64,000 nt of DNA from Kiritimatiellia bacterium (GTDB lineage: Bacteria > Verrucomicrobiota > Kiritimatiellia > RFP12 > UBA3636), in assembly GCA_017648065.1 (NCBI GenBank), contig JAGCJJ010000007.1, positions 4,167-68,166 of the forward strand, given 5' to 3'. How positions within the stretch are numbered: position 1 is the stretch's first letter; every line of letters starts with the position of its first letter. A program made the position numbers and the translations under genes. Below are positions 1 to 64,000 of the stretch, piece after piece. Below the pieces are notes generated by a model, which was not told where the DNA came from, made no database searches, and was given only the letters and a program-made list of their open reading frames with translations.

Positions 1-1
1 A

Positions 2-127
2 GAGTCTCTTCATGCTCGTATTCAGGTACAAGAACATATTGCTTATCCAGAGGCACTTCGTTTACTAGCTGCAGGGAAGCTTTCAATTGAGGGACGCCGC
101 GTAAGAATTAATTCTGACGCTAAATAG
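2..127 (+). CDS. 3' end of an unidentified CDS truncated by the window edge (...AGKLSIEGRRVRINSDAK*)
   Basis: The frame is open from the window start to TAG at 125-127. It is too short for the ORF track and has no diagnostic motif. Confidence 0.3.
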   Translation, partial: ESLHARIQVQEHIAYPEALRLLAAGKLSIEGRRVRINSDAK

Positions 128-146
128 TGTTTTACTAAGATTAATC

Positions 147-653
147 ATGGCAAATTGGCGATTACGTGTACCTGTTAATGGTACAGATTCAAATGCTCCA
201 ATTTCTCGAGCAGATACAGAGCAAGCGGAATTTGCTACATTTCTTTCTGATGTAGTAAAAGCTGCGTTTGAAGATATTTCTGAGAGAGTAAAAGCAAAAG
301 GCCGAACTACTGAAATTCATATGGCTCTGTCTGGGATATCATTGACTGTGTTTTATAATGGAGTTGGAGAAATTTATTATCACGTATATCGCTATGCCTT
401 ACCTACGCGTATCTTTCCTTATGTGGAAGTTAAATACAAGGAACGAGGCAGTAGAAACTTTCGTGTAAGTCGAACAGGCTCGCCATTGATTGATTTTAAT
501 AAAACTAATATTACCATAAAAGAAATTACAAAAGAGCATGTGATTGCTTCTTTTGATAGATATTATAATGATGTTTTAAGTGCGATGGCAGAAGCAGAGG
601 CAAGCGAAGCTGCCGTGCGAGATGAGTATAATCATGATAAAAAAACAGAATAA
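147..653 (+). CDS. hypothetical protein (168 aa), no recognisable motif
   Basis: ORF-track ORF, co-directional with its neighbours. Its 3' end overlaps the start of the next gene. Confidence 0.45.
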   Translation: MANWRLRVPVNGTDSNAPISRADTEQAEFATFLSDVVKAAFEDISERVKAKGRTTEIHMALSGISLTVFYNGVGEIYYHVYRYALPTRIFPYVEVKYKERGSRNFRVSRTGSPLIDFNKTNITIKEITKEHVIASFDRYYNDVLSAMAEAEASEAAVRDEYNHDKKTE

Positions 654-1506
654 AAACACTAATTCATGGGTTGTTCAAAAACCAGAAAACGGCATGACTC
701 TTCAAGATTATCTTGCAGAGAAATTGAATGCTTCTAAGCGTGTGGCAAAGCAGCAAATTGATGCAAAGGTTGTTCGCATCAATGGTCAGCTTGTGTGGAT
801 GGCACGTCATAAGGTCCGTACAAATGATACTATTGCTGTGGCAACAGTTGTTAAGTCTCCTACAGCAGTATCTGCTCGTCCTAAAAATATAAAGGTACTT
901 TTTGAGGATGACTATTATTTAGTTGTTGATAAACCTCGTGGAATTTTGGTTAATGAGGCAACAGTTTCTGTAGAGACAATTCTTCGCGAGCAAACAGGTA
1001 TCCCAACACTTCAGGTTTCTCATCGCTTGGATAGAGATACAACTGGTTGCCTAATTGTTTCCAAAACAGAAGAAGCACACAATGCGATTGTTGAAGTTTT
1101 TAAGCGCCATTGTGTAGCAAAAACATATCGTACAATTGTTCATGGTCGCTGGGATGCAACTTCTTCTACAATTGATTTGCCAGTCGATGGACAGCGTGCA
1201 CTTTCTAATATTCATTGTCTTCAAGCAAATGCAGATGCAAGCCATTTGTCTGTTCGTATTGAAACAGGTCGTACTCACCAGATTCGTAAGCATTTGGCAA
1301 TGGCACGTCACCCTGTACTTGGTGATGGAACATATGGCTTTAAGGTTGTAGAAAGCGTTCAACTTCAGAAGATAACCTACCCATTATTGCATGCGGTAGA
1401 ATTAGAATTTGAGCATCCTTTTGCTAATAAAGTAATGAAGGTATTTTCTCCATTGCCACAAGAGTTTCATCGTTGGCTTTCATTCCTAAAGTTGTCTCCT
1501 CGTTAA
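622..1506 (+). CDS. RluA-family (RluD/RluC-like) 23S rRNA pseudouridine synthase with N-terminal S4 domain
   Basis: Catalytic motif HRLDRDTTGCLIVSK, plus GRTHQIRKHLA and an S4-like N-terminus (QDYLAEKL...RINGQLV). The track ORF starts at 580; ATG 622 or 634 is the more likely start. Confidence 0.85.
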   Translation: MSIIMIKKQNKNTNSWVVQKPENGMTLQDYLAEKLNASKRVAKQQIDAKVVRINGQLVWMARHKVRTNDTIAVATVVKSPTAVSARPKNIKVLFEDDYYLVVDKPRGILVNEATVSVETILREQTGIPTLQVSHRLDRDTTGCLIVSKTEEAHNAIVEVFKRHCVAKTYRTIVHGRWDATSSTIDLPVDGQRALSNIHCLQANADASHLSVRIETGRTHQIRKHLAMARHPVLGDGTYGFKVVESVQLQKITYPLLHAVELEFEHPFANKVMKVFSPLPQEFHRWLSFLKLSPR

Positions 1507-1510
1507 TAAT

Positions 1511-2110
1511 ATGAAAAAACTTTTGCCACCACTTAACAATTCAATGCTTGAAGAGTTAGCTAGTTGTCTGACTTCTGGTGGCACTGTGCTTTTCCCAACA
1601 GAAACAGTTTATGGCATTGCAGCACATCCGCAAAAGCTTGATGGAATTAAGCGAATTATCGAACTGAAATCTCGTGATCCAAATAAGCCAATGCAGCTAT
1701 TGCTTGCAAATGTAGAACAACTTGAAAAACTTTCAGGCTTAATAGTACCACCATTAGCAAAAGCAATAGCTCAGCGCTTTTGGCCGGGTGCATTAACTAT
1801 GGTTTTACATTATGAGAATGGAGGCACAGAGGGTTTGCGTGTGCCAAATTCAGCAATCGCACAACAGCTTTGTATGGCTGCTGGTGGAGCACTTCGTACA
1901 ACCAGTGCCAATGTCAGTGGTGAGGCGCCTGCATTAAATGCAGATGATGCTATTGCTGCAATTCCAGAAGCGGATTATGCTATCGTAGGAGAAATTGCAG
2001 CAATAGGTGTCTCTAGTACAGTTTGCGAAATTTTTCCTTCGGGCGAGTTGAAAGTCCTTCGACAAGGGCCAATCTCGGAAGAAGAGCTTAGAAGTGCAAT
2101 CAGTAAATAA
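1511..2110 (+). CDS. tsaC: L-threonylcarbamoyladenylate synthase, YrdC/TsaC type (t6A biosynthesis)
   Basis: YrdC-domain motifs FPTETVYGIAA, PMQLL and SANVSGE. The ~200 aa size fits the short TsaC form. Confidence 0.8.
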   Translation: MKKLLPPLNNSMLEELASCLTSGGTVLFPTETVYGIAAHPQKLDGIKRIIELKSRDPNKPMQLLLANVEQLEKLSGLIVPPLAKAIAQRFWPGALTMVLHYENGGTEGLRVPNSAIAQQLCMAAGGALRTTSANVSGEAPALNADDAIAAIPEADYAIVGEIAAIGVSSTVCEIFPSGELKVLRQGPISEEELRSAISK

Positions 2111-2245
2111 ATGACTTACACAAAAGCTCATACAGAAAGCAGAGAATGTTGACACATTTCAAAATATAAGGTAAATTATAGTAACAATAAAAGCGGATTT
2201 TTGAACAAATTTTTATTCACAAAGATTATCAAGAAAGAGCAGATT

Positions 2246-3928
2246 ATGAAAAAATATTCTATCGGTGTAGATTATGGAACAAATAGCGTTCGCGCAGTAG
2301 TTGTTGATATTGAGAATGGTAATGAATTAGCAGCAAGTGTATTCCCATATCCATCAGGTACAGATGGCGTAATACTTTCTGCAAAGGACCCACAACTAGC
2401 ACGCCAGAATCCAGCTGATTATATTGATGGATTTTTTGCTACAGTAACAGATGCTCTTAAAAAAGCAAAGAAGGCTTGCAAAGGATTTTCTCCTGATCAA
2501 GTAATTGGTATTGGCGTAGACAGCACAGGCTCAACACCAATTCCAGTTGATAAGTCTGGTACTCCTCTTGCTCTTAAAAAAGCATTTGCTAAAAACCCTA
2601 ACGCTCATGCATGGCTTTGGAAAGACCATACCTCATTTGAAGAGGCAGCAAAAATTACAAAACTAGCATCAAATTATAAGGTTAAGTATCTTGATAAGTG
2701 CGGTGGTACTTATTCATCTGAATGGTTCTGGGCAAAGGTATGGCATTGCTACAATATTGATCGTAAGGTTTTTGATGCTGCTTATTCATGGGTTGAGCTT
2801 TGCGACTTTATTCCTGCTTTTATTACAGACAATCTAAATCCTCTAACAATGCGTCGTAGCATCTGTGCCGCAGGTCATAAGGCTCTTTTCTCAGAAGAGT
2901 GGGGTGGCCTACCTTCTAAGGATTTTCTAAAGAAGCTTGCTCCTGAGCTAGCAGAATTGCGTGATCGCCTATATACACAGGCAGTTCCTTCTAATTGGCC
3001 AGCTGGCACTCTTTCAAAGAATGCTGCAGAGCTTACAGGTCTAAAGGAAGGCATTACAGTTGCTGTTGGTGCTTTTGACTGTCATCACGGTGCTGTCGGT
3101 TCAGGCGTAACTCCAGGCACATTGGTTAAGACAATAGGTACAAGTACTTGTGATATTATGGTTGCTGAGCCAACAGAGAATACAGTTGATATTCCTGGTG
3201 TTTGTGGCATTGTCCCTGGTTCTGTAATCCCTGGATTATTAGGTATTGAGGCTGGCCAGTCTGCTGTAGGTGATATCTTTAAGTGGTATGTAGATCGTTT
3301 GCTTCCTGCTGATTTTGTTTGCGATAATCCTTATGGAAAGCTAGAGAAAGAAGCATCAAAGCTTCGCCCTGGTGAGTCCGGACTTCTTGCGCTTGATTGG
3401 AATAATGGAAACCGTACAGTTCTTGTTGATCCAATGCTAACAGGTAATATCATGGGTTTGACTCTCTATACAACTGCTCCAGAAATTTATCGTGCTCTAA
3501 TTGAAGCTACAGCATTTGGTGCCCTTGTAATTATCAAGCGCGTAGAAGAGTATGGTACAAAGGTAAAAGAGGTAGTAACATGTGGTGGTCTTGCAGAGAA
3601 GAGCCCTCTTCTAATGCAGATTTATGCAGATATCTTAAATCGTAAGATTCGCATCAGTCGCAGTGCTCAGTCTTGTGCATTGGGTGCAGCAATTTTTGGT
3701 GCTGTTGCAGCTGGCGAATTTGGTGGCGATGTTTGCGCTGCACAAAAGGCAATGACAGGTACAAAGGATATTGTCTACAAGCCAATCCCAGAAAATGTAA
3801 AGGTTTATTCAAAGCTATTTAAGCTTTATATGAAGTTGCATGATTCATTTGGTGTAAAGGGAACAAGCCAGGATCTTTCTTCTGTAATGAAGGATCTAAT
3901 TGCTATTCGCGCAGCAGCTCGTTCTTAA
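2246..3928 (+). CDS. araB: ribulokinase (FGGY carbohydrate kinase family)
   Basis: Similar to E. coli AraB along its length as I recall it: IGVDYGTNSVRAVVVD, GIGVDSTGSTP, YSSEWFWAKV, GAFDCHHGAVG, IGTSTCD, LEAGQSAVGDI. The track ORF begins at TTG 2201; ATG 2246 is preferred. Confidence 0.9.
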   Translation: MKKYSIGVDYGTNSVRAVVVDIENGNELAASVFPYPSGTDGVILSAKDPQLARQNPADYIDGFFATVTDALKKAKKACKGFSPDQVIGIGVDSTGSTPIPVDKSGTPLALKKAFAKNPNAHAWLWKDHTSFEEAAKITKLASNYKVKYLDKCGGTYSSEWFWAKVWHCYNIDRKVFDAAYSWVELCDFIPAFITDNLNPLTMRRSICAAGHKALFSEEWGGLPSKDFLKKLAPELAELRDRLYTQAVPSNWPAGTLSKNAAELTGLKEGITVAVGAFDCHHGAVGSGVTPGTLVKTIGTSTCDIMVAEPTENTVDIPGVCGIVPGSVIPGLLGIEAGQSAVGDIFKWYVDRLLPADFVCDNPYGKLEKEASKLRPGESGLLALDWNNGNRTVLVDPMLTGNIMGLTLYTTAPEIYRALIEATAFGALVIIKRVEEYGTKVKEVVTCGGLAEKSPLLMQIYADILNRKIRISRSAQSCALGAAIFGAVAAGEFGGDVCAAQKAMTGTKDIVYKPIPENVKVYSKLFKLYMKLHDSFGVKGTSQDLSSVMKDLIAIRAAARS

Positions 3929-3997
3929 TTTATGTTTTAATTATATATGTGGTGTAATTGATTTTTAAGTTACACCACATATTTAAACTTTGTTTTT

Positions 3998-4849
3998 ATG
4001 TCAGAAATACCAAAATCATTATTACTCTTGGCAGGATGGGGAGATTATCCTCAACTTGTTATAGAAGGTGCTCGCAAAGCTGGTGTTGAAAAAATTATTG
4101 TAATTGGCTTTAAGGGAAGCACACAGAAAAAAGTTTTGCGTGCAGCAGATGAAAAGCATTTGCTTGGCCTTGGAGATGGAAAAGGTTTTTTCAAATGCCT
4201 TGAGCAACTTAAATGTGATGCTGTTGTATTAGCAGGACAAATCAATCCATTGTCAATCTTTCGTACTCGCTTTGATAGTGTGATGTTAAAATTGATAAAA
4301 GAGGTGGGTATAAGTAATGCACATACTCTTTATGGAAAACTATCTGAAATTTTGAATGGTTATGGGATGGAGGTTTTGCCGGCATCATTCTTTATGTGCG
4401 AACATATCCCATCTGCAGGTGTGCTAACAGAAAAGCAGCTAACCCTAGAGCAACAGAAGGATGTTGATTATGGTAATGAGATTGCGATGGGGAATTGTAA
4501 TTTAGATGTAGGTCAAACCACAATTGTAAAGAATGGTGTAGTTGTTGCAGTGGAAGGTATTGATGGTACAAATGCAACAATTAAACGCTGCAAAAAGATT
4601 TGTGGAAAGGGTGCTGTGGTTATTAAAGTAGCAAAAGAAAATCATGATATGCGCTTTGATATTCCTGTCATTGGTACTCGAACCATTAAAATTATGAAGA
4701 AAGCCAAAGCATCTGTCCTTAGTATTCAAGCAGGTAGAACAATTGTGTTAAATCTGCCAAAGGTTGTCAAGAAAGCAGATGCGGCAGGAATTTCAATAGT
4801 GGCTGTTCAAACATCATATCCAAGTGCTCCTGTAGCATGCAGAGAATAG
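3998..4849 (+). CDS. lpxI: UDP-2,3-diacylglucosamine pyrophosphatase LpxI (DUF1009 family)
   Basis: N-terminal LLAGWGDYPQL and C-terminal FDIPVIGTRTI...SIQAG are typical of LpxI. The gene sits directly upstream of lpxB. Confidence 0.8.
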   Translation: MSEIPKSLLLLAGWGDYPQLVIEGARKAGVEKIIVIGFKGSTQKKVLRAADEKHLLGLGDGKGFFKCLEQLKCDAVVLAGQINPLSIFRTRFDSVMLKLIKEVGISNAHTLYGKLSEILNGYGMEVLPASFFMCEHIPSAGVLTEKQLTLEQQKDVDYGNEIAMGNCNLDVGQTTIVKNGVVVAVEGIDGTNATIKRCKKICGKGAVVIKVAKENHDMRFDIPVIGTRTIKIMKKAKASVLSIQAGRTIVLNLPKVVKKADAAGISIVAVQTSYPSAPVACRE

Positions 4850-4865
4850 AAGGAATTCCTTTATT

Positions 4866-6044
4866 ATGAATAATTCTGCAGGAAAGAAATCTGTCCGCAT
4901 TATGATATGTGCGGGAGAGGTAAGTGGCGAGCTTTATGCTGCGAATATAATGCAGGTAATTAAGCACGAACTGGGCAATGCTTACAATATTGAATTTTTT
5001 GGTATTGGTGGCGATAAAATGGTTGCTGAAGGTGCTGAAATTATTGCTCATGTATCCCAAACAGGAGTAATGGGATTATGGGAGGTGTTAAAGCGCGTAA
5101 GATTCTTTACAAAACTAAAGAAGCAATTACAAGAAATGATAGATATTCGTAAACCAGATATTTTGTTTACAATAGATTATCCAGGAATGAATATGCGCAT
5201 TGCAGAATATGCACATAATAAAGGGATTAAAACAATTCACTTTATTTGTCCTCAGGTATGGGCTTGGCATCAAGAGCGAATTCCAAAAATTGCTACGATT
5301 TTTGATCATTTAATAACAATTTTCCCTTTTGAAGTAAAATTGTTTGATGAATATAATTTAGATTGTCGTTTTTTAGGCCATCCAATGGTAGATGTGATTG
5401 CTGCAACAAAGCGTGAATCTTCTCCTGAATTACCATGGAAGGGCGGATATCGAATTGCTCTATTCCCTGGCAGTCGTCGTAATGAAATTGCTCGACTTTT
5501 ACCAGATATTCTTAAAGCAGCAACACTTGTGGAGAAAGAGCTTGGTGAATGCTCTTTCATAATACCTACACCTACAAAGCAGATTGATAAATTGGTTCGT
5601 TCTGTTCTTGCAAAATGTAAGATTGTTCCAAAGAATCTTGAACTTTGTTCTGGTAACTCCCGTCATGTTCTTCAGCAATCAATTGCAGCTATAATTAAGT
5701 CAGGTACTTCGACATTGGAAGCTGCATTGATGGAGTGCCCACATATTGTAATCTATAAGGTAAGTAAACTTACAGAGATTATTGCTCGCCGTTTAATTAA
5801 AGGCGTGAAAAATGTAGGAATAGTAAATATTGTTGCTGATAAAGAAATAACCCCTGAGCTTTTACAAGATGCAGTAACACCAGAAAGAATGGCTGCGGAA
5901 CTAATACCTTTGATAAAAGATGGAGAAGCACGTACAAAACAGCTGGCAGAACTGCAACGTGTTTGCGATTTGCTTGGAGAAGATGGTGCAATTTTACGTA
6001 CAGGAAAATTTGTATCAGAGAAAGTTTTAGAGGTCGTTTCTTAA
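4866..6044 (+). CDS. lpxB: lipid-A-disaccharide synthase
   Basis: IMICAGEVSGELYAANIM, FFGIGGDKM, IDYPGMNMRIA and LFPGSRRNEI are LpxB hallmarks. Confidence 0.9.
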   Translation: MNNSAGKKSVRIMICAGEVSGELYAANIMQVIKHELGNAYNIEFFGIGGDKMVAEGAEIIAHVSQTGVMGLWEVLKRVRFFTKLKKQLQEMIDIRKPDILFTIDYPGMNMRIAEYAHNKGIKTIHFICPQVWAWHQERIPKIATIFDHLITIFPFEVKLFDEYNLDCRFLGHPMVDVIAATKRESSPELPWKGGYRIALFPGSRRNEIARLLPDILKAATLVEKELGECSFIIPTPTKQIDKLVRSVLAKCKIVPKNLELCSGNSRHVLQQSIAAIIKSGTSTLEAALMECPHIVIYKVSKLTEIIARRLIKGVKNVGIVNIVADKEITPELLQDAVTPERMAAELIPLIKDGEARTKQLAELQRVCDLLGEDGAILRTGKFVSEKVLEVVS

Positions 6045-6209
6045 TTGTGTTCTGGTGAATTCTCATTTGTATTGTATGAGAGTTATCTTTAATTACGCAT
6101 AATAGCGATTGTATTGCTTTTGTTAATAAGATTTGAAGCAAAGTTAATTTTTTAATGGTTTGTTTTTTGAAAATATTCGTTGATTTTTAAAAAAATATTT
6201 AGTATTTTA

Positions 6210-6308
6210 TTTTCATCTAACGGGGTGCTGTTATCGAGGTGGTAACGGCTGAGAATAAACCCATTGAACCTGAAACGGGTAATGCCGGCGTAGGAAAGAA
6301 AATGAAAA
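6210..6308 (+). promoter_or_regulatory. TPP (THI-box) riboswitch
   Basis: Conserved cores are GGGGUGC (6222-6228), GGCUGAGA (6247-6254) and ACCC-N2-UGAACCUGA-N3-GGGUAAUGCCGGCGUAGGAA. A P1 candidate pairs UUUUCAU (6210-6216) with AUGAAAA (6302-6308). It lies 44 nt upstream of thi4. Confidence 0.9.
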
Positions 6309-6351
6309 CATTTTATTGTTTAGACAATTATAGTGTGCATTTAGCACCGAC

Positions 6352-7176
6352 ATGCCCAAAGCATTGGAGTCAACAACTCCTGAAAGGATATTCGGTATGT
6401 CGGCAGAGAATATAATCTCCACAGCAATTGTTAAAAGTTTTAGCGAAAAATTTATTAGTGGCTTAAAGTTAGATGTTGCCATCGTTGGTGGTGGTCCTTC
6501 TGCACTTGTAGCAGCACATGATTTAGCTAAGTCTGGGCTTAAAACAGCAATCTTTGAAAGAAAGCTTTCTCCTGGTGGTGGCACATGGGGTGGTGGTATG
6601 CTTTTTAATGAAGTTGTTGTTCAAGATGAAGCCTTAAATATTCTTGATGATTTTAGTATCACACATAAGCCTCTTTCTGATGCAGAAGGATATCATACAT
6701 TGGATTCTGTAGAAATGGCTAGTGGACTCATCTTTGGTGCATTGAAAGCTGGTGCTAAAATATTTAATTCCATCAGTGTTGAAGATTTAGTCTTTAAAGA
6801 TGGTAAAGTTAATGGATTGGTAATTAATTGGACTGCGATTGAAAGATTAGGCTTGCATGTTGATCCATTAACAGTAATTGCAGAGAATGTTATTGACGGA
6901 ACAGGACACCCAAGCGAAATTTTAAATCTCGCTGTAAAGAAGGCAAAAATTAAGCTTTCTACTCCAACAGGTGACATAATTGGAGAAAAACCTATGTGGG
7001 TAGAAAATGGAGAAGCCTCAACTATTGAAAATACACGTGAATATTTCCCAAATTTGTATGCTTGTGGTATGAGCGCAAATAATGTAATGGGAGGATATCG
7101 CATGGGACCTATCTTTGGTGGAATGCTTATGTCTGGAAGAAAAGTAGCTCAGTTAATTATTGAGAAAGGTAAATAA
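6352..7176 (+). CDS. thi4: Thi4-family thiazole synthase (His-type, archaeal-like)
   Basis: FAD/NAD fold VAIVGGGPSALVAAHDL, plus SPGGGTWGGGMLFN, GLHVDPLT and GMSANNVMGGYRMGPIFGGMLMSG. Confidence 0.9.
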   Translation: MPKALESTTPERIFGMSAENIISTAIVKSFSEKFISGLKLDVAIVGGGPSALVAAHDLAKSGLKTAIFERKLSPGGGTWGGGMLFNEVVVQDEALNILDDFSITHKPLSDAEGYHTLDSVEMASGLIFGALKAGAKIFNSISVEDLVFKDGKVNGLVINWTAIERLGLHVDPLTVIAENVIDGTGHPSEILNLAVKKAKIKLSTPTGDIIGEKPMWVENGEASTIENTREYFPNLYACGMSANNVMGGYRMGPIFGGMLMSGRKVAQLIIEKGK

Positions 7177-7179
7177 CAA

Positions 7180-7836
7180 GTGAAAAGAACTTTGGCTGAG
7201 CGAATTGAAATGTTCAATTCTTCTGACATTTATCCAGTTGTAAGTTCAAATTTTTGCAATGGACGTGACGTAACAGACGTTGTCGCGTCCATTGCACGCG
7301 GTGGCGCAAAGATTGTTCAGCTTCGAGAAAAAACTTGCTCTGACCATCAGCTTTTTGAACTTACAAAGCAATGTAAAATGATTACAGATGAATATAATAT
7401 GTTGCTTATTGTAGATGATAGGTTAGACATTGCTTTGGCTGCTGGTGCAGATGGCGTTCATCTTGGGCAGGATGATTTACCAATATCTGTGGCACGTAAC
7501 TTAGCTCCTGAATTATTGCTCGGAGCTTCGACGCATAATAAAAATGAAATTCTTGAGGCAATGGATGCTGGTTGTTCATATCTGAATATGGGGCCAATGT
7601 TTCCAACAAAAACAAAAAGTGTTCAATGTGGGGCTTTGGGATTGGAGTTTATTGAAGAATTAAAGGGATATGTAAAATGTCCATTCTCAGTTATGGGAGG
7701 AATAAAAGGGGAGCATATTCCATTACTTTCATCAAAAGGGTATAAACATATAGCTATGGTTACAGAGATAACTCAAGCAGTAAATATCGAAGAGAAGGTA
7801 AAACAACTTAGGTATATTATGAGTGATGCAACTTAG
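7180..7836 (+). CDS. thiE: thiamine-phosphate synthase
   Basis: IVQLREK, DDRLDIALAAGADGVHLGQDDL, GASTHN, and GG near the C-terminus. GTG start, 3 nt after the thi4 stop. Confidence 0.85.
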   Translation: MKRTLAERIEMFNSSDIYPVVSSNFCNGRDVTDVVASIARGGAKIVQLREKTCSDHQLFELTKQCKMITDEYNMLLIVDDRLDIALAAGADGVHLGQDDLPISVARNLAPELLLGASTHNKNEILEAMDAGCSYLNMGPMFPTKTKSVQCGALGLEFIEELKGYVKCPFSVMGGIKGEHIPLLSSKGYKHIAMVTEITQAVNIEEKVKQLRYIMSDAT

Positions 7837-7846
7837 AATTGGATTT

Positions 7847-8701
7847 ATGGAAAATAGAAAAAATAGCACTAATAATTTTCCTGTAACTCTTACAATAGCA
7901 GGAAGTGATTCTGGAGGAGGGGCAGGGATCCAAGCAGATTTACGAACATTCTCTCACTTAAATGTTTATGGATGTTCTGTAATTACTGCAATAACCGCAC
8001 AAAACCCTAATGAGGTGAGGTTAGTAAATGTATTATCAGATGAGATAATAATATCTCAGTTAGATACTGTTTTTTCTGCATTTAACATTAATGTGGTAAA
8101 AACAGGTATGCTTCCTAATGAGAATATTGTCAATGTTGTGGCAAACTATATCAAACAACGAAAGCTCGTAGCTGTTGTTGATCCGGTTATGGTTTCCACA
8201 TCAGGTGTCAGGTTGGTAGATACAAACAGTGTGCAAGCAATTAAGAAAACTCTTTTACCATTAGCTACATGGATTACACCAAACATTCCAGAGGCAGAGC
8301 TGATTGTAGGGAAAGAAATAAACTCTTTTGATGATATATTAAATGCTGCGTTGGAGATATTTAATATATATAAGTGTAATGTCGTCTTAAAATGTGGACA
8401 TGCTACTTGGTTAGATAAAGCAAAAGATGTGGTGTGCTATGGGGGGATGCTTTATTTATTAACTTCACCATTGCTTGAAATTGTTAACAACGAAGCACAT
8501 GGTACAGGATGTACATTAAGTTCTGCGATGGCAGCATGTTTAGCTCAAGGGAAAGCATGGGAGGATGCAATCAAAGAAGCTAAGGCATTTGTTTATGGAT
8601 CTCTATTTGAGAAGGTTTATTTGAAAGAAAATTTTGCTCAAATGTTCCCTCCAAAATTAGATTATATTGATGCGGTTATGTTAGAGAAAATGAACTATTA
8701 A
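7847..8701 (+). CDS. thiD: hydroxymethylpyrimidine/phosphomethylpyrimidine kinase
   Basis: LTIAGSDSGGGAGIQADLRTF, VKTGML, DPVMVSTSG, GTGCTLSSA. The track start at 7823 overlaps thiE; ATG 7847 is equally possible. Confidence 0.9.
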   Translation: MENRKNSTNNFPVTLTIAGSDSGGGAGIQADLRTFSHLNVYGCSVITAITAQNPNEVRLVNVLSDEIIISQLDTVFSAFNINVVKTGMLPNENIVNVVANYIKQRKLVAVVDPVMVSTSGVRLVDTNSVQAIKKTLLPLATWITPNIPEAELIVGKEINSFDDILNAALEIFNIYKCNVVLKCGHATWLDKAKDVVCYGGMLYLLTSPLLEIVNNEAHGTGCTLSSAMAACLAQGKAWEDAIKEAKAFVYGSLFEKVYLKENFAQMFPPKLDYIDAVMLEKMNY

Positions 8702-8774
8702 ATAACAAAGTTTTGTAGTAACATAGCCTGTGGGGATAAAAACATTTTGCCCAAAATATACTTTATTATTTGTG

Positions 8775-8804
8775 TTGACTATTGTTCAATAAATTTGGTA
8801 AATT
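8775..8804 (+). promoter_or_regulatory. putative sigma70-type promoter (TTGACT-18-TAAATT) for the OM beta-barrel gene
   Basis: Read directly from the sequence. A strong SD (AAGGAG, 8865-8870) follows, 7 nt before ATG 8878. Confidence 0.35.
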
Positions 8805-8877
8805 TAATACATAACGAATTGCAAGATAAAAGCTTGAAAAATAATTAAAAAAAGATTTTAAAATAAGGAGTTAAATA

Positions 8878-9927
8878 ATGGATAAAAAATCACTGATTGC
8901 TTCATTTGCAGCTATTCAGGCATGTGCTCTTCTAGCAGCAGATCAGCCTGCAACACTAGCTTCAGATGTTAAAGAAGGTAAGGTTTCAAATCTTTTAGAG
9001 TCTATTGAGCCAGGTAATATGATGATTACTGACTATATTAGACTAGGTGTAGAGGCAGAGTTTATTGGTCGTTATCGTGAGGGTTCAGTACAAACAGAAG
9101 AGTCTCAAGATGATTTTTATTTTGATACATTAGATATCTCTTTAGATATTAACGTATCAGAGAACATTTCTTTCAAAACAGTTTTCGAGTATGATGACTA
9201 CGAAGATGATTTTGGTGTAGATACTGCTCAGTTCGATATCAAACTAAATGATAACCTATCATTCACGGTTGGTAAGGCATATATCCCATTTGGTCGTTTT
9301 TCAACAGATATGATTACAGATCCTTTCACAGAGGATTTTGCAGAAATTTGTGAGACAACAGTTGGTGCTACATACAATTTTGACGACACACTTATCTTCT
9401 CTGCTTGGTTATACCAGACAGATATCGAAGATGAGTTTAATAATTATGCTTTGACATCAGAATTCCGCACAGCTGATTGGTTGTCTTTTGGTGTAGCTTT
9501 TGTATCTGATATTGCTGCTGGTTATCTTCAGGAACGTTATTTTGAAACTCAGCCTTCTGGTAATTATGATCAGACAGCTGGTATCAATGTTTGGTTTGCT
9601 CTAACTCCTTCAGAGAAGTTCCGCTTCTATGGTGAGTTTATTGGTGCTCTTGATAACATTGATTTTATGGGCGGTGAGACACCTCGCGCATGGAGCTTTG
9701 ATGCTTCATACGATGCAACAGATGTTGTAACTGTTGCTGCTCGTTACGAGGGAGCTAGCTCTTTCGGTACTGCAATGCATTATATTTCTAGCCGCTTTGG
9801 TGGTGCTGTTAAGTATGCATATAACGATTTCATCACATTCGGTGTTGAGTATATGTTCGCAGAATACGAGAATATTGAAGAAGATGGTAGTCATGAGTTC
9901 GCAGGTAGCGTAGCTATTGAATTCTAA
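8878..9927 (+). CDS. putative outer-membrane beta-barrel protein / porin
   Basis: Signal peptide (…ACALLA/ADQ), alternating amphipathic aromatic-rich segments, an acidic composition, and a C-terminal ...VAIEF with terminal Phe typical of OMPs. Confidence 0.5.
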   Translation: MDKKSLIASFAAIQACALLAADQPATLASDVKEGKVSNLLESIEPGNMMITDYIRLGVEAEFIGRYREGSVQTEESQDDFYFDTLDISLDINVSENISFKTVFEYDDYEDDFGVDTAQFDIKLNDNLSFTVGKAYIPFGRFSTDMITDPFTEDFAEICETTVGATYNFDDTLIFSAWLYQTDIEDEFNNYALTSEFRTADWLSFGVAFVSDIAAGYLQERYFETQPSGNYDQTAGINVWFALTPSEKFRFYGEFIGALDNIDFMGGETPRAWSFDASYDATDVVTVAARYEGASSFGTAMHYISSRFGGAVKYAYNDFITFGVEYMFAEYENIEEDGSHEFAGSVAIEF

Positions 9928-9957
9928 GAAAAATTTTTATCAATAAATAATTTTAAT

Positions 9958-9988
9958 AGGCAGTGGAGCAATCCACTGCCTATTTTTT
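9958..9988 (+). terminator. rho-independent terminator
   Basis: AGGCAGTGGA-GCAA-TCCACTGCCT followed by TATTTTTT, 31 nt after the stop codon. Confidence 0.85.
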
Positions 9989-10137
9989 ACTTCTTTTTAT
10001 ATGATTTTTTGTGAATTTTTCTTCAAATTTTATTAAATGTACATGTACATCAATATTATTGTGTTACTTATAACTTTTCAATGCTAGAAATGTGTATAAA
10101 AACCTATTTTTCCTAAGCCATCTACTATAAACTTCGC

Positions 10138-10166
10138 TTGTCAAAATTAAATATTTTTTGTATAAT
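10138..10166 (+). promoter_or_regulatory. putative sigma70-type promoter (TTGTCA-17-TATAAT) of the pseudopilin operon
   Basis: Near-consensus hexamers with a 17-nt spacer, ~70 nt upstream of the gspF-like ATG. Confidence 0.45.
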
Positions 10167-10238
10167 CTTAACAAAAACCAATGGGTGTACCATATCTAGT
10201 TTTTTATAAATTTTCATCAAATCTTGGAGAATTTGTAT

Positions 10239-11477
10239 ATGCCAACATTTAATTTTAAAGCAATGGATCAAAGTGGAAAAGAGGTTTCAGGAAACCTTAC
10301 TGCTCAAAATCAGGCTGCTGCTGTAGCTATGCTTCGCAAAGAAGGATATACGCCAACATCTGTAACTGCTGCAGATGGAAGCGATAAAAAGGGCGGCTTA
10401 AATATGACAATTAAGATGCCTAAGCTTATTAAACCTCGTGTGAAAGCAAAGAATCTAATGGTGCTTACTCGTCAGCTTGCAACACTTGTTGATTCAGGTC
10501 TTCCTTTGCTACGTGGTTTGCGTATTCTTGCAAAGCAAGAGAAGAATGAAACACTAAAGCGTGCTCTTATAGGTATGAGTGAATCAGTTGAAGGTGGTTC
10601 AACATTCTCCGATGCACTTGCTCTATATCCAAAAATCTTCAATAACCTTTACATAAATATGGCAAAGGCTGGCGAGGCTGGTGGTGTGCTTGAAACTGTA
10701 TTAAACCGCTTGGCAGAATTCTTGGAAAAAGCAGAAAAAATTAAGAATAAGGTTAAGGGTGCGATGACTTACCCAATCGTAGTTCTCTGTGTTGCCTTAG
10801 GTATTACAGGCTTCTTGATGGTTACAGTTATCCCACAGTTTGAAAAGGTATTTTCAGATCTTATGGATGGAAAAGCTATGCCTGCATTAACTCAAGCAGT
10901 TATCAATTTCAGCCATAATTTTGCTGATATGGCGCCGATTTGGGCAATTGGTATTATTGCAATCGTTGTATTGCTAAATCTTTGGAATAGAACAACTGCT
11001 GGTCATTATGCTTTGGATGCGTTAAAGCTAAGAATTCCTATTATGGGTCAGTTGATTCTAAAGAGCTCTATTTCTCGTACAACACGTACATTGGGTACAC
11101 TAATGAGTTCAGGCGTACCAGTGCTTCAAGCTCTGAATATCGTGCGTGATACATCTGGCAATGCGGTTCTTGCAAAAGTTTATCAAAGCATTCATGACAG
11201 TGTAAAAGAGGGTGAAAATATGACTCCAGCTATGGAGCGCTCAAAGGTTTTTCCTGCTATGGTGGTAAGTATGGTTGATGTTGGTGAGGAGACAGGTGCT
11301 CTTCCTGATATGCTTGCTCGTGTTGCTAATACTTATGATGATGAGGTTGATACAGCAGTTGAAGCTATGACATCTATTATTGAGCCAATCCTAATCGTAT
11401 TCCTTGCATTAGTTGTTGGTACAATTGTTATTGCGATGTTTCAGCCATTGGTATCTATCATTGGTGGTATGGGTTAA
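10239..11477 (+). CDS. gspF: type II secretion / type IV pilus platform protein (GspF/PilC family, two T2SSF repeats)
   Basis: FNFKAMDQSGKEVSG N-terminus, LATLVDSGLPLLRGL, AGEAGGVLETVL, LGTLMSSGVPVLQAL, VGEETGALPDML, with three TM segments. The track start is TTG 10224; ATG 10239 is preferred. Confidence 0.9.
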   Translation: MPTFNFKAMDQSGKEVSGNLTAQNQAAAVAMLRKEGYTPTSVTAADGSDKKGGLNMTIKMPKLIKPRVKAKNLMVLTRQLATLVDSGLPLLRGLRILAKQEKNETLKRALIGMSESVEGGSTFSDALALYPKIFNNLYINMAKAGEAGGVLETVLNRLAEFLEKAEKIKNKVKGAMTYPIVVLCVALGITGFLMVTVIPQFEKVFSDLMDGKAMPALTQAVINFSHNFADMAPIWAIGIIAIVVLLNLWNRTTAGHYALDALKLRIPIMGQLILKSSISRTTRTLGTLMSSGVPVLQALNIVRDTSGNAVLAKVYQSIHDSVKEGENMTPAMERSKVFPAMVVSMVDVGEETGALPDMLARVANTYDDEVDTAVEAMTSIIEPILIVFLALVVGTIVIAMFQPLVSIIGGMG

Positions 11478-11490
11478 TAACAAATTAGAT

Positions 11491-11529
11491 GCTTTGCGTC
11501 GCAATAATAGAATATTGTGACGCAAAAGC
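11491..11529 (+). other. long intercistronic RNA hairpin between gspF and the first pseudopilin gene
   Basis: GCTTTGCGTCGCAATA-ATAGA-TATTGTGACGCAAAAGC gives a ~16-bp stem with one bulge and one G-U pair. No U-tract follows. Confidence 0.4.
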
Positions 11530-11578
11530 ATAAAGCAAGTTATTTAGATATTTGAATATTGTTACAGTTGGAGTTTTT

Positions 11579-12529
11579 ATGAATAAAGCACGAAATGGAT
11601 TTACAATTATTGAGATGATGATTGTTCTTATAATCATCGCAATTTTGGCTGGCTTTGTTTTTCGTATGATGACATTAGCAGGTCAAAAGAATGATATAGC
11701 TGCAACAAAGGCAAAGTTAGAAAAGATTTCAAATGCCTTGGAAGCATATCGTGCAGAATATGGAAGTTATCCGCCTGTTGCTATATATAGAGGCAAGCAA
11801 CCTACATTTTATGAGATCCCAGTTGGAGGAGAAAATTCTGACATGGGGTATATAACACCAGAGATGGCTGCCCGAATGCAAAATATTTCTATGCGTGATG
11901 GAAATAAGTGGAATGAGTTTCCTCTATTTACTTTTGGTTTAGCTTCATATTTTTACCCACGTTATTGGGGTATTGCTGAAAATAGAGTTCCAAAAGAGTT
12001 TTTTGGTGATTTAGATGCCGAGGACATTATAAAAAATAAAGATAACGGAGCAGATGCGGAGCGTGTAATTAATCAATGGAAAGATCATAATAACCGCAAA
12101 ACTGGTAAAGATGGTAAAAAAATTCAAATTACTGACATCAATAAAGACATGAATGTAGTTAAAAAGATTTTGCCGATGCTTGATACTGGTATTAGTTTTA
12201 AAATGGAAAATGGGAAGAAGAAGTGGGTTATGCATAAGCATGATGATGGTAACCCTAATTATGGAGTTGGTAATTGGGAATGGAATGGATCTGCAGAGTT
12301 TCAAAAAGTAGATGCCCTAGAACGTGAGTTTGAATCGTTTGAATATTTAACTCAGGGCGTTTCTTTAAAAGATGCTTGGGGAAATCATTTGCATTATCAA
12401 AGTAATCCTCCCTATGATAGTTATAGAATTTGGTCTGTAGGTGTTAATGGTAATACATGTGATCCAACTTGTGAAAATCCATCAACTTGTAGAAATTGTT
12501 CTGATGACCTTGTTGCAGGGCAACAATAA
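11579..12529 (+). CDS. GspG-like pseudopilin with a large internal insertion and Cys-rich C-terminus (316 aa)
   Basis: Class III signal MNKARNG|FTIIEMMIVLIIIAILAG, a GspG-like helix (AATKAKLEKISNALEAYRAEYGSYPP), and a GspG C-terminal motif DAWGNHLHY...YRIWSVGVNG. It ends CDPTCENPSTCRNC. An SD GGAG precedes ATG 11579. Confidence 0.75.
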   Translation: MNKARNGFTIIEMMIVLIIIAILAGFVFRMMTLAGQKNDIAATKAKLEKISNALEAYRAEYGSYPPVAIYRGKQPTFYEIPVGGENSDMGYITPEMAARMQNISMRDGNKWNEFPLFTFGLASYFYPRYWGIAENRVPKEFFGDLDAEDIIKNKDNGADAERVINQWKDHNNRKTGKDGKKIQITDINKDMNVVKKILPMLDTGISFKMENGKKKWVMHKHDDGNPNYGVGNWEWNGSAEFQKVDALEREFESFEYLTQGVSLKDAWGNHLHYQSNPPYDSYRIWSVGVNGNTCDPTCENPSTCRNCSDDLVAGQQ

Positions 12530-12541
12530 TTTATAGGAGAG

Positions 12542-13228
12542 ATGATGAGAAAAAAAGAATTCCGTTCGGGCTTCTCTTTGATGGAGCTTCTTGTAGTAAT
12601 TTCAATAATAGGTATTTTAGCCGGACTATTAATCCCTGCTGTTCAGCGTGCTAAACGCCGTGCAAAAGAGGGTGAAATACAACAAATGTGTGTGCAAATG
12701 GTAGATGCATGGAAATCTGTTCAGCTCGAAAATTTGCGTTTCCCATACAAAGATTTGATTAGTGCTTATACATCAAATCTTATTGATATTGATGGGGATT
12801 TGTGTTTCCCTATGACACCAAAGGCGGGTTCATTGTTGAATTGGTGGAAGCCACAAAATCCTTTGCCAAAGTACGATAAAATGAATTTTGATAAATATAC
12901 TAAAGGAATTAATTGGGACGACCCAACTACATGGCCGAATGATTTTGTGTATGAACGTTCTGGTATACAGAAGCAGTTTGGTGTGGTGGCTCCATGGTTG
13001 GAGATAAAATTAAATGATTCTAAGGCTGATGTAGGAACAACGGTTGATGAGTCTCAGTTGATGTGGGTCTTGATTGATTCAAATGCTGATGGCGTTTTGT
13101 CTGTCCCAACAAATATGGGAATCCCTTCAGAAAAAACAACAGATACAGATGGAAATCCTATAAAATTAGCAGCATCAGCTGCTGCATGGCTTGCTGCTGA
13201 GGATGGTACAATCATTACATCTTGGTAG
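12542..13228 (+). CDS. prepilin-type N-terminal cleavage/methylation domain protein (pseudopilin, class unclear)
   Basis: Signal ...RSG|FSLMELLVVISIIGILAGLLIPAVQRAKRRAKE. The C-terminal ...LIDSNADGVLS is reminiscent of the GspG S-x-G-x-DG ending. Confidence 0.75.
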   Translation: MMRKKEFRSGFSLMELLVVISIIGILAGLLIPAVQRAKRRAKEGEIQQMCVQMVDAWKSVQLENLRFPYKDLISAYTSNLIDIDGDLCFPMTPKAGSLLNWWKPQNPLPKYDKMNFDKYTKGINWDDPTTWPNDFVYERSGIQKQFGVVAPWLEIKLNDSKADVGTTVDESQLMWVLIDSNADGVLSVPTNMGIPSEKTTDTDGNPIKLAASAAAWLAAEDGTIITSW

Positions 13229-13255
13229 TTTTCTAGAATATTTTGAGGCATAAAA

Positions 13256-13948
13256 ATGAAAAAGAATAACGGTTTTACATTAGTAGAATTACTCATTGTA
13301 GTTGGCATCATTGGTGTGTTAATGGGTTTGTTGTCTCCAGCGATTTTGAAGGCTTCGAAAGGTGCTGTAAATAAATCACGCAAAGTAGAGATGACGGTAC
13401 TTGAAACAGCATTAACAGAGTATCATCATGATAATAAAGGATGGCCAATCCCTGCAAAACCAAAACAGGAAGGTGCTGTCTATGGAAAAAATTCAGCAGG
13501 TGTTGTTGATCCGGCAATTATAGAGTATTCTGGTGACAAAACAAAAGTTGTTTGGAATCGTCTTCTAAAGAAAGGGGCAGATTCAAAATATAATTCCCGT
13601 AAAAAGGATTATATTGATATTTCAAGTATGACTGCTATTAAGACTTACCATAAAGATAACCCTAGAAAAAATGTTGAGGGGGATAATGTTGGACGTGTTA
13701 GAGATTTGTGGGGAGATGATGCAGAGATAAAAGGCCCGTTAGTGTATTGGTGTGATTTTATTGAATGCCCTAGATGTCATGAATGGTCTACTAACCTTGA
13801 ATATTGTACAAATTTACAATGTCCAGGTCGAAATGGCGGTAAAGCTTTTCATTTTAAGAGAGCTGATAAGAGAATTAGACATCGTGGTGTAATGCCATAC
13901 AAAATTGTATTTGATTTAACATCAAATGTTGTTTATGTAAAAGAATAA
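13256..13948 (+). CDS. pseudopilin with C-terminal five-cysteine cluster (CX4CX2CX9CX4C)
   Basis: Signal MKKNNG|FTLVELLIVVGIIGVLMGLL and a GspG-like helix (VEMTVLETALTEYHHDNKGWPIP). The Cys cluster CDFIECPRCHEWSTNLEYCTNLQC lies at 13751-13822. Confidence 0.75.
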   Translation: MKKNNGFTLVELLIVVGIIGVLMGLLSPAILKASKGAVNKSRKVEMTVLETALTEYHHDNKGWPIPAKPKQEGAVYGKNSAGVVDPAIIEYSGDKTKVVWNRLLKKGADSKYNSRKKDYIDISSMTAIKTYHKDNPRKNVEGDNVGRVRDLWGDDAEIKGPLVYWCDFIECPRCHEWSTNLEYCTNLQCPGRNGGKAFHFKRADKRIRHRGVMPYKIVFDLTSNVVYVKE

Positions 13949-13974
13949 CCCAATCAATTAGAAAAATATTGATT

Positions 13975-14817
13975 ATGGTGGAGAAATCAAAAATGGGAAA
14001 AAGATTTGATAATTCTGGATTTACTTTGCTTGAGCTATTAGGCGTAATGGGCGTAATAGTGGTTATGTCTTTTTTTGTAGTAAGTGGCTATAAGAGTATT
14101 ATGCAGGGTGTAAATGATAATACTGGTGTGAAGGGCATGCGTGATGCTGTGCAACTTGCTCGTCAGCATGCAATGCTTGACAATTCACGAACATTTTTTG
14201 TCGTTACAAGTATTAACTCTTTTGTGTTGTGTAGAGATGGTGGTGTAATAACAAGTTTTGAACAAGCACAAAAAAATGTACCTTATTTAGACAATAGATC
14301 TGTGGAAGCTTTTTGGGCCTCAGATGAATGGGCAGATTGGGAAGCCTTAAGTGATGGATTCTCTTCTATATACAAAAGAGATGTGATTGAGGAGATGATT
14401 AGTAATTCATCTTCTTCGAAGTACAAGGGAATAATTATGTACGATCTCGATGAAGGTAAATTTGCTCGAGTGGCTATTCCTCCTTTTAAACAGGATAGTA
14501 CTTGGTATATCGGTTTTAATAAATCAGATATCAAAGGAGATATGTTTAAAGAAGGTAATTCTTATGGATGGATGCTTTATGAGGAGCGTTATTTACCTAA
14601 AGGTTATATTTTTGATTCAAAGCATTACAAATTAGATTCTGATGGATTGTTTGAAGTTGGTTCAGGTTCCGTTGTTTGTTTTAATCCCGATGGTTCGTTA
14701 GATTCCAGTTATGATGATGAGTTGACAATTGGTGAAGTTGATCCGACAAAACCAGATAGTATTAAAAATAAGGTTTCTGTATCTGTAGATTCAGATGGCT
14801 CTATTGAGGTCAAATAG
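13975..14817 (+). CDS. minor pseudopilin, GspH-like by position
   Basis: Signal ...DNSG|FTLLELLGVMGVIVVMSFFVV, followed by AVQLARQHAML. The start is ambiguous (TTG 13969, ATG 13975 or ATG 13993). Confidence 0.7.
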   Translation: MVEKSKMGKRFDNSGFTLLELLGVMGVIVVMSFFVVSGYKSIMQGVNDNTGVKGMRDAVQLARQHAMLDNSRTFFVVTSINSFVLCRDGGVITSFEQAQKNVPYLDNRSVEAFWASDEWADWEALSDGFSSIYKRDVIEEMISNSSSSKYKGIIMYDLDEGKFARVAIPPFKQDSTWYIGFNKSDIKGDMFKEGNSYGWMLYEERYLPKGYIFDSKHYKLDSDGLFEVGSGSVVCFNPDGSLDSSYDDELTIGEVDPTKPDSIKNKVSVSVDSDGSIEVK

Positions 14818-14848
14818 ATATTTAGGTTTTTGTGAGGAGGGAGAATTT

Positions 14849-15442
14849 ATGTCTCGAAAAGGTTTTTCATTGATTGAAGTTAATATGGCAATTTTTATAG
14901 CAGCAGCGGGCTTGTTGTCTCTTTTTACTCTTTTCCCTGCTGGTTTACGACAAAGTGAAATGTCATCAGAGGACTTATATCAGTCTACTTATGCGACATC
15001 AATATTGCAAATGATAGCAGGAAATATTGCAACAATAGATGATGTAGATGTTTGGAATGATACAGAAAAAGATTTTTGGGCAATTGCTGTAGAAGGAACG
15101 GATTTGCCAAAAAAACTTCAAAAATCAAGTCAAGCCTTGAGAACAAGTAATTTTGATAGAGAAATATTGGATCAGTATTTAGATTTTACAGAAGGTGGAG
15201 CTCGTAATGTAGAAGATAATGTTTGGTATACGGGCTCAGAATTTTCTGGTAGTACAAAATCTGATTCATTACCGGAACAATATTTAATTCGTGTCTTTAG
15301 AAAAGGCAATACTATGCCGAACGTTTATGTGGTTTCTGTTGTTTGTTCTTCTATAAAACCCCCAGCGATTTACTATCAAAATTCTGTTTATAGTATGGAG
15401 TTTGCTTTTTATGGAAAAACTTGGTCCGCTGGACCACAGTAA
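14849..15442 (+). CDS. minor pseudopilin, GspI-like by position
   Basis: Signal MSRKG|FSLIEVNMAIFIAAAGLLSLFTLF, with SD GAGGAGGGA upstream of ATG 14849. The track ORF start at 14795 overlaps the previous gene. Confidence 0.7.
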   Translation: MSRKGFSLIEVNMAIFIAAAGLLSLFTLFPAGLRQSEMSSEDLYQSTYATSILQMIAGNIATIDDVDVWNDTEKDFWAIAVEGTDLPKKLQKSSQALRTSNFDREILDQYLDFTEGGARNVEDNVWYTGSEFSGSTKSDSLPEQYLIRVFRKGNTMPNVYVVSVVCSSIKPPAIYYQNSVYSMEFAFYGKTWSAGPQ

Positions 15443-15490
15443 ACATTATGTGTAAAGCCAAATGTGTAGTAATAGAAAGTTGGAGAGAAT

Positions 15491-16138
15491 ATGAATTTAG
15501 GTGCAAATAAAGGCTTTTCTTTAATTGAAGTAATGGTTGCTACGACTATTCTGATGATTATAGTAATAATGGTTGGTAATATTTTTAGACATAGTTCAAA
15601 TGCATGGGAAACAGGCTATGCTGTAGCTGAAGGAACTAGTGGAATTCGTAGTGTATTAGGAACTATACATCGAGAGTTATCACAAGCAGTGGATGGAAGG
15701 AAATGTGGTGAAAAATGGGAATCTCCTATTCTTATTAAGGGTGATTCAATTGAATTTTATAGATATGTTGAACCAACAAAAAAAGGGTCTACAGAGCCTG
15801 AGGTTCAAAAGATTACATATACACTAGGTAAAACGGTTAAACGAAAAGTAAAAACAGGCAAAGAAGACGAAGGATCAGAAACGATTCTATATTCAAAGAG
15901 AACTGCTGTTGGAGGCAATTCTGATGCAGATGTTATCTTTGAAGTAGTCCCTCCATCTGACTTAAATATGAATAATATGAATCTAAATGAAGGGGTAAGT
16001 GAAGACGATTTTTGGACTGTTCCATTTGTTGTCGTTAAAGCAAAAATTTCTAGAAAAAGTACATTTGCAGGTATGGAAGCACGTTCGTATGGCCCAGATG
16101 GTAAAAGAGGCACAGAGGACGATATTATTGCTCGTTAA
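15491..16138 (+). CDS. minor pseudopilin, GspJ-like by position
   Basis: Signal MNLGANKG|FSLIEVMVATTILMIIVIMVGNIF, followed by ...NAWETG. Confidence 0.7.
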   Translation: MNLGANKGFSLIEVMVATTILMIIVIMVGNIFRHSSNAWETGYAVAEGTSGIRSVLGTIHRELSQAVDGRKCGEKWESPILIKGDSIEFYRYVEPTKKGSTEPEVQKITYTLGKTVKRKVKTGKEDEGSETILYSKRTAVGGNSDADVIFEVVPPSDLNMNNMNLNEGVSEDDFWTVPFVVVKAKISRKSTFAGMEARSYGPDGKRGTEDDIIAR

Positions 16139-16163
16139 ACCTTGATGCAGATTGGATTTATTT

Positions 16164-16640
16164 ATGAAAAAGAATAATGGTTTTACAGTTATAGAGTTGC
16201 TAGTTGTTACTGGCATTATTGCAATTCTTATGGGTATGATAGGCACTTCTGCATTTATTGCACGTAGTCAGGCATATAAGGCACAGGCAAGAGCAGAGAC
16301 TCAGCAGTTGATAACTGCCGTAAAAGCAATTTGGATTGCCCGTGAGGATAATAAAGTCCCTATAAACACAGGAACTGTAAAAATGACTGCTGATAATGTA
16401 AAGAAATTTACTGTTGAAAATGATACAGGTGTCAGAAGTTATTTAGAAATCCCAACTTCACGATTAAATGAGGGTGGTTACCTTGACCCCTGGGGTAACG
16501 AGTATGAGTACACCATTTCAGATATAAAAGAAGAGGAACTGCCAGACGAAGTTTTTCAAATTTCAGTTTCTTTCCTAAATGCAGATAGATTTCATTACAA
16601 GAAAGATATTGCTATAGATATTATAGAAGACGAAAATTAA
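16164..16640 (+). CDS. gspG: GspG-like major pseudopilin of near-canonical size (158 aa)
   Basis: Signal MKKNNG|FTVIELLVVTGIIAILMGMI, then QAYKAQARAETQQLITAVKAI, then DPWGNEYEY (16485-16511), the GspG signature. The track start is 16152. Confidence 0.8.
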   Translation: MKKNNGFTVIELLVVTGIIAILMGMIGTSAFIARSQAYKAQARAETQQLITAVKAIWIAREDNKVPINTGTVKMTADNVKKFTVENDTGVRSYLEIPTSRLNEGGYLDPWGNEYEYTISDIKEEELPDEVFQISVSFLNADRFHYKKDIAIDIIEDEN

Positions 16641-16698
16641 TCTTTTGTCATGTTTGAATATTGTGTTTGAATATTGTTAGTAATTAAGGAGATTTTTA

Positions 16699-19600
16699 AT
16701 GAAAATAAATCGAGAAGATAATGGCTCCGCATTGGTTATTGTATTAGGTATGCTTGCGGTGTTAATGCTTATGGCTGTGGCTTTCTCCATCATTATGCGA
16801 ACAGAGCGTGCCGGAACAACAAACCTTCGTCATAGCCTAACTGCGCAGAATGGCATTAATTCCGCAATTGCACTTGCTATCCACGATATTGAAGAAGATG
16901 TAGGTGATGAGATTATTCCGGATTGGGAAAATTATGTTTTTTCTTCGTTTGGCTTAGGAACAACGAAAGATTTAAATAATGCAAAGCTTTCTATTCTTAA
17001 TGAGCGAGCACAACGCCATTTAAATCCTACAACTCGCGCATTGGTAAAAAATGCAACAGTAGATTGGCGTTTATTATATTCTGGTATCCCATTGAGTAAT
17101 TACTCCGCAAATAGTGATGATTATCTTGATGATGATACTATTGTTGGTCGTGTTGCGTATGTTGCTGTAAATACTACTGGATATATTGACCCTAATAAGG
17201 TTACATATTTAAAAGATTATGACAGTAAGGAACTGACAAAAGAACCTATAATTGCCGTTCCTGAAGATTCTCCACAATTTAACGATACATCGTTTGCTAA
17301 AAATGGCGGGAAAAATGTATTATTCAGTAAGTCTGACTTTGTGACGAAAAGACAGGAAAAAAATCGTGAAGGATTTACTTCTTTTGCTGATTTATATACA
17401 TTGAATGAAAGTGAGATGTATGACTCAAGTGGTAAACTTAAAAAGAGCCCACAGATGTTTATAAATCTTTTTTCACCAAAAGAACCAAATAAATTGTTTC
17501 TTCCAGATATTTTTGGATCTTCAGCATCATTTGGAATGAGTCCATATCCTCCACAGGTAGAAAGGGATGTAAATGAACCTTATGCAGATCCAAATTCGGA
17601 TGACTATGTTGTTCTTAGGGAGCCTGTAAAAATAGAAAGCGAACCTAGAAACGTTACGCTTACAGAAGATGTAATGCGAAATATATATGTAGCTTTTTGT
17701 AATATATTTGCGCGTAAGAATTGGATTGAAGAATCTTCTTATGGTGAAGGTGAAATTCAATATGAGAATAATAATGAGATTTCAATCGGGAATGTAGAGT
17801 GGCCGTTCAGGCATATGGGTGTGATGAAGAATAGTGTACTTACTCGTGCTGATTTGGCTTTATTATCATTTGCTGAATTTTATACTTATAAGAGGGGAAA
17901 TGATAGCGATTTTAACAGTAATAAGTATATAGAGATGGCAATTGATGTAATAAATGATGGTGGTGGCCGTCCGAAAATTAGTGATGTTCTTGATGCTCCA
18001 TGCTTTAAACATGTTCCAATGGTTTCATCAATTATTGGATATACAGATAACCCAGAAGTTCCAGATGATAATGATATTAAAATTTACTATCATAATGGTA
18101 ATGGAAAATTTTCTCCTGTAAAAGATGATGATGTTATTCCTCCAAAAAAAACAACAGCAAAATATTATGCGAAATACGAACTTCCTATAAATTTTGTTGT
18201 CTCAGCAACAAGTCCATATCTTTATAAAGGCGGAGGATCTCCAACTGCTGCAAAAATGAATGTGAAGATTATGTTTGGCCCTAATGCTAATGGTCAAAAT
18301 ATCTTTGCAGATATCCAAAAAAATATTAATGGAGATCCAAAAATAGTTATTGATCCACAATCAAATTTTGCTAAGAAAGTAAAGGGTGGGCATGATTTTT
18401 CCGAATCTGAAAAATATAACAAATCACTTGTAACAAGAAGTATTAAAGCAGAAGATGATTCATTAACAGAAAAAATAGAGATTTATATTCAGTGTAAAGA
18501 CCCTTCTAGAATATCAACGGAAGAAGCTCCAATCGCAATTAAAGATATTAAAAACTTATTTAGATGGGAAGATGCACAATTTGATAAAAGTTCATTGGAT
18601 AAGTATTCCATTGATATATTTGCGCAAATAGATATAAAAGTCGGCAGTAAAGATGTTCAACTTGTCCCAGGTAAAAAGATTCGTAGTAAGAGCGGACCTG
18701 AAGGATATATTCATTTTAAGCTTCCATTATTTTTTGGAGAAGTTAAAGGAAATAATGGAAATAATGGGAATAAAGGAAATAAAGAAATAAATCACCATCG
18801 CTTTGGATATGCAATGGTTATTGATCCACGCTTTGCTGCAGCAACTTATTGTTTGAATGAATTCAGAGAAGAAAGTACTGTTGAGTCTTTCCCATTTTGG
18901 GTAAATAATGCAATGGCTGAAAATTTAGGAGAATTTTCTAAACTAAAGGAATTTGAAATGGATGCAAAGTCCATTGACGATTTAGTTCCAGGTGGTAGAA
19001 CTCCAGATATTGCAAATCCATATGGTAAACTTGTAATGGGTTTTAATGCTGAAGGAGATGGGGTAGAGGATCATTCTTTCTGGGAGAACATTATTAAATT
19101 AGGTGATTTTTCTAAAGAACAAGGTATTCCATGTCCAGACACTTTACATAAGATTCCTGGAGGAGTTCAGCTTGTTAATGATAGTGGTTTTGTTGGAAAG
19201 GACTTAGAAATTGATTTTGGTATCTATGGCTCAGATATATCTAGCTTGGGTGAACTTGGTTCATTATGTATTGGACCATGGGAAACAATTTCTCTTTATA
19301 GAACACAAACACTTAATAAACGTAATAATAGTAGTCAGTATGATTTTCATACAGTTTTTGATTTCTTTACATTAGATATTCCTTCTAAATTGTCTGATAA
19401 TAAGGTGAATTTAAATACTCCGCCATTAGTTAAAATAAATGGGAAGAAAAATGTTCAAATTGTTAAAGAAGGAGATACGGAATTTGGTGGCCAAAAATTA
19501 AGATTGAGTAGACAAAACGAAATTAGAGCAGAAAAATATGTTTCTTTGGCAAGAGGAATGAATTTAGAACCTTTGACTGCAGTTATTTGTAGTTTAGATA

Positions 19601-20106
19601 CCAATTTTGACGACAAATCAAATAAAAGCACAGAATGGTTGCCGTTGTTTAATTATGAAGAGGCGCAAGAAATTGCTTCTCGTATCATTTATCAAAATAC
19701 AGGTGATGGTAATTGTTATTATTTTAAAGATATTTCTCAAATTGGTTATTCTTATACAAGAGATTCTTTATTAAATTATGTGATTGGAAAAATGGGAGAC
19801 GATGCTCTTAGAGATTCTTGGCGTGAGAATTTGCTTGGCAGTATAGCAAAGTATGTAACCACACGTGGTCAAACTTTTACAATTGTTGTTCGCTCAGATG
19901 CTTTTGCGCCTAAATACGGTTCGGACGTAGATGGTACTACGCTTGCAAGTAAGGTCGCTGTTGTCGAAGCATGGCGAGATACAGAGCCAGCACGAGATAA
20001 AGATGGAAATCCAATAACTATACCAGTTTATAATAGTCAAGGTAGACAAACTGGCGAAAAAAAATATCACAACTGGCATATTCGCTCTGTTCGAATTGTT
20101 GATTAG
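16699..20106 (+). CDS. giant GspK-like minor pseudopilin (1135 aa)
   Basis: The N-terminus EDNGSALVIVLGMLAVLMLMAVAFSIIMRTERAGTTNLRHSLTAQNGINSAIALAI matches the GspK pattern (no F+1/E+5, R-x-E after the helix). It occupies the last position of the pseudopilin block. I recognise no motif in the remaining ~1050 aa. Confidence 0.7.
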   Translation: MKINREDNGSALVIVLGMLAVLMLMAVAFSIIMRTERAGTTNLRHSLTAQNGINSAIALAIHDIEEDVGDEIIPDWENYVFSSFGLGTTKDLNNAKLSILNERAQRHLNPTTRALVKNATVDWRLLYSGIPLSNYSANSDDYLDDDTIVGRVAYVAVNTTGYIDPNKVTYLKDYDSKELTKEPIIAVPEDSPQFNDTSFAKNGGKNVLFSKSDFVTKRQEKNREGFTSFADLYTLNESEMYDSSGKLKKSPQMFINLFSPKEPNKLFLPDIFGSSASFGMSPYPPQVERDVNEPYADPNSDDYVVLREPVKIESEPRNVTLTEDVMRNIYVAFCNIFARKNWIEESSYGEGEIQYENNNEISIGNVEWPFRHMGVMKNSVLTRADLALLSFAEFYTYKRGNDSDFNSNKYIEMAIDVINDGGGRPKISDVLDAPCFKHVPMVSSIIGYTDNPEVPDDNDIKIYYHNGNGKFSPVKDDDVIPPKKTTAKYYAKYELPINFVVSATSPYLYKGGGSPTAAKMNVKIMFGPNANGQNIFADIQKNINGDPKIVIDPQSNFAKKVKGGHDFSESEKYNKSLVTRSIKAEDDSLTEKIEIYIQCKDPSRISTEEAPIAIKDIKNLFRWEDAQFDKSSLDKYSIDIFAQIDIKVGSKDVQLVPGKKIRSKSGPEGYIHFKLPLFFGEVKGNNGNNGNKGNKEINHHRFGYAMVIDPRFAAATYCLNEFREESTVESFPFWVNNAMAENLGEFSKLKEFEMDAKSIDDLVPGGRTPDIANPYGKLVMGFNAEGDGVEDHSFWENIIKLGDFSKEQGIPCPDTLHKIPGGVQLVNDSGFVGKDLEIDFGIYGSDISSLGELGSLCIGPWETISLYRTQTLNKRNNSSQYDFHTVFDFFTLDIPSKLSDNKVNLNTPPLVKINGKKNVQIVKEGDTEFGGQKLRLSRQNEIRAEKYVSLARGMNLEPLTAVICSLDTNFDDKSNKSTEWLPLFNYEEAQEIASRIIYQNTGDGNCYYFKDISQIGYSYTRDSLLNYVIGKMGDDALRDSWRENLLGSIAKYVTTRGQTFTIVVRSDAFAPKYGSDVDGTTLASKVAVVEAWRDTEPARDKDGNPITIPVYNSQGRQTGEKKYHNWHIRSVRIVD
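18748..18790 (+). repeat. imperfect 9-bp tandem repeat (GGAAATAAT-like, ~5 units) encoding GNNGNNGNKGNKEIN
   Basis: Read directly: ggaaataat ggaaataat gggaataaa ggaaataaa gaaataaat, inside the GspK-like gene. Confidence 0.7.
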
Positions 20107-20125
20107 TGGGTAGTGGCAATACGCT

Positions 20126-20524
20126 ATGAAGCAAAAACTGATTTCCGCTGCTCGTGAGGTAGCAAAAAATGCATATTGCAAATATTCTAATTACCATGTT
20201 GGTGCGGCTCTCTTAGCGGATGATGGCACCATATGGCTAGGTTGTAATGTGGAAAATTCCTCATTTGGAGCAACAAATTGTGCAGAGCGTACAGCCCTTT
20301 TTTCTGCAATAGCAGCTGGTAAGCGTAAATTTTCAGCAATAGCTGTTGTTGGTGGCACAGATGCTGAACCAGCTTCTCCATGTGGTATTTGCCGTCAAGT
20401 GCTATCCGAATTTTGCTCTTCGGAAATGCCTGTATATTTTGCAGGACTTGAAGGTGATACAATCCATACAACAACACTTGGTGAGCTACTGCCACTTGCA
20501 TTTTCAGGAGCAAATCTTGAATGA
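20126..20524 (+). CDS. cdd: cytidine deaminase
   Basis: Zinc motifs CAERTALFSAIAAG and PCGICRQVLSEF. 132 aa. Confidence 0.9.
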   Translation: MKQKLISAAREVAKNAYCKYSNYHVGAALLADDGTIWLGCNVENSSFGATNCAERTALFSAIAAGKRKFSAIAVVGGTDAEPASPCGICRQVLSEFCSSEMPVYFAGLEGDTIHTTTLGELLPLAFSGANLE

Positions 20525-21675
20525 GTGAGCCTGTCCAAGAACAAGAAAAATTAGCTGAGCCAGAGTCAGTAGTTTCATTTGATGCGATGGCACTTCGTAG
20601 CGAACTTCAATTTGCTATAAAAGAGTTGGGCTTTACCACGCCTACAAAGGTGCAAGCAGCTCTTATTCCTCAATTATTGGAGAAACGTAAGGATTGTCTT
20701 GCTCTTGCAGCTACTGGTACAGGAAAGACTGCTGCCTTTGGACTTCCTTTATTAAATGCACTTTCTGCTGGTAAAGTAAAGCATCCTGAGGCTCTTATTG
20801 TTTGTCCGACACGTGAGCTTTGCAATCAGATTGCGGTTGATTTGCGTTCTTATGCAAAAGGTATGAAGGATGTGCGCGTGCTTGCTGTATATGGTGGAGC
20901 AGATATACAGTTCCAAATACTTGAACTATATCGTGGCGTATCAATTTTAGTAGCTACACCAGGCCGTCTTTTAGATTTGCTGGATCGCGGTGCTGCAAAG
21001 TTAGATGCAGTTAGGTGTCTGGTTCTTGATGAAGCTGATGAAATGCTTCAGATGGGCTTCAAAGAGGAACTTGATGCCATTGTAGATGCAGTTCCTGAAA
21101 AGGCTAGAACATGGATGTTCTCTGCTACAATGGATAAGCAAACAAAGCAGGTTGCTGATAAACTTCTGACAAATCCCATTGTTGTTAATACGATTACAAA
21201 AACAGAAGCACCTCAGATTTACCATCAATGTATAGTTTTTAAGAAGCATGCAGACAGAGCAAAGGAATTAGACAAGTTGCTCAAAAAGCCTGAATTTTTT
21301 GGACTTGTTTTCCTCCGTACACGCGATGGAGTGCGTAATCTTTCTATGCGCTATAAAGCTGGTGATGTAGCATCATTACGTGGCGATATGCCACAAAAGG
21401 AGCGCGACAAGGTTATGCGCGCATTTCGTAAGCACGAATTTAAAGCATTGCTTGCTACAGATATTGCTGCTAGAGGCATTGATATAGATGATATTACCCA
21501 TGTCATCCATTATGATATGCCAGACGATGCAGAGGCATATACTCATCGCAGTGGACGCACTGCCCGTGCAGGTAAGGCCGGCACATCAATTCTATTTGCA
21601 TTAGAAGAGGAGTTGCCAAAGGTATATCGCCTTGCAAAGCAGCTTAAAGTCTTCATTAAAATCAAAAAAATGTAG
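20521..21675 (+). CDS. DEAD-box ATP-dependent RNA helicase (compact, 384 aa)
   Basis: Q-motif region, ATGTGKTAAFGLP (I), PTRELC (Ia), VLDEADEML (II), SAT (III) and HRSGRTARAG (VI). The ATGA overlaps the cdd stop. Confidence 0.9.
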   Translation: MSEPVQEQEKLAEPESVVSFDAMALRSELQFAIKELGFTTPTKVQAALIPQLLEKRKDCLALAATGTGKTAAFGLPLLNALSAGKVKHPEALIVCPTRELCNQIAVDLRSYAKGMKDVRVLAVYGGADIQFQILELYRGVSILVATPGRLLDLLDRGAAKLDAVRCLVLDEADEMLQMGFKEELDAIVDAVPEKARTWMFSATMDKQTKQVADKLLTNPIVVNTITKTEAPQIYHQCIVFKKHADRAKELDKLLKKPEFFGLVFLRTRDGVRNLSMRYKAGDVASLRGDMPQKERDKVMRAFRKHEFKALLATDIAARGIDIDDITHVIHYDMPDDAEAYTHRSGRTARAGKAGTSILFALEEELPKVYRLAKQLKVFIKIKKM

Positions 21676-21990
21676 AAGATTCTTTTCTCTTAATTCTGTC
21701 AAAGACTTCGCGCTTTTAGCCAATTACGAGATTACTCTAGTTGCTGTTTTTATGATAAAGCGAGACGCGTTCTATAAAAACATTATCTTATGAAACACTC
21801 TGCATAATGTATTAAAATTTTGTAAATGCTATACAAATTTTAGCAGTTTTTGCAAAATATTTTTCTAAAATGATTTAATTTGTTAATTTATTTAGTTTCA
21901 AAGGTTTGTGCTTATTAAATCGTTAAAACAGCTGTTTGATTTTTTAAATTAAATCTTGCAAAGAGTTTAGTAGTTTTGGTTAAATTAACT

Positions 21991-22098
21991 TGTTTTAAGG
22001 AACTAATAACTTCTTAAAACATCCCTAAAATATAACCTATCCCTAAACACTTCAATATGTGTGCCACCTTTAGATCCCTGTCTAAAGGTGGCTTTTTT
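21991..22098 (+). ncRNA. candidate small RNA (~105 nt): 5' hairpin, C-rich single-stranded motifs, intrinsic terminator
   Basis: A possible promoter is TTGCAA-18-TTAAAT (21956-21985). A 9-bp hairpin spans 21991-22021. AUCCCU occurs three times (22021, 22039 and 22074, the last in the terminator loop). The terminator is at 22063-22098. There is no ORF with an SD. Confidence 0.25.
22063..22098 (+). terminator. rho-independent terminator with no upstream ORF (~390 nt after the helicase stop)
   Basis: GCCACCTTTA-10 nt loop-TAAAGGTGGC followed by TTTTTT. Confidence 0.8.
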
Positions 22099-22117
22099 AT
22101 TTACATTGGATATAAAA

Positions 22118-22149
22118 AAGGAGCAGGACACATTATGGCCAAGCTCCTT
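22118..22149 (-). terminator. probable terminator of the minus-strand ABC transporter operon
   Basis: On the minus strand: AAGGAGC-18 nt-GCTCCTT followed by TTTTT, 28 nt after the stop at 22178. Confidence 0.45.
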
Positions 22150-22177
22150 ATAAATTGTATTTACTTAATACTGTAAA

Positions 22178-23134
22178 TTAGTATGCAGATTCTGGATAGT
22201 AGTTTGCTTCTGCATTTGAAGCATCAACTACCTCTGCAGGGATAACAACCTTCTTTTCTGCAGGTGTATTGCCGTCAAGTAGCTTGATTGCTTCCTCTGC
22301 TGCGTGGTAAATCATTTTTGGTGGATATGTTACTGTTTGTGTTACCAGAGGATCTTTGTCGATAATGCGCTTAATGATTAGCTTGCTTCCACCACCACCA
22401 AGCATTGTCTTGATATCTTTGCGACCAGATTCCTCGTATGCTTTCAAAGCACCTAAAAGAACATCATCATCTCCTGTCCATACAGCATCAATCTGTGGGT
22501 GCATTAGTAGATAGTTCTCCATGAGCTTTAGACCTTTCTCTGTATTCCAATCAGCAATACCTTCCTCGATAATTTCGATTTCAGGATATTGAGCCATCAC
22601 TGCCTTAAATGCTTCAACACGATCTGTGTTTACCTGGCAAAGAACACCTTGCATAATTGCTACCTTACCTTTGCCATCAATAGCCTTTGCTATTTGCTCA
22701 CCAGAAACTCGGCCAAATCCAGGATTATCACCCACTACAGCTAAATCCTCAATAGGCATTGCTAGATTACGATCAACAACTACTAGTTTGATACCCTTAT
22801 TTTTTGCAATTTGGCATACAGGTGTCAGAGGAGCAGGCTCATGAGGTAGAATTACAAGTGCCTTGATGTCCTGAACCATTAGATTTTCAATGCTGGAAAA
22901 TTGATCAGCAGCATTAGCAGTTGCAGATACGATAATATTGTAGTTTGGATATTTTGCTTCAAGCTCTGCTTTTGCCTTATTAGCCCAAAATACAACGCCA
23001 CCTGTCCAACCATGGTCAGCACTAGGAATACTAATTGCGATTGTTGGCTTTTTAGGACCTTTTGAACAACCAATAGCAACAACAGCAGTGGCTATTGCTA
23101 CAAATGCGAATTTAACGATAGTTTTTATTTTCAT
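22178..23134 (-). CDS. sugar ABC transporter substrate-binding lipoprotein (RbsB/CUT2-like periplasmic binding protein)
   Basis: Lipobox ...VVAIGC|SKG and a type I PBP pattern (IAISIPSADHGWTGG, VVDRNL, WTGDDDVLLGA). ATG 23134 overlaps the permease stop (TAATG). The track N-terminal extension to 23224 lies inside the permease gene. Confidence 0.8.
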   Translation of the reverse strand: MKIKTIVKFAFVAIATAVVAIGCSKGPKKPTIAISIPSADHGWTGGVVFWANKAKAELEAKYPNYNIIVSATANAADQFSSIENLMVQDIKALVILPHEPAPLTPVCQIAKNKGIKLVVVDRNLAMPIEDLAVVGDNPGFGRVSGEQIAKAIDGKGKVAIMQGVLCQVNTDRVEAFKAVMAQYPEIEIIEEGIADWNTEKGLKLMENYLLMHPQIDAVWTGDDDVLLGALKAYEESGRKDIKTMLGGGGSKLIIKRIIDKDPLVTQTVTYPPKMIYHAAEEAIKLLDGNTPAEKKVVIPAEVVDASNAEANYYPESAY

Positions 23135-24111
23135 TATTTTCCCTTTTGTTTTCTTTGAGTTAAAACAGAAATTAGAATTACTAAACCTTTTACTGTGCCT
23201 TGCAACGCTGGTGAAATATGCCAAAGGTCAAGAATTGTAGAAACAATTCCAAGAATCAAAATACCAGCAATTGTTCCTCGAATACTTCCTTTGCCACCAG
23301 ACATAGAAGCACCACCAATTACAACTGCCGCAATAGCATCCAATTCGTAGAATTGTCCTGCATTTGATGATGGGATTGAACCCATACGCCCACAGAATAA
23401 TATTGCAGCTATTCCGACACAAATACCTATGATAGCATAACTTCCGAAGCGCATAAGTGATGTGTTAATTCCTGAAAATTGGGAAACACGCTCGCTTGCA
23501 CCTGTTGCCAATGTATATTTGCCATAACGTGTGAAACAAAGAATTACTTCTAGCACAATAGCTAGAATAAGCATTACCCATACAGGTGTAGCTATCGATA
23601 AAAATGAAGAACTGCCGATATTTAGGAAGCAAGTACCTATTTCAATATTGTTCATGCAGCTGACTGTTCCAGAGTCTGCAAAGTATAGTGCTAAAGAACG
23701 ATAAATGGAGTATGTGCCTAATGTTGCAATAAATGGTGGAAGTTTACCTAGATTAACAAGTAATCCGTTGATAGCACCACCGAGTAGACCAATGCCGCAA
23801 CCTGCAAGGCAGCCAATTAAGGTTGCAAGAGTAGGAGAGATGCCTAAATCAGCAACGGCAAGTGTTGTGTTAATTGTGATTACACCGGAAAGTGCAAAAA
23901 GTGAACCTACAGCCAAATCAATACCGCCGGCAATGATTATATAGGTCATACCGAGTGCAATAATGCCACTATAAGAGCATTGACGTAAAATATTTGTCAA
24001 ATTTGTTGCTGTTCGAAAATGTTCATTCGAAATGCAGCAAATAACAAAAAGTATTGCAAGAGCGATATATGCACTAGCACAATTTTTGAAGAATGATTTT
24101 ATTTTTACCAT
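23134..24111 (-). CDS. sugar ABC transporter permease (RbsC-like, CUT2 family)
   Basis: ~9 hydrophobic segments with GGIDLAVGS, PPFIATLGT and VVIGGASMSGGKGSIRGT, typical of ribose-type permeases. Confidence 0.8.
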   Translation of the reverse strand: MVKIKSFFKNCASAYIALAILFVICCISNEHFRTATNLTNILRQCSYSGIIALGMTYIIIAGGIDLAVGSLFALSGVITINTTLAVADLGISPTLATLIGCLAGCGIGLLGGAINGLLVNLGKLPPFIATLGTYSIYRSLALYFADSGTVSCMNNIEIGTCFLNIGSSSFLSIATPVWVMLILAIVLEVILCFTRYGKYTLATGASERVSQFSGINTSLMRFGSYAIIGICVGIAAILFCGRMGSIPSSNAGQFYELDAIAAVVIGGASMSGGKGSIRGTIAGILILGIVSTILDLWHISPALQGTVKGLVILISVLTQRKQKGK

Positions 24112-24332
24112 AATCTAAATTTACCTAAACAAAATGAATGCAATTATTTTCTCATAATAAATCAAAACTTACAAGTTTAATTTAGTTAAAAATCTTTGCA
24201 CCTGAAAACAGAAAGCTAATTGCCGATTTAGATTGAAGTATATTTCTTGGTTTTGATACAATAAAAATAAATTTTTGTTTTTATTTAACTTATTGTTTGT
24301 CAATATATTATATATAATGATTGGATAGAACT

Positions 24333-26279
24333 ATGAATTCGTTAAAAAAGATTACTGTTGCATTTGTTTTGTTACTAATATCTGTATTTGCATTTGCTAA
24401 TGTAATTCAGCCAGATGGTTCTCTTGAATATATCTTGGCTGATGGTGATGATTACATTGATACAGGTATCCCTGCACGAACAGGCGTAAAAATTGAAGCT
24501 GTAGTTGAATGGACTAATGTATCAGGAGATTATGCTTTCTTTGCTGCTCGCGTTGGTGCAGATAGATTTTATCCTATATACATTTATAATTCATGCCTTG
24601 GAATTGGTGTTAATGGCGAATTTAAATACCTTAATCAAAATGATATTACAAACTTAAATGCTAATCATACTGATGACGGTAATGTAAAAGTGGAAGCAGG
24701 CAGAAAGTATAAAGTAATTTCAGATTTTGCAGACGAATTACAGACAATTTCAATTGATGGTAAAACTGTTTATTCCGGCACCCATGCAACAGGTATGGAT
24801 TTGGGGATTAATCTTTTCCTCTTTGCGATGAATTATTCATCAAATAATTATCCTTCAAAAGCAAAGCTGTATTCTGCAAAGATATGGTTAGATGGCGAGC
24901 TTGTTCGTGAATATGTACCTCATATTGAAGATGGTTATTCAGGCTTGTATGATAAAATAAATGGCACATTTTCAATGCCTATAGGAACAGGTCGTACATT
25001 TGGTGTTTCTCCTCGTAAATTGCCTGGAAAACCAGATGCTTTTGTAGATTGGATTGGTTCCGGAAATGATACTATTATGGATTTAGGTATAACAGCAAGA
25101 ACCGGCACAACAATTGAAGGCTCAATGGAGTGGACGTATATTGATGGTGGTCAAGAGTCTACTTTTATAGGTGCTAAAGGTTCACCAAATTATTTAGTAC
25201 CTATGCATGAATTTGATGGAAATATGTGGATTGCTCATGGAACAACAAAGGTTTATTTGACAGATGAAAATGGTAATTCACGAAAGTTTGATGTTAATAA
25301 AAGATATGATTTCAGATTTGTTGCAGACGAAAATGAGGCCTCTTTTACTCTTAACGGTGAAAAATTGTATGAAATCACAAACCCAGATGTTTTTGATTCA
25401 AATGAAACGCTAAAATTGTTTGCATTAGGCAATCGCTATTGTGCATCTTATTCTAAGTGCTATAAGCTTAAAATTTGGCAGGATGGTGTCTTGATTGGTG
25501 ATTATTATCCTGCTGTAAAAGATGGTAAGACATGCTTGTACAACAGTGTTACAGATGAATGCTGTTTCCCATGGGTTGATTTGGCAGGCAAATACGCTGG
25601 TAAGCCAGTCGTGGAGATGGGAAGCTCTGTCTATAAGCAGCCAAAATATCCTAAGTATAGGGTGGAATATTTAACCTCTGATTCTGTGAAAAATAATACC
25701 TCATTCCCACCTCAATATATCGATATTGGTATCAATGGTAAGAGTGGAATAAAGGTAGAAGCTAAGGTTGAGTGGCTAAATACAAGTGCAGATAATGGTT
25801 TGATAGGTTCAAAAGGAGATGGAGATAACAGAATATATGCAATCCATACCTACGTCAATACATTGTGTTGCGGATATGATAAATTTATTCGTTCAAACGC
25901 TGAGTTAAGCACAAATAGGGTATATGATGTTGTTTCTATCCTTAATGTAGGTGAACAAAAGATGTTTCTTGATGGTGTTGAGGTTTATTCTGCTACCAAT
26001 ACTAAAGAATTAGATAATGGATATTCAATGTATATCTTCTGTGAAAATGTAACAGGTCAGCCAAGATATTTCTCAAATGCACGTATCTATTCTATGAAGA
26101 TATGGGAAAATGATGTTTTAATTAGAAATTTAATTCCTGTTATCGCAGATAATATGGAGGTTTGCTTCTATGATAAGGTTAATAATACGTTTTATGGAAG
26201 TGAAGTTTCATCAGGCTTCTGGAGCTATGGAAATATACTTGGCGCAGTATATAATGGGTCAACAATTATAATTAGATAA
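24333..26279 (+). CDS. secreted protein built from three tandem copies of an uncharacterised ~190-200-aa domain
   Basis: Signal peptide MNSLKKITVAFVLLLISVFAFA. The repeat landmarks recur three times: YIDTGI/IMDLGI/YIDIGI, G..IE..(V/M)EW, then KLYSAKIWLDGELVREYVP / YKLKIWQDGVLIGDYYP / RIYSMKIWENDVLIRNLIP, then GLYDKINGTF / CLYNSVTDEC / CFYDKVNNTF. Confidence 0.8.
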   Translation: MNSLKKITVAFVLLLISVFAFANVIQPDGSLEYILADGDDYIDTGIPARTGVKIEAVVEWTNVSGDYAFFAARVGADRFYPIYIYNSCLGIGVNGEFKYLNQNDITNLNANHTDDGNVKVEAGRKYKVISDFADELQTISIDGKTVYSGTHATGMDLGINLFLFAMNYSSNNYPSKAKLYSAKIWLDGELVREYVPHIEDGYSGLYDKINGTFSMPIGTGRTFGVSPRKLPGKPDAFVDWIGSGNDTIMDLGITARTGTTIEGSMEWTYIDGGQESTFIGAKGSPNYLVPMHEFDGNMWIAHGTTKVYLTDENGNSRKFDVNKRYDFRFVADENEASFTLNGEKLYEITNPDVFDSNETLKLFALGNRYCASYSKCYKLKIWQDGVLIGDYYPAVKDGKTCLYNSVTDECCFPWVDLAGKYAGKPVVEMGSSVYKQPKYPKYRVEYLTSDSVKNNTSFPPQYIDIGINGKSGIKVEAKVEWLNTSADNGLIGSKGDGDNRIYAIHTYVNTLCCGYDKFIRSNAELSTNRVYDVVSILNVGEQKMFLDGVEVYSATNTKELDNGYSMYIFCENVTGQPRYFSNARIYSMKIWENDVLIRNLIPVIADNMEVCFYDKVNNTFYGSEVSSGFWSYGNILGAVYNGSTIIIR

Positions 26280-26294
26280 ATGCGAAATTGAATT

Positions 26295-27968
26295 GTGAAG
26301 CATATATTTGGAACAGTATTAGCTACTTTGGGTGCTGCAACTTTGTCAGCAGCAACATTAACTGTAACATCAACTTTAGATGATGATTCTGCAGGAACTC
26401 TAAGATCAGTTCTTGCCAGTGCTTCTGATGGAGATATCATTGTTTTTGATGATTCTCTGCAGGGGCAAACAATTAAAATTGTTCATAGAACACATGCTGA
26501 TTGGGCAATTCCTATCTTTGCATCTGTTTCAATTGTTGGACCAGAAGATAAGTCAATAACACTGGATGGTGGCTTTAATGGTGGTCAAGACAGCGGTTCT
26601 CGTATCTTTGCTGTAAATAATCCAAGTGCATCATTATCATGTAAAAATCTTGTTTTTCAAAATGCTAATGGCCGTGACTGGGGCTCACAAATTGCTTATG
26701 GTGGTGCAATTTATTCAGAGGGTGATGTCTTTCTAGATAGTTGCTCTTTTGTAAGTAATAGGGTAGGTGCTATCAAGATTTCAGGCCGTAAATCGGTTAC
26801 TGGTGGTGCCGCTGCACATGTGCTTGGTAATTTAACTGTTACAAATTGCGAATTTATTGGAAATATGGCTCCATCTGGACCTATCATGGGTTGTGTCCTT
26901 ATTCCTCTAGGTGATAATTTTGTAATAAAGAATAGCAATTTTATAGAGAATAAAAGTAGCTCCTATTGTGCAGGAATATGTATTTCTCCAGAGGTTAGCA
27001 ATGTATTGATTGAAGATTGTAACTTTATTGGTAATATAGCTGGAGGACATAGCTGTCGTGGCGGAGCAATTTATGTGTTGAGAAATACAGCTGCTAAAAT
27101 ATTGATAAACAGGTGTATTTTCCGTAATAACGGATTTAAAGGTACAGGTACATTAGGTGGTTCAATATACATGGATAGTGGTACAAATAAATTTGTTATT
27201 GCAAATTCAGAGTTCTCAGGATGTCGTACAGGTGGCGCAGGCGGTGGCAGTGTGCGTGTGGAAGGTGGTCACGAATGTATTTTAGTAAATTGTACAGCAG
27301 CTAATAATACAGCAGGCAGCCATGGAGCTGGCTTGGATTTACGCAGCCCTTCATATTTTGTTAATTGCACAGTTGTGGGTAATGCTTTATATAATCTAGG
27401 AGATAAGTCTGCCTCTGGAGGTATTTATCATGGCAGTACAAAGTTAAAACTCCTTAATACCGTTGTTGTTCATAATTACTATATGAACAGTGGTAATGTA
27501 GGAACTACTGGTAATATTTTCAATAAGATAAGTTCATCAGATTTATTGGCCACAGCATCATTGGCAGATGGTTCTGTGGCAGATGATGAGAAAGAGCTTT
27601 TTGCTGAGTATGGCACAATGGATAGAATTTATCAGCACTATGATACAAATCCAACTGAATTTGTTTTTGCTGAGCCAGTCCCTGTTCCTTTATTGAATAA
27701 CGATGAGAAGCGTTCTCGCGTTGTAGAAATAGCAAAGCTCGGTCCTCTTGACGGCAAGGGTTATCTTGTAAAGATGACAGATGATTTTTCTTATGTTGCA
27801 TATTCAAAAGACAGAGGTGCCACATGGACTACTTTCTATGGAGAGGAGTCTGATGGAGCAAAGCTACTTTTACATGACCAACGTGGTGTTCAATATAGCG
27901 AAAAGCGTGTACCAATTGGTGCCGCAGCATTTGATTTCCCACTATCAACAATTATTATGATAAATTAG
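26295..27968 (+). CDS. secreted right-handed parallel beta-helix repeat protein (Pmp-like GGAI/FxxN repeats)
   Basis: Signal peptide (GTG start). The N-terminal LTVTSTLDDDSAGTLRSVLASASDGDIIVFD is followed by repeated GGAIY/GGSIY and F(V/I)xN / CxF motifs: YGGAIYSEG...CSFVSN, CEFIGN, NFIEN, CNFIGN, RGGAIYV, CIFRNN, GGSIYMD. There is no C-terminal autotransporter barrel. Confidence 0.65.
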   Translation: MKHIFGTVLATLGAATLSAATLTVTSTLDDDSAGTLRSVLASASDGDIIVFDDSLQGQTIKIVHRTHADWAIPIFASVSIVGPEDKSITLDGGFNGGQDSGSRIFAVNNPSASLSCKNLVFQNANGRDWGSQIAYGGAIYSEGDVFLDSCSFVSNRVGAIKISGRKSVTGGAAAHVLGNLTVTNCEFIGNMAPSGPIMGCVLIPLGDNFVIKNSNFIENKSSSYCAGICISPEVSNVLIEDCNFIGNIAGGHSCRGGAIYVLRNTAAKILINRCIFRNNGFKGTGTLGGSIYMDSGTNKFVIANSEFSGCRTGGAGGGSVRVEGGHECILVNCTAANNTAGSHGAGLDLRSPSYFVNCTVVGNALYNLGDKSASGGIYHGSTKLKLLNTVVVHNYYMNSGNVGTTGNIFNKISSSDLLATASLADGSVADDEKELFAEYGTMDRIYQHYDTNPTEFVFAEPVPVPLLNNDEKRSRVVEIAKLGPLDGKGYLVKMTDDFSYVAYSKDRGATWTTFYGEESDGAKLLLHDQRGVQYSEKRVPIGAAAFDFPLSTIIMIN

Positions 27969-28022
27969 ATTTGGTGTTGAATGTAATTAAATTTGATGCA
28001 CCTTACTTGCTGATTACTTTTT

Positions 28023-29006
28023 ATGATAGAAAAAACAAAGCATAAGCTAAAATTTCGTGAAGATGGAACCTTTAGGGTTTTAATGATGTCTGATTTGCAG
28101 GAATCAACGCATTATGACCCACGCTCTTTAAGATCGGTAGAGGTGCTTGTTGATGAGGCAGATCCGGATTTAGTTGTTTTTGGCGGTGATAATTGTAATG
28201 GTCATGAAATATCTAGTGATGAAGAACTTAAAGAGTTTTTAAGCATTTTTACATCTGTTCTTGAAACTCGTCAAATTCCTTGGGCTCATGTCTTTGGAAA
28301 TCACGATCATGAGGTTCCTATAGATATTGGTGTTCATCAATCTGTTTATGAGTCATTCCCAATGTGTGTGTCTTCTCATACAGGGGATGATGTTCATGGT
28401 AAGACAAATTTTTTATTGCCTGTTTACAACAAAAATGATGAGCCTGCTTTAGCGATTTGGTGTTTAGATACAAATTATACCATTAATTCAAAGCAGGAGT
28501 GGATCTGTGAACTTTCACGAAATGGTGGCAGGCTTCCATTTGAACCAAACACAATTTCCAATGACATAGGTTTTTGGGGAGCATTATTTGCAGATCAATT
28601 ACTTTGGTATAATGATAAATCTGTTGAGTTAGAAAAACTGGCAGGCAGGAAGGTGCCAGGTCTCCTTTGCATGCATATTGGAGTGAAGGCATATTGTTTA
28701 GCTCAGAGTTTACCAAAAGATTATATTAAATCCGGAAATTATGATGAAGTATTTAATGGTTTGGCTTTGGATCCAGGCCTTTTTGAAATGCTTAAACACA
28801 GGGCGGATATCATAGGAATAAGCTGTGGGCATACTCATAGAAATGATTTTGAAGCTGAGGTTGATGGAATTCGTCTGTTTTGGGATGCGTCCGTTGGGTA
28901 TCGATGCTATGGTGTTGATGAGCGCCGAGGCGGAAGATTATTCATTTTTAATGAGGAAAATCCTACAGAATTTAAGAGTAGAATGATTCGCACTTTAGGA
29001 AAATAA
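28023..29006 (+). CDS. calcineurin-like metallophosphoesterase
   Basis: Motifs MMSDLQ, GGDNCNG, GNHDHE and GHTHRND in the canonical order. Confidence 0.8.
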   Translation: MIEKTKHKLKFREDGTFRVLMMSDLQESTHYDPRSLRSVEVLVDEADPDLVVFGGDNCNGHEISSDEELKEFLSIFTSVLETRQIPWAHVFGNHDHEVPIDIGVHQSVYESFPMCVSSHTGDDVHGKTNFLLPVYNKNDEPALAIWCLDTNYTINSKQEWICELSRNGGRLPFEPNTISNDIGFWGALFADQLLWYNDKSVELEKLAGRKVPGLLCMHIGVKAYCLAQSLPKDYIKSGNYDEVFNGLALDPGLFEMLKHRADIIGISCGHTHRNDFEAEVDGIRLFWDASVGYRCYGVDERRGGRLFIFNEENPTEFKSRMIRTLGK

Positions 29007-29182
29007 TTTTTTACGGTATCTAGGTTTTTCGAGTATAATTAAGTAAATCCATTAGAAGCTTCGCTTTCTTAGTTGCCAAACTTACATTCAACTATCGTTT
29101 TTAGGTTAAATAGTGTATAGCTCAAAGCATTTAATTTTACGAAAAACGTAAAAATCATATTGTTTTGGTTATTGAATTTAAG

Positions 29183-29211
29183 TTGAACCTTTGGGGGTAA
29201 TGTGTTAAAAT
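29183..29211 (+). promoter_or_regulatory. putative sigma70-type promoter (TTGAAC-17-TAAAAT) upstream of coaX
   Basis: Read directly, 40 nt upstream of ATG 29251. Confidence 0.35.
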
Positions 29212-29250
29212 ATATCTAAATATTTTAATGAGCGAATTAAAGAGGGTTTT

Positions 29251-30006
29251 ATGTCTGCTATTCTTATAGATGTAGGAAATACTTCAACCACAATAGGTAG
29301 GTGGGAAAATGATAAAGTCACTGAGATTGTTGCGGTTAAGGGTGGTATTAAAGATCCAAGCAAAGTCGCTACTGCATTAGAGGAGCTTCGTGCTAAGGAG
29401 TGTTCAGGGGCAATGCTAGCGTCAGTTGTCCCTGCGGTAAACGATACATGGCGTTGGATGCTTGAGAGTGTGGTAGGAATAGAGCTTGATATTCTTTCTG
29501 TAAGTAAGCATAAGCTACCAATAGGTATAAAATATCCAAATCCAGAGCAAATTGGTGCAGATCGTATTGCTGATGCAGTTGGTGCGGTAGTGCGTTATGG
29601 GCATCCAGTAATTGTGGCAGATTTTGGTACAGCTCTTACATTTGATGTTGTAGATAACGAATGTAACTACATTGGTGGAGCGATTGCTCCTGGTTTGCCA
29701 CTTATGACAGAATATTTACATGAGCGAACAGCAAAGCTCCCTTTAGTTACTCTTGATGATGATTTCCCTAATAAAGGTGATTCAACTGAGAATGCAATGA
29801 AACTTGGAGCAAAATTGGGCCATCGTGGTATGGTACGCGAGATTTCTACATTTTTAAGGGATGAGGTTTTGAAAAACAAGAATGCTGTACTTTGTGCAAC
29901 AGGTGGCTATGCAGAATGGGCTCTGGATGGGCTAGATATGGATTGCCATATTGATTATGATTTAACATTGTTTGGTTTAGGTGTAATATATGTACAAAAC
30001 AAATAG
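29251..30006 (+). CDS. coaX: type III pantothenate kinase
   Basis: ILIDVGNTSTTIG, GADRIADAVGA, VADFGTALTFDVV, GGAIAPG. Confidence 0.9.
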   Translation: MSAILIDVGNTSTTIGRWENDKVTEIVAVKGGIKDPSKVATALEELRAKECSGAMLASVVPAVNDTWRWMLESVVGIELDILSVSKHKLPIGIKYPNPEQIGADRIADAVGAVVRYGHPVIVADFGTALTFDVVDNECNYIGGAIAPGLPLMTEYLHERTAKLPLVTLDDDFPNKGDSTENAMKLGAKLGHRGMVREISTFLRDEVLKNKNAVLCATGGYAEWALDGLDMDCHIDYDLTLFGLGVIYVQNK

Positions 30007-30880
30007 ATTGAATTCAATTGGTGGAACACTCCATACTTTTAATGATTTTTGTTATTACTGGTCACAGCGTAAAGAGCCATCTCATAAATGGCCTAGCTGG
30101 CATAACCATACTGGTTCTTTCCCAAGATTTTCAAATTGTCCAACGCTTGGACTTTCAGTAGAGCGTTATAAATTGGAAATGGAAATCAATAAGGAAGCAT
30201 GGGAGCTGTTTGCTATTACAGATCATGCTCATGCAATTGCTATTGAGGAGCAAAATATCGCATGGCCATATAATTGGTATGATAGCTTTGAGATACCAGA
30301 ACGATATATGAAATCTGGATTTACAGAGCGACGTTATCGTGAGTATGTTGAGCGTGGAGATGCTTTGCGTGATGGAGAGAAGTTCCTTTCAGGAATTGAG
30401 GTTGAGGTTGATTCTCAAGGACGCTGCCTAGTTCCTGATTGGGTTTGGGAGCATATGGATGTTGTAATTGGTTCAGTGCATCATAACCCAATAAATGAAA
30501 AAACATGGGTTGAAGATTTCTTCATGTACTTGGATCGTATTCTAAAACTTCCTTGTGATTTTATTGGGCACCCAGTGCGTGCAATCCGTCGTTTCTCAAC
30601 ACAGACCCACACCCTGCCACATGAAATTCTTGATGAGGTGATTAAGAAGCTTAATGATAAAGGGTCAGCTCTTGAAATTAATGCTCATTATCCTCAATTT
30701 GCTGATGACGTATATCTATTACGTCGTGCATATGAAAAGGGTATGGAAATTGCTTTTTCTTTGGATTTGCATTATCCAGAGGAATTTGGAAATTGGCGTT
30801 ACTTTGAAGATGTAGTAGAAATGTCAGAAATTCCTTTTGAAAAATTAAAGCTATTTACTCCTAAGGGATTAAAGAAATAA
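29990..30880 (+). CDS. PHP-domain (histidinol-phosphatase-like) metal-dependent hydrolase, divergent
   Basis: ITDHAHAI, GSVHH, IGHP and a TIM-like spacing of His/Asp residues. The N-terminal first motif looks degenerate. It overlaps the coaX 3' end by 17 nt. Confidence 0.5.
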   Translation: MYKTNRLNSIGGTLHTFNDFCYYWSQRKEPSHKWPSWHNHTGSFPRFSNCPTLGLSVERYKLEMEINKEAWELFAITDHAHAIAIEEQNIAWPYNWYDSFEIPERYMKSGFTERRYREYVERGDALRDGEKFLSGIEVEVDSQGRCLVPDWVWEHMDVVIGSVHHNPINEKTWVEDFFMYLDRILKLPCDFIGHPVRAIRRFSTQTHTLPHEILDEVIKKLNDKGSALEINAHYPQFADDVYLLRRAYEKGMEIAFSLDLHYPEEFGNWRYFEDVVEMSEIPFEKLKLFTPKGLKK

Positions 30881-30895
30881 AATTTACTAACGATA

Positions 30896-32821
30896 ATGTA
30901 TAGAAGACAATTTAAGCACCATCTTTGGTCAGGGTATAAAATCTATATGCGTAATTTCCCGCATATAAAGCTAGCGATTTCTGTCGTGGCTGTTGTTTTT
31001 GTCCTCTTTATATTGTTTATTCTTAGAATATTAGCTCATGAGGTGCCACAAACATGGGTGGAGAAGCTTGAAGATGAGCTGTCTACTGATGCTTTTTATG
31101 TAGAGTTAAATGGTGTCTCAATTTCTTTGACTCGAGGGATTAGTTTTAATAATATTGCGGTATATCCTAAAAGGGTGGTGGAGCAGCCTATTGCAATAGC
31201 CAGCCAGGTTCATTTTGATTTAGAACTATTTGCACGAGGTTCTCTCTTAAATCGAATTAAATCTATCAAAATTGATAAGTTCAAATTATCAAGGCAGGAT
31301 ATAGCGATAGAAGAAAGCTCCGAAGAAGAGATAACTGTGTTACCTCAACTTGCTCCTGTGAGTATTTATTGTCGAAGAGCTGATATTTTTGGCCTTCTTG
31401 CTAATGAAATTAGTGCAGAGATTGCAATTAAAAACACCACAATTACTTGTAATGAAATTAAACTTTCTTTGACCGAACCAAATGAAAGATATCAACAGGA
31501 AGCATCTGGCTTTGTCAGCTATGATATTTTGAAGAATAAATTAGATTTTTATGGCGATGGACAGCTTAAGGTAGAGTCTGTTATACCAATGTTTGACAAG
31601 CTTGGGTTGAATGGGTTGAATAGAGAATTAGAAAAGATAGAATTTCCTGATGTTTCTCCAAATATTAATGCACATATAAGATATTCGCCTTCAGAAAGTG
31701 TGTATAGCTTGGACCTTCATGTAGATGCTGCGCACACTATGTATAATGGTGTTGATTTTAATTCTGTTATGCTCTATTTAAAGGCACATGGTACCAATGA
31801 TTGGTCTAATGTCGACATTAATTCTCTTGTCGGAAGACGTCCAGAAGGTCATTTATCAGGCTCATTGTTGATTGATTTAGATAAAAATTTGCTTTATTTT
31901 AATGCTGATTCACATATCCGACCATCTCATTTGTTGACAGCAATAGGTATTCTTGATGAAATTGAGCAATTCCCACTAGAGGTAGAATTACCTTGCACGA
32001 TGCGAGCAAGTGGTGCTGTTGGTATTTCAAATGAAACTGCTCCGGCCCTAAAAATTAATGGAAATGTTGAAGCTCATTCTATCAGTTTCAATGGAACAAT
32101 GTTTGAAAATGCTTCTGCAAAAGTTGATATGAATTATGAATCATGGGATGCAAAGGAACTAGAGGCCGAACTGTATAATGGTCCATTAGACGGTAAGATA
32201 GTAATTACTCCAAAATATGTTCCTAATGAAGGTCTCTCTCTTGAAAATGTAAATTTTGCTGCTGATTTTAATGTTGTTAATGCAATGCTTGATTCCGTAA
32301 TTAAATCCAGTAATTTAGGGTCACCAGAGACAGACGATATTAGTGGTTTTGTTAATTTTAACGGATACGTCAATTTCGATATATCAGGTTCAAAAGATGA
32401 TTTGAAGACAATGGTCGGAGCTGTCAAACTTGATGTGCAAGAGGCAAATCTTTATCGAATACCATTGTTTGCTGGGTTCACTGATATTTTGTTGAATAAT
32501 GTGCCAGGATTAGATTTCGTATTGACGCAAAACAGTCTTAAAGCAGAGTTAGATATTCGTGATGAATATGCATATATTGACTCTATTAAGATAGTTGGGC
32601 CGGCTTTAAGTTTAACAGGTGCAGGAAAGCTTGATTTTAATGGAAATCTTAACGCGAAGATAATGGTAAGTCTTTTGAATCAAGACACATGGGTTGGTAA
32701 AGGGTTGCAGTTGTTATTGTTCCCTTTGTCTAAGATTTTCGAGCTTAAAGCAGAGGGGCCGATTGAAGATTTAGAGTGGTCCTCATCTACATTGAGTGGT
32801 AATTCTAATACTACTAAATAA
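30896..32821 (+). CDS. membrane-anchored AsmA-like protein (tentative)
   Basis: One N-terminal TM (LAISVVAVVFVLFILFIL), then repetitive beta-rich segments. The C-terminal ...VGPALSLTGAGKLDFNGNLNAKIMVSL resembles AsmA/TamB-type ends. No firm motif. Confidence 0.4.
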   Translation: MYRRQFKHHLWSGYKIYMRNFPHIKLAISVVAVVFVLFILFILRILAHEVPQTWVEKLEDELSTDAFYVELNGVSISLTRGISFNNIAVYPKRVVEQPIAIASQVHFDLELFARGSLLNRIKSIKIDKFKLSRQDIAIEESSEEEITVLPQLAPVSIYCRRADIFGLLANEISAEIAIKNTTITCNEIKLSLTEPNERYQQEASGFVSYDILKNKLDFYGDGQLKVESVIPMFDKLGLNGLNRELEKIEFPDVSPNINAHIRYSPSESVYSLDLHVDAAHTMYNGVDFNSVMLYLKAHGTNDWSNVDINSLVGRRPEGHLSGSLLIDLDKNLLYFNADSHIRPSHLLTAIGILDEIEQFPLEVELPCTMRASGAVGISNETAPALKINGNVEAHSISFNGTMFENASAKVDMNYESWDAKELEAELYNGPLDGKIVITPKYVPNEGLSLENVNFAADFNVVNAMLDSVIKSSNLGSPETDDISGFVNFNGYVNFDISGSKDDLKTMVGAVKLDVQEANLYRIPLFAGFTDILLNNVPGLDFVLTQNSLKAELDIRDEYAYIDSIKIVGPALSLTGAGKLDFNGNLNAKIMVSLLNQDTWVGKGLQLLLFPLSKIFELKAEGPIEDLEWSSSTLSGNSNTTK

Positions 32822-33042
32822 ACGTGTGCATTTTATATTTATGCACTTATGTTTTTCATACTCAAAAACACTTTGAGTTATATTGTCAAAAAGCTTTTAT
32901 TTTTTTGTTTTTTGGCGTTCTTTCATAGATATATAATTGCTTTTGTTTTAACATTTTGCTATTATATATATGTTTAATTCGTAATGAAAGTTTTTTGGCA
33001 TTTTTTATGCCAAATTTATATATTTGATTTTAAGGAATAAAA

Positions 33043-36000
33043 ATGAATCTTTTTGCTAAAATTTTTGGAACAAAGCGTGCTCGCGATGTTAAGAAATTGC
33101 GCCCATATGTAGAGGCTATTAATCGCTTTGATGAGCAGTATAAATCACTTTCAGATGATGAACTACGTGCAAAGACACCTGAATTTAAAGAGCGCTTGAA
33201 GAATGGTGAAACTCTTGACGATATTATGTGCGAGGCTTTTGCTGTGGTAAAGAATGCTTGCCGCAGAATGTGCGGTAATGAATACGAGGTATGCGGTCAT
33301 ACTTTAAGATGGGAAATGGTGCCATTTGATGTTCAGCTAATGGGTGGTATTGTTCTACATCAAGGTAAGATTGCAGAAATGCAGACTGGTGAAGGTAAAA
33401 CACTTGTTGCAACACTTCCTTTGTACCTAAATGCACTTACAGGAAATAACGTTCATCTTGTTACTGTTAACGATTATTTGGCATTGCGTGACTCCCAGTG
33501 GGTTGGCCAGGTATTTAAGTGGCTTGGTCTGACAGTTGGTTGTATTCAAAATACAATGAATCCAATGCAGCGCCGCGAGCAATATGCTTGTGATGTTACT
33601 TATGGAACAAACTCTGAGTTCGGTTTCGACTATTTGCGTGATAATGGTATGGCAACCTCTGCTCAGGAGCAAGTACAGCGTGGATATAGCTTTGCTATTA
33701 TCGACGAGGTGGACTCAATTCTTATCGATGAGGCTCGTACTCCACTTATTATTTCCGGTCCTGCACCACAAACAAATCAGCAGTACTCTTTATTGCAGCC
33801 AAAGGTAGAGCGCTTGTATCGTAAGCAGTTACAGCTGGTTGATCAGCTATTTACAAAGGTTGAAGCAGCAATCAAGGAAGAGAATCGTGATGCTTCTTTG
33901 AAGTATATGTATCAGATTTATCATGCAATGCCAAAGCATCCTCGCTTGCTACAGATGTTTGAAGAGCCATCTGTCCGTAAGCTTCATGAGGATGTTGAGA
34001 ACATGATGCTTACAGAGATGCATAAGGAAGACTCTCGTAGATTCAGAGAGGAGCTATACTTCACAATTGATGAGCGTACTCGTGAAGCAATTTTGACAGA
34101 TAATGGTTGCACAGAGTTAAATCCTGCAGATCATGAAATGTTCGTACTTCCTGATATTGTTGCAATTATGTCAGCAATTGATGCAGAAGGCTTATCAAAT
34201 GAAGAGCGCCAGATGAAGCGTCAGGCAGCTCAAGCAGATTTTGCAGAGAGAAGCGAGCGTATCCATACAATTGACCAGCTTCTAAAGGCTTATTGCTTGT
34301 ACGAAAAGGATACAGATTATGTTGTTATGGACAACAAGGTTCTTATCGTTGATGAATTCACAGGACGTATCCTACCAGGCCGCCGTTGGTCAGATGGTCT
34401 TCACCAAGCAGTTGAAGCTAAGGAAGGCGTAAAGATTGAGCGCGAGACTCAGACTCTTGCAACAATTACAATTCAGAACTACTTCCGTATGTACAAGAAG
34501 CTTGCTGGTATGACAGGTACAGCTGAAACAGAGGCTTCTGAATTTAATGAGATTTATCGCCTTGATGTAGTTGTAATTCCAACAAATCGCCCAATTCGTC
34601 GTGTAGATAGCAATGACTTGATGTATCGCACACAGCGTGAGAAGTTCAATGCAATTATTGACGAGGTAAAGGAGTGTCATAGAAATGGACAGCCAGTGCT
34701 TCTTGGTACTGTTGCTGTTGAAACATCAGAAATTCTTTCTCGTTTATTTAAGCAGGCTGGTATTCCACACAATGTATTGAATGCAAAGAATCATGCACGC
34801 GAGGCAGAGATTGTTGCACTTGCAGGTCAGCCAGGAGCAGTAACAATTGCAACAAATATGGCTGGTCGTGGTACTGATATTAAGCTTGGAGAGGGCGTTG
34901 TTTGGACACCTCGTGAGTTGATACAGTCACAAACAAGTCTTGATGATAAGCCACAGGGTTATCCAAAGACATTACGCGAGCTTCTTGAGGAGCGCCCTTG
35001 TGGTTTGCGTGTGATTGGCTCTGAGAGACATGAGTCTCGCCGTATTGACCGCCAGCTACGTGGTCGCTGTGCTCGTCAGGGTGATCCAGGTTCTTCACGC
35101 TTCTACGTTTCTCTTGAGGATCCTCTAATGCGTCTGTTTGGTTCTGACCGCATTGCAGGCATGATGGCTCGCATGGGTTATAAGGAAGGTGAGCCAATTC
35201 AAGCAGGCCTATTGAATCGCTCAATTGAAACAGCTCAGCGCAAGGTTGAGCAGCGTAACTTCTCAATTCGTAAGCGTACACTTGAATATGATGACGTTAT
35301 GAATCGTCAGCGCGAGGTGATTTATGGCTTCCGTTCTGATGCGCTATCAAGCGAAAATGTTCATGATTTAATTCTTGATATTTTCAATGATATTATCATG
35401 ACTCAATGCGAGAAGTTTATCATTTCAGAGAAGGATTCTCGTCTAGGAGAGCTTGTTGAGTGGGCAAACAGTGTATTCCCAATTCCTCTAGCAGAAGCAG
35501 ATCTTGTTCAATTCAAGGGTAAGGCAGAGGAAGCAGCTAAGTTTATTATGAATTTGGTTGAGGAAGCATATCAGCTAAAGTGCTCAATGGAAACACCAGA
35601 TCGCCTAATGGATTTGGAGCGCTATGTAATGCTTCGTAGTGTTGATACAGAGTGGCAAACATATTTGCGTTCAATGGACGATTTGCGCGGTGATGTTCGT
35701 CTTCGCTCTTATGCACAGCGCGATCCTCTAGTTGAGTATAAGCGTGAGGCTTCAATCATGTTCTACGATTTGATGGAGCGCATTAAGCTTAATGTTTGCA
35801 CAGCAGCATTCCGTTCTGCAACCTCACTAGAGGCAATGCAAGGCTTTATGTCTCGTATGGCAATGTCACGCCGCGTTAAGACAAATAATCCTGAGGATCA
35901 GGCTTCTGTATTAGCTCAAGCAACCGCTGCAGCTTCTGGTGTGAATCAGCAGGCAGCAAGAGCTGCACAGGCTAGCCGTGTTGCTTCTGCACCAGCAAGC

Positions 36001-36189
36001 AACAGCGTAAGCTCAGATGCTTTTGATAAGGCTCTTGCAATGGCAGAGAAGGCACAAGCAGCTCGCGCAGCAGCTGAGAATGGTGCTGCACGTGGTCCTG
36101 TCAAGGCAGCTGTTTCAGTTGGTCGTAATGATCCTTGCCCATGCGGAAGTGGTAAAAAATATAAGAAGTGTTGCGGGGCAAATTCGTAA
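33043..36189 (+). CDS. secA: preprotein translocase ATPase SecA
   Basis: MQTGEGKTLVATLP, DEVDSILIDEARTPLIISG, TNMAGRGTDIKLG and a C-terminal zinc motif CPCGSGKKYKKCCG. A long Ala/Gln-rich linker precedes the zinc finger. Confidence 0.97.
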   Translation: MNLFAKIFGTKRARDVKKLRPYVEAINRFDEQYKSLSDDELRAKTPEFKERLKNGETLDDIMCEAFAVVKNACRRMCGNEYEVCGHTLRWEMVPFDVQLMGGIVLHQGKIAEMQTGEGKTLVATLPLYLNALTGNNVHLVTVNDYLALRDSQWVGQVFKWLGLTVGCIQNTMNPMQRREQYACDVTYGTNSEFGFDYLRDNGMATSAQEQVQRGYSFAIIDEVDSILIDEARTPLIISGPAPQTNQQYSLLQPKVERLYRKQLQLVDQLFTKVEAAIKEENRDASLKYMYQIYHAMPKHPRLLQMFEEPSVRKLHEDVENMMLTEMHKEDSRRFREELYFTIDERTREAILTDNGCTELNPADHEMFVLPDIVAIMSAIDAEGLSNEERQMKRQAAQADFAERSERIHTIDQLLKAYCLYEKDTDYVVMDNKVLIVDEFTGRILPGRRWSDGLHQAVEAKEGVKIERETQTLATITIQNYFRMYKKLAGMTGTAETEASEFNEIYRLDVVVIPTNRPIRRVDSNDLMYRTQREKFNAIIDEVKECHRNGQPVLLGTVAVETSEILSRLFKQAGIPHNVLNAKNHAREAEIVALAGQPGAVTIATNMAGRGTDIKLGEGVVWTPRELIQSQTSLDDKPQGYPKTLRELLEERPCGLRVIGSERHESRRIDRQLRGRCARQGDPGSSRFYVSLEDPLMRLFGSDRIAGMMARMGYKEGEPIQAGLLNRSIETAQRKVEQRNFSIRKRTLEYDDVMNRQREVIYGFRSDALSSENVHDLILDIFNDIIMTQCEKFIISEKDSRLGELVEWANSVFPIPLAEADLVQFKGKAEEAAKFIMNLVEEAYQLKCSMETPDRLMDLERYVMLRSVDTEWQTYLRSMDDLRGDVRLRSYAQRDPLVEYKREASIMFYDLMERIKLNVCTAAFRSATSLEAMQGFMSRMAMSRRVKTNNPEDQASVLAQATAAASGVNQQAARAAQASRVASAPASNSVSSDAFDKALAMAEKAQAARAAAENGAARGPVKAAVSVGRNDPCPCGSGKKYKKCCGANS

Positions 36190-36216
36190 ATTTTGTGAGC
36201 TTAGGAGCAAAATAAT

Positions 36217-38484
36217 ATGCAACTAATTCATGGACAAAAGGTCGGACAACATAAGGTCATCGAATATATTGGGACCAGTGCTTTTGGCGAAGTGTATTCA
36301 GTAATTTTTGGCTCAACAAACAGGAAATATGCTCTGCATATTATTCCTGCGGATAGCGATATTACAGTTTTGCAACTTAACGAGTATATTAAGAAAATTC
36401 GTAAGATTCAAAGTCCATGCGTCGTAAAATGCTTTGCAGCAGGAGAGTCTGATGGATTTCGCTGGTTGCGTACAGAGCGTCCGGTTGGTCTCAAAGAACA
36501 AAATCTTTTTACGGATATTAATTGCAAAACACCAGAAGAAAAGAGTCGCAAGATTGTGTATGATCTTGATTCTCTTATTGCAGAGAGTGCAACTACTGGT
36601 GGCTTAGCAGGAGATGATTGCTCTTTGATTCTTTATGATGTTTTGGAAACAGTATCGAATTTGCATGCATACGATATGTATGTTGGCGATAGATTCTCAA
36701 ATCCATTTTTGGATAAGCTTCTTTCACCTGTAGGTGTTGTTGCACGAATCCCTATTATTATGTGGCCAGAGAATCAGGAAGCATCTTTAGCTGTCTCTGC
36801 TGATATTGTAGAGGCTGGCCGTCTTATCGAGAAGATTGTTAATGCTGTTGATGAAAATAATCGTAGTTGGGCAGGAGCCAAGCCAAGCTTACTTGAGCTA
36901 GCAGAAAAGGCTAAGAACTTAGATGGGTATGATGCTGTTTGCCAGTTGTATCTCGATGTTCTTGATGTTTTTTCAAAAAATGGTATTAAGTATTTTGGAC
37001 GTTGTGCAGTAGATGATTTTCTTCCTCATGCTAATACAAACCAAGAAAATGAATCAGCTGGTGAAGAAACTAATGAGACACAAACGAGTTCATCGCATGT
37101 TTCAAAAATTAAGTCTCATAAGCATAAGCGTAAAAGTGCTTTTAGCAAGCAGCGTAGACATTCATCTCAAAAACATGAAACGGTTAATCAACAACTATTC
37201 CGTAATTCAAAATTTGTTTTATTGATTGTTCTCATTTTAGCATTATGTGCAGGTATTGCATATTTCTTACATAAGCATGAAGAGAAAGTGAGAATTTCTC
37301 AATCTATTAATGTAAAAACAGAATATTCTGCTATTACAATAATTGGCGAAGATGCTGATGAACAGCAAGCAAGTAAGCTTCCTGATCTTGTTGAAGATTA
37401 TTCTGTTGAGCAGTTAGTTAGATATAAATCTACTAAACCGTTAGCAGCCGCTCGTTATTCAATTATGCTTTGGCATGGTTTGTATGGTGTAGAAGAGGAT
37501 AGAGAAGAAGCTAGAGTTCTTGTAGAGAAAAATAAAGAATATTATGATGAGCAATGCCAATACGATGCAGAAATAGATTTCTGGCGTGCATATTTGCTTC
37601 TTGTCGGTATTGGTTATGAACAACAAGAGCAACAGGCATTAGTAATATTAGATAAACTTGCAACAAATGGTAATGTTAAAGCTTGTTTGATGCTTGGTGA
37701 TTTTTATGCTCAAAAAACAAATGAAGCAAAGGAAGATAACGATGCTGTTGCAATGCGCTATTGGAGGCTTGCGATAAAAGCTGATTATGGCTTTAAGCGA
37801 GAATCAGTAGCAGCTATGAATCGTATTCTTTATTTTGTCTCAGAGGGCAGAGGCATGCCAAAGGAAAAGGAATATCCTGTATTCTTTAATGCAATAGAGC
37901 GCTACGCATCAGCAAACCATGTTCCTTCTCAATTTGTTCTTGCTCGTTTGAATTATGATGGCAAATATTTGACAAAGAGTTACGCTGATTCGGTTAAATG
38001 GTATCGTAAAATAGCAAATAACACACAGGTACATTTTGTTCTTCGTTCTAGCGCGATGGTTAGCCTAGGAGATATGTTCCTCAAAGGAGAAGCAAATCAA
38101 TCTACAGATGCAGCATATCATTGGTATGAGCGAGCAGCTGCACTAGGTGATGGTTATGCAATGAATAGATTGGTAAAGCTATATTCAAGTGATGTCCCTC
38201 GTAAATTTGCTTCAGAAGAGGAACGCATAAAAGCAGGTGATGCTTCATATTGGACTCAAAAGGCTACTGGAGTTGATCTAATTGATATTAAGGGTATTAC
38301 TGAGCCTAGTTATATGATATTTAATGACCAACAGCAGAAACTATACAAAGAACCAAAGCCAATGCCAATTACTGTACGAATACAATATGCTGGTACACGT
38401 GAGAATCCTCGTACAACAGAAATTAAAGAAGTATTCAGCTCTGTAAAGGTTGTTAAGAAAACTGTTCAAAAAACAAAAAAATAG
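36217..38484 (+). CDS. degenerate Hanks-type kinase-like (pseudokinase) domain - TM - Sel1-like repeat protein
   Basis: The N-lobe is IGTSAFGEVYSV...KYALHII, with His (36337-36339) where the catalytic Lys sits. HRD is replaced by VGD, and there is no DFG. A basic linker and a TM (FVLLIVLILALCAGIAYFL) follow. The C-terminal Sel1 repeats include MLGDFYAQ, AMRYWRLA, SVKWYRKIA and AYHWYERAAALGDGYAMNRLVKLY. Confidence 0.6.
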   Translation: MQLIHGQKVGQHKVIEYIGTSAFGEVYSVIFGSTNRKYALHIIPADSDITVLQLNEYIKKIRKIQSPCVVKCFAAGESDGFRWLRTERPVGLKEQNLFTDINCKTPEEKSRKIVYDLDSLIAESATTGGLAGDDCSLILYDVLETVSNLHAYDMYVGDRFSNPFLDKLLSPVGVVARIPIIMWPENQEASLAVSADIVEAGRLIEKIVNAVDENNRSWAGAKPSLLELAEKAKNLDGYDAVCQLYLDVLDVFSKNGIKYFGRCAVDDFLPHANTNQENESAGEETNETQTSSSHVSKIKSHKHKRKSAFSKQRRHSSQKHETVNQQLFRNSKFVLLIVLILALCAGIAYFLHKHEEKVRISQSINVKTEYSAITIIGEDADEQQASKLPDLVEDYSVEQLVRYKSTKPLAAARYSIMLWHGLYGVEEDREEARVLVEKNKEYYDEQCQYDAEIDFWRAYLLLVGIGYEQQEQQALVILDKLATNGNVKACLMLGDFYAQKTNEAKEDNDAVAMRYWRLAIKADYGFKRESVAAMNRILYFVSEGRGMPKEKEYPVFFNAIERYASANHVPSQFVLARLNYDGKYLTKSYADSVKWYRKIANNTQVHFVLRSSAMVSLGDMFLKGEANQSTDAAYHWYERAAALGDGYAMNRLVKLYSSDVPRKFASEEERIKAGDASYWTQKATGVDLIDIKGITEPSYMIFNDQQQKLYKEPKPMPITVRIQYAGTRENPRTTEIKEVFSSVKVVKKTVQKTKK

Positions 38485-38556
38485 TTGCTTTTATATTTCC
38501 GCCCTAATTTATTTTTGAGAGTTGATTTTTACTCATAGATTTAGAAAGTTGAAAGA

Positions 38557-39198
38557 ATGGCAAAAGGATATATATTTGATTTAGATGGAACTCTTTTAGA
38601 TACAGAACTCGTTTGGATAGAGGTGATGGAACGCTTGTTTGCTGCTCACGATATTTCTGTGTCACATGAGCAAGTTTTGAAAATTGTTTGCGGTCGAGCA
38701 GCAAGAGATATTTATCTTGATACTATAGCTCTTTCAAATGGTAAGCTAAAAGATGTTAATGCTATTGCGGATGAAGCATATTCATATTTTGAAGAAATGA
38801 AAGTTTCTTCCGATATTCGTATTGCCGGTTCTATCAAGCTATTAAAGCGTTTATCATTGACGGCACCAGTCTGTATTGCATCTGGCTCTCCTCGTAATGT
38901 TATTGAGGAGGGAATTAAATATATGGGAGTTGAAGAAAATGTTTCCTTTTTCCTTGGCTCCGAAGATTATTCTGATGGTAAACCAAACCCAATGGTGTTT
39001 CTTCTAGCAGCAGAGAAAATGGGCTTAAAGCCTGAAGAGTGTGTTGTTTTTGAAGATTCTTGTCCTGGCGTAACTGCAGCAAAACGTGCTGGTATGAAAT
39101 GTGTGGCTCTAGTTCTCCCAGATCATCCAAAACAAGATGTTTCTTTAGCCGATATTACACTTGATGATTTATCAAAATATACAGACGAGAGTTTATAA
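38557..39198 (+). CDS. HAD-superfamily hydrolase (beta-phosphoglucomutase-like subfamily IA)
   Basis: YIFDLDGTLLDTE (motif I), ASGS (II), GKPNP (III), FEDSCPGVTAAKRAGM (IV). Confidence 0.8.
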   Translation: MAKGYIFDLDGTLLDTELVWIEVMERLFAAHDISVSHEQVLKIVCGRAARDIYLDTIALSNGKLKDVNAIADEAYSYFEEMKVSSDIRIAGSIKLLKRLSLTAPVCIASGSPRNVIEEGIKYMGVEENVSFFLGSEDYSDGKPNPMVFLLAAEKMGLKPEECVVFEDSCPGVTAAKRAGMKCVALVLPDHPKQDVSLADITLDDLSKYTDESL

Positions 39199-39200
39199 TT

Positions 39201-40163
39201 ATGGCAAAAGCATGGATATTAGTCGGTCCTACCGCAACAGGAAAAACTGCTACAGCTAATGAGTTGGCTCGCCGCACAGGCAGCATACTCATATCTGCTG
39301 ATTCCATGCTTGTCTATAAAGGAATGAATATAGGCACAGCAAAACCAACAGCAGAAGAGCTTGTTGGAATTGATTTTCGTGGTGCCGATATAGTTGCTCC
39401 AGATGCTCCATTTAGTACAGGAAAATGGTTAGATGCAGCACGTGCCGCCTTTGCTGAGGCAGAGGCACAGGGGCGCAGTGTAATTGTTGCTGGGGGCACA
39501 GGCTTATATATCAGCGCATTACTTAAAGGTATTGATGCACCAGGTGCAGAGGATGAGGAACTCCGCGCAAAACTGAATGCAGAATATGCAGCTGGAGGAA
39601 TTGAGGCCTTGTGGCAGCGTCTTTCTGCTGTGCCTGAGGTTTTGGAAGCAATGGCAGACAAAGAGAATCCTCGTCGCGTGATTCGTATGATTGAAATGCT
39701 TGAAGCAAAAGGAGAGGATGCTGTGCGTAGCTATGCAGCACATCTTGCCTCTGATGAAAAGCTGACAGCAAACAATCAGCCAGCAATTGCAGGACTCTGG
39801 GCGGAGCCAGAGCTCTTAAAATTACGCATTGAAAAGCGTGCCCGCGAAATGTTTACAGGCGGGTTGCTTGATGAAGTAAAGCTCCTCCGCGAGCAATATC
39901 CGAATTTTTCTTCCACTGCAGGCTCAGGCATTGGCTATCAAGAAGCACAGGATGCTCTTGATGGAAAGTGCTCAGTAGAGGAAGCAATTGAGCGAACAAT
40001 TGTGAGAACTCGTCAGCTGGCAAAGCGTCAGCGTACGTGGTTCCGTAATCAGAATAATGTAAAATGGGTGTCAGCGCCCAATACGGCTATAGAAGTAAGT
40101 AGAGTTGCAGATAAGATCATGGAGGTTTGGAATGAATATGGCCCAGCTGAGGTTAAAGTATGA
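39201..40163 (+). CDS. miaA: tRNA dimethylallyltransferase
   Basis: P-loop GPTATGKT, SADSMLVYKGMNIGTAKPT, GGTGLYISALL, LAKRQRTWFRN. Confidence 0.9.
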   Translation: MAKAWILVGPTATGKTATANELARRTGSILISADSMLVYKGMNIGTAKPTAEELVGIDFRGADIVAPDAPFSTGKWLDAARAAFAEAEAQGRSVIVAGGTGLYISALLKGIDAPGAEDEELRAKLNAEYAAGGIEALWQRLSAVPEVLEAMADKENPRRVIRMIEMLEAKGEDAVRSYAAHLASDEKLTANNQPAIAGLWAEPELLKLRIEKRAREMFTGGLLDEVKLLREQYPNFSSTAGSGIGYQEAQDALDGKCSVEEAIERTIVRTRQLAKRQRTWFRNQNNVKWVSAPNTAIEVSRVADKIMEVWNEYGPAEVKV

Positions 40164-41046
40164 TGGTTGTGAGCAAAAAGTATCCATTTGTGATATTGCT
40201 CCCCATTCAAGAAAATCCCACCAATTAGTTAAACGAGAAGCACCATTTGTGGCAGCGTCCAGTTCTGTTAAGACTGTTGCGGATGCTACAGAAAATGCAG
40301 TTTATGGTGTAGAAAATTGTGTGGATGACAACCAAGAAAAATCGCAGGCATTGTCAACGCTGCCAGAGAATTTTCGTCCACGTGAGCGCTTGGCAAAATT
40401 TGGAGCAAAAGCTTTGTTAGATGAAGAGCTCCTTGCAATAATGCTGCGCACAGGTTCGCAAGGAAAGAATGTGCTCATGCTTGCTCATCAGCTATTAGAT
40501 TCATTTGGTTCGCTTCCACAGCTGATGAATGCCGGAGTAGAGGAGCTCAAAAGCTATGGAGGTATAGGTCAGGTAAAGGCAATAGAGCTTGCTGCTATGC
40601 TTGAGTTGTCGCGACGCGTCATGCTAGGTGATGTAGATAAGCGCAGTGTGTTTGACGATCCGGAGCATGTCGCGCAAAAGGTCAGACGAATCAAGGCATT
40701 ATCGCAAACAGAGAGCTTTTTTGTTTTCCCATTGGATAAGCGATGCCGACTCTGCACACAGCAGCCGATAGAGATTTCTTCTGGAACTCTTGATTCATCA
40801 CTTGTGCATCCTCGCGAGGTATTTCGTGAGGCAATCCGTTATTCCGCAGCATTAGTAATTTTAGCGCACAATCATCCTTCTGGCGATGCACGTCCATCCC
40901 GCAAGGATATAGAGATAACCAAAGAGCTTGTTGCTGCTGGATTGCAATTGTCAATTCCAGTAATCGATCATGTAGTTGTAGGTGATCCAGAGGTATATTC
41001 GCCAGGCTTTTATAGTATGCGCCGCGAAAATATTATATCATTTTAG
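40132..41046 (+). CDS. radC: RadC-family JAB/MPN-domain protein with N-terminal extension
   Basis: PRERL...LLDEELLAIMLRTG, an HhH-like GIGQVKAIEL, and the JAMM motif LAHNHPSGDARPSRKDIEITKEL. The start is ambiguous (ATG 40105, 40132 or 40138) and every option overlaps the miaA 3' end. Confidence 0.85.
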   Translation: MNMAQLRLKYDGCEQKVSICDIAPHSRKSHQLVKREAPFVAASSSVKTVADATENAVYGVENCVDDNQEKSQALSTLPENFRPRERLAKFGAKALLDEELLAIMLRTGSQGKNVLMLAHQLLDSFGSLPQLMNAGVEELKSYGGIGQVKAIELAAMLELSRRVMLGDVDKRSVFDDPEHVAQKVRRIKALSQTESFFVFPLDKRCRLCTQQPIEISSGTLDSSLVHPREVFREAIRYSAALVILAHNHPSGDARPSRKDIEITKELVAAGLQLSIPVIDHVVVGDPEVYSPGFYSMRRENIISF

Positions 41047-41148
41047 TGTGCGCCGTCTTGCTTATGTAAGCGTAGTGTTCGTGGTGCACACAACAATACA
41101 ATTTAATCTCAATTTATTTATTGGAAATAAAACAATCATACTTCGGTT

Positions 41149-41190
41149 GCGAGAGGTGCTGTCGCGACACGCTCCTCGCGCTCTTTTTTT
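41149..41190 (+). terminator. probable rho-independent terminator after radC
   Basis: An imperfect GC-rich hairpin GCGAGAGGTG...CGCTCCTCGC is followed by GCTC-TTTTTTT (41184-41190). Confidence 0.5.
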
Positions 41191-41315
41191 GCCTCTCGCA
41201 TTTCAAAACGCCTGCATTGACATGCATAGGACATGAGACGATAGACATTTTTTATTTAATTCTATCGAATATATTGCGAAGCACCGCTTCATATGCCACA
41301 GGCTTGCTTCATATC

Positions 41316-44024
41316 TTAATTCTGTACAGCCGAATTAAGATTTAGCTTTGCCTTTAGGGAGTGGCAACCAGGCTTTGTTGCCAAAGCTGTTGAGATTGCT
41401 TCCAGCGTTGCTATGACCTTGCCACGAAGTGGCTCGTTCAACTTCTGTGCAATCAATAGTGGAGCAACAACTACAAGTGCAACATATTCATTCAAATCTG
41501 CCAGCTCAAGAATTAACTTCTTTGTAAGTGCTAATCCTTCATCTGTCCATATCTGTGAATTGTTTGCTGTGAAGCCTCCATATAGTGCACGACTATGTGT
41601 AGGATGAGATGGAGAGAAGCTGCTGCTTTCTGCTTCTGCCTTTAGCTCTTCTATTGTGGCAGGGTGTGCTCCTGCTCCCAGTACCCCTAAATATGCACTG
41701 TATGCTGCAATGTGTGGACGACACATTGCGCCGAGTGAATCAATGACGTGTTTACGATATGGGCTGTTGCATTTGTTTAATGCTGATGCATATCCCAGTT
41801 TGTCTGTAATATTTGTGGCAGAGTCATAAGCATCGGCTATTGCTTTTGTGGCAGGGTCTGTACCTAGTGCTGCAAGCAGTTGCGCAATTGCTGCACGTAG
41901 TGAGCGCTGCGGAATCAAACGTGGAAGCTCGCTGAAGCATGGCTCTGCTTCGTCAGTTGTTGCTGCCTCTTGCTTTAATGCGGCAATAAGTGCTTCTTCG
42001 CCAATGTACTCTGCCACAGCCTTACGCAATGCCTTTGCTGCATTGTGACGCTTCTCTGGTGCATTCAGGTAGTCGCTTGAAAGAAAAGCTTCGCCAACTG
42101 TGAGCAGGCGTGCCTTAATCAATGTGGCAGGGTCTTTCAGTAGAATAGGGAATAGCTCTAGCCATTCTTTGCTTGGTGCATTGCCTTCAATGTAAGCAAT
42201 GCATTGTGCATCGGTGTACATGTGCATCAACTCTGCTCGCAGTACTTGATTGCTTGAATGCAATATTGCTGCACGCATTGCCTCTTGTGTGAGCGATGTT
42301 ATGGTTAAGCGACCAAAGAATGGGAGCTCCGGATGATAATCAACATATGCCAGGCGAGAGCAGTCGCATTCAATAGTTGGTGTGGCAGTGTGTATCTCAC
42401 CTGATGCACCTTGTGTCAGTGTGAGGATTGTATCCTGAGTTGGACCACATGCTGTACCATCGGCTGCGTATGGAGTAAATGTCATAGGAATTTGGCAAAC
42501 TACGCCTTCTGGAATTGCTTCGCCACAGAAGCGTGGTGCAGCGGTGTGCACAATGCTTAGCTTTGCAGAATCTGTTGGGTCTGGCTCCCAGCCAAGCGTT
42601 AGTACTGGATATGTGGCATAGTGCAGCCAAAAATCAAGTATTGAATAGATGTCACAATTCTCAGGTGCTTCTTCGGCAATGCATTGAAGAAATTCAGCGG
42701 TACTTGCATTGCCACCAAAGTAGCGTGCAAAATATTTTGTTGTTCCACGCTCGTATGCTTCTTTACCAATGATTTTAGCAAGAATATCCAAAACCTCAGG
42801 TGCTTTCACATATGTTGTGCCATCAACAACATCATCTGGATGATCAAAACCGGTGCGAACGATTCTGCCAGCGGCACCAGTTTCTGTTTCATAGAGCGGT
42901 CCGCGAGATGGGTTGCGTATGCTGTCCAGTTCGTATAGGCGCATGTGTTCAGCACCAAATACTTCTGCTTGGTATTCGCGTTCAATGTTTACTGTGAATG
43001 CTTCGTTAAGCCACATATCAAATGGGGTTGCCATTGTTACATCACTTCCACAATGATTGTGCTCAAATTCATGTACAATTACAGCATTTGCATATACCAA
43101 GCGCGTATCAGTGGTCCAGCGATCAATCACGGCAGCCTCTGTAATGATAGTTGTGTTACCCACATTTTCCATTCCGCCGAAATTAGATTTTTCCATGCAG
43201 ATTGTGCGATAGCATTCGCGCATATATTCGTAATTGAGGCGCTTTGCTTGCCACAATACTGCTGCTTTAAGAATTTCAAGAGGAAGCTTTGCTCCACTTG
43301 ATTTTCCTGGCGGAACAAGATATTCAAGCTTTACCTTGCGCCCATTAGGCAGCTCCACAAAGCTGCTCACTTCTTCCCATGTGCCGACTGCTGCAACAAA
43401 TAGGTATGGAGGCATTGGTATGTTATTAACATAGGTAATGCTCTTACGGGTAGGGTCTGAAGTAAGTACAACAGGTATGCCTTCTGGGTTTGTTTCTTTG
43501 CAAACATCACCATTAGAAATCAGATGTGTATAGGCAGCATTTGCTTCAATAGTTGTACGCCATGTGCATTTTGCTCTGCAATCATCAATAAATGGCATGA
43601 TACGTTGGAAGCCCCATTGCTGGCATTGAGAGATTATTTGCGGAGGAGCTCCTTCTGGAGCAACATCGTAATAAAGGCCTTCAAGAATATTGTCAGTTGG
43701 CTTACAAGTAGCAGCAATTTTAATATAGAATGTGATGCTATTGTCAACAGGAGAAGGGAAAAATAGTTCAAGCTTGTTTTCTTGCTTATTATATAAGAAG
43801 GTTATAAGCTCTGTATTTGTAAATTCAGGAGTAGTTGAAAATGTTACATTTGATATTGTCAAATCCTGTGCATCTAGAATAATGCTTGTCGCAGGTGCTT
43901 CAGGAGCAACAATTGTGAGGCATTCTGTTCCCTCTACATAGGTATCAAAAAAGCGTAATGATAAATCAACGTGTTTAATGGTAAATGGAGGATTAGGAAA
44001 ATCCTTTAGTTCAAATTTGTACAT
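41316..44024 (-). CDS. pepN: aminopeptidase N (M1 family, PepN type)
   Basis: The exopeptidase motif GGMEN, zinc motif HEFEHNH...WLNEAF (HExxH-X18-E), a PepN-like N-terminus (FTIKHVDLSLRF) and a long helical C-terminal domain. Confidence 0.9.
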   Translation of the reverse strand: MYKFELKDFPNPPFTIKHVDLSLRFFDTYVEGTECLTIVAPEAPATSIILDAQDLTISNVTFSTTPEFTNTELITFLYNKQENKLELFFPSPVDNSITFYIKIAATCKPTDNILEGLYYDVAPEGAPPQIISQCQQWGFQRIMPFIDDCRAKCTWRTTIEANAAYTHLISNGDVCKETNPEGIPVVLTSDPTRKSITYVNNIPMPPYLFVAAVGTWEEVSSFVELPNGRKVKLEYLVPPGKSSGAKLPLEILKAAVLWQAKRLNYEYMRECYRTICMEKSNFGGMENVGNTTIITEAAVIDRWTTDTRLVYANAVIVHEFEHNHCGSDVTMATPFDMWLNEAFTVNIEREYQAEVFGAEHMRLYELDSIRNPSRGPLYETETGAAGRIVRTGFDHPDDVVDGTTYVKAPEVLDILAKIIGKEAYERGTTKYFARYFGGNASTAEFLQCIAEEAPENCDIYSILDFWLHYATYPVLTLGWEPDPTDSAKLSIVHTAAPRFCGEAIPEGVVCQIPMTFTPYAADGTACGPTQDTILTLTQGASGEIHTATPTIECDCSRLAYVDYHPELPFFGRLTITSLTQEAMRAAILHSSNQVLRAELMHMYTDAQCIAYIEGNAPSKEWLELFPILLKDPATLIKARLLTVGEAFLSSDYLNAPEKRHNAAKALRKAVAEYIGEEALIAALKQEAATTDEAEPCFSELPRLIPQRSLRAAIAQLLAALGTDPATKAIADAYDSATNITDKLGYASALNKCNSPYRKHVIDSLGAMCRPHIAAYSAYLGVLGAGAHPATIEELKAEAESSSFSPSHPTHSRALYGGFTANNSQIWTDEGLALTKKLILELADLNEYVALVVVAPLLIAQKLNEPLRGKVIATLEAISTALATKPGCHSLKAKLNLNSAVQN

Positions 44025-44085
44025 TTGTAATTCCTGAATGGTTTTGTTGAAGAGGGAGTGGAGCGTAAGCTTGGGTTTGCTTATG

Positions 44086-44841
44086 CTATTCTACGCAATG
44101 AAGAGAAAAAGTTACTGCTGCTGCATCAATCAGAGGCATTTTTTTCTTGGCGTGATCTTCGCCCCATGGGTCGCAATAGAAAATATATTGATTGTCATGA
44201 GAGATGCCTGTGATTAAGCGAAGATGGCCACCATTAGCAGTAGGTGTGAGCTTTTCCTCTGGAGCAATACCGAGAATCATACCCCAAAGTACAGGCTTGT
44301 CTTCTTTAATTGCATTGCGAATAGATTTTGCAAATTTGCGCTTTTCTGAATTGCTAATTGTTTCGCGCAGAATAGAAATATCTGCATCTTTGAATAACTC
44401 AGCAAGATATATGTCATCATTAGTTTGTATTTGCAATAAAGGCTTGTTTTGCTTTGTGGCAATGCTGTTATATGCATTTACGGTTTTGCGATAATTCTTA
44501 ATGTTAAAATCTATGATAGGTGTGATTTTTACATTAAGCTCATCAGATCGCTCGTTAATTGCATCGTACATTGCTTGAAGGTCTGTTCCTGCATCATTTG
44601 AGGATTTGGCCCATTTTGCAATTGTTGCTTGGTCAACAAGCATATTTTTATATTCAAGAGCCATAGCAAGGGCAGCAGGCGCACATAAACCAGAGCCTTG
44701 CTGTTTGAGCATGGGAATACCTACAATGCGTATGTCTTTATTGTCAGGAATAAAGACACGCGCATTGAGAGGCAATAATGCTGCTGCGAAGATTACAGCA
44801 GCTATCAAATGCTTAACCCTTGCCAATTTCATGTAGTACAC
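44086..44841 (-). CDS. secreted papain-fold cysteine peptidase, C39-like (Peptidase_C39_2-type)
   Basis: Signal peptide, a Q-x5-C motif LKQQGSGLCAPAALAMALEY, and later GGHLRLITGIS...DPWG, consistent with a Cys/His/Asp triad. Alternative start at ATG 44832. Confidence 0.55.
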   Translation of the reverse strand: MYYMKLARVKHLIAAVIFAAALLPLNARVFIPDNKDIRIVGIPMLKQQGSGLCAPAALAMALEYKNMLVDQATIAKWAKSSNDAGTDLQAMYDAINERSDELNVKITPIIDFNIKNYRKTVNAYNSIATKQNKPLLQIQTNDDIYLAELFKDADISILRETISNSEKRKFAKSIRNAIKEDKPVLWGMILGIAPEEKLTPTANGGHLRLITGISHDNQYIFYCDPWGEDHAKKKMPLIDAAAVTFSLHCVE

Positions 44842-44858
44842 AATTTATTTTTGCCAAA

Positions 44859-47711
44859 TTAGCTTCGTGTAATTTGTAGACCAGTATGTGAAATTTCCAT
44901 ATCTACAAATCGAGCACGTGGATTTGGTGGATTTTGTGTCAAGCTTTCGCGAATTGCTGCGGCTGATGCTGTATCCTTTGCAAGAATTAGCATATAGCCA
45001 CCACCACCTGCGCCAAGTAGCTTTAGAGATGGTTTGAATGGAGCAATTTGGTCAATGATTTGTTTGATTGCTGGTGGGCATGTGCCTTTGTCCAGCTCGC
45101 GGTTTAGCTGCCAGCTACGGCGAATGCCTTCATCAAAGCTTGCTGAATCATTGCGCTGTAATGCCTCTGCGATAAAGCTTGCGTTTAGAGAAATGTCGTT
45201 GATAATAGACATTGTCTCTGCCTTGTTAAGGAAGATAGACTTAACAATTTCAGAGAGGATATTACGAGCTACGCGAGTAATACCTGTGTAGTATAGCATT
45301 GCTCTGCCTGAGCGAATAGCTTCAGCAAATACTTTTTCTGGCAGCCAATGTACATCAGGAAGCTGAGTTAAGTCGGCATTTGTCTTTGTAAGCTTCAAGC
45401 TTGGATAAATACCACCAACTTGATCCTGCCAGCCACCGCCTGAGGATAGAATTTGCTCTAGCACAGATGTGCGAGCAAAGATTTCGTTTGCAGACCAATT
45501 GTGGCTGCAAACCTCACCAAGAACGCCAAGAATTGTAGCAGAAAGAATGCTGCTTGTACCAAGGCCAGAGCCTTTAGGAATTGCTGCTAGCATTGACAAT
45601 TCAATACCTCCACCAAATTCAGTCATTAGCTGCTTTTCAAGAGATTCGTAACCACCAGTTGCGTGGAAGTTAGGATCAAAGCCTGCAAGTCTTAAAGCAG
45701 CACGTGCAATGCTGAAGCCACCAAGCTCAGAGGTTGAGGTTAGCTCTTCGTAAGTCTTAATTGTTTCTGCAATACCTAGGTCAATGCTACGAATAACAAT
45801 GTGTGGGGTAGTGCAAATACGAACGAATGTCTGAATTGGAGGCTGTCCATTCAGATTTACTGCTACGTTAAGGACTCTGCCACCATTCTCTAAGCAGAAA
45901 GGAGGTGTGTCTGACCAACCACCAGCAAAGTCCAATCGAGCAGGAGAGCGGCCCCAGATAATTTGGTCATCAAGAATATTGCGTACAGGACGAACCTTCT
46001 TGATAGCCATATCATCAATCATCAGTTTACGCAATGTATTGAATGCTTTGCCTGTTAGCTCCTCGCTATCGTTCTTTGCTGCTTCATACATGTATGCATG
46101 CACAAGAGGTAGTGAGCCTTTGTTATTATCAAATCTTTCAATTGGAATATTAACATCAAGCTGAGAAAGTGCATTCAAGTCAGCAATTTGAAATAGCTCT
46201 TGAAGCTGGGCATCTGAGAACTCAAGGATTTGTTCTGCAACAAGCTTTTTACGCTGTGCTGTACGCTTAGTCAAATCGCAGGTCTGTACAAGATCTGTTG
46301 CTGAAACACGTAGAGAATCAATCCAAATTGAGCGTGCCTCAGTATCTTCTGGGTTGATTGTGAACCAAGCGATAAGCTTAGCCATTGTTTCAGGTGATTT
46401 TACTAATGGGAATAGTGGTACATTTTGAATATCGCCTGTAAAGCCTAGCTCAGCAGGATTTATTCCACGTGCATTAAACCAATCAATGATTGGCATACCC
46501 AAGAATTGAGTTAATGGATCTTCAATATTGCCCTTAAAGGTATCGTCAAAGCCATAGATGCGCAGCACAGAATCTGCAGAGCCAATCAGTCCGCACATAT
46601 CAATACATGTGCCAAGTGGCAGTCTTACATTAGGTATCTCGCAGCTGATGCCAGTGATAACATTTGAGCCAACCAGGCTCCAACTTTCTGGAATGATTGA
46701 ATTTTCAATCCAAAGATTATGGCACTTGCTTATGTCTGTCTTAACAAGTGAGTGAAGAACAATTGTATTCTGTGCTTTGTCTCCGGCAGTATGACCAAAT
46801 GCGCGGCGATCCTCAGCAGGATGTGATAGCTGAGCAACTGAGCTTAGTACGCTACGATTTGTACCGAAGTGGAAGAATTTTCCACTATTGAGTGGAAGCA
46901 CTGCACAAGTGAGCTGATTGATTTCAGGGTCATTGCTTTGAGCGATTTCTCCAAGAGCTGTACCAAATTTATCAAATAGCTCATAGTATCCACATTTGCC
47001 ATCTGCAAAGCATTCCTTTTCAATGTCCCAGCCACATTTTTTCATCAGTACTTCAACAGCACGAGCGCTGAATAGCCATACACCGGTATCTAGGAAATAG
47101 TTGTACTTTGCTGAAAGCTTGTTGATTTCATCAACTGATGGCTTTTGCAAGAAGAAGGTTAGTGTCTGAGGATTGTCCACAGGACAGAAGATTACGCCAT
47201 GATTGCGAGCTTCCTCTGGGGATGCAGCAATACCTGCGATAAGCACATCAACCTCAGGGAAGATAGGCATTGCATCAGGTGAAGTAACAAGAGTATCACC
47301 ACAAGCCACAATCATGCGATATGATTCTGGTGCATGGCGTACAATGTGACGACAGCTGCTTTCCTGAAGATTGATCAGACGCTGGTCTGGGTGCTGTCCC
47401 TTCATTGATGGGAAAAGAGGCAAAGGAAGCATTAGCTTACTTTCTGCAGCGTATGCAGGAAGTCTGCGGCTTTGTCCGCTTCCGTGAATGATAAGCTTAC
47501 GAGTGGTATTTAGCCAAGTCTTAAATGAAGCCTCTTCCTGGCGTGTTGCTTGCCATGCTTCAAAAAGAATATTTGCTGTACCGCCACCACTGCCGAGCTG
47601 TGAGCCAGGAGGGTCTGATGCAGCAAAAACAATATTTGCTCCAATATTTGAATAATCTTGGCTTACTGCTCCTGGTGGAACAGAAATAATAGTTTCAATT
47701 TTACCATTCAT
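44859..47711 (-). CDS. fkp: bifunctional L-fucokinase / L-fucose-1-phosphate guanylyltransferase (Fkp)
   Basis: Similar to Bacteroides fragilis Fkp along its length as I recall it: SDPPGSQLGSGGGT, HGSGQSRRLP, WGRSPARLDFAGGWSDTPPF, LNGQPPIQ, GSGLGTSSIL, GGGWQDQ, YTGITR, GAGGGGY, NPPNPRARFV...ITRS. At 950 aa it compares with ~949 aa for Fkp. The track start at 47879 is an artefactual extension; ATG 47711 is preferred. Confidence 0.9.
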   Translation of the reverse strand: MNGKIETIISVPPGAVSQDYSNIGANIVFAASDPPGSQLGSGGGTANILFEAWQATRQEEASFKTWLNTTRKLIIHGSGQSRRLPAYAAESKLMLPLPLFPSMKGQHPDQRLINLQESSCRHIVRHAPESYRMIVACGDTLVTSPDAMPIFPEVDVLIAGIAASPEEARNHGVIFCPVDNPQTLTFFLQKPSVDEINKLSAKYNYFLDTGVWLFSARAVEVLMKKCGWDIEKECFADGKCGYYELFDKFGTALGEIAQSNDPEINQLTCAVLPLNSGKFFHFGTNRSVLSSVAQLSHPAEDRRAFGHTAGDKAQNTIVLHSLVKTDISKCHNLWIENSIIPESWSLVGSNVITGISCEIPNVRLPLGTCIDMCGLIGSADSVLRIYGFDDTFKGNIEDPLTQFLGMPIIDWFNARGINPAELGFTGDIQNVPLFPLVKSPETMAKLIAWFTINPEDTEARSIWIDSLRVSATDLVQTCDLTKRTAQRKKLVAEQILEFSDAQLQELFQIADLNALSQLDVNIPIERFDNNKGSLPLVHAYMYEAAKNDSEELTGKAFNTLRKLMIDDMAIKKVRPVRNILDDQIIWGRSPARLDFAGGWSDTPPFCLENGGRVLNVAVNLNGQPPIQTFVRICTTPHIVIRSIDLGIAETIKTYEELTSTSELGGFSIARAALRLAGFDPNFHATGGYESLEKQLMTEFGGGIELSMLAAIPKGSGLGTSSILSATILGVLGEVCSHNWSANEIFARTSVLEQILSSGGGWQDQVGGIYPSLKLTKTNADLTQLPDVHWLPEKVFAEAIRSGRAMLYYTGITRVARNILSEIVKSIFLNKAETMSIINDISLNASFIAEALQRNDSASFDEGIRRSWQLNRELDKGTCPPAIKQIIDQIAPFKPSLKLLGAGGGGYMLILAKDTASAAAIRESLTQNPPNPRARFVDMEISHTGLQITRS

Positions 47712-48531
47712 CGCTATCATCCTCATCATAGTCATCGCCAGAGCCCCATGGGTCACGCTCGTCATCAAAGAAATCGTCACGCTCGTCATCCATGTTATAT
47801 TCATCATTTCCGTACATAGCTCTTCCGTGAGGAGAGAAATGCTCTGGGTCTTCGGAATAATCATCAAAGCCAGAGCCATATTGCTCAGGATTTGGACCTT
47901 CAGACAGACTGTCTATTGTTATTGGGTAAAAGGTTTTCTCGTCGTACTCAGGCTCATCGTCTGTTACTTCAATTTGGAAAATCCATTCATCGACATCGAG
48001 CTTGTAGACATAGAAGAAATCATAAGGGATATCTTTGCGAGCATACTTTCTTACGAGCATGTCCTCATAGACATCTGTATCAAATTCGTCATAATCAGTA
48101 CCATCAAAATCCTCAGGAATATATTCGCGGTCGCAAAGATCATCCAGCTCCTCTGCGAAGAAGAAAGAGAACTTCATTTCATCATCAAAGCAAATAGAAT
48201 CAAGAATTGCGATATGCAGATCGTAGAGATTTGCATTGCTTGTTACATCAATATAGCGAATGCATTTATCATCTAGCCATGGGCCTTCCATGCAAGTTAC
48301 GCGCAGACGAATAACTTTTGGGTTTTCAGGCTTTGGAGGCTCAACCTTTACAGGTGCAGGAGCAGCTGCTTTTGGAGCAGCAGGCTTCTTAGTTGCAGCA
48401 GTCTTTGTAGCAGTCTTTTTAGCAGGAGCAGCTTTCTTTGTTGCTGTTTCAGCTTTTTTTGCTGGAGCTTTTTTCGTAGCAGTCTTCTTAGCTGTTGTTG
48501 CTTTAGATTCTTTTGTCTCTGTTTTTTTCAT
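47701..48531 (-). CDS. chimeric protein: histone-H1-like Lys/Ala/Pro/Thr-rich N-terminal tail + MM3350-like (pRiA4b ORF-3-like) core + strongly acidic C-terminal tail
   Basis: aa 1-72 read KKTATKKAPAKKAETATKKAAPAKKTATKTAATKKPAAPKAAAPAP. The core is VIRLRVTCMEGPWLDDKCIRYIDVTSNANLYDLHIAILDSICFDD...FFYVYKLDVDEWIFQIEV. The last ~75 aa are rich in D/E/Y (…DDERDDFFDDERDPWGSGDDYDEDDSDEW). Confidence 0.6.
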   Translation of the reverse strand: MKKTETKESKATTAKKTATKKAPAKKAETATKKAAPAKKTATKTAATKKPAAPKAAAPAPVKVEPPKPENPKVIRLRVTCMEGPWLDDKCIRYIDVTSNANLYDLHIAILDSICFDDEMKFSFFFAEELDDLCDREYIPEDFDGTDYDEFDTDVYEDMLVRKYARKDIPYDFFYVYKLDVDEWIFQIEVTDDEPEYDEKTFYPITIDSLSEGPNPEQYGSGFDDYSEDPEHFSPHGRAMYGNDEYNMDDERDDFFDDERDPWGSGDDYDEDDSDEW

Positions 48532-48569
48532 AATATCTAAGTTGATGAATTTGATAAAAATTAAATTGA

Positions 48570-49223
48570 TTAAATTTTGAAGCCAGCATTTTGAAGCATT
48601 TCAATAGTGATATTGCTCTGGGTAGGTGCTTCTTCTTTTGCTTGCTGTGTTCCATATCGAGCAAGTACATCTGTTTCAAGATTAACCTTGTCACCAACGC
48701 GTTTCTCGCCAAGTGATGTATCTCTCAATGTTGTAGGAATAATGCAAACTTCAAATTCTATATTGCTGATAACCTTTGCCACTGTCAGGCTTATTCCGTT
48801 TATAGCAATAGAGCCTTTGTAAACAATTTGTTTCAGGATTTGCTCGCTGGCCTTGATGCGAATTGAAATATCGCGACCGGCTGGTGTAATGGCTGAGATT
48901 GTTCCAACGCCATCAACATGGCCTTGAACAATATGTCCGCCAAAGCGTGCATCAGCGCGCATTGCACGCTCAAGATTTACGCTTGCCCCATGCTTGAGTT
49001 TTGCCAAAGTTGTTACATCAAGTGTCTCCTTCAGCACATCTACTGAGAAGCCTGTGGCATCGTGTGCAACGAGTGTAAGACATACGCCATCAACAGCAAT
49101 GCTTTCGCCTAGCTGATATGGGTCATTTGCCCAAGCCTCGCAATCAATGCGTATGCAGCTGCCGCCATTTTGTTGAGTGACGCCCTTAAAGCGACCTGTC
49201 TTTTGAATTAGTCCTGTAAACAT
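48570..49223 (-). CDS. ribE: riboflavin synthase (alpha chain)
   Basis: MFTGLIQKTGRF N-terminus and the duplicated lumazine-binding repeat (GESIAVDGVCLTL / GSIAINGISLTV, NLE...). Confidence 0.9.
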   Translation of the reverse strand: MFTGLIQKTGRFKGVTQQNGGSCIRIDCEAWANDPYQLGESIAVDGVCLTLVAHDATGFSVDVLKETLDVTTLAKLKHGASVNLERAMRADARFGGHIVQGHVDGVGTISAITPAGRDISIRIKASEQILKQIVYKGSIAINGISLTVAKVISNIEFEVCIIPTTLRDTSLGEKRVGDKVNLETDVLARYGTQQAKEEAPTQSNITIEMLQNAGFKI

Positions 49224-49240
49224 AAAATTGAGTTTTGTTT

Positions 49241-50374
49241 CTAAATTAAATCGTTTGGTTTAAGAATCAACTTAACATCAGCACCTATTTGAGAGATGTT
49301 TGAAATTGAAAATCTAGGTGCTGTTGGTAAATCAAATGGATATGTGCCGAATGTATGCTTTTGAGTTGCTCCAAGAATTTTTGGAGCAATGTACATAATC
49401 AGCTCATCAACTAAGCCTCTGTTGAGAAGAGATGAAGCCAGCTCAGCACCACCTTCGCAAAGAATGTGTAAGAAACCTTGCTCACCAGCCTTCGCAAAAA
49501 GTGCATCTAGAGAAAGAGTAGGGTGCTGATTTGCAAAAGAAAATTCAGTAGGAAGAACCCATACAGTCGCCCCTGTCGCTTCAATTTGTTTGCGATGTTC
49601 CTCTGGGCAATGCTCACTGGTAGCATAAATCGTTAGCTTGGCAAGTCCATCGGTAAAGCATTTAGCAGATGAGGAGACTCTGCCACGAGAATCAAGAATA
49701 ATGCGATATCCAGGCTGAGCAGAGCCATCCTCACCGTCACGAAGCAGAGATGGATTATCCTCGCATGCTGTATTGCAACCTACAAGAACAGCATCTGCCT
49801 TTGCACGAAGTGTGCGTACATCCTTACGAGCTTCCTCGCCAGTAATCCATTTTGATTGACCTGCGTGATCGGCAATAGCTCCATCAAGAGATTGTGCCAT
49901 TTTCAAAGTGACGAATGGGCGCTTAGTTGTAATCCACTTAAAGAATGGGGCAAGCTGGGCTGTCGCTTCTTTTTCCAGGATGCCTGTGGTTACAGAAATG
50001 CCAGATGATTCAAGAATAGAAATTGCTTTTCCTGCATGCTTTGGATTTGGGTCAAGTGCAGCAATAACTACGCGAGCAACCTTTGCTCTGAGAATTGCTT
50101 CTGTGCATGGAGGAGTGCGCCCAAATGTAGAGCAGGGCTCTAATGTAACATAAAGTGTTGAGTCTGCATATTCTTCAATTGGAAGCTTTGAAAGTGCAGA
50201 TGCTTCAGCATGAGGAGCTCCGGCAAATGCGTGAAAGCCCTCAGCGATAATTGAGCCATTTTTAACAATTACGCATCCTACAGGAGGATTTGGGCGAGTA
50301 TGACCTAGCCCCTGAGCTGCTTGCTCAAGGGCTTTAGACATAAAAAATTCATCTGTTTGTTGTTGTTCGGTCAT
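49241..50374 (-). CDS. ribD: bifunctional diaminohydroxyphosphoribosylaminopyrimidine deaminase / 5-amino-6-(5-phosphoribosylamino)uracil reductase
   Basis: The deaminase zinc motifs are HAEASAL and PCSTFGRTPPC. The reductase half has KMAQSLDG and LCEGGAELASSLL. Confidence 0.9.
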   Translation of the reverse strand: MTEQQQTDEFFMSKALEQAAQGLGHTRPNPPVGCVIVKNGSIIAEGFHAFAGAPHAEASALSKLPIEEYADSTLYVTLEPCSTFGRTPPCTEAILRAKVARVVIAALDPNPKHAGKAISILESSGISVTTGILEKEATAQLAPFFKWITTKRPFVTLKMAQSLDGAIADHAGQSKWITGEEARKDVRTLRAKADAVLVGCNTACEDNPSLLRDGEDGSAQPGYRIILDSRGRVSSSAKCFTDGLAKLTIYATSEHCPEEHRKQIEATGATVWVLPTEFSFANQHPTLSLDALFAKAGEQGFLHILCEGGAELASSLLNRGLVDELIMYIAPKILGATQKHTFGTYPFDLPTAPRFSISNISQIGADVKLILKPNDLI

Positions 50375-50516
50375 ACAAAAATATGATTTGTTTCTAATCG
50401 ATGTTGTTTATACTCATAGAGTATAACATAAAACCGGGAATAAAACAACACAACAAATCGCCTTTTTAATGACAGTTTACAATTTGTTATTTTTCTAAAT
50501 AAACTAAAAAAATCTG

Positions 50517-50546
50517 TTGAATCTGCTATTGACTTTTTGGTACAAT
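50517..50546 (+). promoter_or_regulatory. putative sigma70-type promoter (TTGAAT-18-TACAAT) upstream of rpsA
   Basis: Read directly in the ribD/rpsA divergent intergenic region. Confidence 0.35.
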
Positions 50547-50712
50547 TTAACCCATTATTCATTTTGCACGAGTTAAGGCATCTCGTGTGAATCGCAGCAT
50601 AAACGCCGGGTGGCGTCTAAAAGCTAGCAGTTATATTAATCAACCCCAAAAGCCTAAAATAAATAACATGCTCGTATCAAAAAAAGGCAGAGACTTGGCA
50701 AAGAGCCAAGAA

Positions 50713-52407
50713 ATGAATGAACTTCTAAATGCAACACTACAGCAGGCAGAAGAAAATCGCATTATCAAGGGTATGATCCTTGAGGTTCGTCCAACTGAGG
50801 TTCTAATCGATGTTGGCGGTAAGTCAGAGGGTTCAGTACCAGCTAATGAGTTCGAAGATATTGCTTCTGTAAAGGTTGGTCAGGAAGTTGACGTACTAGT
50901 TCTTCAGGCAGAAAATGAAGATGGTATGGTTGTTCTCTCCAAGAAAATGGCAGACGAAAAGATTCGCTGGGAAGCTGTTCTAGAGCGCTACAGCGAGGGC
51001 TGCACAGTTAATGGTACTGTTAAGAGCAAGGTACGTGGTGGTCTACTAATCGATGTTGATGGTGTAGAGGCATTCCTACCAGGTTCACAGATTGATGTTT
51101 CTCCTGTACACAGCACAGATGAGTACCTTGGTCAGCAGTATGAGTTCAAACTAATTAAGATTTCAAATGATCGCCGTAACATCATCCTTTCACGTCGTGA
51201 ATTGATTGAGGAGCGTCAGTCAGATAAGCGCCGTGAGCTATTGGCAACTCTAGAGGTTGGCCAGCGCCGCACAGGTAAGGTTAAGAATGTTACAGATTTC
51301 GGTGTGTTCGTTGACCTAGATGGTATTGACGGTCTTCTACACATCACTGACCTAACATGGGGTCGTGTAAAGCACCCAGCTGACATGGTTAAGGTTGGTC
51401 AGGAACTAAACGTAATCATCCTAGAAATCGATCGTGAGCGTGAGCGCATTTCACTTGGCTTGAAGCAGGCTCAGGCAAATCCATGGGATGATATTGAGGC
51501 TCGTTACCCAGTAAACAGCCGCCTACGTGGTAAGGTTGTAAATCTAGTTGCTTACGGTGCATTCGTTGAGCTAGAGGATGGTATTGAGGGTCTTGTACAC
51601 GTTTCTGAGTTCTCTTGGACACGCCGCGTTGCTCGCGCATCTGACGTTCTAAACGTTGGTGACGAGGTTGACGTTGTTGTTCTAGGCGTAAACAAGGAGG
51701 ATCAGAAGATCGCTCTTGGTATCCGCCAGACAGAGGAAAATCCATGGGATACAGTTCAGGATCGTTACCCAGTTGGCACACGCGTTAAGGGTAAGGTTCG
51801 CAACTTCACATCTTATGGTGCATTCATTCAGCTTGAGGATGGCATCGACGGCATGATTCACGTTTCAGACATGAGCTGGACACGTAAGATCAATCACCCA
51901 ACTGAGCTTCTACAGAAGGGCCAGGAGGTTGAGGCTGTTGTTCTAGAGGTCGATTCTGACAATCAGCGCATCTCTCTAGGTTTGAAGCAGGCTTCTGAGG
52001 ATCCATGGAGCAACATCACAGCTCGCTATGCTGTTGGTCAGATGGTAAAGGGCAAGGTTTCTAAGATCGCTTCCTTCGGCGCATTCGTTGAGCTAGAGGG
52101 TGGTGTTGATGGTCTTGTTCACATCTCTCAGATCAGCGATGATCATGTTGATCGCGTTAAGGATGCTCTAAAGGTTGGTCAAGAGGTTGAGGCTCGCATC
52201 GTTCGCATCGATCGTGATGAGCGTCGCATTGGCCTAAGCCTAAAGGCACAGGGCGGTGAGGATGAGGACTTTGAGATTCCAGCAGATTATGCTGCTGAGC
52301 AGGGTCTTCGTGCTGACCAGAACATCGTAGGTCTTGCTTCTGCATTTGATGAGGCATTCTCATCAACAGAAGAGTGGACTCCTGGTGAGAAGAAGTCTGA
52401 GGAATAA
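50713..52407 (+). CDS. rpsA: 30S ribosomal protein S1 (six S1 domains)
   Basis: Six repeats of G.V..V..FG.FV.L..G..GL.H.S. ATG 50713 gives a 564-aa protein collinear with E. coli S1. The track ORF starts at GTG 50587, and ATG 50668 is also possible. Confidence 0.93.
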   Translation: MNELLNATLQQAEENRIIKGMILEVRPTEVLIDVGGKSEGSVPANEFEDIASVKVGQEVDVLVLQAENEDGMVVLSKKMADEKIRWEAVLERYSEGCTVNGTVKSKVRGGLLIDVDGVEAFLPGSQIDVSPVHSTDEYLGQQYEFKLIKISNDRRNIILSRRELIEERQSDKRRELLATLEVGQRRTGKVKNVTDFGVFVDLDGIDGLLHITDLTWGRVKHPADMVKVGQELNVIILEIDRERERISLGLKQAQANPWDDIEARYPVNSRLRGKVVNLVAYGAFVELEDGIEGLVHVSEFSWTRRVARASDVLNVGDEVDVVVLGVNKEDQKIALGIRQTEENPWDTVQDRYPVGTRVKGKVRNFTSYGAFIQLEDGIDGMIHVSDMSWTRKINHPTELLQKGQEVEAVVLEVDSDNQRISLGLKQASEDPWSNITARYAVGQMVKGKVSKIASFGAFVELEGGVDGLVHISQISDDHVDRVKDALKVGQEVEARIVRIDRDERRIGLSLKAQGGEDEDFEIPADYAAEQGLRADQNIVGLASAFDEAFSSTEEWTPGEKKSEE

Positions 52408-52437
52408 TTTCCTATAAACTTCTGAAAGATATAAAAA

Positions 52438-52476
52438 ACGGTGGTTTGTATTGTTACAAGCCGCCGTTTTTTTATT
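52438..52476 (+). terminator. rho-independent terminator after rpsA
   Basis: ACGGTGGTTTGTA-TTG-TTACAAGCCGCCGT (with G-U pairs) followed by TTTTTTTATTTTTT. Confidence 0.85.
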
Positions 52477-52568
52477 TTTTTAGCAATATTTTCTTTTTTT
52501 ATATATTTAATATATACTTGAAAACATTATTTATTTTTTGCTAGAATTAAGCCGTTAAGGAGATAATA

Positions 52569-52763
52569 ATGAGCACAATAAATATTAATAATAATCCTGT
52601 TATTTCAAATAGACATCAGAATCCACTTGCAGGAAATAACAGTGCACCAACAAAAAAAGAGAATTTTACTGCATTTGCTGTTCTAGCAATTGTTTCTACA
52701 GTTCTATTTCTAGCATTAGTATTTGTTCTTTGGTCAGAGTTTTCTTATATTAGTGCTGCATAA
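52569..52763 (+). CDS. small single-pass membrane protein (64 aa), Asn-rich N-terminus
   Basis: SD GGAG 8 nt upstream. The C-terminal TM is FAVLAIVSTVLFLALVFVLW. It lies 12 nt upstream of the TadC-like gene. Confidence 0.4.
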   Translation: MSTININNNPVISNRHQNPLAGNNSAPTKKENFTAFAVLAIVSTVLFLALVFVLWSEFSYISAA

Positions 52764-52774
52764 TAAAGCTTGAT

Positions 52775-53683
52775 ATGACGGGAATATTGGGATGGGCTGG
52801 TGCTATTCTTTGGATGGCATCGGCTGCGCTATTTACATGGTATGCCATTGGAGTAGCACAACAAATTACTTATGTAACGCTCGCTGACGGTCGTAAGCAA
52901 GAGCGTCGTATCCCTTTAATTTTTCGTTTGTTACTTCCTTTAACGCCAAACGTTAAGGGATTAATGCTTAGCCCAAGATTTGAGAAGCTTAGGAAAAAGA
53001 CAGATGGAATGATTGTGACAGCTGGCTTTGAAGGGCTTGTTGAAGGGTGGGAATTGCTTGCATTAAAGTTAGTTTTACCATTATGTCTTGGTCCTTTATG
53101 GTGCTTAATCCTTTATCAGGTATGTGGTGTAAGTGAGTTCCTTTCCAGATTGTTCCCTGCATTAACTCTCTTGGGCGTTGTGTTTTTCTACATTTATCCA
53201 GTAATGTGGTTGCGTTCAGCAGTGAAGCTAAGGCAGCATCAAATATTGCGTGCAATGCCATTTGTTCTTGATTTGCTCACACTTTCTGTAGAAGCAGGAC
53301 TTGATTTTATGTCTGCAGTTCAGCGAGCAACAGAGCGCGAGAAACTTGATGCACTTAGTGAGGAACTATTGCGCATGGTGCGTGAGATACAGGTTGGAAC
53401 AACACGTAAGAATGCACTTAAAGCAATGTCTGATCGTGTGGATTTACCAGATATGCGTGCTTTGGTTAATGCACTTGTTCAAGCGGATGAGCTAGGTGTG
53501 GCTGTAGGCTCAATTTTACGAATTCAGTCAGACCAAATACGTGTACGCCGTTTTGAGCGTGCAGAGAAATTAGCTAATGAAGCACCAACAAAGCTTCTTG
53601 GCCCTTTGATGGTTTTTATTTTCCCAGCGGTTTTCATCATATTGCTAGGTCCATTATTTTATAAGCTTGCAGCGCAAGTATAG
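52775..53683 (+). CDS. type II secretion system F-domain protein, TadB/TadC-like (single T2SSF domain)
   Basis: LDLLTLSVEAGLDFMSAVQRA, REIQVGTTRKNALKAMSDRV, ALVQADELGVAVGSILRIQSDQIR, AEKLANEAPTKLLGPLMVFIFPAVFIILLGP. Confidence 0.7.
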   Translation: MTGILGWAGAILWMASAALFTWYAIGVAQQITYVTLADGRKQERRIPLIFRLLLPLTPNVKGLMLSPRFEKLRKKTDGMIVTAGFEGLVEGWELLALKLVLPLCLGPLWCLILYQVCGVSEFLSRLFPALTLLGVVFFYIYPVMWLRSAVKLRQHQILRAMPFVLDLLTLSVEAGLDFMSAVQRATEREKLDALSEELLRMVREIQVGTTRKNALKAMSDRVDLPDMRALVNALVQADELGVAVGSILRIQSDQIRVRRFERAEKLANEAPTKLLGPLMVFIFPAVFIILLGPLFYKLAAQV

Positions 53684-53757
53684 AGTAAAGAATTTTAATT
53701 ATACAAATAATCAAATTTAATAATGCGGGGCAAACCCTCGCTGAAAGGTAAGATAAA

Positions 53758-54414
53758 ATGTCTGTTTTTAATGAAGAGTTGGCAGCAAAAGTAAGCGAGT
53801 GTGGTAATATTGCCGTAGTTGTTTTGGATGATCCTTCAAAGGCATTGGCATTGGCAGATGCATTGCTAGAGGGTGGTGTTAAAGTGATGGAGCTTACACT
53901 TCGTACACCTGCAGCACTTGAAGCAATTGCAGAGGTTGCAGCAAAGCGCCCTGAAATGATTGTTGGTGCAGGTACAGTGCTAACACTTGACCAGCTTGCA
54001 GCAGCAAAGGCTGCCGGTGCTGCATTTGCAGTTGCACCAGGCTTTAATCCACGCATTGTTTCTGCAGCAAAGGATATGGGTTTTAGCTTTGCTCCAGGTG
54101 TGATGACACCATCTGAGATTGAGGGTGCTGTTGAGCTAGGTTGCAAGCTATTAAAGTTCTTCCCTGCAGGTGCTATTGGTGGTCTAAAAGCAATTAAGAC
54201 ACTAGTTGCTCCATACAATCATCTTGGCTTGAAGTATATCCCTCTAGGTGGTTTGAATCCTGAAACAACAGAGGAATATTTGGCTAGCCCACTAATTGCA
54301 GCATGTGGTGGTTCATGGATTGCACCAAGTAAGCTAATCAATGCTGATGATTGGGCAACAATTAAGGCTAATGCTGCTTTGGCTACAGAGCTAGTTAAGA
54401 AAATCAGAGGCTAA
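53758..54414 (+). CDS. eda: 2-dehydro-3-deoxyphosphogluconate (KDPG) / KHG aldolase
   Basis: Collinear with E. coli Eda as I recall it: VVVLDDP..ALALADALLEGGVKVMELTLRTP, GAGTVL, APG, PGVMTPSEI, KFFPA, GGSW. Confidence 0.85.
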   Translation: MSVFNEELAAKVSECGNIAVVVLDDPSKALALADALLEGGVKVMELTLRTPAALEAIAEVAAKRPEMIVGAGTVLTLDQLAAAKAAGAAFAVAPGFNPRIVSAAKDMGFSFAPGVMTPSEIEGAVELGCKLLKFFPAGAIGGLKAIKTLVAPYNHLGLKYIPLGGLNPETTEEYLASPLIAACGGSWIAPSKLINADDWATIKANAALATELVKKIRG

Positions 54415-54417
54415 TTT

Positions 54418-55281
54418 ATGATGGCTATTGAAAAGGAAGAGTCTGTAAAGCAGCTTATTGCTACAGCACTTAAAGAGGATGGCGCAGATTGCGATGTAAC
54501 AACACTTTCTCTTGTTGACCCAGAGGCTATTGTTACAGCACATATTCTTACTCGCCATTCATGCAGAACTGCAGGTGTTACAATCGGTGAGGAGGTATTC
54601 CGTCAGGTAGACCCAACACTTAAGGTTGAGATCCTTATTCAGGATGGTTCTGATATAGAAGCAAATGATGTTTTAATGACAATTACAGGTAAAGCAGCTT
54701 CTATTCTTATTGCAGAGCGTACAGCTCTGAACTTTATGCAGCGTATGACAGGCGTGGCAACAGCTACAAGAACTTTTCTTAAAGCTGTTGAAGGAACTGA
54801 TTGCAAAATTCTTGATACACGCAAGACTGTACCAGGCTTCCGCTTGATTGACAAGTACAGCGTGGCTGCTGGTGGTGGCACTAATCACCGTATGGGCTTA
54901 AATGATATGGTGCTTATCAAGGATAATCATCGTAAACTTTGGAAGGGTGGCGATCCAAATCGTCTTGACCAGGCAGTTGCTGCAGCAAGAGCCAAGTTCC
55001 CAGGTGTGCCAGTAGAGGTAGAGGTAGAAAGCTTTGAAGAGCTTGCCAGCGCATTGGCTGGAAATCCAGAATGGATTATGCTTGATAATATGTCTCCTGC
55101 AAAGATGAAGGAAGCAGTAGCAATCGTTAATGGCCGTTGCAAGCTAGAGGCATCAGGTGGTATTTCTATGGAAACAATCCACGCAGTTGCTGAGACAGGC
55201 GTTAATGCTATTTCTTTAGGTTGCTTGACACATTCTGTTAAGGCAGCAGACCTTTCTCTTGAAATTGTAGAAGGTTTATAG
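54418..55281 (+). CDS. nadC: nicotinate-nucleotide pyrophosphorylase (carboxylating) / quinolinate phosphoribosyltransferase
   Basis: ERTALNFMQRMTGVAT, ILDTRKTVPGFR, KYSVAAGGGTNHRMGLNDMVLIKDNH, LEASGGI. Confidence 0.9.
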   Translation: MMAIEKEESVKQLIATALKEDGADCDVTTLSLVDPEAIVTAHILTRHSCRTAGVTIGEEVFRQVDPTLKVEILIQDGSDIEANDVLMTITGKAASILIAERTALNFMQRMTGVATATRTFLKAVEGTDCKILDTRKTVPGFRLIDKYSVAAGGGTNHRMGLNDMVLIKDNHRKLWKGGDPNRLDQAVAAARAKFPGVPVEVEVESFEELASALAGNPEWIMLDNMSPAKMKEAVAIVNGRCKLEASGGISMETIHAVAETGVNAISLGCLTHSVKAADLSLEIVEGL

Positions 55282-55331
55282 TCGAAATTTAATATATTTA
55301 TTGCACCAAAATAGGTACAGTAGAGGGCAAT

Positions 55332-57200
55332 ATGGCGATTCTTGATAGAATCAACAATCCTGAGGATATAAAGAATTTATCTCTTAAAGAGCTTAAAGAT
55401 TTGGCTCAGGAGTTGCGTGAATATATCATAACAACAGTAAGTAATACAGGAGGTCATTTGGCATCTAATTTAGGTGTCGTTGAGCTCACTCTTGCTATGC
55501 TTAGTTGTGTTACACCACCAAAGGATAAGGTGGTGTTTGATGTTTCACACCAAGCCTATGTCTACAAAATTTTGACTGGCCGCAAGGAACAATTCAAAAC
55601 ACTTCGCCAAACTGGTGGAATTTCTGGTTTTCAAAAGATAAGCGAGAGTCCATGCGATGCCTTTGGTTCAGGCCATGCGGGTAATGCAATTTCCGCCGCA
55701 ATAGGATTGGCTACGGCGCGTGATGCTAAGGGCGAGGATGATGTTGTTGTCGCAGTTGTCGGTGATGGGGCAATTTGCAATGGAATCTCACTTGAAGCAT
55801 TGAATAATGCAGCACAAAGCACAAAACGTTTGATTGTTGTTATGAATGATAACAATATGTCAATTTCAAAGAATGTAGGTGCTTTGAGTAAGGGTTTTGG
55901 CCGACTTATGGTTAGCCCAAGATATACGCGCTGGCGTTATCGTTTTGATCATCATTTACGTTGGTTTTCAAATGGTTATCATTGGGTAACAGCTCGTATC
56001 AAGAACTTGCTGTCAATGGGAGCAACGGTTCAAAAGCTTGGTTTTAGATATATTGGTCCAGTTGATGGACATAATATTCAGCAGTTACAATATGCATTTA
56101 AGGCAGCATTGGCTTCAAATGCTCCTGTATTTATTCAGGTCTCAACAATTAAGGGCTTTGGATATAAATATGCAGAGCAGAATCCATCTGCGTGGCATGG
56201 TCCGGCACCATTCGATATAAAAACTGGTTTGCCAAAGAAAAAGTCTAATGGGGAAGGCTGGTCTTCTGCATTTGGAAATGCAATTTTAGAGGCAGGTAAA
56301 AAGGATAAGCGAGTTGTAGCAACTACTTCTGGCATGACAGAAGGTACAGGTCTTACTAAATTTGCAGAGACTTTCCCTAAGAGATTTTTTGATGTTGGTA
56401 TAAGTGAAGAGCATCAAATGATTTTTGCAGCGGGTATGGCTGCAAATGGTTTGCGCCCAGTTGTGGCAGTGTATTCAACATTTTTCCAGCGTGCAATAGA
56501 CTGCTTTATTCACGATGTAGCATTACAGAAGCTGCCTGTTGTTGTTTGCTTGGATCGTGCAGGTGCTGTACCAGGAGATGGACCAACACATCATGGTGTA
56601 TTTGATATCTCTTTAGTTCGCTCTATTCCAGGAATTGCAGTAATGCAGCCAAGAACCATAGCAGAGCTAAATCAAATGCTTTCAACAAGTTTAAATCTTC
56701 CTTATCCTGCAATTATTCGCTATCCACGAGGTACAGAACAACCTGCAATATTTGATGCAGATGTGGCAGTGTCTACTAATGACCAACCTGTGGCAATAGG
56801 TAAGGCTGAGCTACTTGCAAAGTATTGTACAGCAGGTGCTACAACAGCAAGCGTTGCAGTGTGGTCGCTAGGTAATATGGATACGCTAGCTAAGGAGGTT
56901 TGTGAGCTTCTTCGTTCAAAAGGAGTTTCTTCAGAGCTGGTAAATGCACGCTTTGTTAAGCCATTAGATGCATCGCTAATAGAAAAGCAATTAGCGAATG
57001 GAGTAAACACAATTATCACAATCGAGGATGGTGTTGCTTTAGGTGGCTTTGGTTCAGAGATTGAGGCATACCTTGGTGGCAGAGCAAGAACAATTCGCTG
57101 TGGTTGGGAAAATCCATTTATGCAACACGCCAGCAGCTTAAAAGATCTTTACGAGCGTGAAGGCTTGACAGCAGAGAAAATTGTTGCTCGCTTGGTTTGA
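55332..57200 (+). CDS. dxs: 1-deoxy-D-xylulose-5-phosphate synthase
   Basis: GGHLASNLGVVELT, FDVSHQAYVYKILTGR, TPP motif GDGAICNGISLEALNNA, ISEEHQ, DRAGAVPGDGPTHHG. Confidence 0.95.
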   Translation: MAILDRINNPEDIKNLSLKELKDLAQELREYIITTVSNTGGHLASNLGVVELTLAMLSCVTPPKDKVVFDVSHQAYVYKILTGRKEQFKTLRQTGGISGFQKISESPCDAFGSGHAGNAISAAIGLATARDAKGEDDVVVAVVGDGAICNGISLEALNNAAQSTKRLIVVMNDNNMSISKNVGALSKGFGRLMVSPRYTRWRYRFDHHLRWFSNGYHWVTARIKNLLSMGATVQKLGFRYIGPVDGHNIQQLQYAFKAALASNAPVFIQVSTIKGFGYKYAEQNPSAWHGPAPFDIKTGLPKKKSNGEGWSSAFGNAILEAGKKDKRVVATTSGMTEGTGLTKFAETFPKRFFDVGISEEHQMIFAAGMAANGLRPVVAVYSTFFQRAIDCFIHDVALQKLPVVVCLDRAGAVPGDGPTHHGVFDISLVRSIPGIAVMQPRTIAELNQMLSTSLNLPYPAIIRYPRGTEQPAIFDADVAVSTNDQPVAIGKAELLAKYCTAGATTASVAVWSLGNMDTLAKEVCELLRSKGVSSELVNARFVKPLDASLIEKQLANGVNTIITIEDGVALGGFGSEIEAYLGGRARTIRCGWENPFMQHASSLKDLYEREGLTAEKIVARLV

Positions 57201-57357
57201 TGCTTGCCAGTTGCAGATAGGTAAAATTTATTTATTTTCTGCATATAATTAAGTTATTGAGTGTATTATAATTGTTGTAATAGCGACATCAATAACTAAT
57301 TATTATAGCAAAATGCTAAAAAACTACTTAAATCCATCTATAAAAGTGTAATTTTGT

Positions 57358-57386
57358 TTGACTTTAATGCCAACAATTACTATCAT
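57358..57386 (+). promoter_or_regulatory. putative sigma70-type promoter (TTGACT-17-TATCAT)
   Basis: Read directly, ~90 nt upstream of ATG 57474. Confidence 0.3.
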
Positions 57387-57473
57387 ATAAGTTAATTATA
57401 TGTGAATAGGGTGTATTGTGCCCTGACGTCGCATTTAATTGTGAGCTATTTAATTTATTGGAGACTCATATTT

Positions 57474-58568
57474 ATGAAAATTAAAGGTTTAAAATTGGCT
57501 GTTTTAGCCATTGCTGCTTGTTGCTGTGCAAATGCATTTTCTGCAGATTATTTTGATGCATTATTTAGTACAGTTAAGGTAACGGGTAAGGTTTGGATTC
57601 TTCGCCCAGGTGAAACTGAGCCAGTTCAGGCAAAAGAAAATTATCGTTATCCTTATGGTTCTAAGGTAGTTGTAGATGGAGTTGATAAGTCATTGCCAAA
57701 AGAGGTTGTGCAGGATAATTCTGTTATGGTTGTTTTTGGTAACGACTACCAAATCAAATTGGGAATGGATACAAAAATCTCAACAACCAAGTCTCAGGCA
57801 GAGGATGGTAATGCAAAGGTAAATGTTCTAATTGAGAAGGGTGCTGTTTCTACATTTATCACAGTTCCAACAACAAAGACAGGCGATGCAAAGGAAGATG
57901 CAAAGATAGATGCAAGATTGAATGCATTTGTGATTGAGACACCTCTTGCTGCAGCTTCATCTTTGGTTAACCGTAATGAGATTCGTGTTGGAACAGATTC
58001 AGCTGGTTTAGTAAAATCCAGATATAAGATTGAATCAGGCAATATCAACCTAGTTGGTCAGCAGTTCAGCATTTCTAAGACACGTAGAAAGACAGAGTTT
58101 AATATTTCTGGAGATGCAGAGTTTACAAGAATTGATGTTATTTCTGGTTATGCAACAATTCGTCTAGCACGTGGCGAAGATACACCTTATCAGAGCACAT
58201 TTAAGCAAGGCTCTCTAATTAAGTTGTGGAGAATTTTCACTCAGATTCAGAAGAAGATGGCTGTTGCATGTATGATTACATTGCCAGATGGTAAGGCAGA
58301 GCGTTTTGAATATATCGAGAATCCTTCTGATATACTAAAGTCTCTTGAGGGTAAAGGTGCTACAACTATTGGCTCTGATGAAGTAATTGAATCAAAAGAA
58401 GAAAAAGTTGAAGATGATGGTGATTGGGAAGACGATGGTTCTGTAGATTTAACAGACAACTCTTCTGATGACACATCTTCTGAATCTACTTCAACAAGTA
58501 GCGACTCTTTTGATGATGATTTAGGTGGTGATTCTTCATTTAGTTGGGATGAGGACTTTGATTTCTAA
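57474..58568 (+). CDS. secreted hypothetical protein with Asp/Ser-rich acidic C-terminal tail
   Basis: Signal peptide MKIKGLKLAVLAIAACCCANAFSA, with SD GGAG upstream. The tail reads ...DDGDWEDDGSVDLTDNSSDDTSSESTSTSSDSFDDDLGGDSSFSWDEDFDF. The track start at 57402 is probably an extension. Confidence 0.5.
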   Translation: MKIKGLKLAVLAIAACCCANAFSADYFDALFSTVKVTGKVWILRPGETEPVQAKENYRYPYGSKVVVDGVDKSLPKEVVQDNSVMVVFGNDYQIKLGMDTKISTTKSQAEDGNAKVNVLIEKGAVSTFITVPTTKTGDAKEDAKIDARLNAFVIETPLAAASSLVNRNEIRVGTDSAGLVKSRYKIESGNINLVGQQFSISKTRRKTEFNISGDAEFTRIDVISGYATIRLARGEDTPYQSTFKQGSLIKLWRIFTQIQKKMAVACMITLPDGKAERFEYIENPSDILKSLEGKGATTIGSDEVIESKEEKVEDDGDWEDDGSVDLTDNSSDDTSSESTSTSSDSFDDDLGGDSSFSWDEDFDF

Positions 58569-58616
58569 GTCTTAATATTTTTATACAAAAGATTGTAATA
58601 TAAAGCGAGGTAAATA

Positions 58617-59303
58617 ATGAAAAAAATTTCAGTTGTATTCGGAGCAGTTGCATTAGTTTTTGCTTTGTCATTTAATTTGCTAGATGCTGCACCAAAAAAA
58701 GATACTAATGATGCAAAGAGTAATGTTGCAAAGTATGTTGCTCTATCAAATTTGATTACAAAGACAAATGAGGTTACTCCTGAGGTTGCTGTAGAGAAGG
58801 TTGTAACAAAGAAGCTTGCATCCGTTAAGTCTAAAGAAGAGAAGCAGAATGCTGTTTCTGAGTTGGTTGCAATGGTTCTTGCAACAACTGCAGATAAAAA
58901 AGCAGAGGAAGCTGCAAGCATGGCAAAGTCTATGACAACAGCTATTATGGCAACAACAGATGATTTGCGCGAGCAGATTAAATATGCTTGTGCAATTGTT
59001 GCAACAGTTCATGTTGTAGGTGCTGATAGTGCGGGAAACATCGATAATGGTATTCTTTCAGCTATTAAATCTGTAATGAATGATGATGTATTAAGATTTA
59101 CAGATGATGCAGAAAAGGCTCCTGTCACAGCAATTGGCATCTATCAGGCACAATACTGCAAGGAGATTTACGACTCTGTTCGTGAAAAAGTTTTCGCTGA
59201 CCTAGGTAAGGATGACACATCAATCCTCACTCCAGTAGCAACTACTACAACAACAACTTCTACAACAACTATTCCTTCTCCTACACCAGTTGGTCGTCGT
59301 TAA
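58617..59303 (+). CDS. secreted hypothetical protein, Ala/Lys-rich helical, poly-Thr C-terminus
   Basis: Signal peptide MKKISVVFGAVALVFALSFNLLDA. The C-terminus reads ...TPVATTTTTTSTTTIPSPTPVGRR. Confidence 0.5.
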   Translation: MKKISVVFGAVALVFALSFNLLDAAPKKDTNDAKSNVAKYVALSNLITKTNEVTPEVAVEKVVTKKLASVKSKEEKQNAVSELVAMVLATTADKKAEEAASMAKSMTTAIMATTDDLREQIKYACAIVATVHVVGADSAGNIDNGILSAIKSVMNDDVLRFTDDAEKAPVTAIGIYQAQYCKEIYDSVREKVFADLGKDDTSILTPVATTTTTTSTTTIPSPTPVGRR

Positions 59304-59415
59304 TACGAATTTAGTGGATAAAAGATTTACGTCCTACTGGGTTTAATTTCCCTGGTAGGATGTCGTATTTAAGAGAAAATTTAAGAATAAGAAAAATTAA
59401 AATTAAGGTAAAACA

Positions 59416-61062
59416 ATGTTTATTATAAAATTCAATAATATGATCCGTAACAAGTGGTTATGGGGTGCATTCGCAGTAATCGTAGCTGGCGCATTTATTA
59501 TGTCAGATAGCATGCTATCTTCTAGTGCTTCTGGGGATAATGGTTATGGAAAGCTAAATGGTAAAGCTGTAGATCCACAGGAGTTCCTAACAGTTTCACG
59601 TATTGTTGAATTAAATCGCAATATGGGTCGTAATTTTGCTAGTTCAGATTGTTCTGCAACAAAGGAAGCATGGCTAATGCTAGCTGCATTAAGAACTGCT
59701 GATGAGCTAAAAATCACAGTTTCAGATGAAGAAGTTGCAGCAGCAATCATGAAAGACCCAACATTCAAAAATAAAGATGGTCAATTTGATAAGGCATACG
59801 CTCAGCTAATTATTCAAAATTATCTAAAGCTTTCATTACCTCAGTATGAGAATTATATTCGCATCATGATGAAGCTAGATTTTCTTCGTAGCTATGTTTT
59901 GTCTCAAACACCTGTAGTGCCTGCAAGCGAGATTAAAGTTGGTGTAGATGCAATGTCTGATGTATTTACATTCACTCCAGCAGTTCTTTCAAATACTGTA
60001 GTTGCAACAGAATTGAAGCTTACAGATGATGAACTAAAGGCATATTTCGAGACACATAAAGAAACTTATCGTAAGCCAGCACGTGTTTCTGTACGTCAGG
60101 TTTCGTTTGAAGCATCTAAGTTCCTAGATAAGTCTAAGGTTACAGAAGAGGAAATTCAGAGCTATTATGATGATAATTATAGCAAGTATCTTGTAAAAGG
60201 CGAAAATGGTGCAGAGGATACATATAAGCCACTTGAAGAGGTAAAAGAGCAGATTATTTCAGATATTGCTCGTGAGGCATCTCAAAGAGCTGCTTATGAT
60301 GCTGCAGATATCTTCAATAATAAGCTAATCGAAGATAATGCTCTAACAATGGAAGCTCTTGCTGCAGTTGATGGCTATACAGTAGTAACAACAGCACTAT
60401 TCTCAGCAGATGCTCCTGCTCCTGTAGTTATGAAGAATTCTCAAGAGTATGTAGATGCTGCATTTAATTTGGTTGATGGTGAAGATCATATGAATTATGC
60501 AGATGCTCCAATTTTTGCTGGTTCTCAAACATTTGTTATTGCATACAATTCTCATGAGCAGTCTGTAATCCCTGCTTTTGATGAGGTTCGTGCTCTAGTA
60601 TTGCGTGATGCTCAAATTGAGAAGGCATTCAATACATATAATGAGAAGCTTTCTGAGCTTGCAAAAGCTGTTGATTCAATTTCTGCATCTCAAAAGACAT
60701 TTGAAGATGTTGCAAAGGAATTTAACCTAGCAGTTGGCACAAATATCACTGCTTCTGTTCGTAATATCGTTATTAGCGGTACAGAGGAAGAGAAGCTAAT
60801 GATTACTTCTGTAAGTAAGTTAGAGAAGGGCGTTGTTTCTAAGCCAATCGCACTTCCTAATGATACTGCTGTGATTTTGAAGGTTATCGATAGAACACCT
60901 GTTTCAGAGGAAGAAAAGAAGAGTATCGAGCCAATGGTACGCTTGAATCTACAGAGCGAAATTGCTCCTCGCGTTTGGACAAACTGGTTAGAGGAAAATC
61001 TTGCTTCTATGGATTTCCAGACAACCATGTCCCTAGAGGATACAGCAGAAGCTGCTGAATAA
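59416..61062 (+). CDS. PpiD-like membrane-anchored periplasmic chaperone (SurA_N-type), parvulin domain not recognisable
   Basis: N-terminal TM (WLWGAFAVIVAGAFIM), then GKLNGKAVDPQEF, ...ITVSDEEVAAAIMKDPTFKNKDGQFDKAYAQLI, and ELKAYFETHKETYRKPARVSVRQV. It is collinear with E. coli PpiD as I recall it. Confidence 0.6.
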   Translation: MFIIKFNNMIRNKWLWGAFAVIVAGAFIMSDSMLSSSASGDNGYGKLNGKAVDPQEFLTVSRIVELNRNMGRNFASSDCSATKEAWLMLAALRTADELKITVSDEEVAAAIMKDPTFKNKDGQFDKAYAQLIIQNYLKLSLPQYENYIRIMMKLDFLRSYVLSQTPVVPASEIKVGVDAMSDVFTFTPAVLSNTVVATELKLTDDELKAYFETHKETYRKPARVSVRQVSFEASKFLDKSKVTEEEIQSYYDDNYSKYLVKGENGAEDTYKPLEEVKEQIISDIAREASQRAAYDAADIFNNKLIEDNALTMEALAAVDGYTVVTTALFSADAPAPVVMKNSQEYVDAAFNLVDGEDHMNYADAPIFAGSQTFVIAYNSHEQSVIPAFDEVRALVLRDAQIEKAFNTYNEKLSELAKAVDSISASQKTFEDVAKEFNLAVGTNITASVRNIVISGTEEEKLMITSVSKLEKGVVSKPIALPNDTAVILKVIDRTPVSEEEKKSIEPMVRLNLQSEIAPRVWTNWLEENLASMDFQTTMSLEDTAEAAE

Positions 61063-61079
61063 TATAAAATAATTTTAAT

Positions 61080-61115
61080 AGAGGCGTGGTTGTTCAATCA
61101 CGCCTCTTTTTATTT
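61080..61115 (+). terminator. rho-independent terminator
   Basis: AGAGGCGTG-GTTGTTCAAT-CACGCCTCT followed by TTTTATTTT. Confidence 0.85.
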
Positions 61116-61128
61116 TCTATCGTTAATT

Positions 61129-61581
61129 ATGAATATCGTTTTAATAAACCCAGAAATACCACATAACACAGGTGCGATTGGCCGCGTGTGCGTGGGACTT
61201 GATTGGAATTTACATTTGATTCGTCCTCTTGGATTTCATCTCGATGAGAAGCAGGTCGCACGAGCAGGTCTTGATTATTGGCAGCATTTGAAGCTTACTG
61301 TGCATGATTCTTGGGAGGATTTTCTTGATTCAGAAAAACCAGAGGAACTTTTCTTCCTTAGCACACATGGTGAAAAATCCTTGTATGAATGCAAGTTTAC
61401 TGAAAAATCATATCTTCTTTTTGGCAGTGAAGGTCATGGTTTACCAAAGCCTTTTTATGAACTATACAAGGATAAATTGTTTAAGATACCTATGCCAGGA
61501 GAGCATGCCCGCAGTATAAATCTTGCTAATGCTGTTGCGATTACTGCCTACGAAGCATATAGACAATGTATTTCAAAATAG
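61129..61581 (+). CDS. trmL: tRNA (cytidine/uridine(34)-2'-O)-methyltransferase TrmL (SpoU/TrmH family)
   Basis: LINPEIPHNTGAIGRVC, LLFGSEGHGLP, SINLANAVAITAYEAYRQ. ~150 aa. The track TTG 61090 start lies inside the upstream terminator, so ATG 61129 is preferred. Confidence 0.85.
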   Translation: MNIVLINPEIPHNTGAIGRVCVGLDWNLHLIRPLGFHLDEKQVARAGLDYWQHLKLTVHDSWEDFLDSEKPEELFFLSTHGEKSLYECKFTEKSYLLFGSEGHGLPKPFYELYKDKLFKIPMPGEHARSINLANAVAITAYEAYRQCISK

Positions 61582-61617
61582 TTTTTATTGGTATTGCCTA
61601 AACTTATTCTTAATAAA

Positions 61618-62706
61618 ATGTCAGATTTACTCAAAAAAGCCCAAGAAAAGCCTCAAAATCTCTCACTTGTTGAGTTAGAGCAGCTGTTAGCTCTTTCGAC
61701 AAAGGAAGAGCTGGATTTACTTTTTAAGGCTGCATATAGTTTAAAAGAACGCTATATAGGCAGACGTGTAAGTCTTCGTGGACTAATTGAGTGGAGTAAT
61801 ATTTGTAATAAGAATTGCTTTTATTGTGGAATTCGTGCCGGAAATAAGAAAATCAATCGCTTCCGCCTTACAAAAGAAGAGATTTTAGCTACTGCTGATT
61901 TTGTGCATTCTGCAGGTTATGGTTCTCTTGTTATTCAAGGTGGCGAATTAGAAAGCCAAGCAAATACAGAGTTTGTGGCAGATGTGCTTCGAGAAATTAA
62001 ATCTCGTTGGGGCGATGAGCTAGGTGTTACACTTTCTCTTGGTGAGCAAACAGAAGACGTTTATAAATTGTGGCGCGAGGCAGGAGCCCATCGTTATCTG
62101 CTTCGAATAGAATCAAGTGATTCTGTGCTTTATAAAAGCCTGCATCCTCATGGTCATTCATTTGAGCGTAGGGTAGAGTGTTTACACACATTAAAGCGCT
62201 TAGGATATCAGCTTGGAACTGGAGTAATGATTGGATTGCCAAATCAATCTCTAGCTCATTTAGCTCGTGATATTGAATTTTTTGCCAAAGTAGATGCGGA
62301 TATGATTGGTATGGGTCCTTATATTCCACATCAAGATACTCCATTAGGGCAAAATATGTCTGTTACTCCTGAATATATGCAGCAGCAATTACTTCTGGGC
62401 TTAAAGATGATTGCTGTCACGCGATTGTATTTACATGATGTAAATATTGCATCTACGACAGCTCTTCAAGCTCTTGCCCCAGATGGACGTGAGCGAGGCC
62501 TATTGGCAGGTGCTAATGTTATAATGCCTAATGCAACTGCTGTTGGCTATCGTGCAGGATATCAGTTATATGCTAATAAGCCTAATTTGGATGAAAATGC
62601 TGAGTCAACTATGGCTGCTCTTGAAGCTTCTGTAAAAAGCATTGGAGAGACCCTTCGCCTTAACGAGTTAGGCGATTCTCCTCATGCAAAGTCAACACAT
62701 CAGTAA
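61618..62706 (+). CDS. hydE: radical SAM [FeFe]-hydrogenase H-cluster maturase HydE (BioB/HydE family)
   Basis: CNKNCFYCGIRAGN...NRFRL..EEI, VTLSLGE, AGAHRYLLRIES, MIGMGPYIPHQDTPL, GANVIMPN, YQLYANK. It is collinear with Thermotoga HydE as I recall it. Confidence 0.75.
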   Translation: MSDLLKKAQEKPQNLSLVELEQLLALSTKEELDLLFKAAYSLKERYIGRRVSLRGLIEWSNICNKNCFYCGIRAGNKKINRFRLTKEEILATADFVHSAGYGSLVIQGGELESQANTEFVADVLREIKSRWGDELGVTLSLGEQTEDVYKLWREAGAHRYLLRIESSDSVLYKSLHPHGHSFERRVECLHTLKRLGYQLGTGVMIGLPNQSLAHLARDIEFFAKVDADMIGMGPYIPHQDTPLGQNMSVTPEYMQQQLLLGLKMIAVTRLYLHDVNIASTTALQALAPDGRERGLLAGANVIMPNATAVGYRAGYQLYANKPNLDENAESTMAALEASVKSIGETLRLNELGDSPHAKSTHQ

Positions 62707-64000
62707 TTAACCAGAGAATATTTGCTCGGTAAATTCATCAATGCGATTCTCTATTTCAGTAATTAGAGAAAGAGAAAGCAAATCATTTGCATAATCTTCG
62801 CATTGCTTAATTGTAAAACGTGAGATTAATTCTCGTGCTCTGTTGATTTGGATAGCCTCGATACTGAATGTTCTTAGACCAATACCAATAAAGAAAGGTA
62901 TGTAACGAGGATCACGGCCCATTTCTCCACATACAGATACATTTACGCCCTTACGAGCAGCAACATCTGCAATTGTCTTTAGAGATCTCAATATAGCAGG
63001 GTGGTGTGGAAGATAGTATGAAGCAACGCTATCGTTTGTTCTATCAACACCTAAAGTATATTGAATTAAATCATTTGTACCAATAGAGAAGAAATCAGAT
63101 TCCTCTGCAATAGTATCAAGAACTGCCAAAATTGCAGGGATTTCAACCATTGTACCGATGTTTGGTATGATAAGCTCTTTATCGCCTAATTCTGCTTGGA
63201 TACTATCTAAGCAACCCCAAAGACGCTCTTTAGCAGCAACAATCTCTTCTACTGAAGATATCATAGGGAACATAATAGATGCATTTTTGCAGTTTGTATA
63301 TTGGATTGCACGAATAATAGCGCGTAGCTGCTGATCCATTATGTTTGTATAGCGAAGGGTGAAACGCATAGAACGCAAACCCATAGCAGGGTTTTCTTCC
63401 TTTGTTTTATAAAGATAAGGAAGAACTTTGTCACCACCAGCATCGAGAGTTCTAAATGTAACAGGTTTACCATTAGCCTCTTGAATTAGGCGTGTGTAAA
63501 TATTTAGCTGCTCTGCCTCAGTAGGCAATGCTTGACGCATGATAAATGGAAATTCTGTTCTATAAAGACCAATACCATCAAAGTTCGCTTTGCGAGCATT
63601 TTCAACATCTGCAATCAAGTTGATGTTTGCCATCAGCATAATGCGCTCGCCATCAAGAGTAAATGTCTCGGTTGTAGATGGTGTCTGTGAAATTACAGAA
63701 TTAGGTGTGTCAAATTTTTGAGCTTGGCTACGGAGTTCAAAATTATATTTGCGCTCATCCGTAGGATTTACATAAAGATAATCGTTTGCACAATCAATAA
63801 TAATCTGATTACCAGCAGGGATACGTAATAAATCTAGCTCTTTAACAATAATTGTTGGGATATCTAAAGAACGCACCAATAGAGAAACATGAGCAGTTGC
63901 TCCACCAGCAATTAGTGCAATGCCTTTTACATTGCCTTGTGCGATTCTAAGAATGTCTGAAGGAAGTAATGTATCAGCAATAATGATGTGTGGGCGAGTA
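62707..64000 (-). CDS. phosphoenolpyruvate-protein phosphotransferase (PTS Enzyme I, PtsI/PtsP), 5' end beyond the window
   Basis: GLYRTEFPFM, LDAGGDK, MVEIPA, FFSIGTNDLIQYTLGVDR, SVCGEMGRDP. The frame stays open upstream of the track TTG start to the window edge. That stretch contains the phospho-His motif GGATAHVSLLVRSLDIPT. Confidence 0.9.
   Translation of the reverse strand, partial: TRPHIIIADTLLPSDILRIAQGNVKGIALIAGGATAHVSLLVRSLDIPTIIVKELDLLRIPAGNQIIIDCANDYLYVNPTDERKYNFELRSQAQKFDTPNSVISQTPSTTETFTLDGERIMLMANINLIADVENARKANFDGIGLYRTEFPFIMRQALPTEAEQLNIYTRLIQEANGKPVTFRTLDAGGDKVLPYLYKTKEENPAMGLRSMRFTLRYTNIMDQQLRAIIRAIQYTNCKNASIMFPMISSVEEIVAAKERLWGCLDSIQAELGDKELIIPNIGTMVEIPAILAVLDTIAEESDFFSIGTNDLIQYTLGVDRTNDSVASYYLPHHPAILRSLKTIADVAARKGVNVSVCGEMGRDPRYIPFFIGIGLRTFSIEAIQINRARELISRFTIKQCEDYANDLLSLSLITEIENRIDEFTEQIFSG

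Follow-up and report, generated by a model that had tools for sequence, protein, structure and literature searches.

The plus-strand block at 10239-20106 of the window (the whole stretch of 64 kb that was analysed) was confirmed as a real unit of nine genes, which encode one platform protein (F), seven distinct pilin-like proteins (P2-P8) and one giant cap-like pilin (P9). A predicted sigma-70-like promoter, TTGTCA-17-TATAAT, can be read directly from the sequence at 10138..10166 on the plus strand. As the initial annotation had it, this is a near-consensus promoter ahead of the GspF/PilC gene; it matches at 11/12 positions and has the top score between 8.5 and 23.5 kb. In this AT-rich DNA, promoter-like sites are in general no commoner than expected (50 found, 57.7 expected). 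The likely true start codons of F (ATG at 10239, with a ribosome-binding GGAG at 10226-10229), P2 (11579), P3 (12545), P6 (14849) and P8 (16164) differ from those given at first. The same-strand run described earlier is unchanged, with its gaps revised from 12-100 nt to 15-101 nt when the gene callers' start codons are used.

The transcription unit is bounded on its 5' side by a strong intrinsic terminator on the plus strand at 9955..9984 (13-bp stem, 6 G-C pairs, T-run), which closes the upstream gene for an LbtU-type porin. The first strong terminator on the plus strand after the promoter, again with a 13-bp stem, 6 G-C pairs and a T-run, lies behind a DEAD-box gene at 22063..22092 and is the likely 3' boundary. 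Pfam identifies the two genes between the block and this terminator as cdd, for cytidine deaminase (20126-20524, plus strand), and a DEAD-box helicase gene (20521-21675, plus strand). Strong terminators occur only at these two sites, in line with the earlier view that none precedes cdd and the helicase gene, and therefore read-through into both is plausible. The two genes are probably co-transcribed passengers outside the system, because they adjoin the cassette solely in its closest relatives (L009-L011); in other lineages their position is taken by CorA, nucleoside hydrolase, rhomboid or other genes.

All seven of the proteins P2-P8 carry a class III signal, with a basic leader, Gly at -1, a hydrophobic residue at +1, Glu at +5 and about 20 hydrophobic residues. 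Retranslation of the ORFs reproduces every motif quoted initially: NGFTIIEMM (P2), SGFSLMELL (P3), NGFTLVELL (P4), SGFTLLELL (P5), KGFSLIEVN (P6), KGFSLIEVM (P7) and NGFTVIELL (P8). When all six frames of the 64 kb are scanned for G[F..][TS]xxE with a hydrophobic stretch behind it, exactly seven sites appear, all on the plus strand inside 11597-16179, and because these are the only sites and all fall within the operon, the seven signals are far from chance. The N_methyl or TIGR02532 models exceed their cut-offs for P2, P3, P4, P7 and P8, with P5 and P6 just under. The PDB profile matches of the pilins are pilin alpha-1 helices; profiles of P2, P5, P7, P8 and P9 compared with PDB sequences match the N-terminal helix or nothing. 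Between the globular parts of the seven pilin families (P2-P8) no paralogy was detected.

The first gene (10239..11477, plus strand) encodes F, a GspF/PilC-type inner-membrane platform protein of 412 aa. It contains T2SSF_N and two T2SSF domains (Pfam T2SSF, E=4.5e-65, in two stretches), the layout of a polytopic two-domain platform. In NCBIfam it scores 397 and 387 bits with PilC models (equivalog cut-off 700) and 384.5 bits with the GspF equivalog TIGR02120 (cut-off 424), all below the cut-offs, and in PDB it matches M. xanthus PilC (3jc8) with 326 bits. Judged by such scores, F is equidistant from the PilC and GspF models (397, 387 and 384 bits; PDB 79.7 versus 76.6 bits). NCBI names its orthologues 'type II secretion system F family protein' and JGI names them PilC; they are 51-95% identical in all cassettes, which makes F far better conserved than the pilins (25-80%). 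The Pfam scan of window ORFs revealed a second T2SSF protein at 52775-53683, which is single-domain and TadB/C-like. It had been overlooked initially.

P2 (316 aa, 11579..12529, plus strand) is a GspG-like pseudopilin that matches Pfam N_methyl (31.7 bits) and T2SSG (32 bits, cut-off 21) and is the sole cassette pilin to pass a T2SS pilin model, the Pfam T2SSG; with TIGR01710 it scores 56.7 bits, below the cut-off of 88.85. Family alignments (A2, A10) place an insertion of ~170-190 aa between its N-terminal helix and a conserved C-terminal D-A-W..Y..S.GPDG..DDI. The AF2 model of P2, for which as for P9 the pLDDT is moderate (66-70), has a helix at 4-61 followed by C-terminal strands and gives no significant Foldseek match. 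P8 (158 aa, 16164..16640, plus strand) is a small GspG-like pseudopilin, of which residues 10-122 align to positions 2-103 of 134 in TIGR01710 (E=2.3e-7, 30.9 bits, below the cut-off); Pfam T2SSG does not match it. It has no cysteine, as is also the case for GspG, and its D108-P-W-G..Y is invariant in 21 orthologues. Translation verifies the D(A/P)WGN..Y motifs reported before, as DAWGNHLHY at 12371-12397 (P2) and DPWGNEYEY at 16485-16511 (P8). By sequence, P2 and P8 only are GspG-like beyond the N-terminal helix, so that of the 'at least two, possibly three or four' GspG-like genes initially proposed, two are upheld and a third or fourth is not.

The remaining small pilins are all on the plus strand. 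P3 (227 aa, 12545..13228; N_methyl 24.3 bits) has a globular part that resembles no recognised class, shows no paralogy to the other pilins and has its own orthologue in 22 genomes (set A3). P4 (230 aa, 13256..13948; N_methyl 34 bits) has a four-cysteine motif, CxxC-x9-C-x4-C (C171, C174, C184 and C189), whose cysteines are kept in 83-91% of 23 orthologues. P5 (~274-282 aa, 13993..14817, with a start at 13969 or 13993; set A5) is weakly GspH/ComGD-like, its best match being ComGD NF040982 (30.6 bits, cut-off 70), and its N_methyl score of 17.1 bits is below the cut-off of 21.2. P6 (197 aa, 14849..15442; set A6) is weakly PilV/GspI-like, with matches below the cut-offs to TIGR02523 PilV (27.9 bits), Verru_Chthon B (27.6 bits) and XpsI (E=0.068). 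P7 (215 aa, 15491..16138; set A7) is weakly GspJ/PilW-like and matches Verru_Chthon C (29.2 bits) and GspJ PRK08808 (E=0.004). Its C-terminal GPDG...DDI motif is common to P2, and hhalign relates the C-termini of P2 and P7 with 77% probability.

The best weak matches fall in the order P5 to ComGD/GspH, P6 to PilV/XpsI, P7 to GspJ/Verru_Chthon C, P8 to GspG and P9 to GspK; they are far under the curated cut-offs and, P8 excepted, nearly all confined to the N-terminal 50-120 residues. None of the minor pseudopilin models is reached (GspH 14.5 bits with P5, XpsI 13.2 with P6, GspJ 16.3 with P7, GspK 17.5 with P9), and the GspH/I/J/K matches of P5, P6, P7 and P9 span the N-terminal part only. The H-I-J-(G)-K order recognised initially is at most consistent with these matches. 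With the class labels taken as weak, the order F-G-H-I-J-K is kept, P3 and P4 being inserted after G and P8 before K. F, then G, then minor pilins, then K is also the order of the gsp and comG operons (pul/eps and comG loci).

These results bear on the reading of the block as the G-K part of an ordinary T2SS, with the remaining genes elsewhere and each gene a diverged Gsp orthologue. The canonical order (F, G-like, then H-, I-, J- and K-like), the passing of Pfam T2SSG by P2 and the NCBI name of F are in its favor, as is the T2SS reported in the cultured relative Kiritimatiella glycovorans (PMC5148204). Such a reading is nevertheless improbable: eight pilin genes stand in place of five, with P3, P4 and P8 lacking a canonical counterpart, and the globular parts of the seven pilin families show no detectable paralogy; the H, I, J and K models are unmet, and the GspF and GspG equivalog cut-offs are missed as well; the K-like protein is ~3-4 times too long and its body is unmatched in Pfam, NCBIfam and PDB; and the window lacks GspC, GspL and GspM.

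P9 (1135 aa, 16699..20106, plus strand) is the giant cap-like pilin. Translation agrees with its earlier description as an eighth, GspK-style protein of 1135 aa without F+1 and E+5: the N-terminus of GspK type reads ...DNGS/ALVIVLGML, in which G9-S10 is invariant. A conserved N-terminal part of ~250 aa and a conserved C-terminal part of ~300 aa flank a variable middle. GspK NF037980 and Verru_Chthon_A match over the first ~60 residues only, and PF03934 T2SSK gave one sub-threshold match (E=0.25) with ten P9-family segments. The body has no Pfam match in any of 74 family members (1 + 26 + 47), P9 has no PDB sequence match at E<=10, and the family body is without Pfam, NCBIfam or PDB coverage. 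In the AF2 model (pLDDT 66), residues 9-68 are helical and residues 1058-1134 form a sheet; a Foldseek search with it matched no pilin at E<0.1. At 50% identity the family falls into 1,406 representative clusters, with lengths of 1,000-1,340 aa in the main clade, and some genomes that keep the full cassette have P9 proteins only 24-28% identical. GspK has ~330 aa. Judged by its length, a cap ~3-4 times the size of GspK suits a tip adhesin on the cell surface better than it does a piston in the periplasm.

The size of P9 raises the possibility that the cassette builds a true, T4P-like surface pilus, in which P9 is a modular tip adhesin or substrate-binder and not a secretion piston. Such a pilus would serve attachment to mucin, polysaccharide particles or cells, with PilB/PilT/PilQ-type partners elsewhere. 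A protein of 1,000-1,340 aa with a variable middle between conserved ends has the layout expected of a modular pilin, and large or modular tip pilins are documented for Thermus ComZ and S. sanguinis PilB (PMC6561018, PMC8179133). The best match of P6 is PilV, the top NCBIfam scores of F are to PilC, the name that JGI gives its orthologues, and eight pilins are more than in any canonical T2SS. This possibility is nevertheless a rather doubtful one, since a major pilin of PilA type, with its disulfide-bonded loop near the C-terminus, is missing (the best PilA score is 31 bits, where the cut-offs are 138-400), both candidate major subunits are GspG-like and P8 lacks cysteine. The gene order is that of gsp/comG and not pilBCD plus fimU-pilVWXY1E, not one of 74 P9-family members has a domain of the adhesin, lectin, VWA or beta-propeller type, and the paper on K. 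glycovorans (PMC5148204) never uses the words pili, pilin or pilus.

More than 25 GTDB species genomes, and further metagenome contigs, contain the nine-gene cassette with a single orthologue of each gene, the hosts being uncultured gut and environmental Kiritimatiellia; the comparison of the 10-kb block with related genomes, proposed earlier as a check of synteny, shows that it recurs as a unit. More than 20 genomes keep the gene order; L024, L026 and L030 show rearrangements of it. From lineage to lineage the flanking genes are unrelated, with 104 Pfam families spread over 91 neighbour genes and none in more than three. The initial claim that no motor or secretin lies nearby agrees with the searches. 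Pfam scans of all other substantial window ORFs found no T2SSE, Secretin, Peptidase_A24, PilM/N/O or GspC/L/M (for GspC, GspL and GspM, ORFs of 120 aa or more), and a GspE/PilB-type Walker A motif, G.TGSGK, occurs in no frame of the 64-kb window or of 42 related loci. The ~77 kb of the window's own contig have no motor or secretin; neither a GspE ATPase nor a GspD secretin is present in the window, this contig or the 42 loci, and no PilB, PilT or PilM-Q in the window or related loci, for which the flanks covered were up to 10 kb, and less on short contigs. Since the motor is missing from the surroundings of the cassette in every one of ~30 related genomes and 42 loci, the split is no chance peculiarity of this one genome. 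The 'split T2SS' proposed initially is strengthened to this extent; its partner genes are assumed and not observed, because neither GspE nor GspD nor a prepilin peptidase has come to light for this genome. The lack of a motor, secretin or peptidase in any locus examined would also suit an inactive relic or an orphan store of pilins without a dedicated machine. This is very improbable, given nine intact ORFs whose order is retained across genomes with P9 only 24-28% identical, the strong constraint on F (51-95% identity), and the predicted promoter and ribosome-binding sites.

The explanation to be preferred, with slightly better than even confidence, is that the block is the platform-plus-pilin module (F-G-H-I-J-K-like) of a T2SS/Com-type type IV filament machine, fixed in the class Kiritimatiellia (PVC superphylum) as a self-contained set of nine genes. 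The seven signals and the GspK-type N-terminus support it, being gathered in one operon and absent from the rest of the 64 kb, as do the T2SSF domains of F, the GspG-like matches of P2 and P8, the order of the weak H, I, J and K matches, the recurrence of the cassette between unrelated flanks without a motor, and the T2SS reported for K. glycovorans. Against it speak the unseen partner genes, the equal distance of F from PilC and GspF, the sub-threshold N-terminal matches behind the H, I, J and K labels, the PDB profile matches limited to the N-terminal helix, the lack of a significant Foldseek match for P2 and P9, and the size of the P9 cap. The module is best read as permanently split from its motor, with three additional pilins and an outsized cap; it resembles the half of a type II secretion-like machine that builds the fibre. 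For the individual pilin roles, the distant partner genes and the physiological output, we infer the following. A prepilin peptidase encoded elsewhere would cut each of the seven prepilins behind its conserved Gly, and P9 is probably cleaved between the invariant G9 and S10. GspH-I-J-K and FimU-PilVWX form priming or tip complexes in known systems; by analogy, P5, P6, P7 and P9 may form such a complex with the giant P9 as cap. With a GspE/PilB-type ATPase from another locus as its motor, the GspF-like platform would add P2 and/or P8 beneath this tip, and P3 and P4 may join as further low-abundance subunits. The fibre would act through an outer-membrane secretin, also encoded elsewhere. The likeliest output would be T2SS-like export or surface presentation of proteins, the hosts being polysaccharide-degrading bacteria.

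Four known systems resemble this putative module in different respects. The comGA-GG genes of Bacillus and Streptococcus likewise form one operon in which the platform gene, comGB, directly precedes the major and several minor pilins; P5 has its best match in ComGD, and P4 and P8 weakly match ComGC and ComGE. However, comG opens with the ATPase ComGA, its hosts are monoderm without a secretin, it has no giant K-like pilin, and F scores 148.6 bits with ComGB against about 390 with PilC and GspF. The Verru_Chthon cassette of Verrucomicrobium and Chthoniobacter (TIGR02596/02598/02599/02600, that is D, B, C and A) likewise comes from a PVC-superphylum lineage and combines small prepilin-type proteins with one protein of ~1,300 aa. 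Its models match weakly here, A with P9 (22.9 bits), B with P6 (27.6), C with P7 (29.2) and D with P8 (22.1) and P4, but the matches are limited to the first ~60 residues and, with 20-33 bits, miss all of the cut-offs, which range from 51 to 332 (A 332.3, B 51.4, C 256.5 and D 70 bits). Model A is matched by 25/27 P9 relatives at positions 1-57 of 1296 only, and distant P9 relatives also fall short of TIGR02600. The Verru_Chthon cassette is defined as four genes, whereas here there are a platform gene plus eight.

In T4aP, four core minor pilins (FimU-PilV-PilW-PilX) prime the fibre and present a very large tip protein, PilY1; P9 is similar to it in size and has a variable central part, and P6 matches PilV. 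Unlike P9, which begins as a pilin does and in whose family no PilY1, VWA or lectin domain was detected, PilY1 is no pilin, and the pilC of T4aP adjoins pilB and pilD and not the minor pilins. From the gsp/pul/eps operons (Klebsiella Pul, Vibrio Eps) the cassette differs in lacking gspC, D, E, L, M and O, also in flanks of up to 10 kb in ~30 genomes, in its three extra pilins (P3, P4 and P8) and the ~170-190 aa insertion of P2, in a K-like protein of 1,000-1,340 aa versus about 330, and in reaching no Gsp equivalog cut-off. In both, the platform gene is directly followed by that for a GspG-like pseudopilin, all pilins except the K-like protein have class III signals with E+5, GspG-like subunits carry D-P/A-W-G..Y (with C-terminal G.DG..DDI also in P2), and H-, I-, J- and K-like genes, in this order, close the operon, weak as these class labels are for the cassette.

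Nine ORFs on a single strand fill the interval from 10.1 to 20.1 kb of the window. The cassette opens with F, a GspF/PilC-type platform gene (10239..11477, +), continues with seven prepilin-type genes, P2-P8 (11579-16640, +), and ends with P9 (16699..20106, +), which encodes a giant cap-like pilin of 1135 aa. With the starts assigned by the gene callers (F 10239, P2 11579, P3 12545, P6 14849, P8 16164) the intergenic gaps are 15-101 nt. Each product of P2-P8 has a short basic leader, the signature G|F(T/S)xxE and a hydrophobic helix; the seven peptides quoted in the initial annotation match the translations exactly, and the D(A/P)WGN..Y motifs were found where it had placed them, at 12371-12397 and 16485-16511. 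A six-frame scan of the 64 kb returned exactly seven class III signals, all of them within the operon, so that their clustering is not a chance pattern. The top-scoring predicted promoter in 15 kb, TTGTCA-17-TATAAT at 10138-10166, lies in a 240-nt gap directly after a strong terminator (9955-9984), and the next strong plus-strand terminator (22063-22092) lies past the cdd and DEAD-box helicase genes that follow P9 (20126..21675, +). At 12510-12526 a weak hairpin coincides exactly with the P2 stop codon (7-bp stem, three G-C pairs, poor T-run). Attenuation after major pilin genes occurs elsewhere, and by analogy the hairpin could attenuate transcription beyond the F-P2 pair. The G+C content is 33-40% in 1-34000, with its minimum (33%) inside P9, and 41-45% over ~34-36 kb and 38-56 kb of the window.

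The F protein has two Pfam T2SSF domains (E=4.5e-65), and the gene callers also recorded T2SSF_N. Its PilC and GspF scores are equal in NCBIfam and likewise among PDB domains, and thus a T2SS and a type IV pilus are not separable through F. Among the pilins, P2 passes the Pfam T2SSG cut-off (32 bits, cut-off 21); in its family the GspG-type segment D-A-W..Y..S.GPDG..DDI is retained at the C-terminus, and the protein has an insertion of ~170-190 aa. P8, a cysteine-free protein of 158 aa in which DPWG..Y is invariant, aligns with the 134-position GspG model from position 2 to position 103. The best matches are ComGD/GspH for P5, PilV/XpsI for P6, GspJ for P7 and GspK for P9, and of Verru_Chthon A-D, the NCBIfam four-protein cassette of Verrucomicrobium/Chthoniobacter, B, C and A are also matched by P6, P7 and P9, and D by P8 and P4; all of these matches are far below cut-off and confined to the N-terminal part. 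The models assigned no pilin class to P3 and P4. P4 (13256-13948) carries a CxxC-x9-C-x4-C site (C171, C174, C184, C189), kept in 83-91% of 23 orthologues, which may form a zinc knuckle or a double disulfide, either of which would be unusual for a pseudopilin. Comparison with hhalign found no mutual similarity between the globular parts of the seven pilin families, except for a short C-terminal P2/P7 motif. Because the globular parts lack paralogy, tandem duplication of GspG was rejected as the source of the extra genes. PDB sequence searches with single sequences and with profiles matched the pilins at the N-terminal helix only, and an AlphaFold model of P2 (pLDDT 69.5) had no significant Foldseek match.

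P9 is identical to NCBI protein J6V41_00520. Its N-terminus, ...NGS|ALVIVLGML, is of the GspK/PilX style and lacks Glu at +5, and G9 and S10 are invariant across 27 relatives. A profile of these 27 relatives, searched against 1.84 billion proteins, defined a family of 1,406 representative clusters at 50% identity, 947 of them at E<=1e-10. Most of the conservation falls in the first ~250 residues and the last ~300. Pfam domains are absent from 74 family members apart from one Fib_succ_major match, and the profile retrieved nothing from PDB sequences even at E<=10. The AlphaFold model (pLDDT 66, pTM 0.61) shows a helix of 60 residues at the N-terminus and a sheet at the C-terminus, and gave no Foldseek match below E=0.1; when the AF2 models of P9 and P2 were searched, PulG (1t92) aligned over only 28 columns (E=4.3). 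Distant members match GspK and Verru_Chthon_A over ~60 N-terminal residues only, and a link of P9 to these families through such relatives was rejected. A G[KR]VN[IL]N[TS]..VL motif present in distant relatives resembles the helix-hairpin-helix motif of T2SSK (GspK) and serves as no more than a lead; among ten P9-family segments PF03934 gave a single match, at E=0.25. That the block is simply the ordinary G-K module of a T2SS is very unlikely, since it has three extra non-paralogous pilins and a giant unannotated cap, and every Gsp minor-pilin model fails.

The other parts of such a machine were sought in and around the window. A Walker A motif of the GspE/PilB/PilT/TadA type (G.TGSGK) is absent from all six frames of the window and of 42 related loci, and Pfam searches of the window ORFs of at least 120 aa found no T2SSE, Secretin, Peptidase_A24, PilM/N/O or GspC/L/M domain. 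The source contig, 89 kb long in ENA and part of a Kiritimatiellae MAG, was followed beyond the window for ~4 kb on the upstream side and 13 kb on the downstream side, and none of these domains occurs in ~10 kb upstream of lpxB or in 13 kb past the window 3' end. Among the best 25 of the 104 Pfam families found in 91 flanking genes of ~30 genomes there was no motor or secretin family. The genes for the ATPase, the secretin and the prepilin peptidase would thus have to lie elsewhere. That F is strongly constrained implies a working partner motor. A T2SS has been reported in the cultured relative Kiritimatiella glycovorans, in a one-line mention that is the only reference to a Kiritimatiellota T2SS in the literature searched (PMC5148204).

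Loci were collected through homologues of P9, 35 of them from GTDB species genomes and others from metagenome contigs, and the cassette was mapped in them by tblastn and ORF calling. In more than 20 genomes the cassette comprises F, a K-like protein of 1,000-1,340 aa and class III pilins, exactly seven of them, and each pilin of the window has its own orthologue in the relatives, in unchanged order. Internal rearrangements occur in three genomes: L026 and L030 have the order F-P2-P6-P7-P8-P4-P5-P3-K, and in L024 P4 is shifted ahead of P2; all three keep the P6-P7-P8 block (I-J-G') in one piece. In a more distant clade F is accompanied by six smaller pilins, and the K-like protein measures 700-780 aa. 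Identities across relatives are 51-95% for F, 25-80% for the pilins and 24-53% for P9. The flanks are unrelated between lineages, none of the 104 Pfam families in the 91 neighbour genes occurring more than three times. The conserved order, the unrelated flanks and the absence of a motor indicate that the cassette is a conserved self-contained unit, whose separation from the motor is, as judged from these loci, a fixed trait of the lineage. Two short contigs with P9-family genes, L034 (CACXHC010000318.1) and L037 (CAYQKZ010000627.1), come from MAGs that bear the labels Ruminococcus sp. and Desulfobacterales; probably both contigs are contaminants introduced by binning and not true occurrences outside the PVC group.

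The immediate neighbours do not belong to the system. An LbtU-family siderophore porin (8878-9927; NCBIfam 101 bits, cut-off 90) lies directly upstream, with a strong terminator at its end; it is linked to the cassette in the same species only and is therefore not part of it. The cdd and helicase genes follow the cassette only in the closest relatives. As such neighbours are limited to the closest relatives, a functional tie of the cassette to cdd, the DEAD-box helicase or the porin was rejected. The remaining window ORFs of at least 120 aa are housekeeping genes, including lpxI/lpxB, secA, rpsA, dxs and ribD/E. A thi4 - thiE-like - thiD-like operon (6352-8701) stands behind a TPP riboswitch (6211-6313; Rfam RF00059, 60.6 bits), and 24321-27968 encodes two adjoining large proteins of 652 and 557 aa that lack a Pfam or NCBIfam family, the first having only sub-threshold Laminin_G_3 and DUF6250 matches. 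The initial inventory of T2SS genes, otherwise sound as to the missing motor and secretin, had overlooked a second T2SSF protein at 52775-53683. This orphan is a single-domain, TadB/TadC/UpsF-like protein of 302 aa (Pfam T2SSF E=6.6e-14), preceded by a 64-aa protein that has one hydrophobic segment; the region (52569-53683) has rpsA on one side and a KDPG aldolase gene on the other, and neither a Tad ATPase nor other Tad genes were found nearby.

In PVC bacteria it is unsurprising in itself that type IV filament genes are scattered and that pilin sets are expanded. What is noteworthy here is that the nine-gene architecture is fixed, that the seven pilins are distinct and that the uncharacterised cap family is very large. 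The literature searched contains no account of this cassette, of Kiritimatiellota pseudopilins or of the Verru_Chthon cassette, and public annotations read 'T2SS F family protein', 'prepilin-type N-terminal cleavage/methylation domain protein' or 'hypothetical'. The cassette is strongly conserved and present in every lineage sampled here, and is probably the core filament module of Kiritimatiellia. These widespread, barely cultured bacteria of guts and sediments break down mucin and sulfated polysaccharides, and have large enzyme sets to export or display. The cassette offers a compact test case for how many different pilins one type IV filament can use, for the role of a giant cap pilin and for how a platform protein works with a motor that is never co-encoded. 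As the P9 family has no Pfam, NCBIfam or PDB coverage, one structure would annotate more than 1,000 protein clusters.

The cassette is best read as a platform-plus-pilin module belonging to a T2SS-related type IV filament system. P9 is of a size that suits a tip module exposed at the surface better than a piston in the periplasm, and for this reason an adhesive or presenting surface fibre stays a serious rival, although on balance an unlikely one. Somewhat more doubtful is the proposal that Kiritimatiellia, and possibly neighbouring PVC lineages, carry their own type IV filament subclass. It would combine a GspF-like platform hard-wired to seven non-paralogous pilins, one of them with a conserved four-cysteine metal- or disulfide-knuckle, and to a self-capping pilin of 1,000-1,300 aa from a wholly unannotated family of ~1,400 clusters at 50% identity; the product would be a heteropolymeric decorated fibre with its giant tip module outside the cell, in place of the classical periplasmic T2SS piston, and the tip would serve in polysaccharide or mucin capture or in enzyme display. 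We regard the cassette as a T2SS-like pilin module that is split, expanded and specific to its lineage, and not as a new kind of system. For the platform-plus-pilin module, analogy with the GspH-I-J-K and FimU-PilVWX priming complexes suggests that P5, P6, P7 and P9 would prime the tip and that P2 and/or P8 would then polymerise on F. Compared with gsp and comG operons the gene order is alike, the arrangement here being F-G-(two extra)-H-I-J-(extra G-like)-K.

What the first reader, a model, noticed from the sequence alone, without database searches (positions are those of the whole stretch)
16699..20106. Giant (1135-aa) GspK-like terminal pseudopilin
Seen: the first ~60 aa (GSALVIVLGMLAVLMLMAVAFSIIMRTERAGTTNLRHSLTAQNGINSAIALAI) follow the GspK pattern and the gene sits last in the pseudopilin block. 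Established: canonical GspK proteins are roughly 320-340 aa and cap the pseudopilus tip with GspI/J. Here an extra ~800 aa has no motif I can recognise. It is Asn/Asp/Lys-rich, carries a GNNGNNGNKGNK low-complexity linker, and ends in a C-terminal region ...FTIVVRSDAFAP...VAVVEAWRD. Inference: the tip subunit may carry adhesin, enzyme or cargo-recognition modules, analogous to large tip-associated minor pilins in T4P systems.
Basis: partly seen in the sequence, partly recalled or inferred. Interest (0 to 1): 0.75.

Follow-up and report, generated by a model that had tools for sequence, protein, structure and literature searches.

The report
Giant GspK-type pseudopilus tip protein
This 1135-residue gene is a real, conserved and unnamed relative of GspK, the small protein that caps the tip of a type II secretion filament, enlarged about 3.5-fold by lineage-specific insertions of unknown function in gut Kiritimatiellia and Lentisphaerae.

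Summary
The ORF 16699-20106 (+) is real. It is identical to NCBI MBO7298275.1, a "hypothetical protein" from a Kiritimatiellae MAG. It is the last gene of a nine-gene operon: gspF, seven prepilin-type genes, then this gene. That order recurs in nearly every related locus fetched from Kiritimatiellia and Lentisphaerales MAGs. Full-length relatives are 690-1380 aa, so it is not a fusion artefact.

The N-terminus is GspK-like. It has a class III signal (G9|SALVI), lacks Glu5 although all seven upstream pseudopilins have it, and scores 92-96% probability in hhalign over about 70-85 columns.

Family-level profile tests also recover GspK's alpha-domain and its C-terminal half, in the same order, against empty shuffled and reversed controls. 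For the target alone only the N-terminus is detectable.

About 600-800 aa are poorly conserved inserts with no Pfam, PDB or Foldseek match. The protein fails every curated GspK and Verru_Chthon-A threshold.

Best reading: a tip or priming minor pseudopilin with a greatly enlarged cap. What the inserts do (adhesion, cargo contact or secretin contact) is untested.

It is a new variant of a known kind, of moderate interest.

The parts
9955..9984 (.). Bidirectional terminator-like hairpin that closes the upstream porin gene, marking the 5' boundary of the operon
   Evidence: 13-bp stem with a T-run on both strands
10138..10166 (+). Best sigma-70-like promoter match upstream of gspF
   Evidence: TTGTCA-17-TATAAT, 11 of 12 matches. 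This is a consensus match only.
10224..11477 (+). GspF/PilC-type inner-membrane platform protein, first gene of the operon
   Evidence: Pfam T2SSF 4.5e-65. NCBIfam PilC 397 bits and GspF 384 bits, both below cut-off.
11552..12529 (+). ps1: GspG-like pseudopilin of 325 aa with Glu5. The T2SSG domain is matched in two stretches, N-terminal (aa 16-74) and C-terminal (aa 262-302), about 190 aa apart.
   Evidence: Pfam N_methyl and T2SSG in two stretches; TIGR01710 at 2.4e-15. Its orthologues are the best hits of E. coli GspG.
12542..13228 (+). ps2: prepilin-type protein, 228 aa, GFSLME
13256..13948 (+). ps3: prepilin-type protein, 230 aa, GFTLVE
13969..14817 (+). ps4: prepilin-type protein, 282 aa, with a weak GspH/ComGD-class N-terminus
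   Evidence: ComGD 3.8e-7, GspH 0.026
14795..15442 (+). ps5: prepilin-type protein of the GspI/PilV class (weak). The real start is probably the internal MSRKG|FSLIE.
   Evidence: PilV TIGR02523 2.8e-6, Verru_Chthon B 2.8e-6, XpsI 0.068
15491..16138 (+). ps6: prepilin-type protein of the GspJ class (weak)
   Evidence: Verru_Chthon C 5.4e-7, GspJ PRK08808 0.004. E. coli GspJ hits its orthologues in L006, L013, L016 and L024.
16152..16640 (+). ps7: small GspG-like pseudopilin, 162 aa
   Evidence: TIGR01710 2.3e-7 over aa 10-122
16699..20106 (+). The giant GspK-type minor pseudopilin, 1135 aa (NCBI MBO7298275.1, 'hypothetical protein')
16699..16923 (+). aa 1-75: class III signal (leader MKINREDNG, cleavage after the invariant G9), hydrophobic alpha1 without Glu5, the RTERAGTTNLR motif, and the start of the loop that leads to the invariant W76
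   Evidence: hhalign against GspK gives probability 91.7-96.2%. NF037980 aligns aa 8-68. G9, S10, R34, E36, R37 and W76 are invariant. The AF2 model has a helix at 9-68.
17134..17196 (+). aa 146-166: strand plus loop, GRVAYVAVNTTGYIDPN. The spacing G..(D/N)+8..(D/N)+14.N+16 is the same as in the GspK consensus G........D.Q.CFNLN.
   Evidence: hhalign suboptimal hit, target 150 aligned to GspK 91, P=0.003. AF2 strand at 149-158.
17665..18018 (+). aa 323-440: helical block equivalent to GspK's alpha-domain (the DWIDxD calcium-site region). The acidic motif is lost in the target's own subclade.
   Evidence: The family HMM of aa 300-440 hits GspK residues about 121-193 in 76 of 99 canonical GspKs at iE<1 (13 at <0.01), against 0-2 in controls. 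Alignment block shown.
18019..18798 (+). aa 441-700: beta-rich insert of about 14 strands (block pLDDT mostly 70-89), poorly conserved and with no known relative
18748..18783 (+). GNNGNNGNKGNK low-complexity loop with no counterpart in the family consensus
18799..18873 (+). aa 701-725: conserved block G(W/Y)A..DPRFA of unknown role
19225..19473 (+). aa 843-925: S.GELG..IGPWET.SL...DFH.V.DFFT...VNLN block, equivalent to GspK's SELR.v.G ... INvNT (second helix-hairpin-helix-like part)
   Evidence: hhalign of aa 840-1000 against GspK 178-220 gives P=0.0009. The GspK HMM hits this region in 31 relatives at iE<1, against 0 in controls.
19768..20103 (+). aa 1024-1135: two helices and a five-strand antiparallel sheet (TTRGQTFTIVVRSDA..., VAVVEAWRD). 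This is the presumed C-terminal half of the pilin sheet.
   Evidence: It is the most conserved region after alpha1. AF2 strands run 1058-1134. It is collinear with GspK's v.S.yF strands, but weakly (P 0.07-0.12 alone).

Best explanation
The gene encodes the GspK-equivalent (tip or priming) minor pseudopilin of a type II secretion-like type IV filament machine specific to Kiritimatiellota and Lentisphaerota.

**Shown**
- It has a prepilin-type N-terminus without Glu5.
- It is homologous to GspK over alpha1.
- At family level it is collinear with GspK's alpha-domain and C-terminal half.
- It holds an obligatory last position in a conserved operon of gspF plus seven pseudopilin genes.

**Inferred from established GspK/GspI/GspJ biology (Korotkov & Hol 2008, as summarised in PMC7248040)**
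- A prepilin peptidase cleaves it after G9.
- Its alpha1 nucleates a tip complex with the I-like and J-like subunits ps5 and ps6 in the inner membrane.
- G-like subunits then polymerise underneath, so this protein stays at the filament tip. Lacking Glu5, it can only sit at the top.

**Inferred about the inserts**
- The 600-800 extra residues lie between the conserved core blocks, mostly within the alpha-domain that faces away from the filament in canonical GspK.
- They would therefore form a cap of about 125 kDa facing the secretin, the cargo or the outside.
- Their low conservation (14-21% identity, against 31-52% in the core) fits an exposed, ligand-facing surface. The ligand is unknown.
For: **N-terminus**
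- NCBIfam GspK matches aa 8-68. 25 of 34 homologues match, best E 4.3e-9.
- hhalign of the family against 34 canonical GspKs gives probability 91.7-96.2% and E 8e-7 to 2e-9. The alignment includes the conserved Trp.
- The cleavage site G9/S10 is invariant.
- The giant protein has Ile at +5. All seven neighbouring pseudopilins have Glu5.

**Rest of the core**
- A GspK HMM run against 184 family proteins gives 14 extra alpha-domain hits and 31 extra hits in the second helix-hairpin-helix region at iE<1.
- Eleven controls, with the native head kept and the tail shuffled or reversed, gave none.
- 95 successive hit pairs are collinear and none is discordant.
- In the reverse direction, the family block aa 300-440 hits the alpha-domain of 76 of 99 canonical GspKs at iE<1, against 0-2 in controls.
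- aa 840-1135 against GspK 178-313 gives P=0.0014.

**Context**
- The nine-gene order recurs in nearly every locus long enough to show it; one, L027, has the pseudopilin genes in a different order. The loci come from Kiritimatiellia and Lentisphaerales MAGs, and the flanking genes differ.
- ps5 and ps6 match the I/PilV and J classes weakly.

**Integrity**
- Full-length relatives are 690-1380 aa. There are 1406 clusters at E<=1e-3.
- The full-length AF2 model has pTM 0.76.
- The C-terminal 436 aa modelled alone does not fold (pLDDT 47). This fits a discontinuous domain that needs the N-terminal parts.
Against: - For the target sequence alone, only the N-terminal 70 aa or so match GspK (row P0001). 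The rest rests on family profiles with modest P-values (1e-3 to 1e-2).
- It fails the curated cut-offs: NF037980 scores 17.5 bits against 130, and there is no hit to Pfam PF03934 or PF21687.
- Foldseek of the full model against PDB lists no GspK among the 50 best matches shown and nothing with E<=0.001; the best E is 0.05.
- No GspD, E, C, L, M or O homologue lies within the 64-kb window or within 10 kb of the gene in the related loci fetched. The machine type (T2SS or pilus) and the existence of a secretin are therefore not shown.
- The putative calcium-site motif is degenerate in the target's subclade.
- A 125-kDa cap is hard to reconcile with a purely periplasmic piston.
Confidence: 0.72

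Rival explanations
1. The molecule is the same, but the machine is different. The operon builds a surface-exposed type IV pilus-like fibre. The giant K subunit is its tip adhesin. It combines in one polypeptide the roles of the K-type minor pilin and of a PilY1/PilC-like tip effector, and binds polysaccharide, mucin or other cells.
For: - GspF scores as well against the PilC models (397 and 387 bits) as against GspF (384 bits), all below cut-off.
- The mass of about 125 kDa equals that of PilY1-type tip proteins, which do travel on pilus tips (PMC9934059, PMC8179133).
- Modular pilins that carry ligand-binding modules at filament tips are widespread (PMC8179133).
- The inserts are beta-rich and evolve fast.
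- The hosts are gut and rumen polysaccharide degraders (record titles).
Against: - No lectin, CBM, vWA or PilY1 (PF05567) signature appears in the target or in 40 relatives.
- No Foldseek match is significant.
- The best-scoring major-subunit candidate, ps1, carries the T2SSG (GspG) domain.
- No retraction ATPase or secretin is nearby.
Confidence: 0.25
2. It is not a filament subunit at all. It would be an uncleaved bitopic inner-membrane protein whose large periplasmic part acts as an assembly-platform or secretin-coupling element, replacing the GspC/L/M proteins that are missing from the locus.
For: - No GspC, L or M homologue is found in the window or in the flanks of the related loci fetched.
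- The protein has a single N-terminal transmembrane helix followed by a very large, compact ectodomain (pTM 0.76).
Against: - The N-terminus matches GspK specifically, not generic transmembrane helices. Reversed and shuffled controls give no hits.
- The Gly-Ser at the predicted cleavage site is invariant.
- The alpha-domain and C-terminal blocks are collinear with GspK.
- The gene is placed directly after the I-like and J-like genes, as gspK is.
Confidence: 0.08
3. The long ORF is an assembly or frameshift artefact that joins a normal gspK to downstream genes.
For: None found. The only oddity is the low-complexity GNN loop.
Against: - The identical protein occurs on 4 contigs.
- Ten further homologues, from distinct clusters at 90% identity and carried on different contigs, align over 100% of the query at 41-61% identity.
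- There are hundreds of distant full-length relatives with conserved N- and C-terminal blocks.
- The full-length AF2 model is compact.
Confidence: 0.01

Closest known systems
GspK / XcpX / EpsK, the T2SS minor pseudopilin (NCBIfam NF037980; Pfam PF21687 + PF03934; ETEC GspI-J-K crystal structure, Korotkov & Hol 2008, cited in PMC7248040)
   Same: - Class III signal with Gly at -1 and no Glu5.
- Homologous alpha1 and conserved Trp.
- Same spacing in the G...D...N.N strand motif.
- Alpha-domain and second helix-hairpin-helix block recoverable at family level, in the same order.
- Last gene of the pseudopilin block, after the I-like and J-like genes.
- Already the largest pseudopilin, and already a pilin with a domain inserted into its sheet.
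   Different: - 1135 aa against about 320-340 aa.
- At least four additional inserts, the largest about 260 aa and beta-rich.
- Fails all curated score cut-offs.
- The acidic calcium-site motif is lost in the target's subclade.
- No gspC/D/E/L/M/O nearby.
- Seven rather than four accompanying pseudopilins, several of them also oversized.
Verru_Chthon cassette protein A (TIGR02600; profile of 1296 positions), with cassette proteins B, C and D (TIGR02598, TIGR02599, TIGR02596)
   Same: - It is also a giant protein. From my memory of the TIGRFAMs description, not checked here, it follows short prepilin-type proteins in Verrucomicrobia.
- It is the best NCBIfam hit of the target (E 1.7e-5), and 32 of 34 homologues match it.
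- ps5, ps6 and ps7 give their weak best or near-best hits to B, C and D.
   Different: - Only the first 57 or so profile positions align.
- The score is 22.9 bits against a cut-off of 332. Nine more distant family members were scanned: five matched it and four did not, none above 31 bits.
- It is therefore an analogous or very distant sister family, not the same family.
- No literature on either family was found.
Modular type IV pilins (S. sanguinis PilB and PilC; CofB/TcpB; PMC8179133, PMC9934059)
   Same: A pilin module carries bulky extra modules and can therefore sit only at the filament tip. The concept of presenting an effector on the tip is the same.
   Different: - In those proteins the module is grafted onto the C-terminus through a linker and is often a recognisable domain (vWA, ConA-like lectin).
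- Here the extra mass is interleaved with the pilin/GspK core and matches nothing known.
- At 1135 aa it exceeds the 860-aa extreme case (12 repeats of one motif) singled out in that survey (PMC8179133).
PilY1 / PilC tip adhesin of type IVa pili
   Same: Similar mass (about 115-125 kDa). Proposed to ride on the K-containing minor-pilin tip complex.
   Different: PilY1 is not a pilin and has a C-terminal beta-propeller (PF05567). No such match was found here. The target has its own prepilin N-terminus.

Membership tests
GspK (T2SS minor pseudopilin K) | Class III (prepilin) signal: short polar leader ending in Gly, followed by about 20 hydrophobic residues | tested here: met
   MKINREDNG|SALVIVLGMLAVLMLMAVAFS. 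G9 and S10 are invariant in 34 sequences.
GspK (T2SS minor pseudopilin K) | No Glu at position 5 of the mature protein, unlike G, H, I and J | tested here: met
   Ile at +5. All seven upstream pseudopilins have Glu5.
GspK (T2SS minor pseudopilin K) | Score above the curated family thresholds (NCBIfam NF037980 at 130 bits or more; Pfam PF03934 / PF21687 gathering scores) | tested here: not met
   NF037980 scores 17.5 bits over aa 8-68 only. There is no Pfam hit at E<=1.
GspK (T2SS minor pseudopilin K) | Profile-level homology over alpha1 and the following conserved Trp | tested here: met
   hhalign probability 91.7-96.2%, E 7.7e-7 to 2.3e-9.
GspK (T2SS minor pseudopilin K) | Alpha-domain inserted in the pilin sheet, with the DWIDxD...GAED calcium-site region | tested here: inconclusive
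   At family level, the block aa 300-440 hits GspK residues about 121-193 in 76 of 99 GspKs at iE<1, against 0-2 in controls. Distant members keep LxDxxDxD. The target's subclade has FAEFYTYK instead.
GspK (T2SS minor pseudopilin K) | C-terminal half (SELR.v.G, INvNT, terminal strands) and the overall GspK fold | tested here: inconclusive
   hhalign P=0.0009-0.0014, collinear. 31 relatives are hit by the GspK HMM, against 0 in controls. Foldseek against PDB found nothing significant, and the fragment model failed.
GspK (T2SS minor pseudopilin K) | Size of about 300-350 aa | tested here: not met
   1135 aa. Full-length family members are 690-1380 aa, against mostly 310-340 aa for the canonical GspKs sampled.
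GspK (T2SS minor pseudopilin K) | Encoded last in the pseudopilin block, after the I-like and J-like genes, within a T2SS locus | tested here: inconclusive
   Its position after ps5 (I/PilV-like) and ps6 (J-like) is conserved in nearly every related locus long enough to show the operon. However, a small G-like gene (ps7) intervenes, and gspC/D/E/L/M/O are absent from the window and from 10 kb on each side of the gene in related loci.
GspK (T2SS minor pseudopilin K) | Forms the tip heterotrimer with GspI and GspJ and primes pseudopilus assembly | not testable with these tools
   Needs multimer modelling or experiments.
Verru_Chthon cassette protein A (TIGR02600) | Score of 332.3 bits or more over the 1296-position profile | tested here: not met
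   22.9 bits, profile positions 1-57 only. Of nine distant relatives scanned, five matched at no more than 31 bits and four did not match.
Modular type IV pilins (in the sense of PMC8179133) | N-terminal pilin signature plus one or more additional structural modules | tested here: met
   Prepilin N-terminus plus more than 600 aa outside the GspK-equivalent blocks. The modules are inserted rather than C-terminally grafted, and they have no database signature.
PilY1 / PilC tip adhesins | C-terminal PilY1-type beta-propeller (PF05567); not a pilin | tested here: not met
   No Pfam hit. The protein has its own prepilin signal.

The most novel reading that the evidence does not exclude
Kiritimatiellota and Lentisphaerota may possess a distinct class of type IV filament. 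In it the K subunit has absorbed the job of a separate tip effector (PilY1-like). A fast-evolving cap of about 125 kDa would be displayed beyond the outer membrane to capture polysaccharide, mucin or partner cells, or to hand cargo to the secretin. The pseudopilins of this filament are also systematically enlarged. If so, it is a new functional branch of the T2SS/T4P superfamily rather than an oversized GspK.
Probability: 0.2. Interest if true: 0.7.

Novelty: new variant of a known kind. Interest (0 to 1): 0.5.

Why it matters
GspK is thought to cap a short periplasmic pseudopilus that works as a piston under the secretin. A conserved cap 3.5 times larger, in two phyla that depend on exporting very large sets of sulfatases and glycoside hydrolases, does not fit that picture easily. 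Either the periplasmic piston tolerates a very bulky tip, or these "T2SS" operons build something that reaches the cell surface.

The family is large, with 1406 clusters at 50% identity. It has no Pfam or NCBIfam model and is annotated only as hypothetical. Defining it would improve annotation of PVC genomes. It would also give T2SS and T4P researchers a natural experiment on what the tip subunit does.

Tried and rejected
- **Sequence searches against PDB.** phmmer and a profile hmmsearch found no hit even at E<=10.
- **Foldseek with the full-length AF2 model.**
  - Against PDB the best E was 0.05, with TM below 0.1. The matches were generic beta-sandwich or propeller hits (GH2, integrin alpha, arrestin), not interpretable.
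  - Against BFVD there was nothing.
- **AF2 of the C-terminal 436 aa alone (A3).** The aim was a cleaner GspK match. The model failed (pLDDT 47, pTM 0.38), so it was not searched.
- **hhalign of single C-terminal sub-blocks from the 34-sequence alignment.** E was 0.008-0.09, too weak. Significance appeared only with the 166-sequence alignment and the population-level HMM tests.
- **The very C-terminal sheet (aa 1000-1135).** It gave no significant GspK match in either direction.
- **Internal repeats among the inserts.** None found.
- **Pfam on the largest and the shortest family members**, to find a recognisable inserted module. None found.
- **Membership of TIGR02600.** Rejected.
- **Literature searches** for Verru_Chthon/TIGR0260x, and for pseudopilins in Lentisphaerae, Kiritimatiellae or Verrucomicrobia. 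Nothing specific was found.
- **Search for gspC/D/E/L/M/O near the operon.** None found.

Full report
ORF 16699-20106 (+) starts at an ATG and encodes 1135 aa. An AAGGAG ribosome-binding site lies 7 nt upstream. The protein is identical to NCBI MBO7298275.1, [quoted passage not shown]. Its composition (D, S, N and K each about 7.5-7.8%) is only mildly skewed for a locus of about 35% GC.

**The gene closes a self-contained pseudopilus operon.**
- A strong hairpin terminator lies at 9955-9984. The best promoter-like site lies at 10138-10166.
- After these comes a GspF/PilC-type gene at 10224-11477 (Pfam T2SSF, 4.5e-65).
- Seven ORFs follow (11552-16640), each with a prepilin G|F(T/S)xxE N-terminus. 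Then comes the giant gene.
- By weak, mostly N-terminal matches the seven are:
  - ps1: GspG-like. Its T2SSG domain is matched in two stretches about 190 aa apart.
  - ps4: GspH/ComGD-like.
  - ps5: GspI/PilV-like.
  - ps6: GspJ-like.
  - ps7: a small G-like protein.
- No terminator follows the giant gene. A cytidine-deaminase-like gene starts 19 nt downstream.
- No homologue of GspC, D, E, L, M or O is present in the 64-kb window or within 10 kb of the gene in the related loci.

**It is not an artefact, and it belongs to a large unnamed family.**
- The search for homologous proteins returned 43 relatives of 850-1295 aa. The ten closest distinct ones cover 100% of the query at 41-61% identity.
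- A profile search of 1.84 billion cluster representatives found 1406 proteins at E<=1e-3, 958 at <=1e-10 and 164 at <=1e-30. Full-length members are 690-1381 aa.
- 166 of the 184 family proteins fetched are at least 650 aa. The median length of all 184 is 1009 aa.
- All names available are "hypothetical protein".
- A scan of one genome per species found 24 loci. All are MAGs labelled Kiritimatiellia/-ae, Lentisphaerae/-ales or "uncultured Verrucomicrobia", and many come from rumen or rectum.
- In every locus long enough, the same nine genes occur in the same order. L027 is the one exception, with the pseudopilin genes permuted. The flanking genes differ between loci.

**The N-terminus is GspK-like.**
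- The mature N-terminus would be SALVIVLG..., with Ile rather than Glu at +5. All seven neighbours have Glu5. G9 and S10 are invariant.
- NCBIfam gives only two hits, both confined to aa 8-68. One is Verru_Chthon cassette protein A (TIGR02600; E 1.7e-5; 22.9 bits against a cut-off of 332). The other is GspK (NF037980; E 0.0024; 17.5 bits against 130).
- 25 of 34 homologues match GspK (best E 4.3e-9) and 32 of 34 match TIGR02600.
- I built an alignment of 34 canonical GspKs starting from E. coli K-12 gspK. Against it, hhalign gives 91.7% probability (E 7.7e-7) over 84 columns, including the conserved Trp. With a 166-sequence family alignment this rises to 96.2% (E 2.3e-9).

**Beyond the N-terminus, the GspK signal is detectable only at family level.** The target alone shows nothing there (row P0001).
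- *GspK HMM against the family.* Run against the 184 family proteins, it gives additional hits to GspK's alpha-domain (14 proteins at iE<1) and to its second helix-hairpin-helix region (31 at iE<1).
- *Controls.* Ten shuffles and one reversal, each keeping the native first 110 aa, gave none. All 95 successive hit pairs are collinear.
- *Family HMM against GspKs.* An HMM of family block aa 300-440 hits residues about 121-193 of canonical GspKs in 76 of 99 at iE<1 (13 at <0.01). Controls gave 0-2. The block aa 840-1135 hits 22, against 0-3 in controls.
- *hhalign.* aa 840-1135 against GspK 178-313 gives P=0.0014. aa 840-1000 against GspK 178-220 gives P=0.0009.
- *Motifs that line up:*
  - GRxAFVAxDTTGxxDxN (aa 150-166) has the same spacing as GspK's G........D.Q.CFNLN.
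  - LxDxxDxD matches DWIDxD.
  - S.GELG matches SELR.v.G.
  - VNLN matches INvNT.
  - TTRGQTF matches v.S.yF.
- *Limits.* The extreme C-terminal sheet on its own is not significant. The family sequences are related to one another, so the hit counts are not independent events, but the controls are empty.

**Architecture.**
- Conservation mapping shows core blocks at aa 1-75, 101-125, 151-175, 376-400, 426-450, 701-725, 851-925, 951-975, 1026-1100 and 1126-1135.
- The core blocks are 31-52% identical in distant homologues. The inserts between them (176-322, 441-700, 726-842 and 926-1023) are only 14-21% identical.
- The largest insert (441-700) is beta-rich, with about 14 strands and block pLDDT mostly 70-89. 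It sits between the two halves of the GspK alpha-domain, so it is an insertion within GspK's own insertion.
- Even the shortest members (about 690 aa) are twice the size of GspK.
- The full-length AF2 model (pLDDT 72, pTM 0.76) has a 60-residue N-terminal helix and a C-terminal five-strand sheet.
- The C-terminal 436 aa modelled alone does not fold (pLDDT 47). This fits a discontinuous domain.
- The inserts have no internal repeats and no Pfam domain in the target or in 40 relatives. They have no PDB sequence relative and no significant Foldseek match in PDB or BFVD.
- The acidic calcium-site-like motif is kept in distant members but lost in the target's subclade.
- The GNN loop is a low-confidence loop with no counterpart in the family consensus.

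**Mechanism.**
- Established knowledge: GspK lacks Glu5, caps the GspI-J-K tip complex and primes pseudopilus assembly. Its inserted domain points away from the filament (PMC7248040; PMC8179133 treats GspK as a modular pilin).
- By homology and gene position, this protein is the K-type tip or priming subunit of the filament built by this operon.
- Its inserts would form a cap of about 125 kDa. These steps are inferred, not shown.
- Two points remain open. One is whether the machine is a periplasmic T2SS pseudopilus or a surface pilus. The other is whether the cap binds cargo, the secretin or an external ligand.
- The F protein scores equally against the PilC and GspF models. The ATPase and the secretin are not in view.

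**Comparison with known families and novelty.**
- The protein works like GspK. It meets the qualitative hallmarks: prepilin signal, no Glu5, alpha1 homology and gene position. It fails every curated threshold and the size criterion.
- It is not a member of TIGR02600. That is the only curated family of giant proteins with a similar N-terminus, and it appears to be uncharacterised in the literature searched.
- It fits the concept of modular pilins (PMC8179133, PMC9934059). It differs in that the extra mass is interleaved rather than C-terminally grafted, and in that it is longer than the 860-aa extreme case singled out in that survey.
- I rate it a new variant of a known kind, of moderate interest. 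A T2SS or T4P specialist would find the conserved giant tip notable, but its function remains open.

Noticed in passing
window 11552-12529 (+): The GspG-like pseudopilin ps1 is 325 aa, more than twice the canonical size. Its T2SSG/GspG match comes in two stretches, aa 16-74 and aa 262-302, about 190 aa apart. Orthologues in related loci are about 265-350 aa. Oversizing is therefore a property of several subunits of this system, not only of K.
   Followed up: partly
window 10224-20106, compared with loci L001-L028: The operon contains only gspF and pseudopilin genes. No GspC, D, E, L, M or O homologue lies in the window or within 10 kb of the gene in any related locus. The rest of the machine must be encoded elsewhere, or it differs from the canonical one.
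   Followed up: partly
window 52775-53683 (+): A 302-aa protein has a single T2SSF domain (Pfam 6.6e-14), the TadB/TadC-like architecture. It lies isolated between the ribosomal protein S1 gene and nadC, with no other pilus genes among the neighbouring ORFs that were scanned.
   Followed up: no
window 24321-26279 and 26295-27968 (+): Two adjacent large proteins look secreted. The first (652 aa) has only weak LamG/ConA-like matches spread along it. The second (557 aa) has no Pfam hit and looks beta-helix-like by eye. They end in similar short hydrophobic tails (...GSTIIIR and ...LSTIIMIN), which might be a lineage-specific C-terminal sorting signal.
   Followed up: no
window 14795-15442 (+): The longest ORF of ps5 overlaps ps4 by 23 nt and has an unusually long 22-aa leader. 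The real start is probably the internal Met that gives MSRKG|FSLIE.
   Followed up: no
window 8878-9927 (+): An LbtU-family siderophore porin-like outer-membrane protein (NCBIfam 7.6e-29, above its cut-off) lies immediately upstream of the operon. A strong bidirectional terminator separates the two.
   Followed up: no
family alignment A1, around target aa 376-405: Distant members keep an acidic LxDxxDxD..PG motif that resembles GspK's calcium-binding DWIDxD loop. The target's subclade (P0001-P0012) has replaced it with FAEFYTYK, which suggests loss of a metal site in this lineage.
   Followed up: partly
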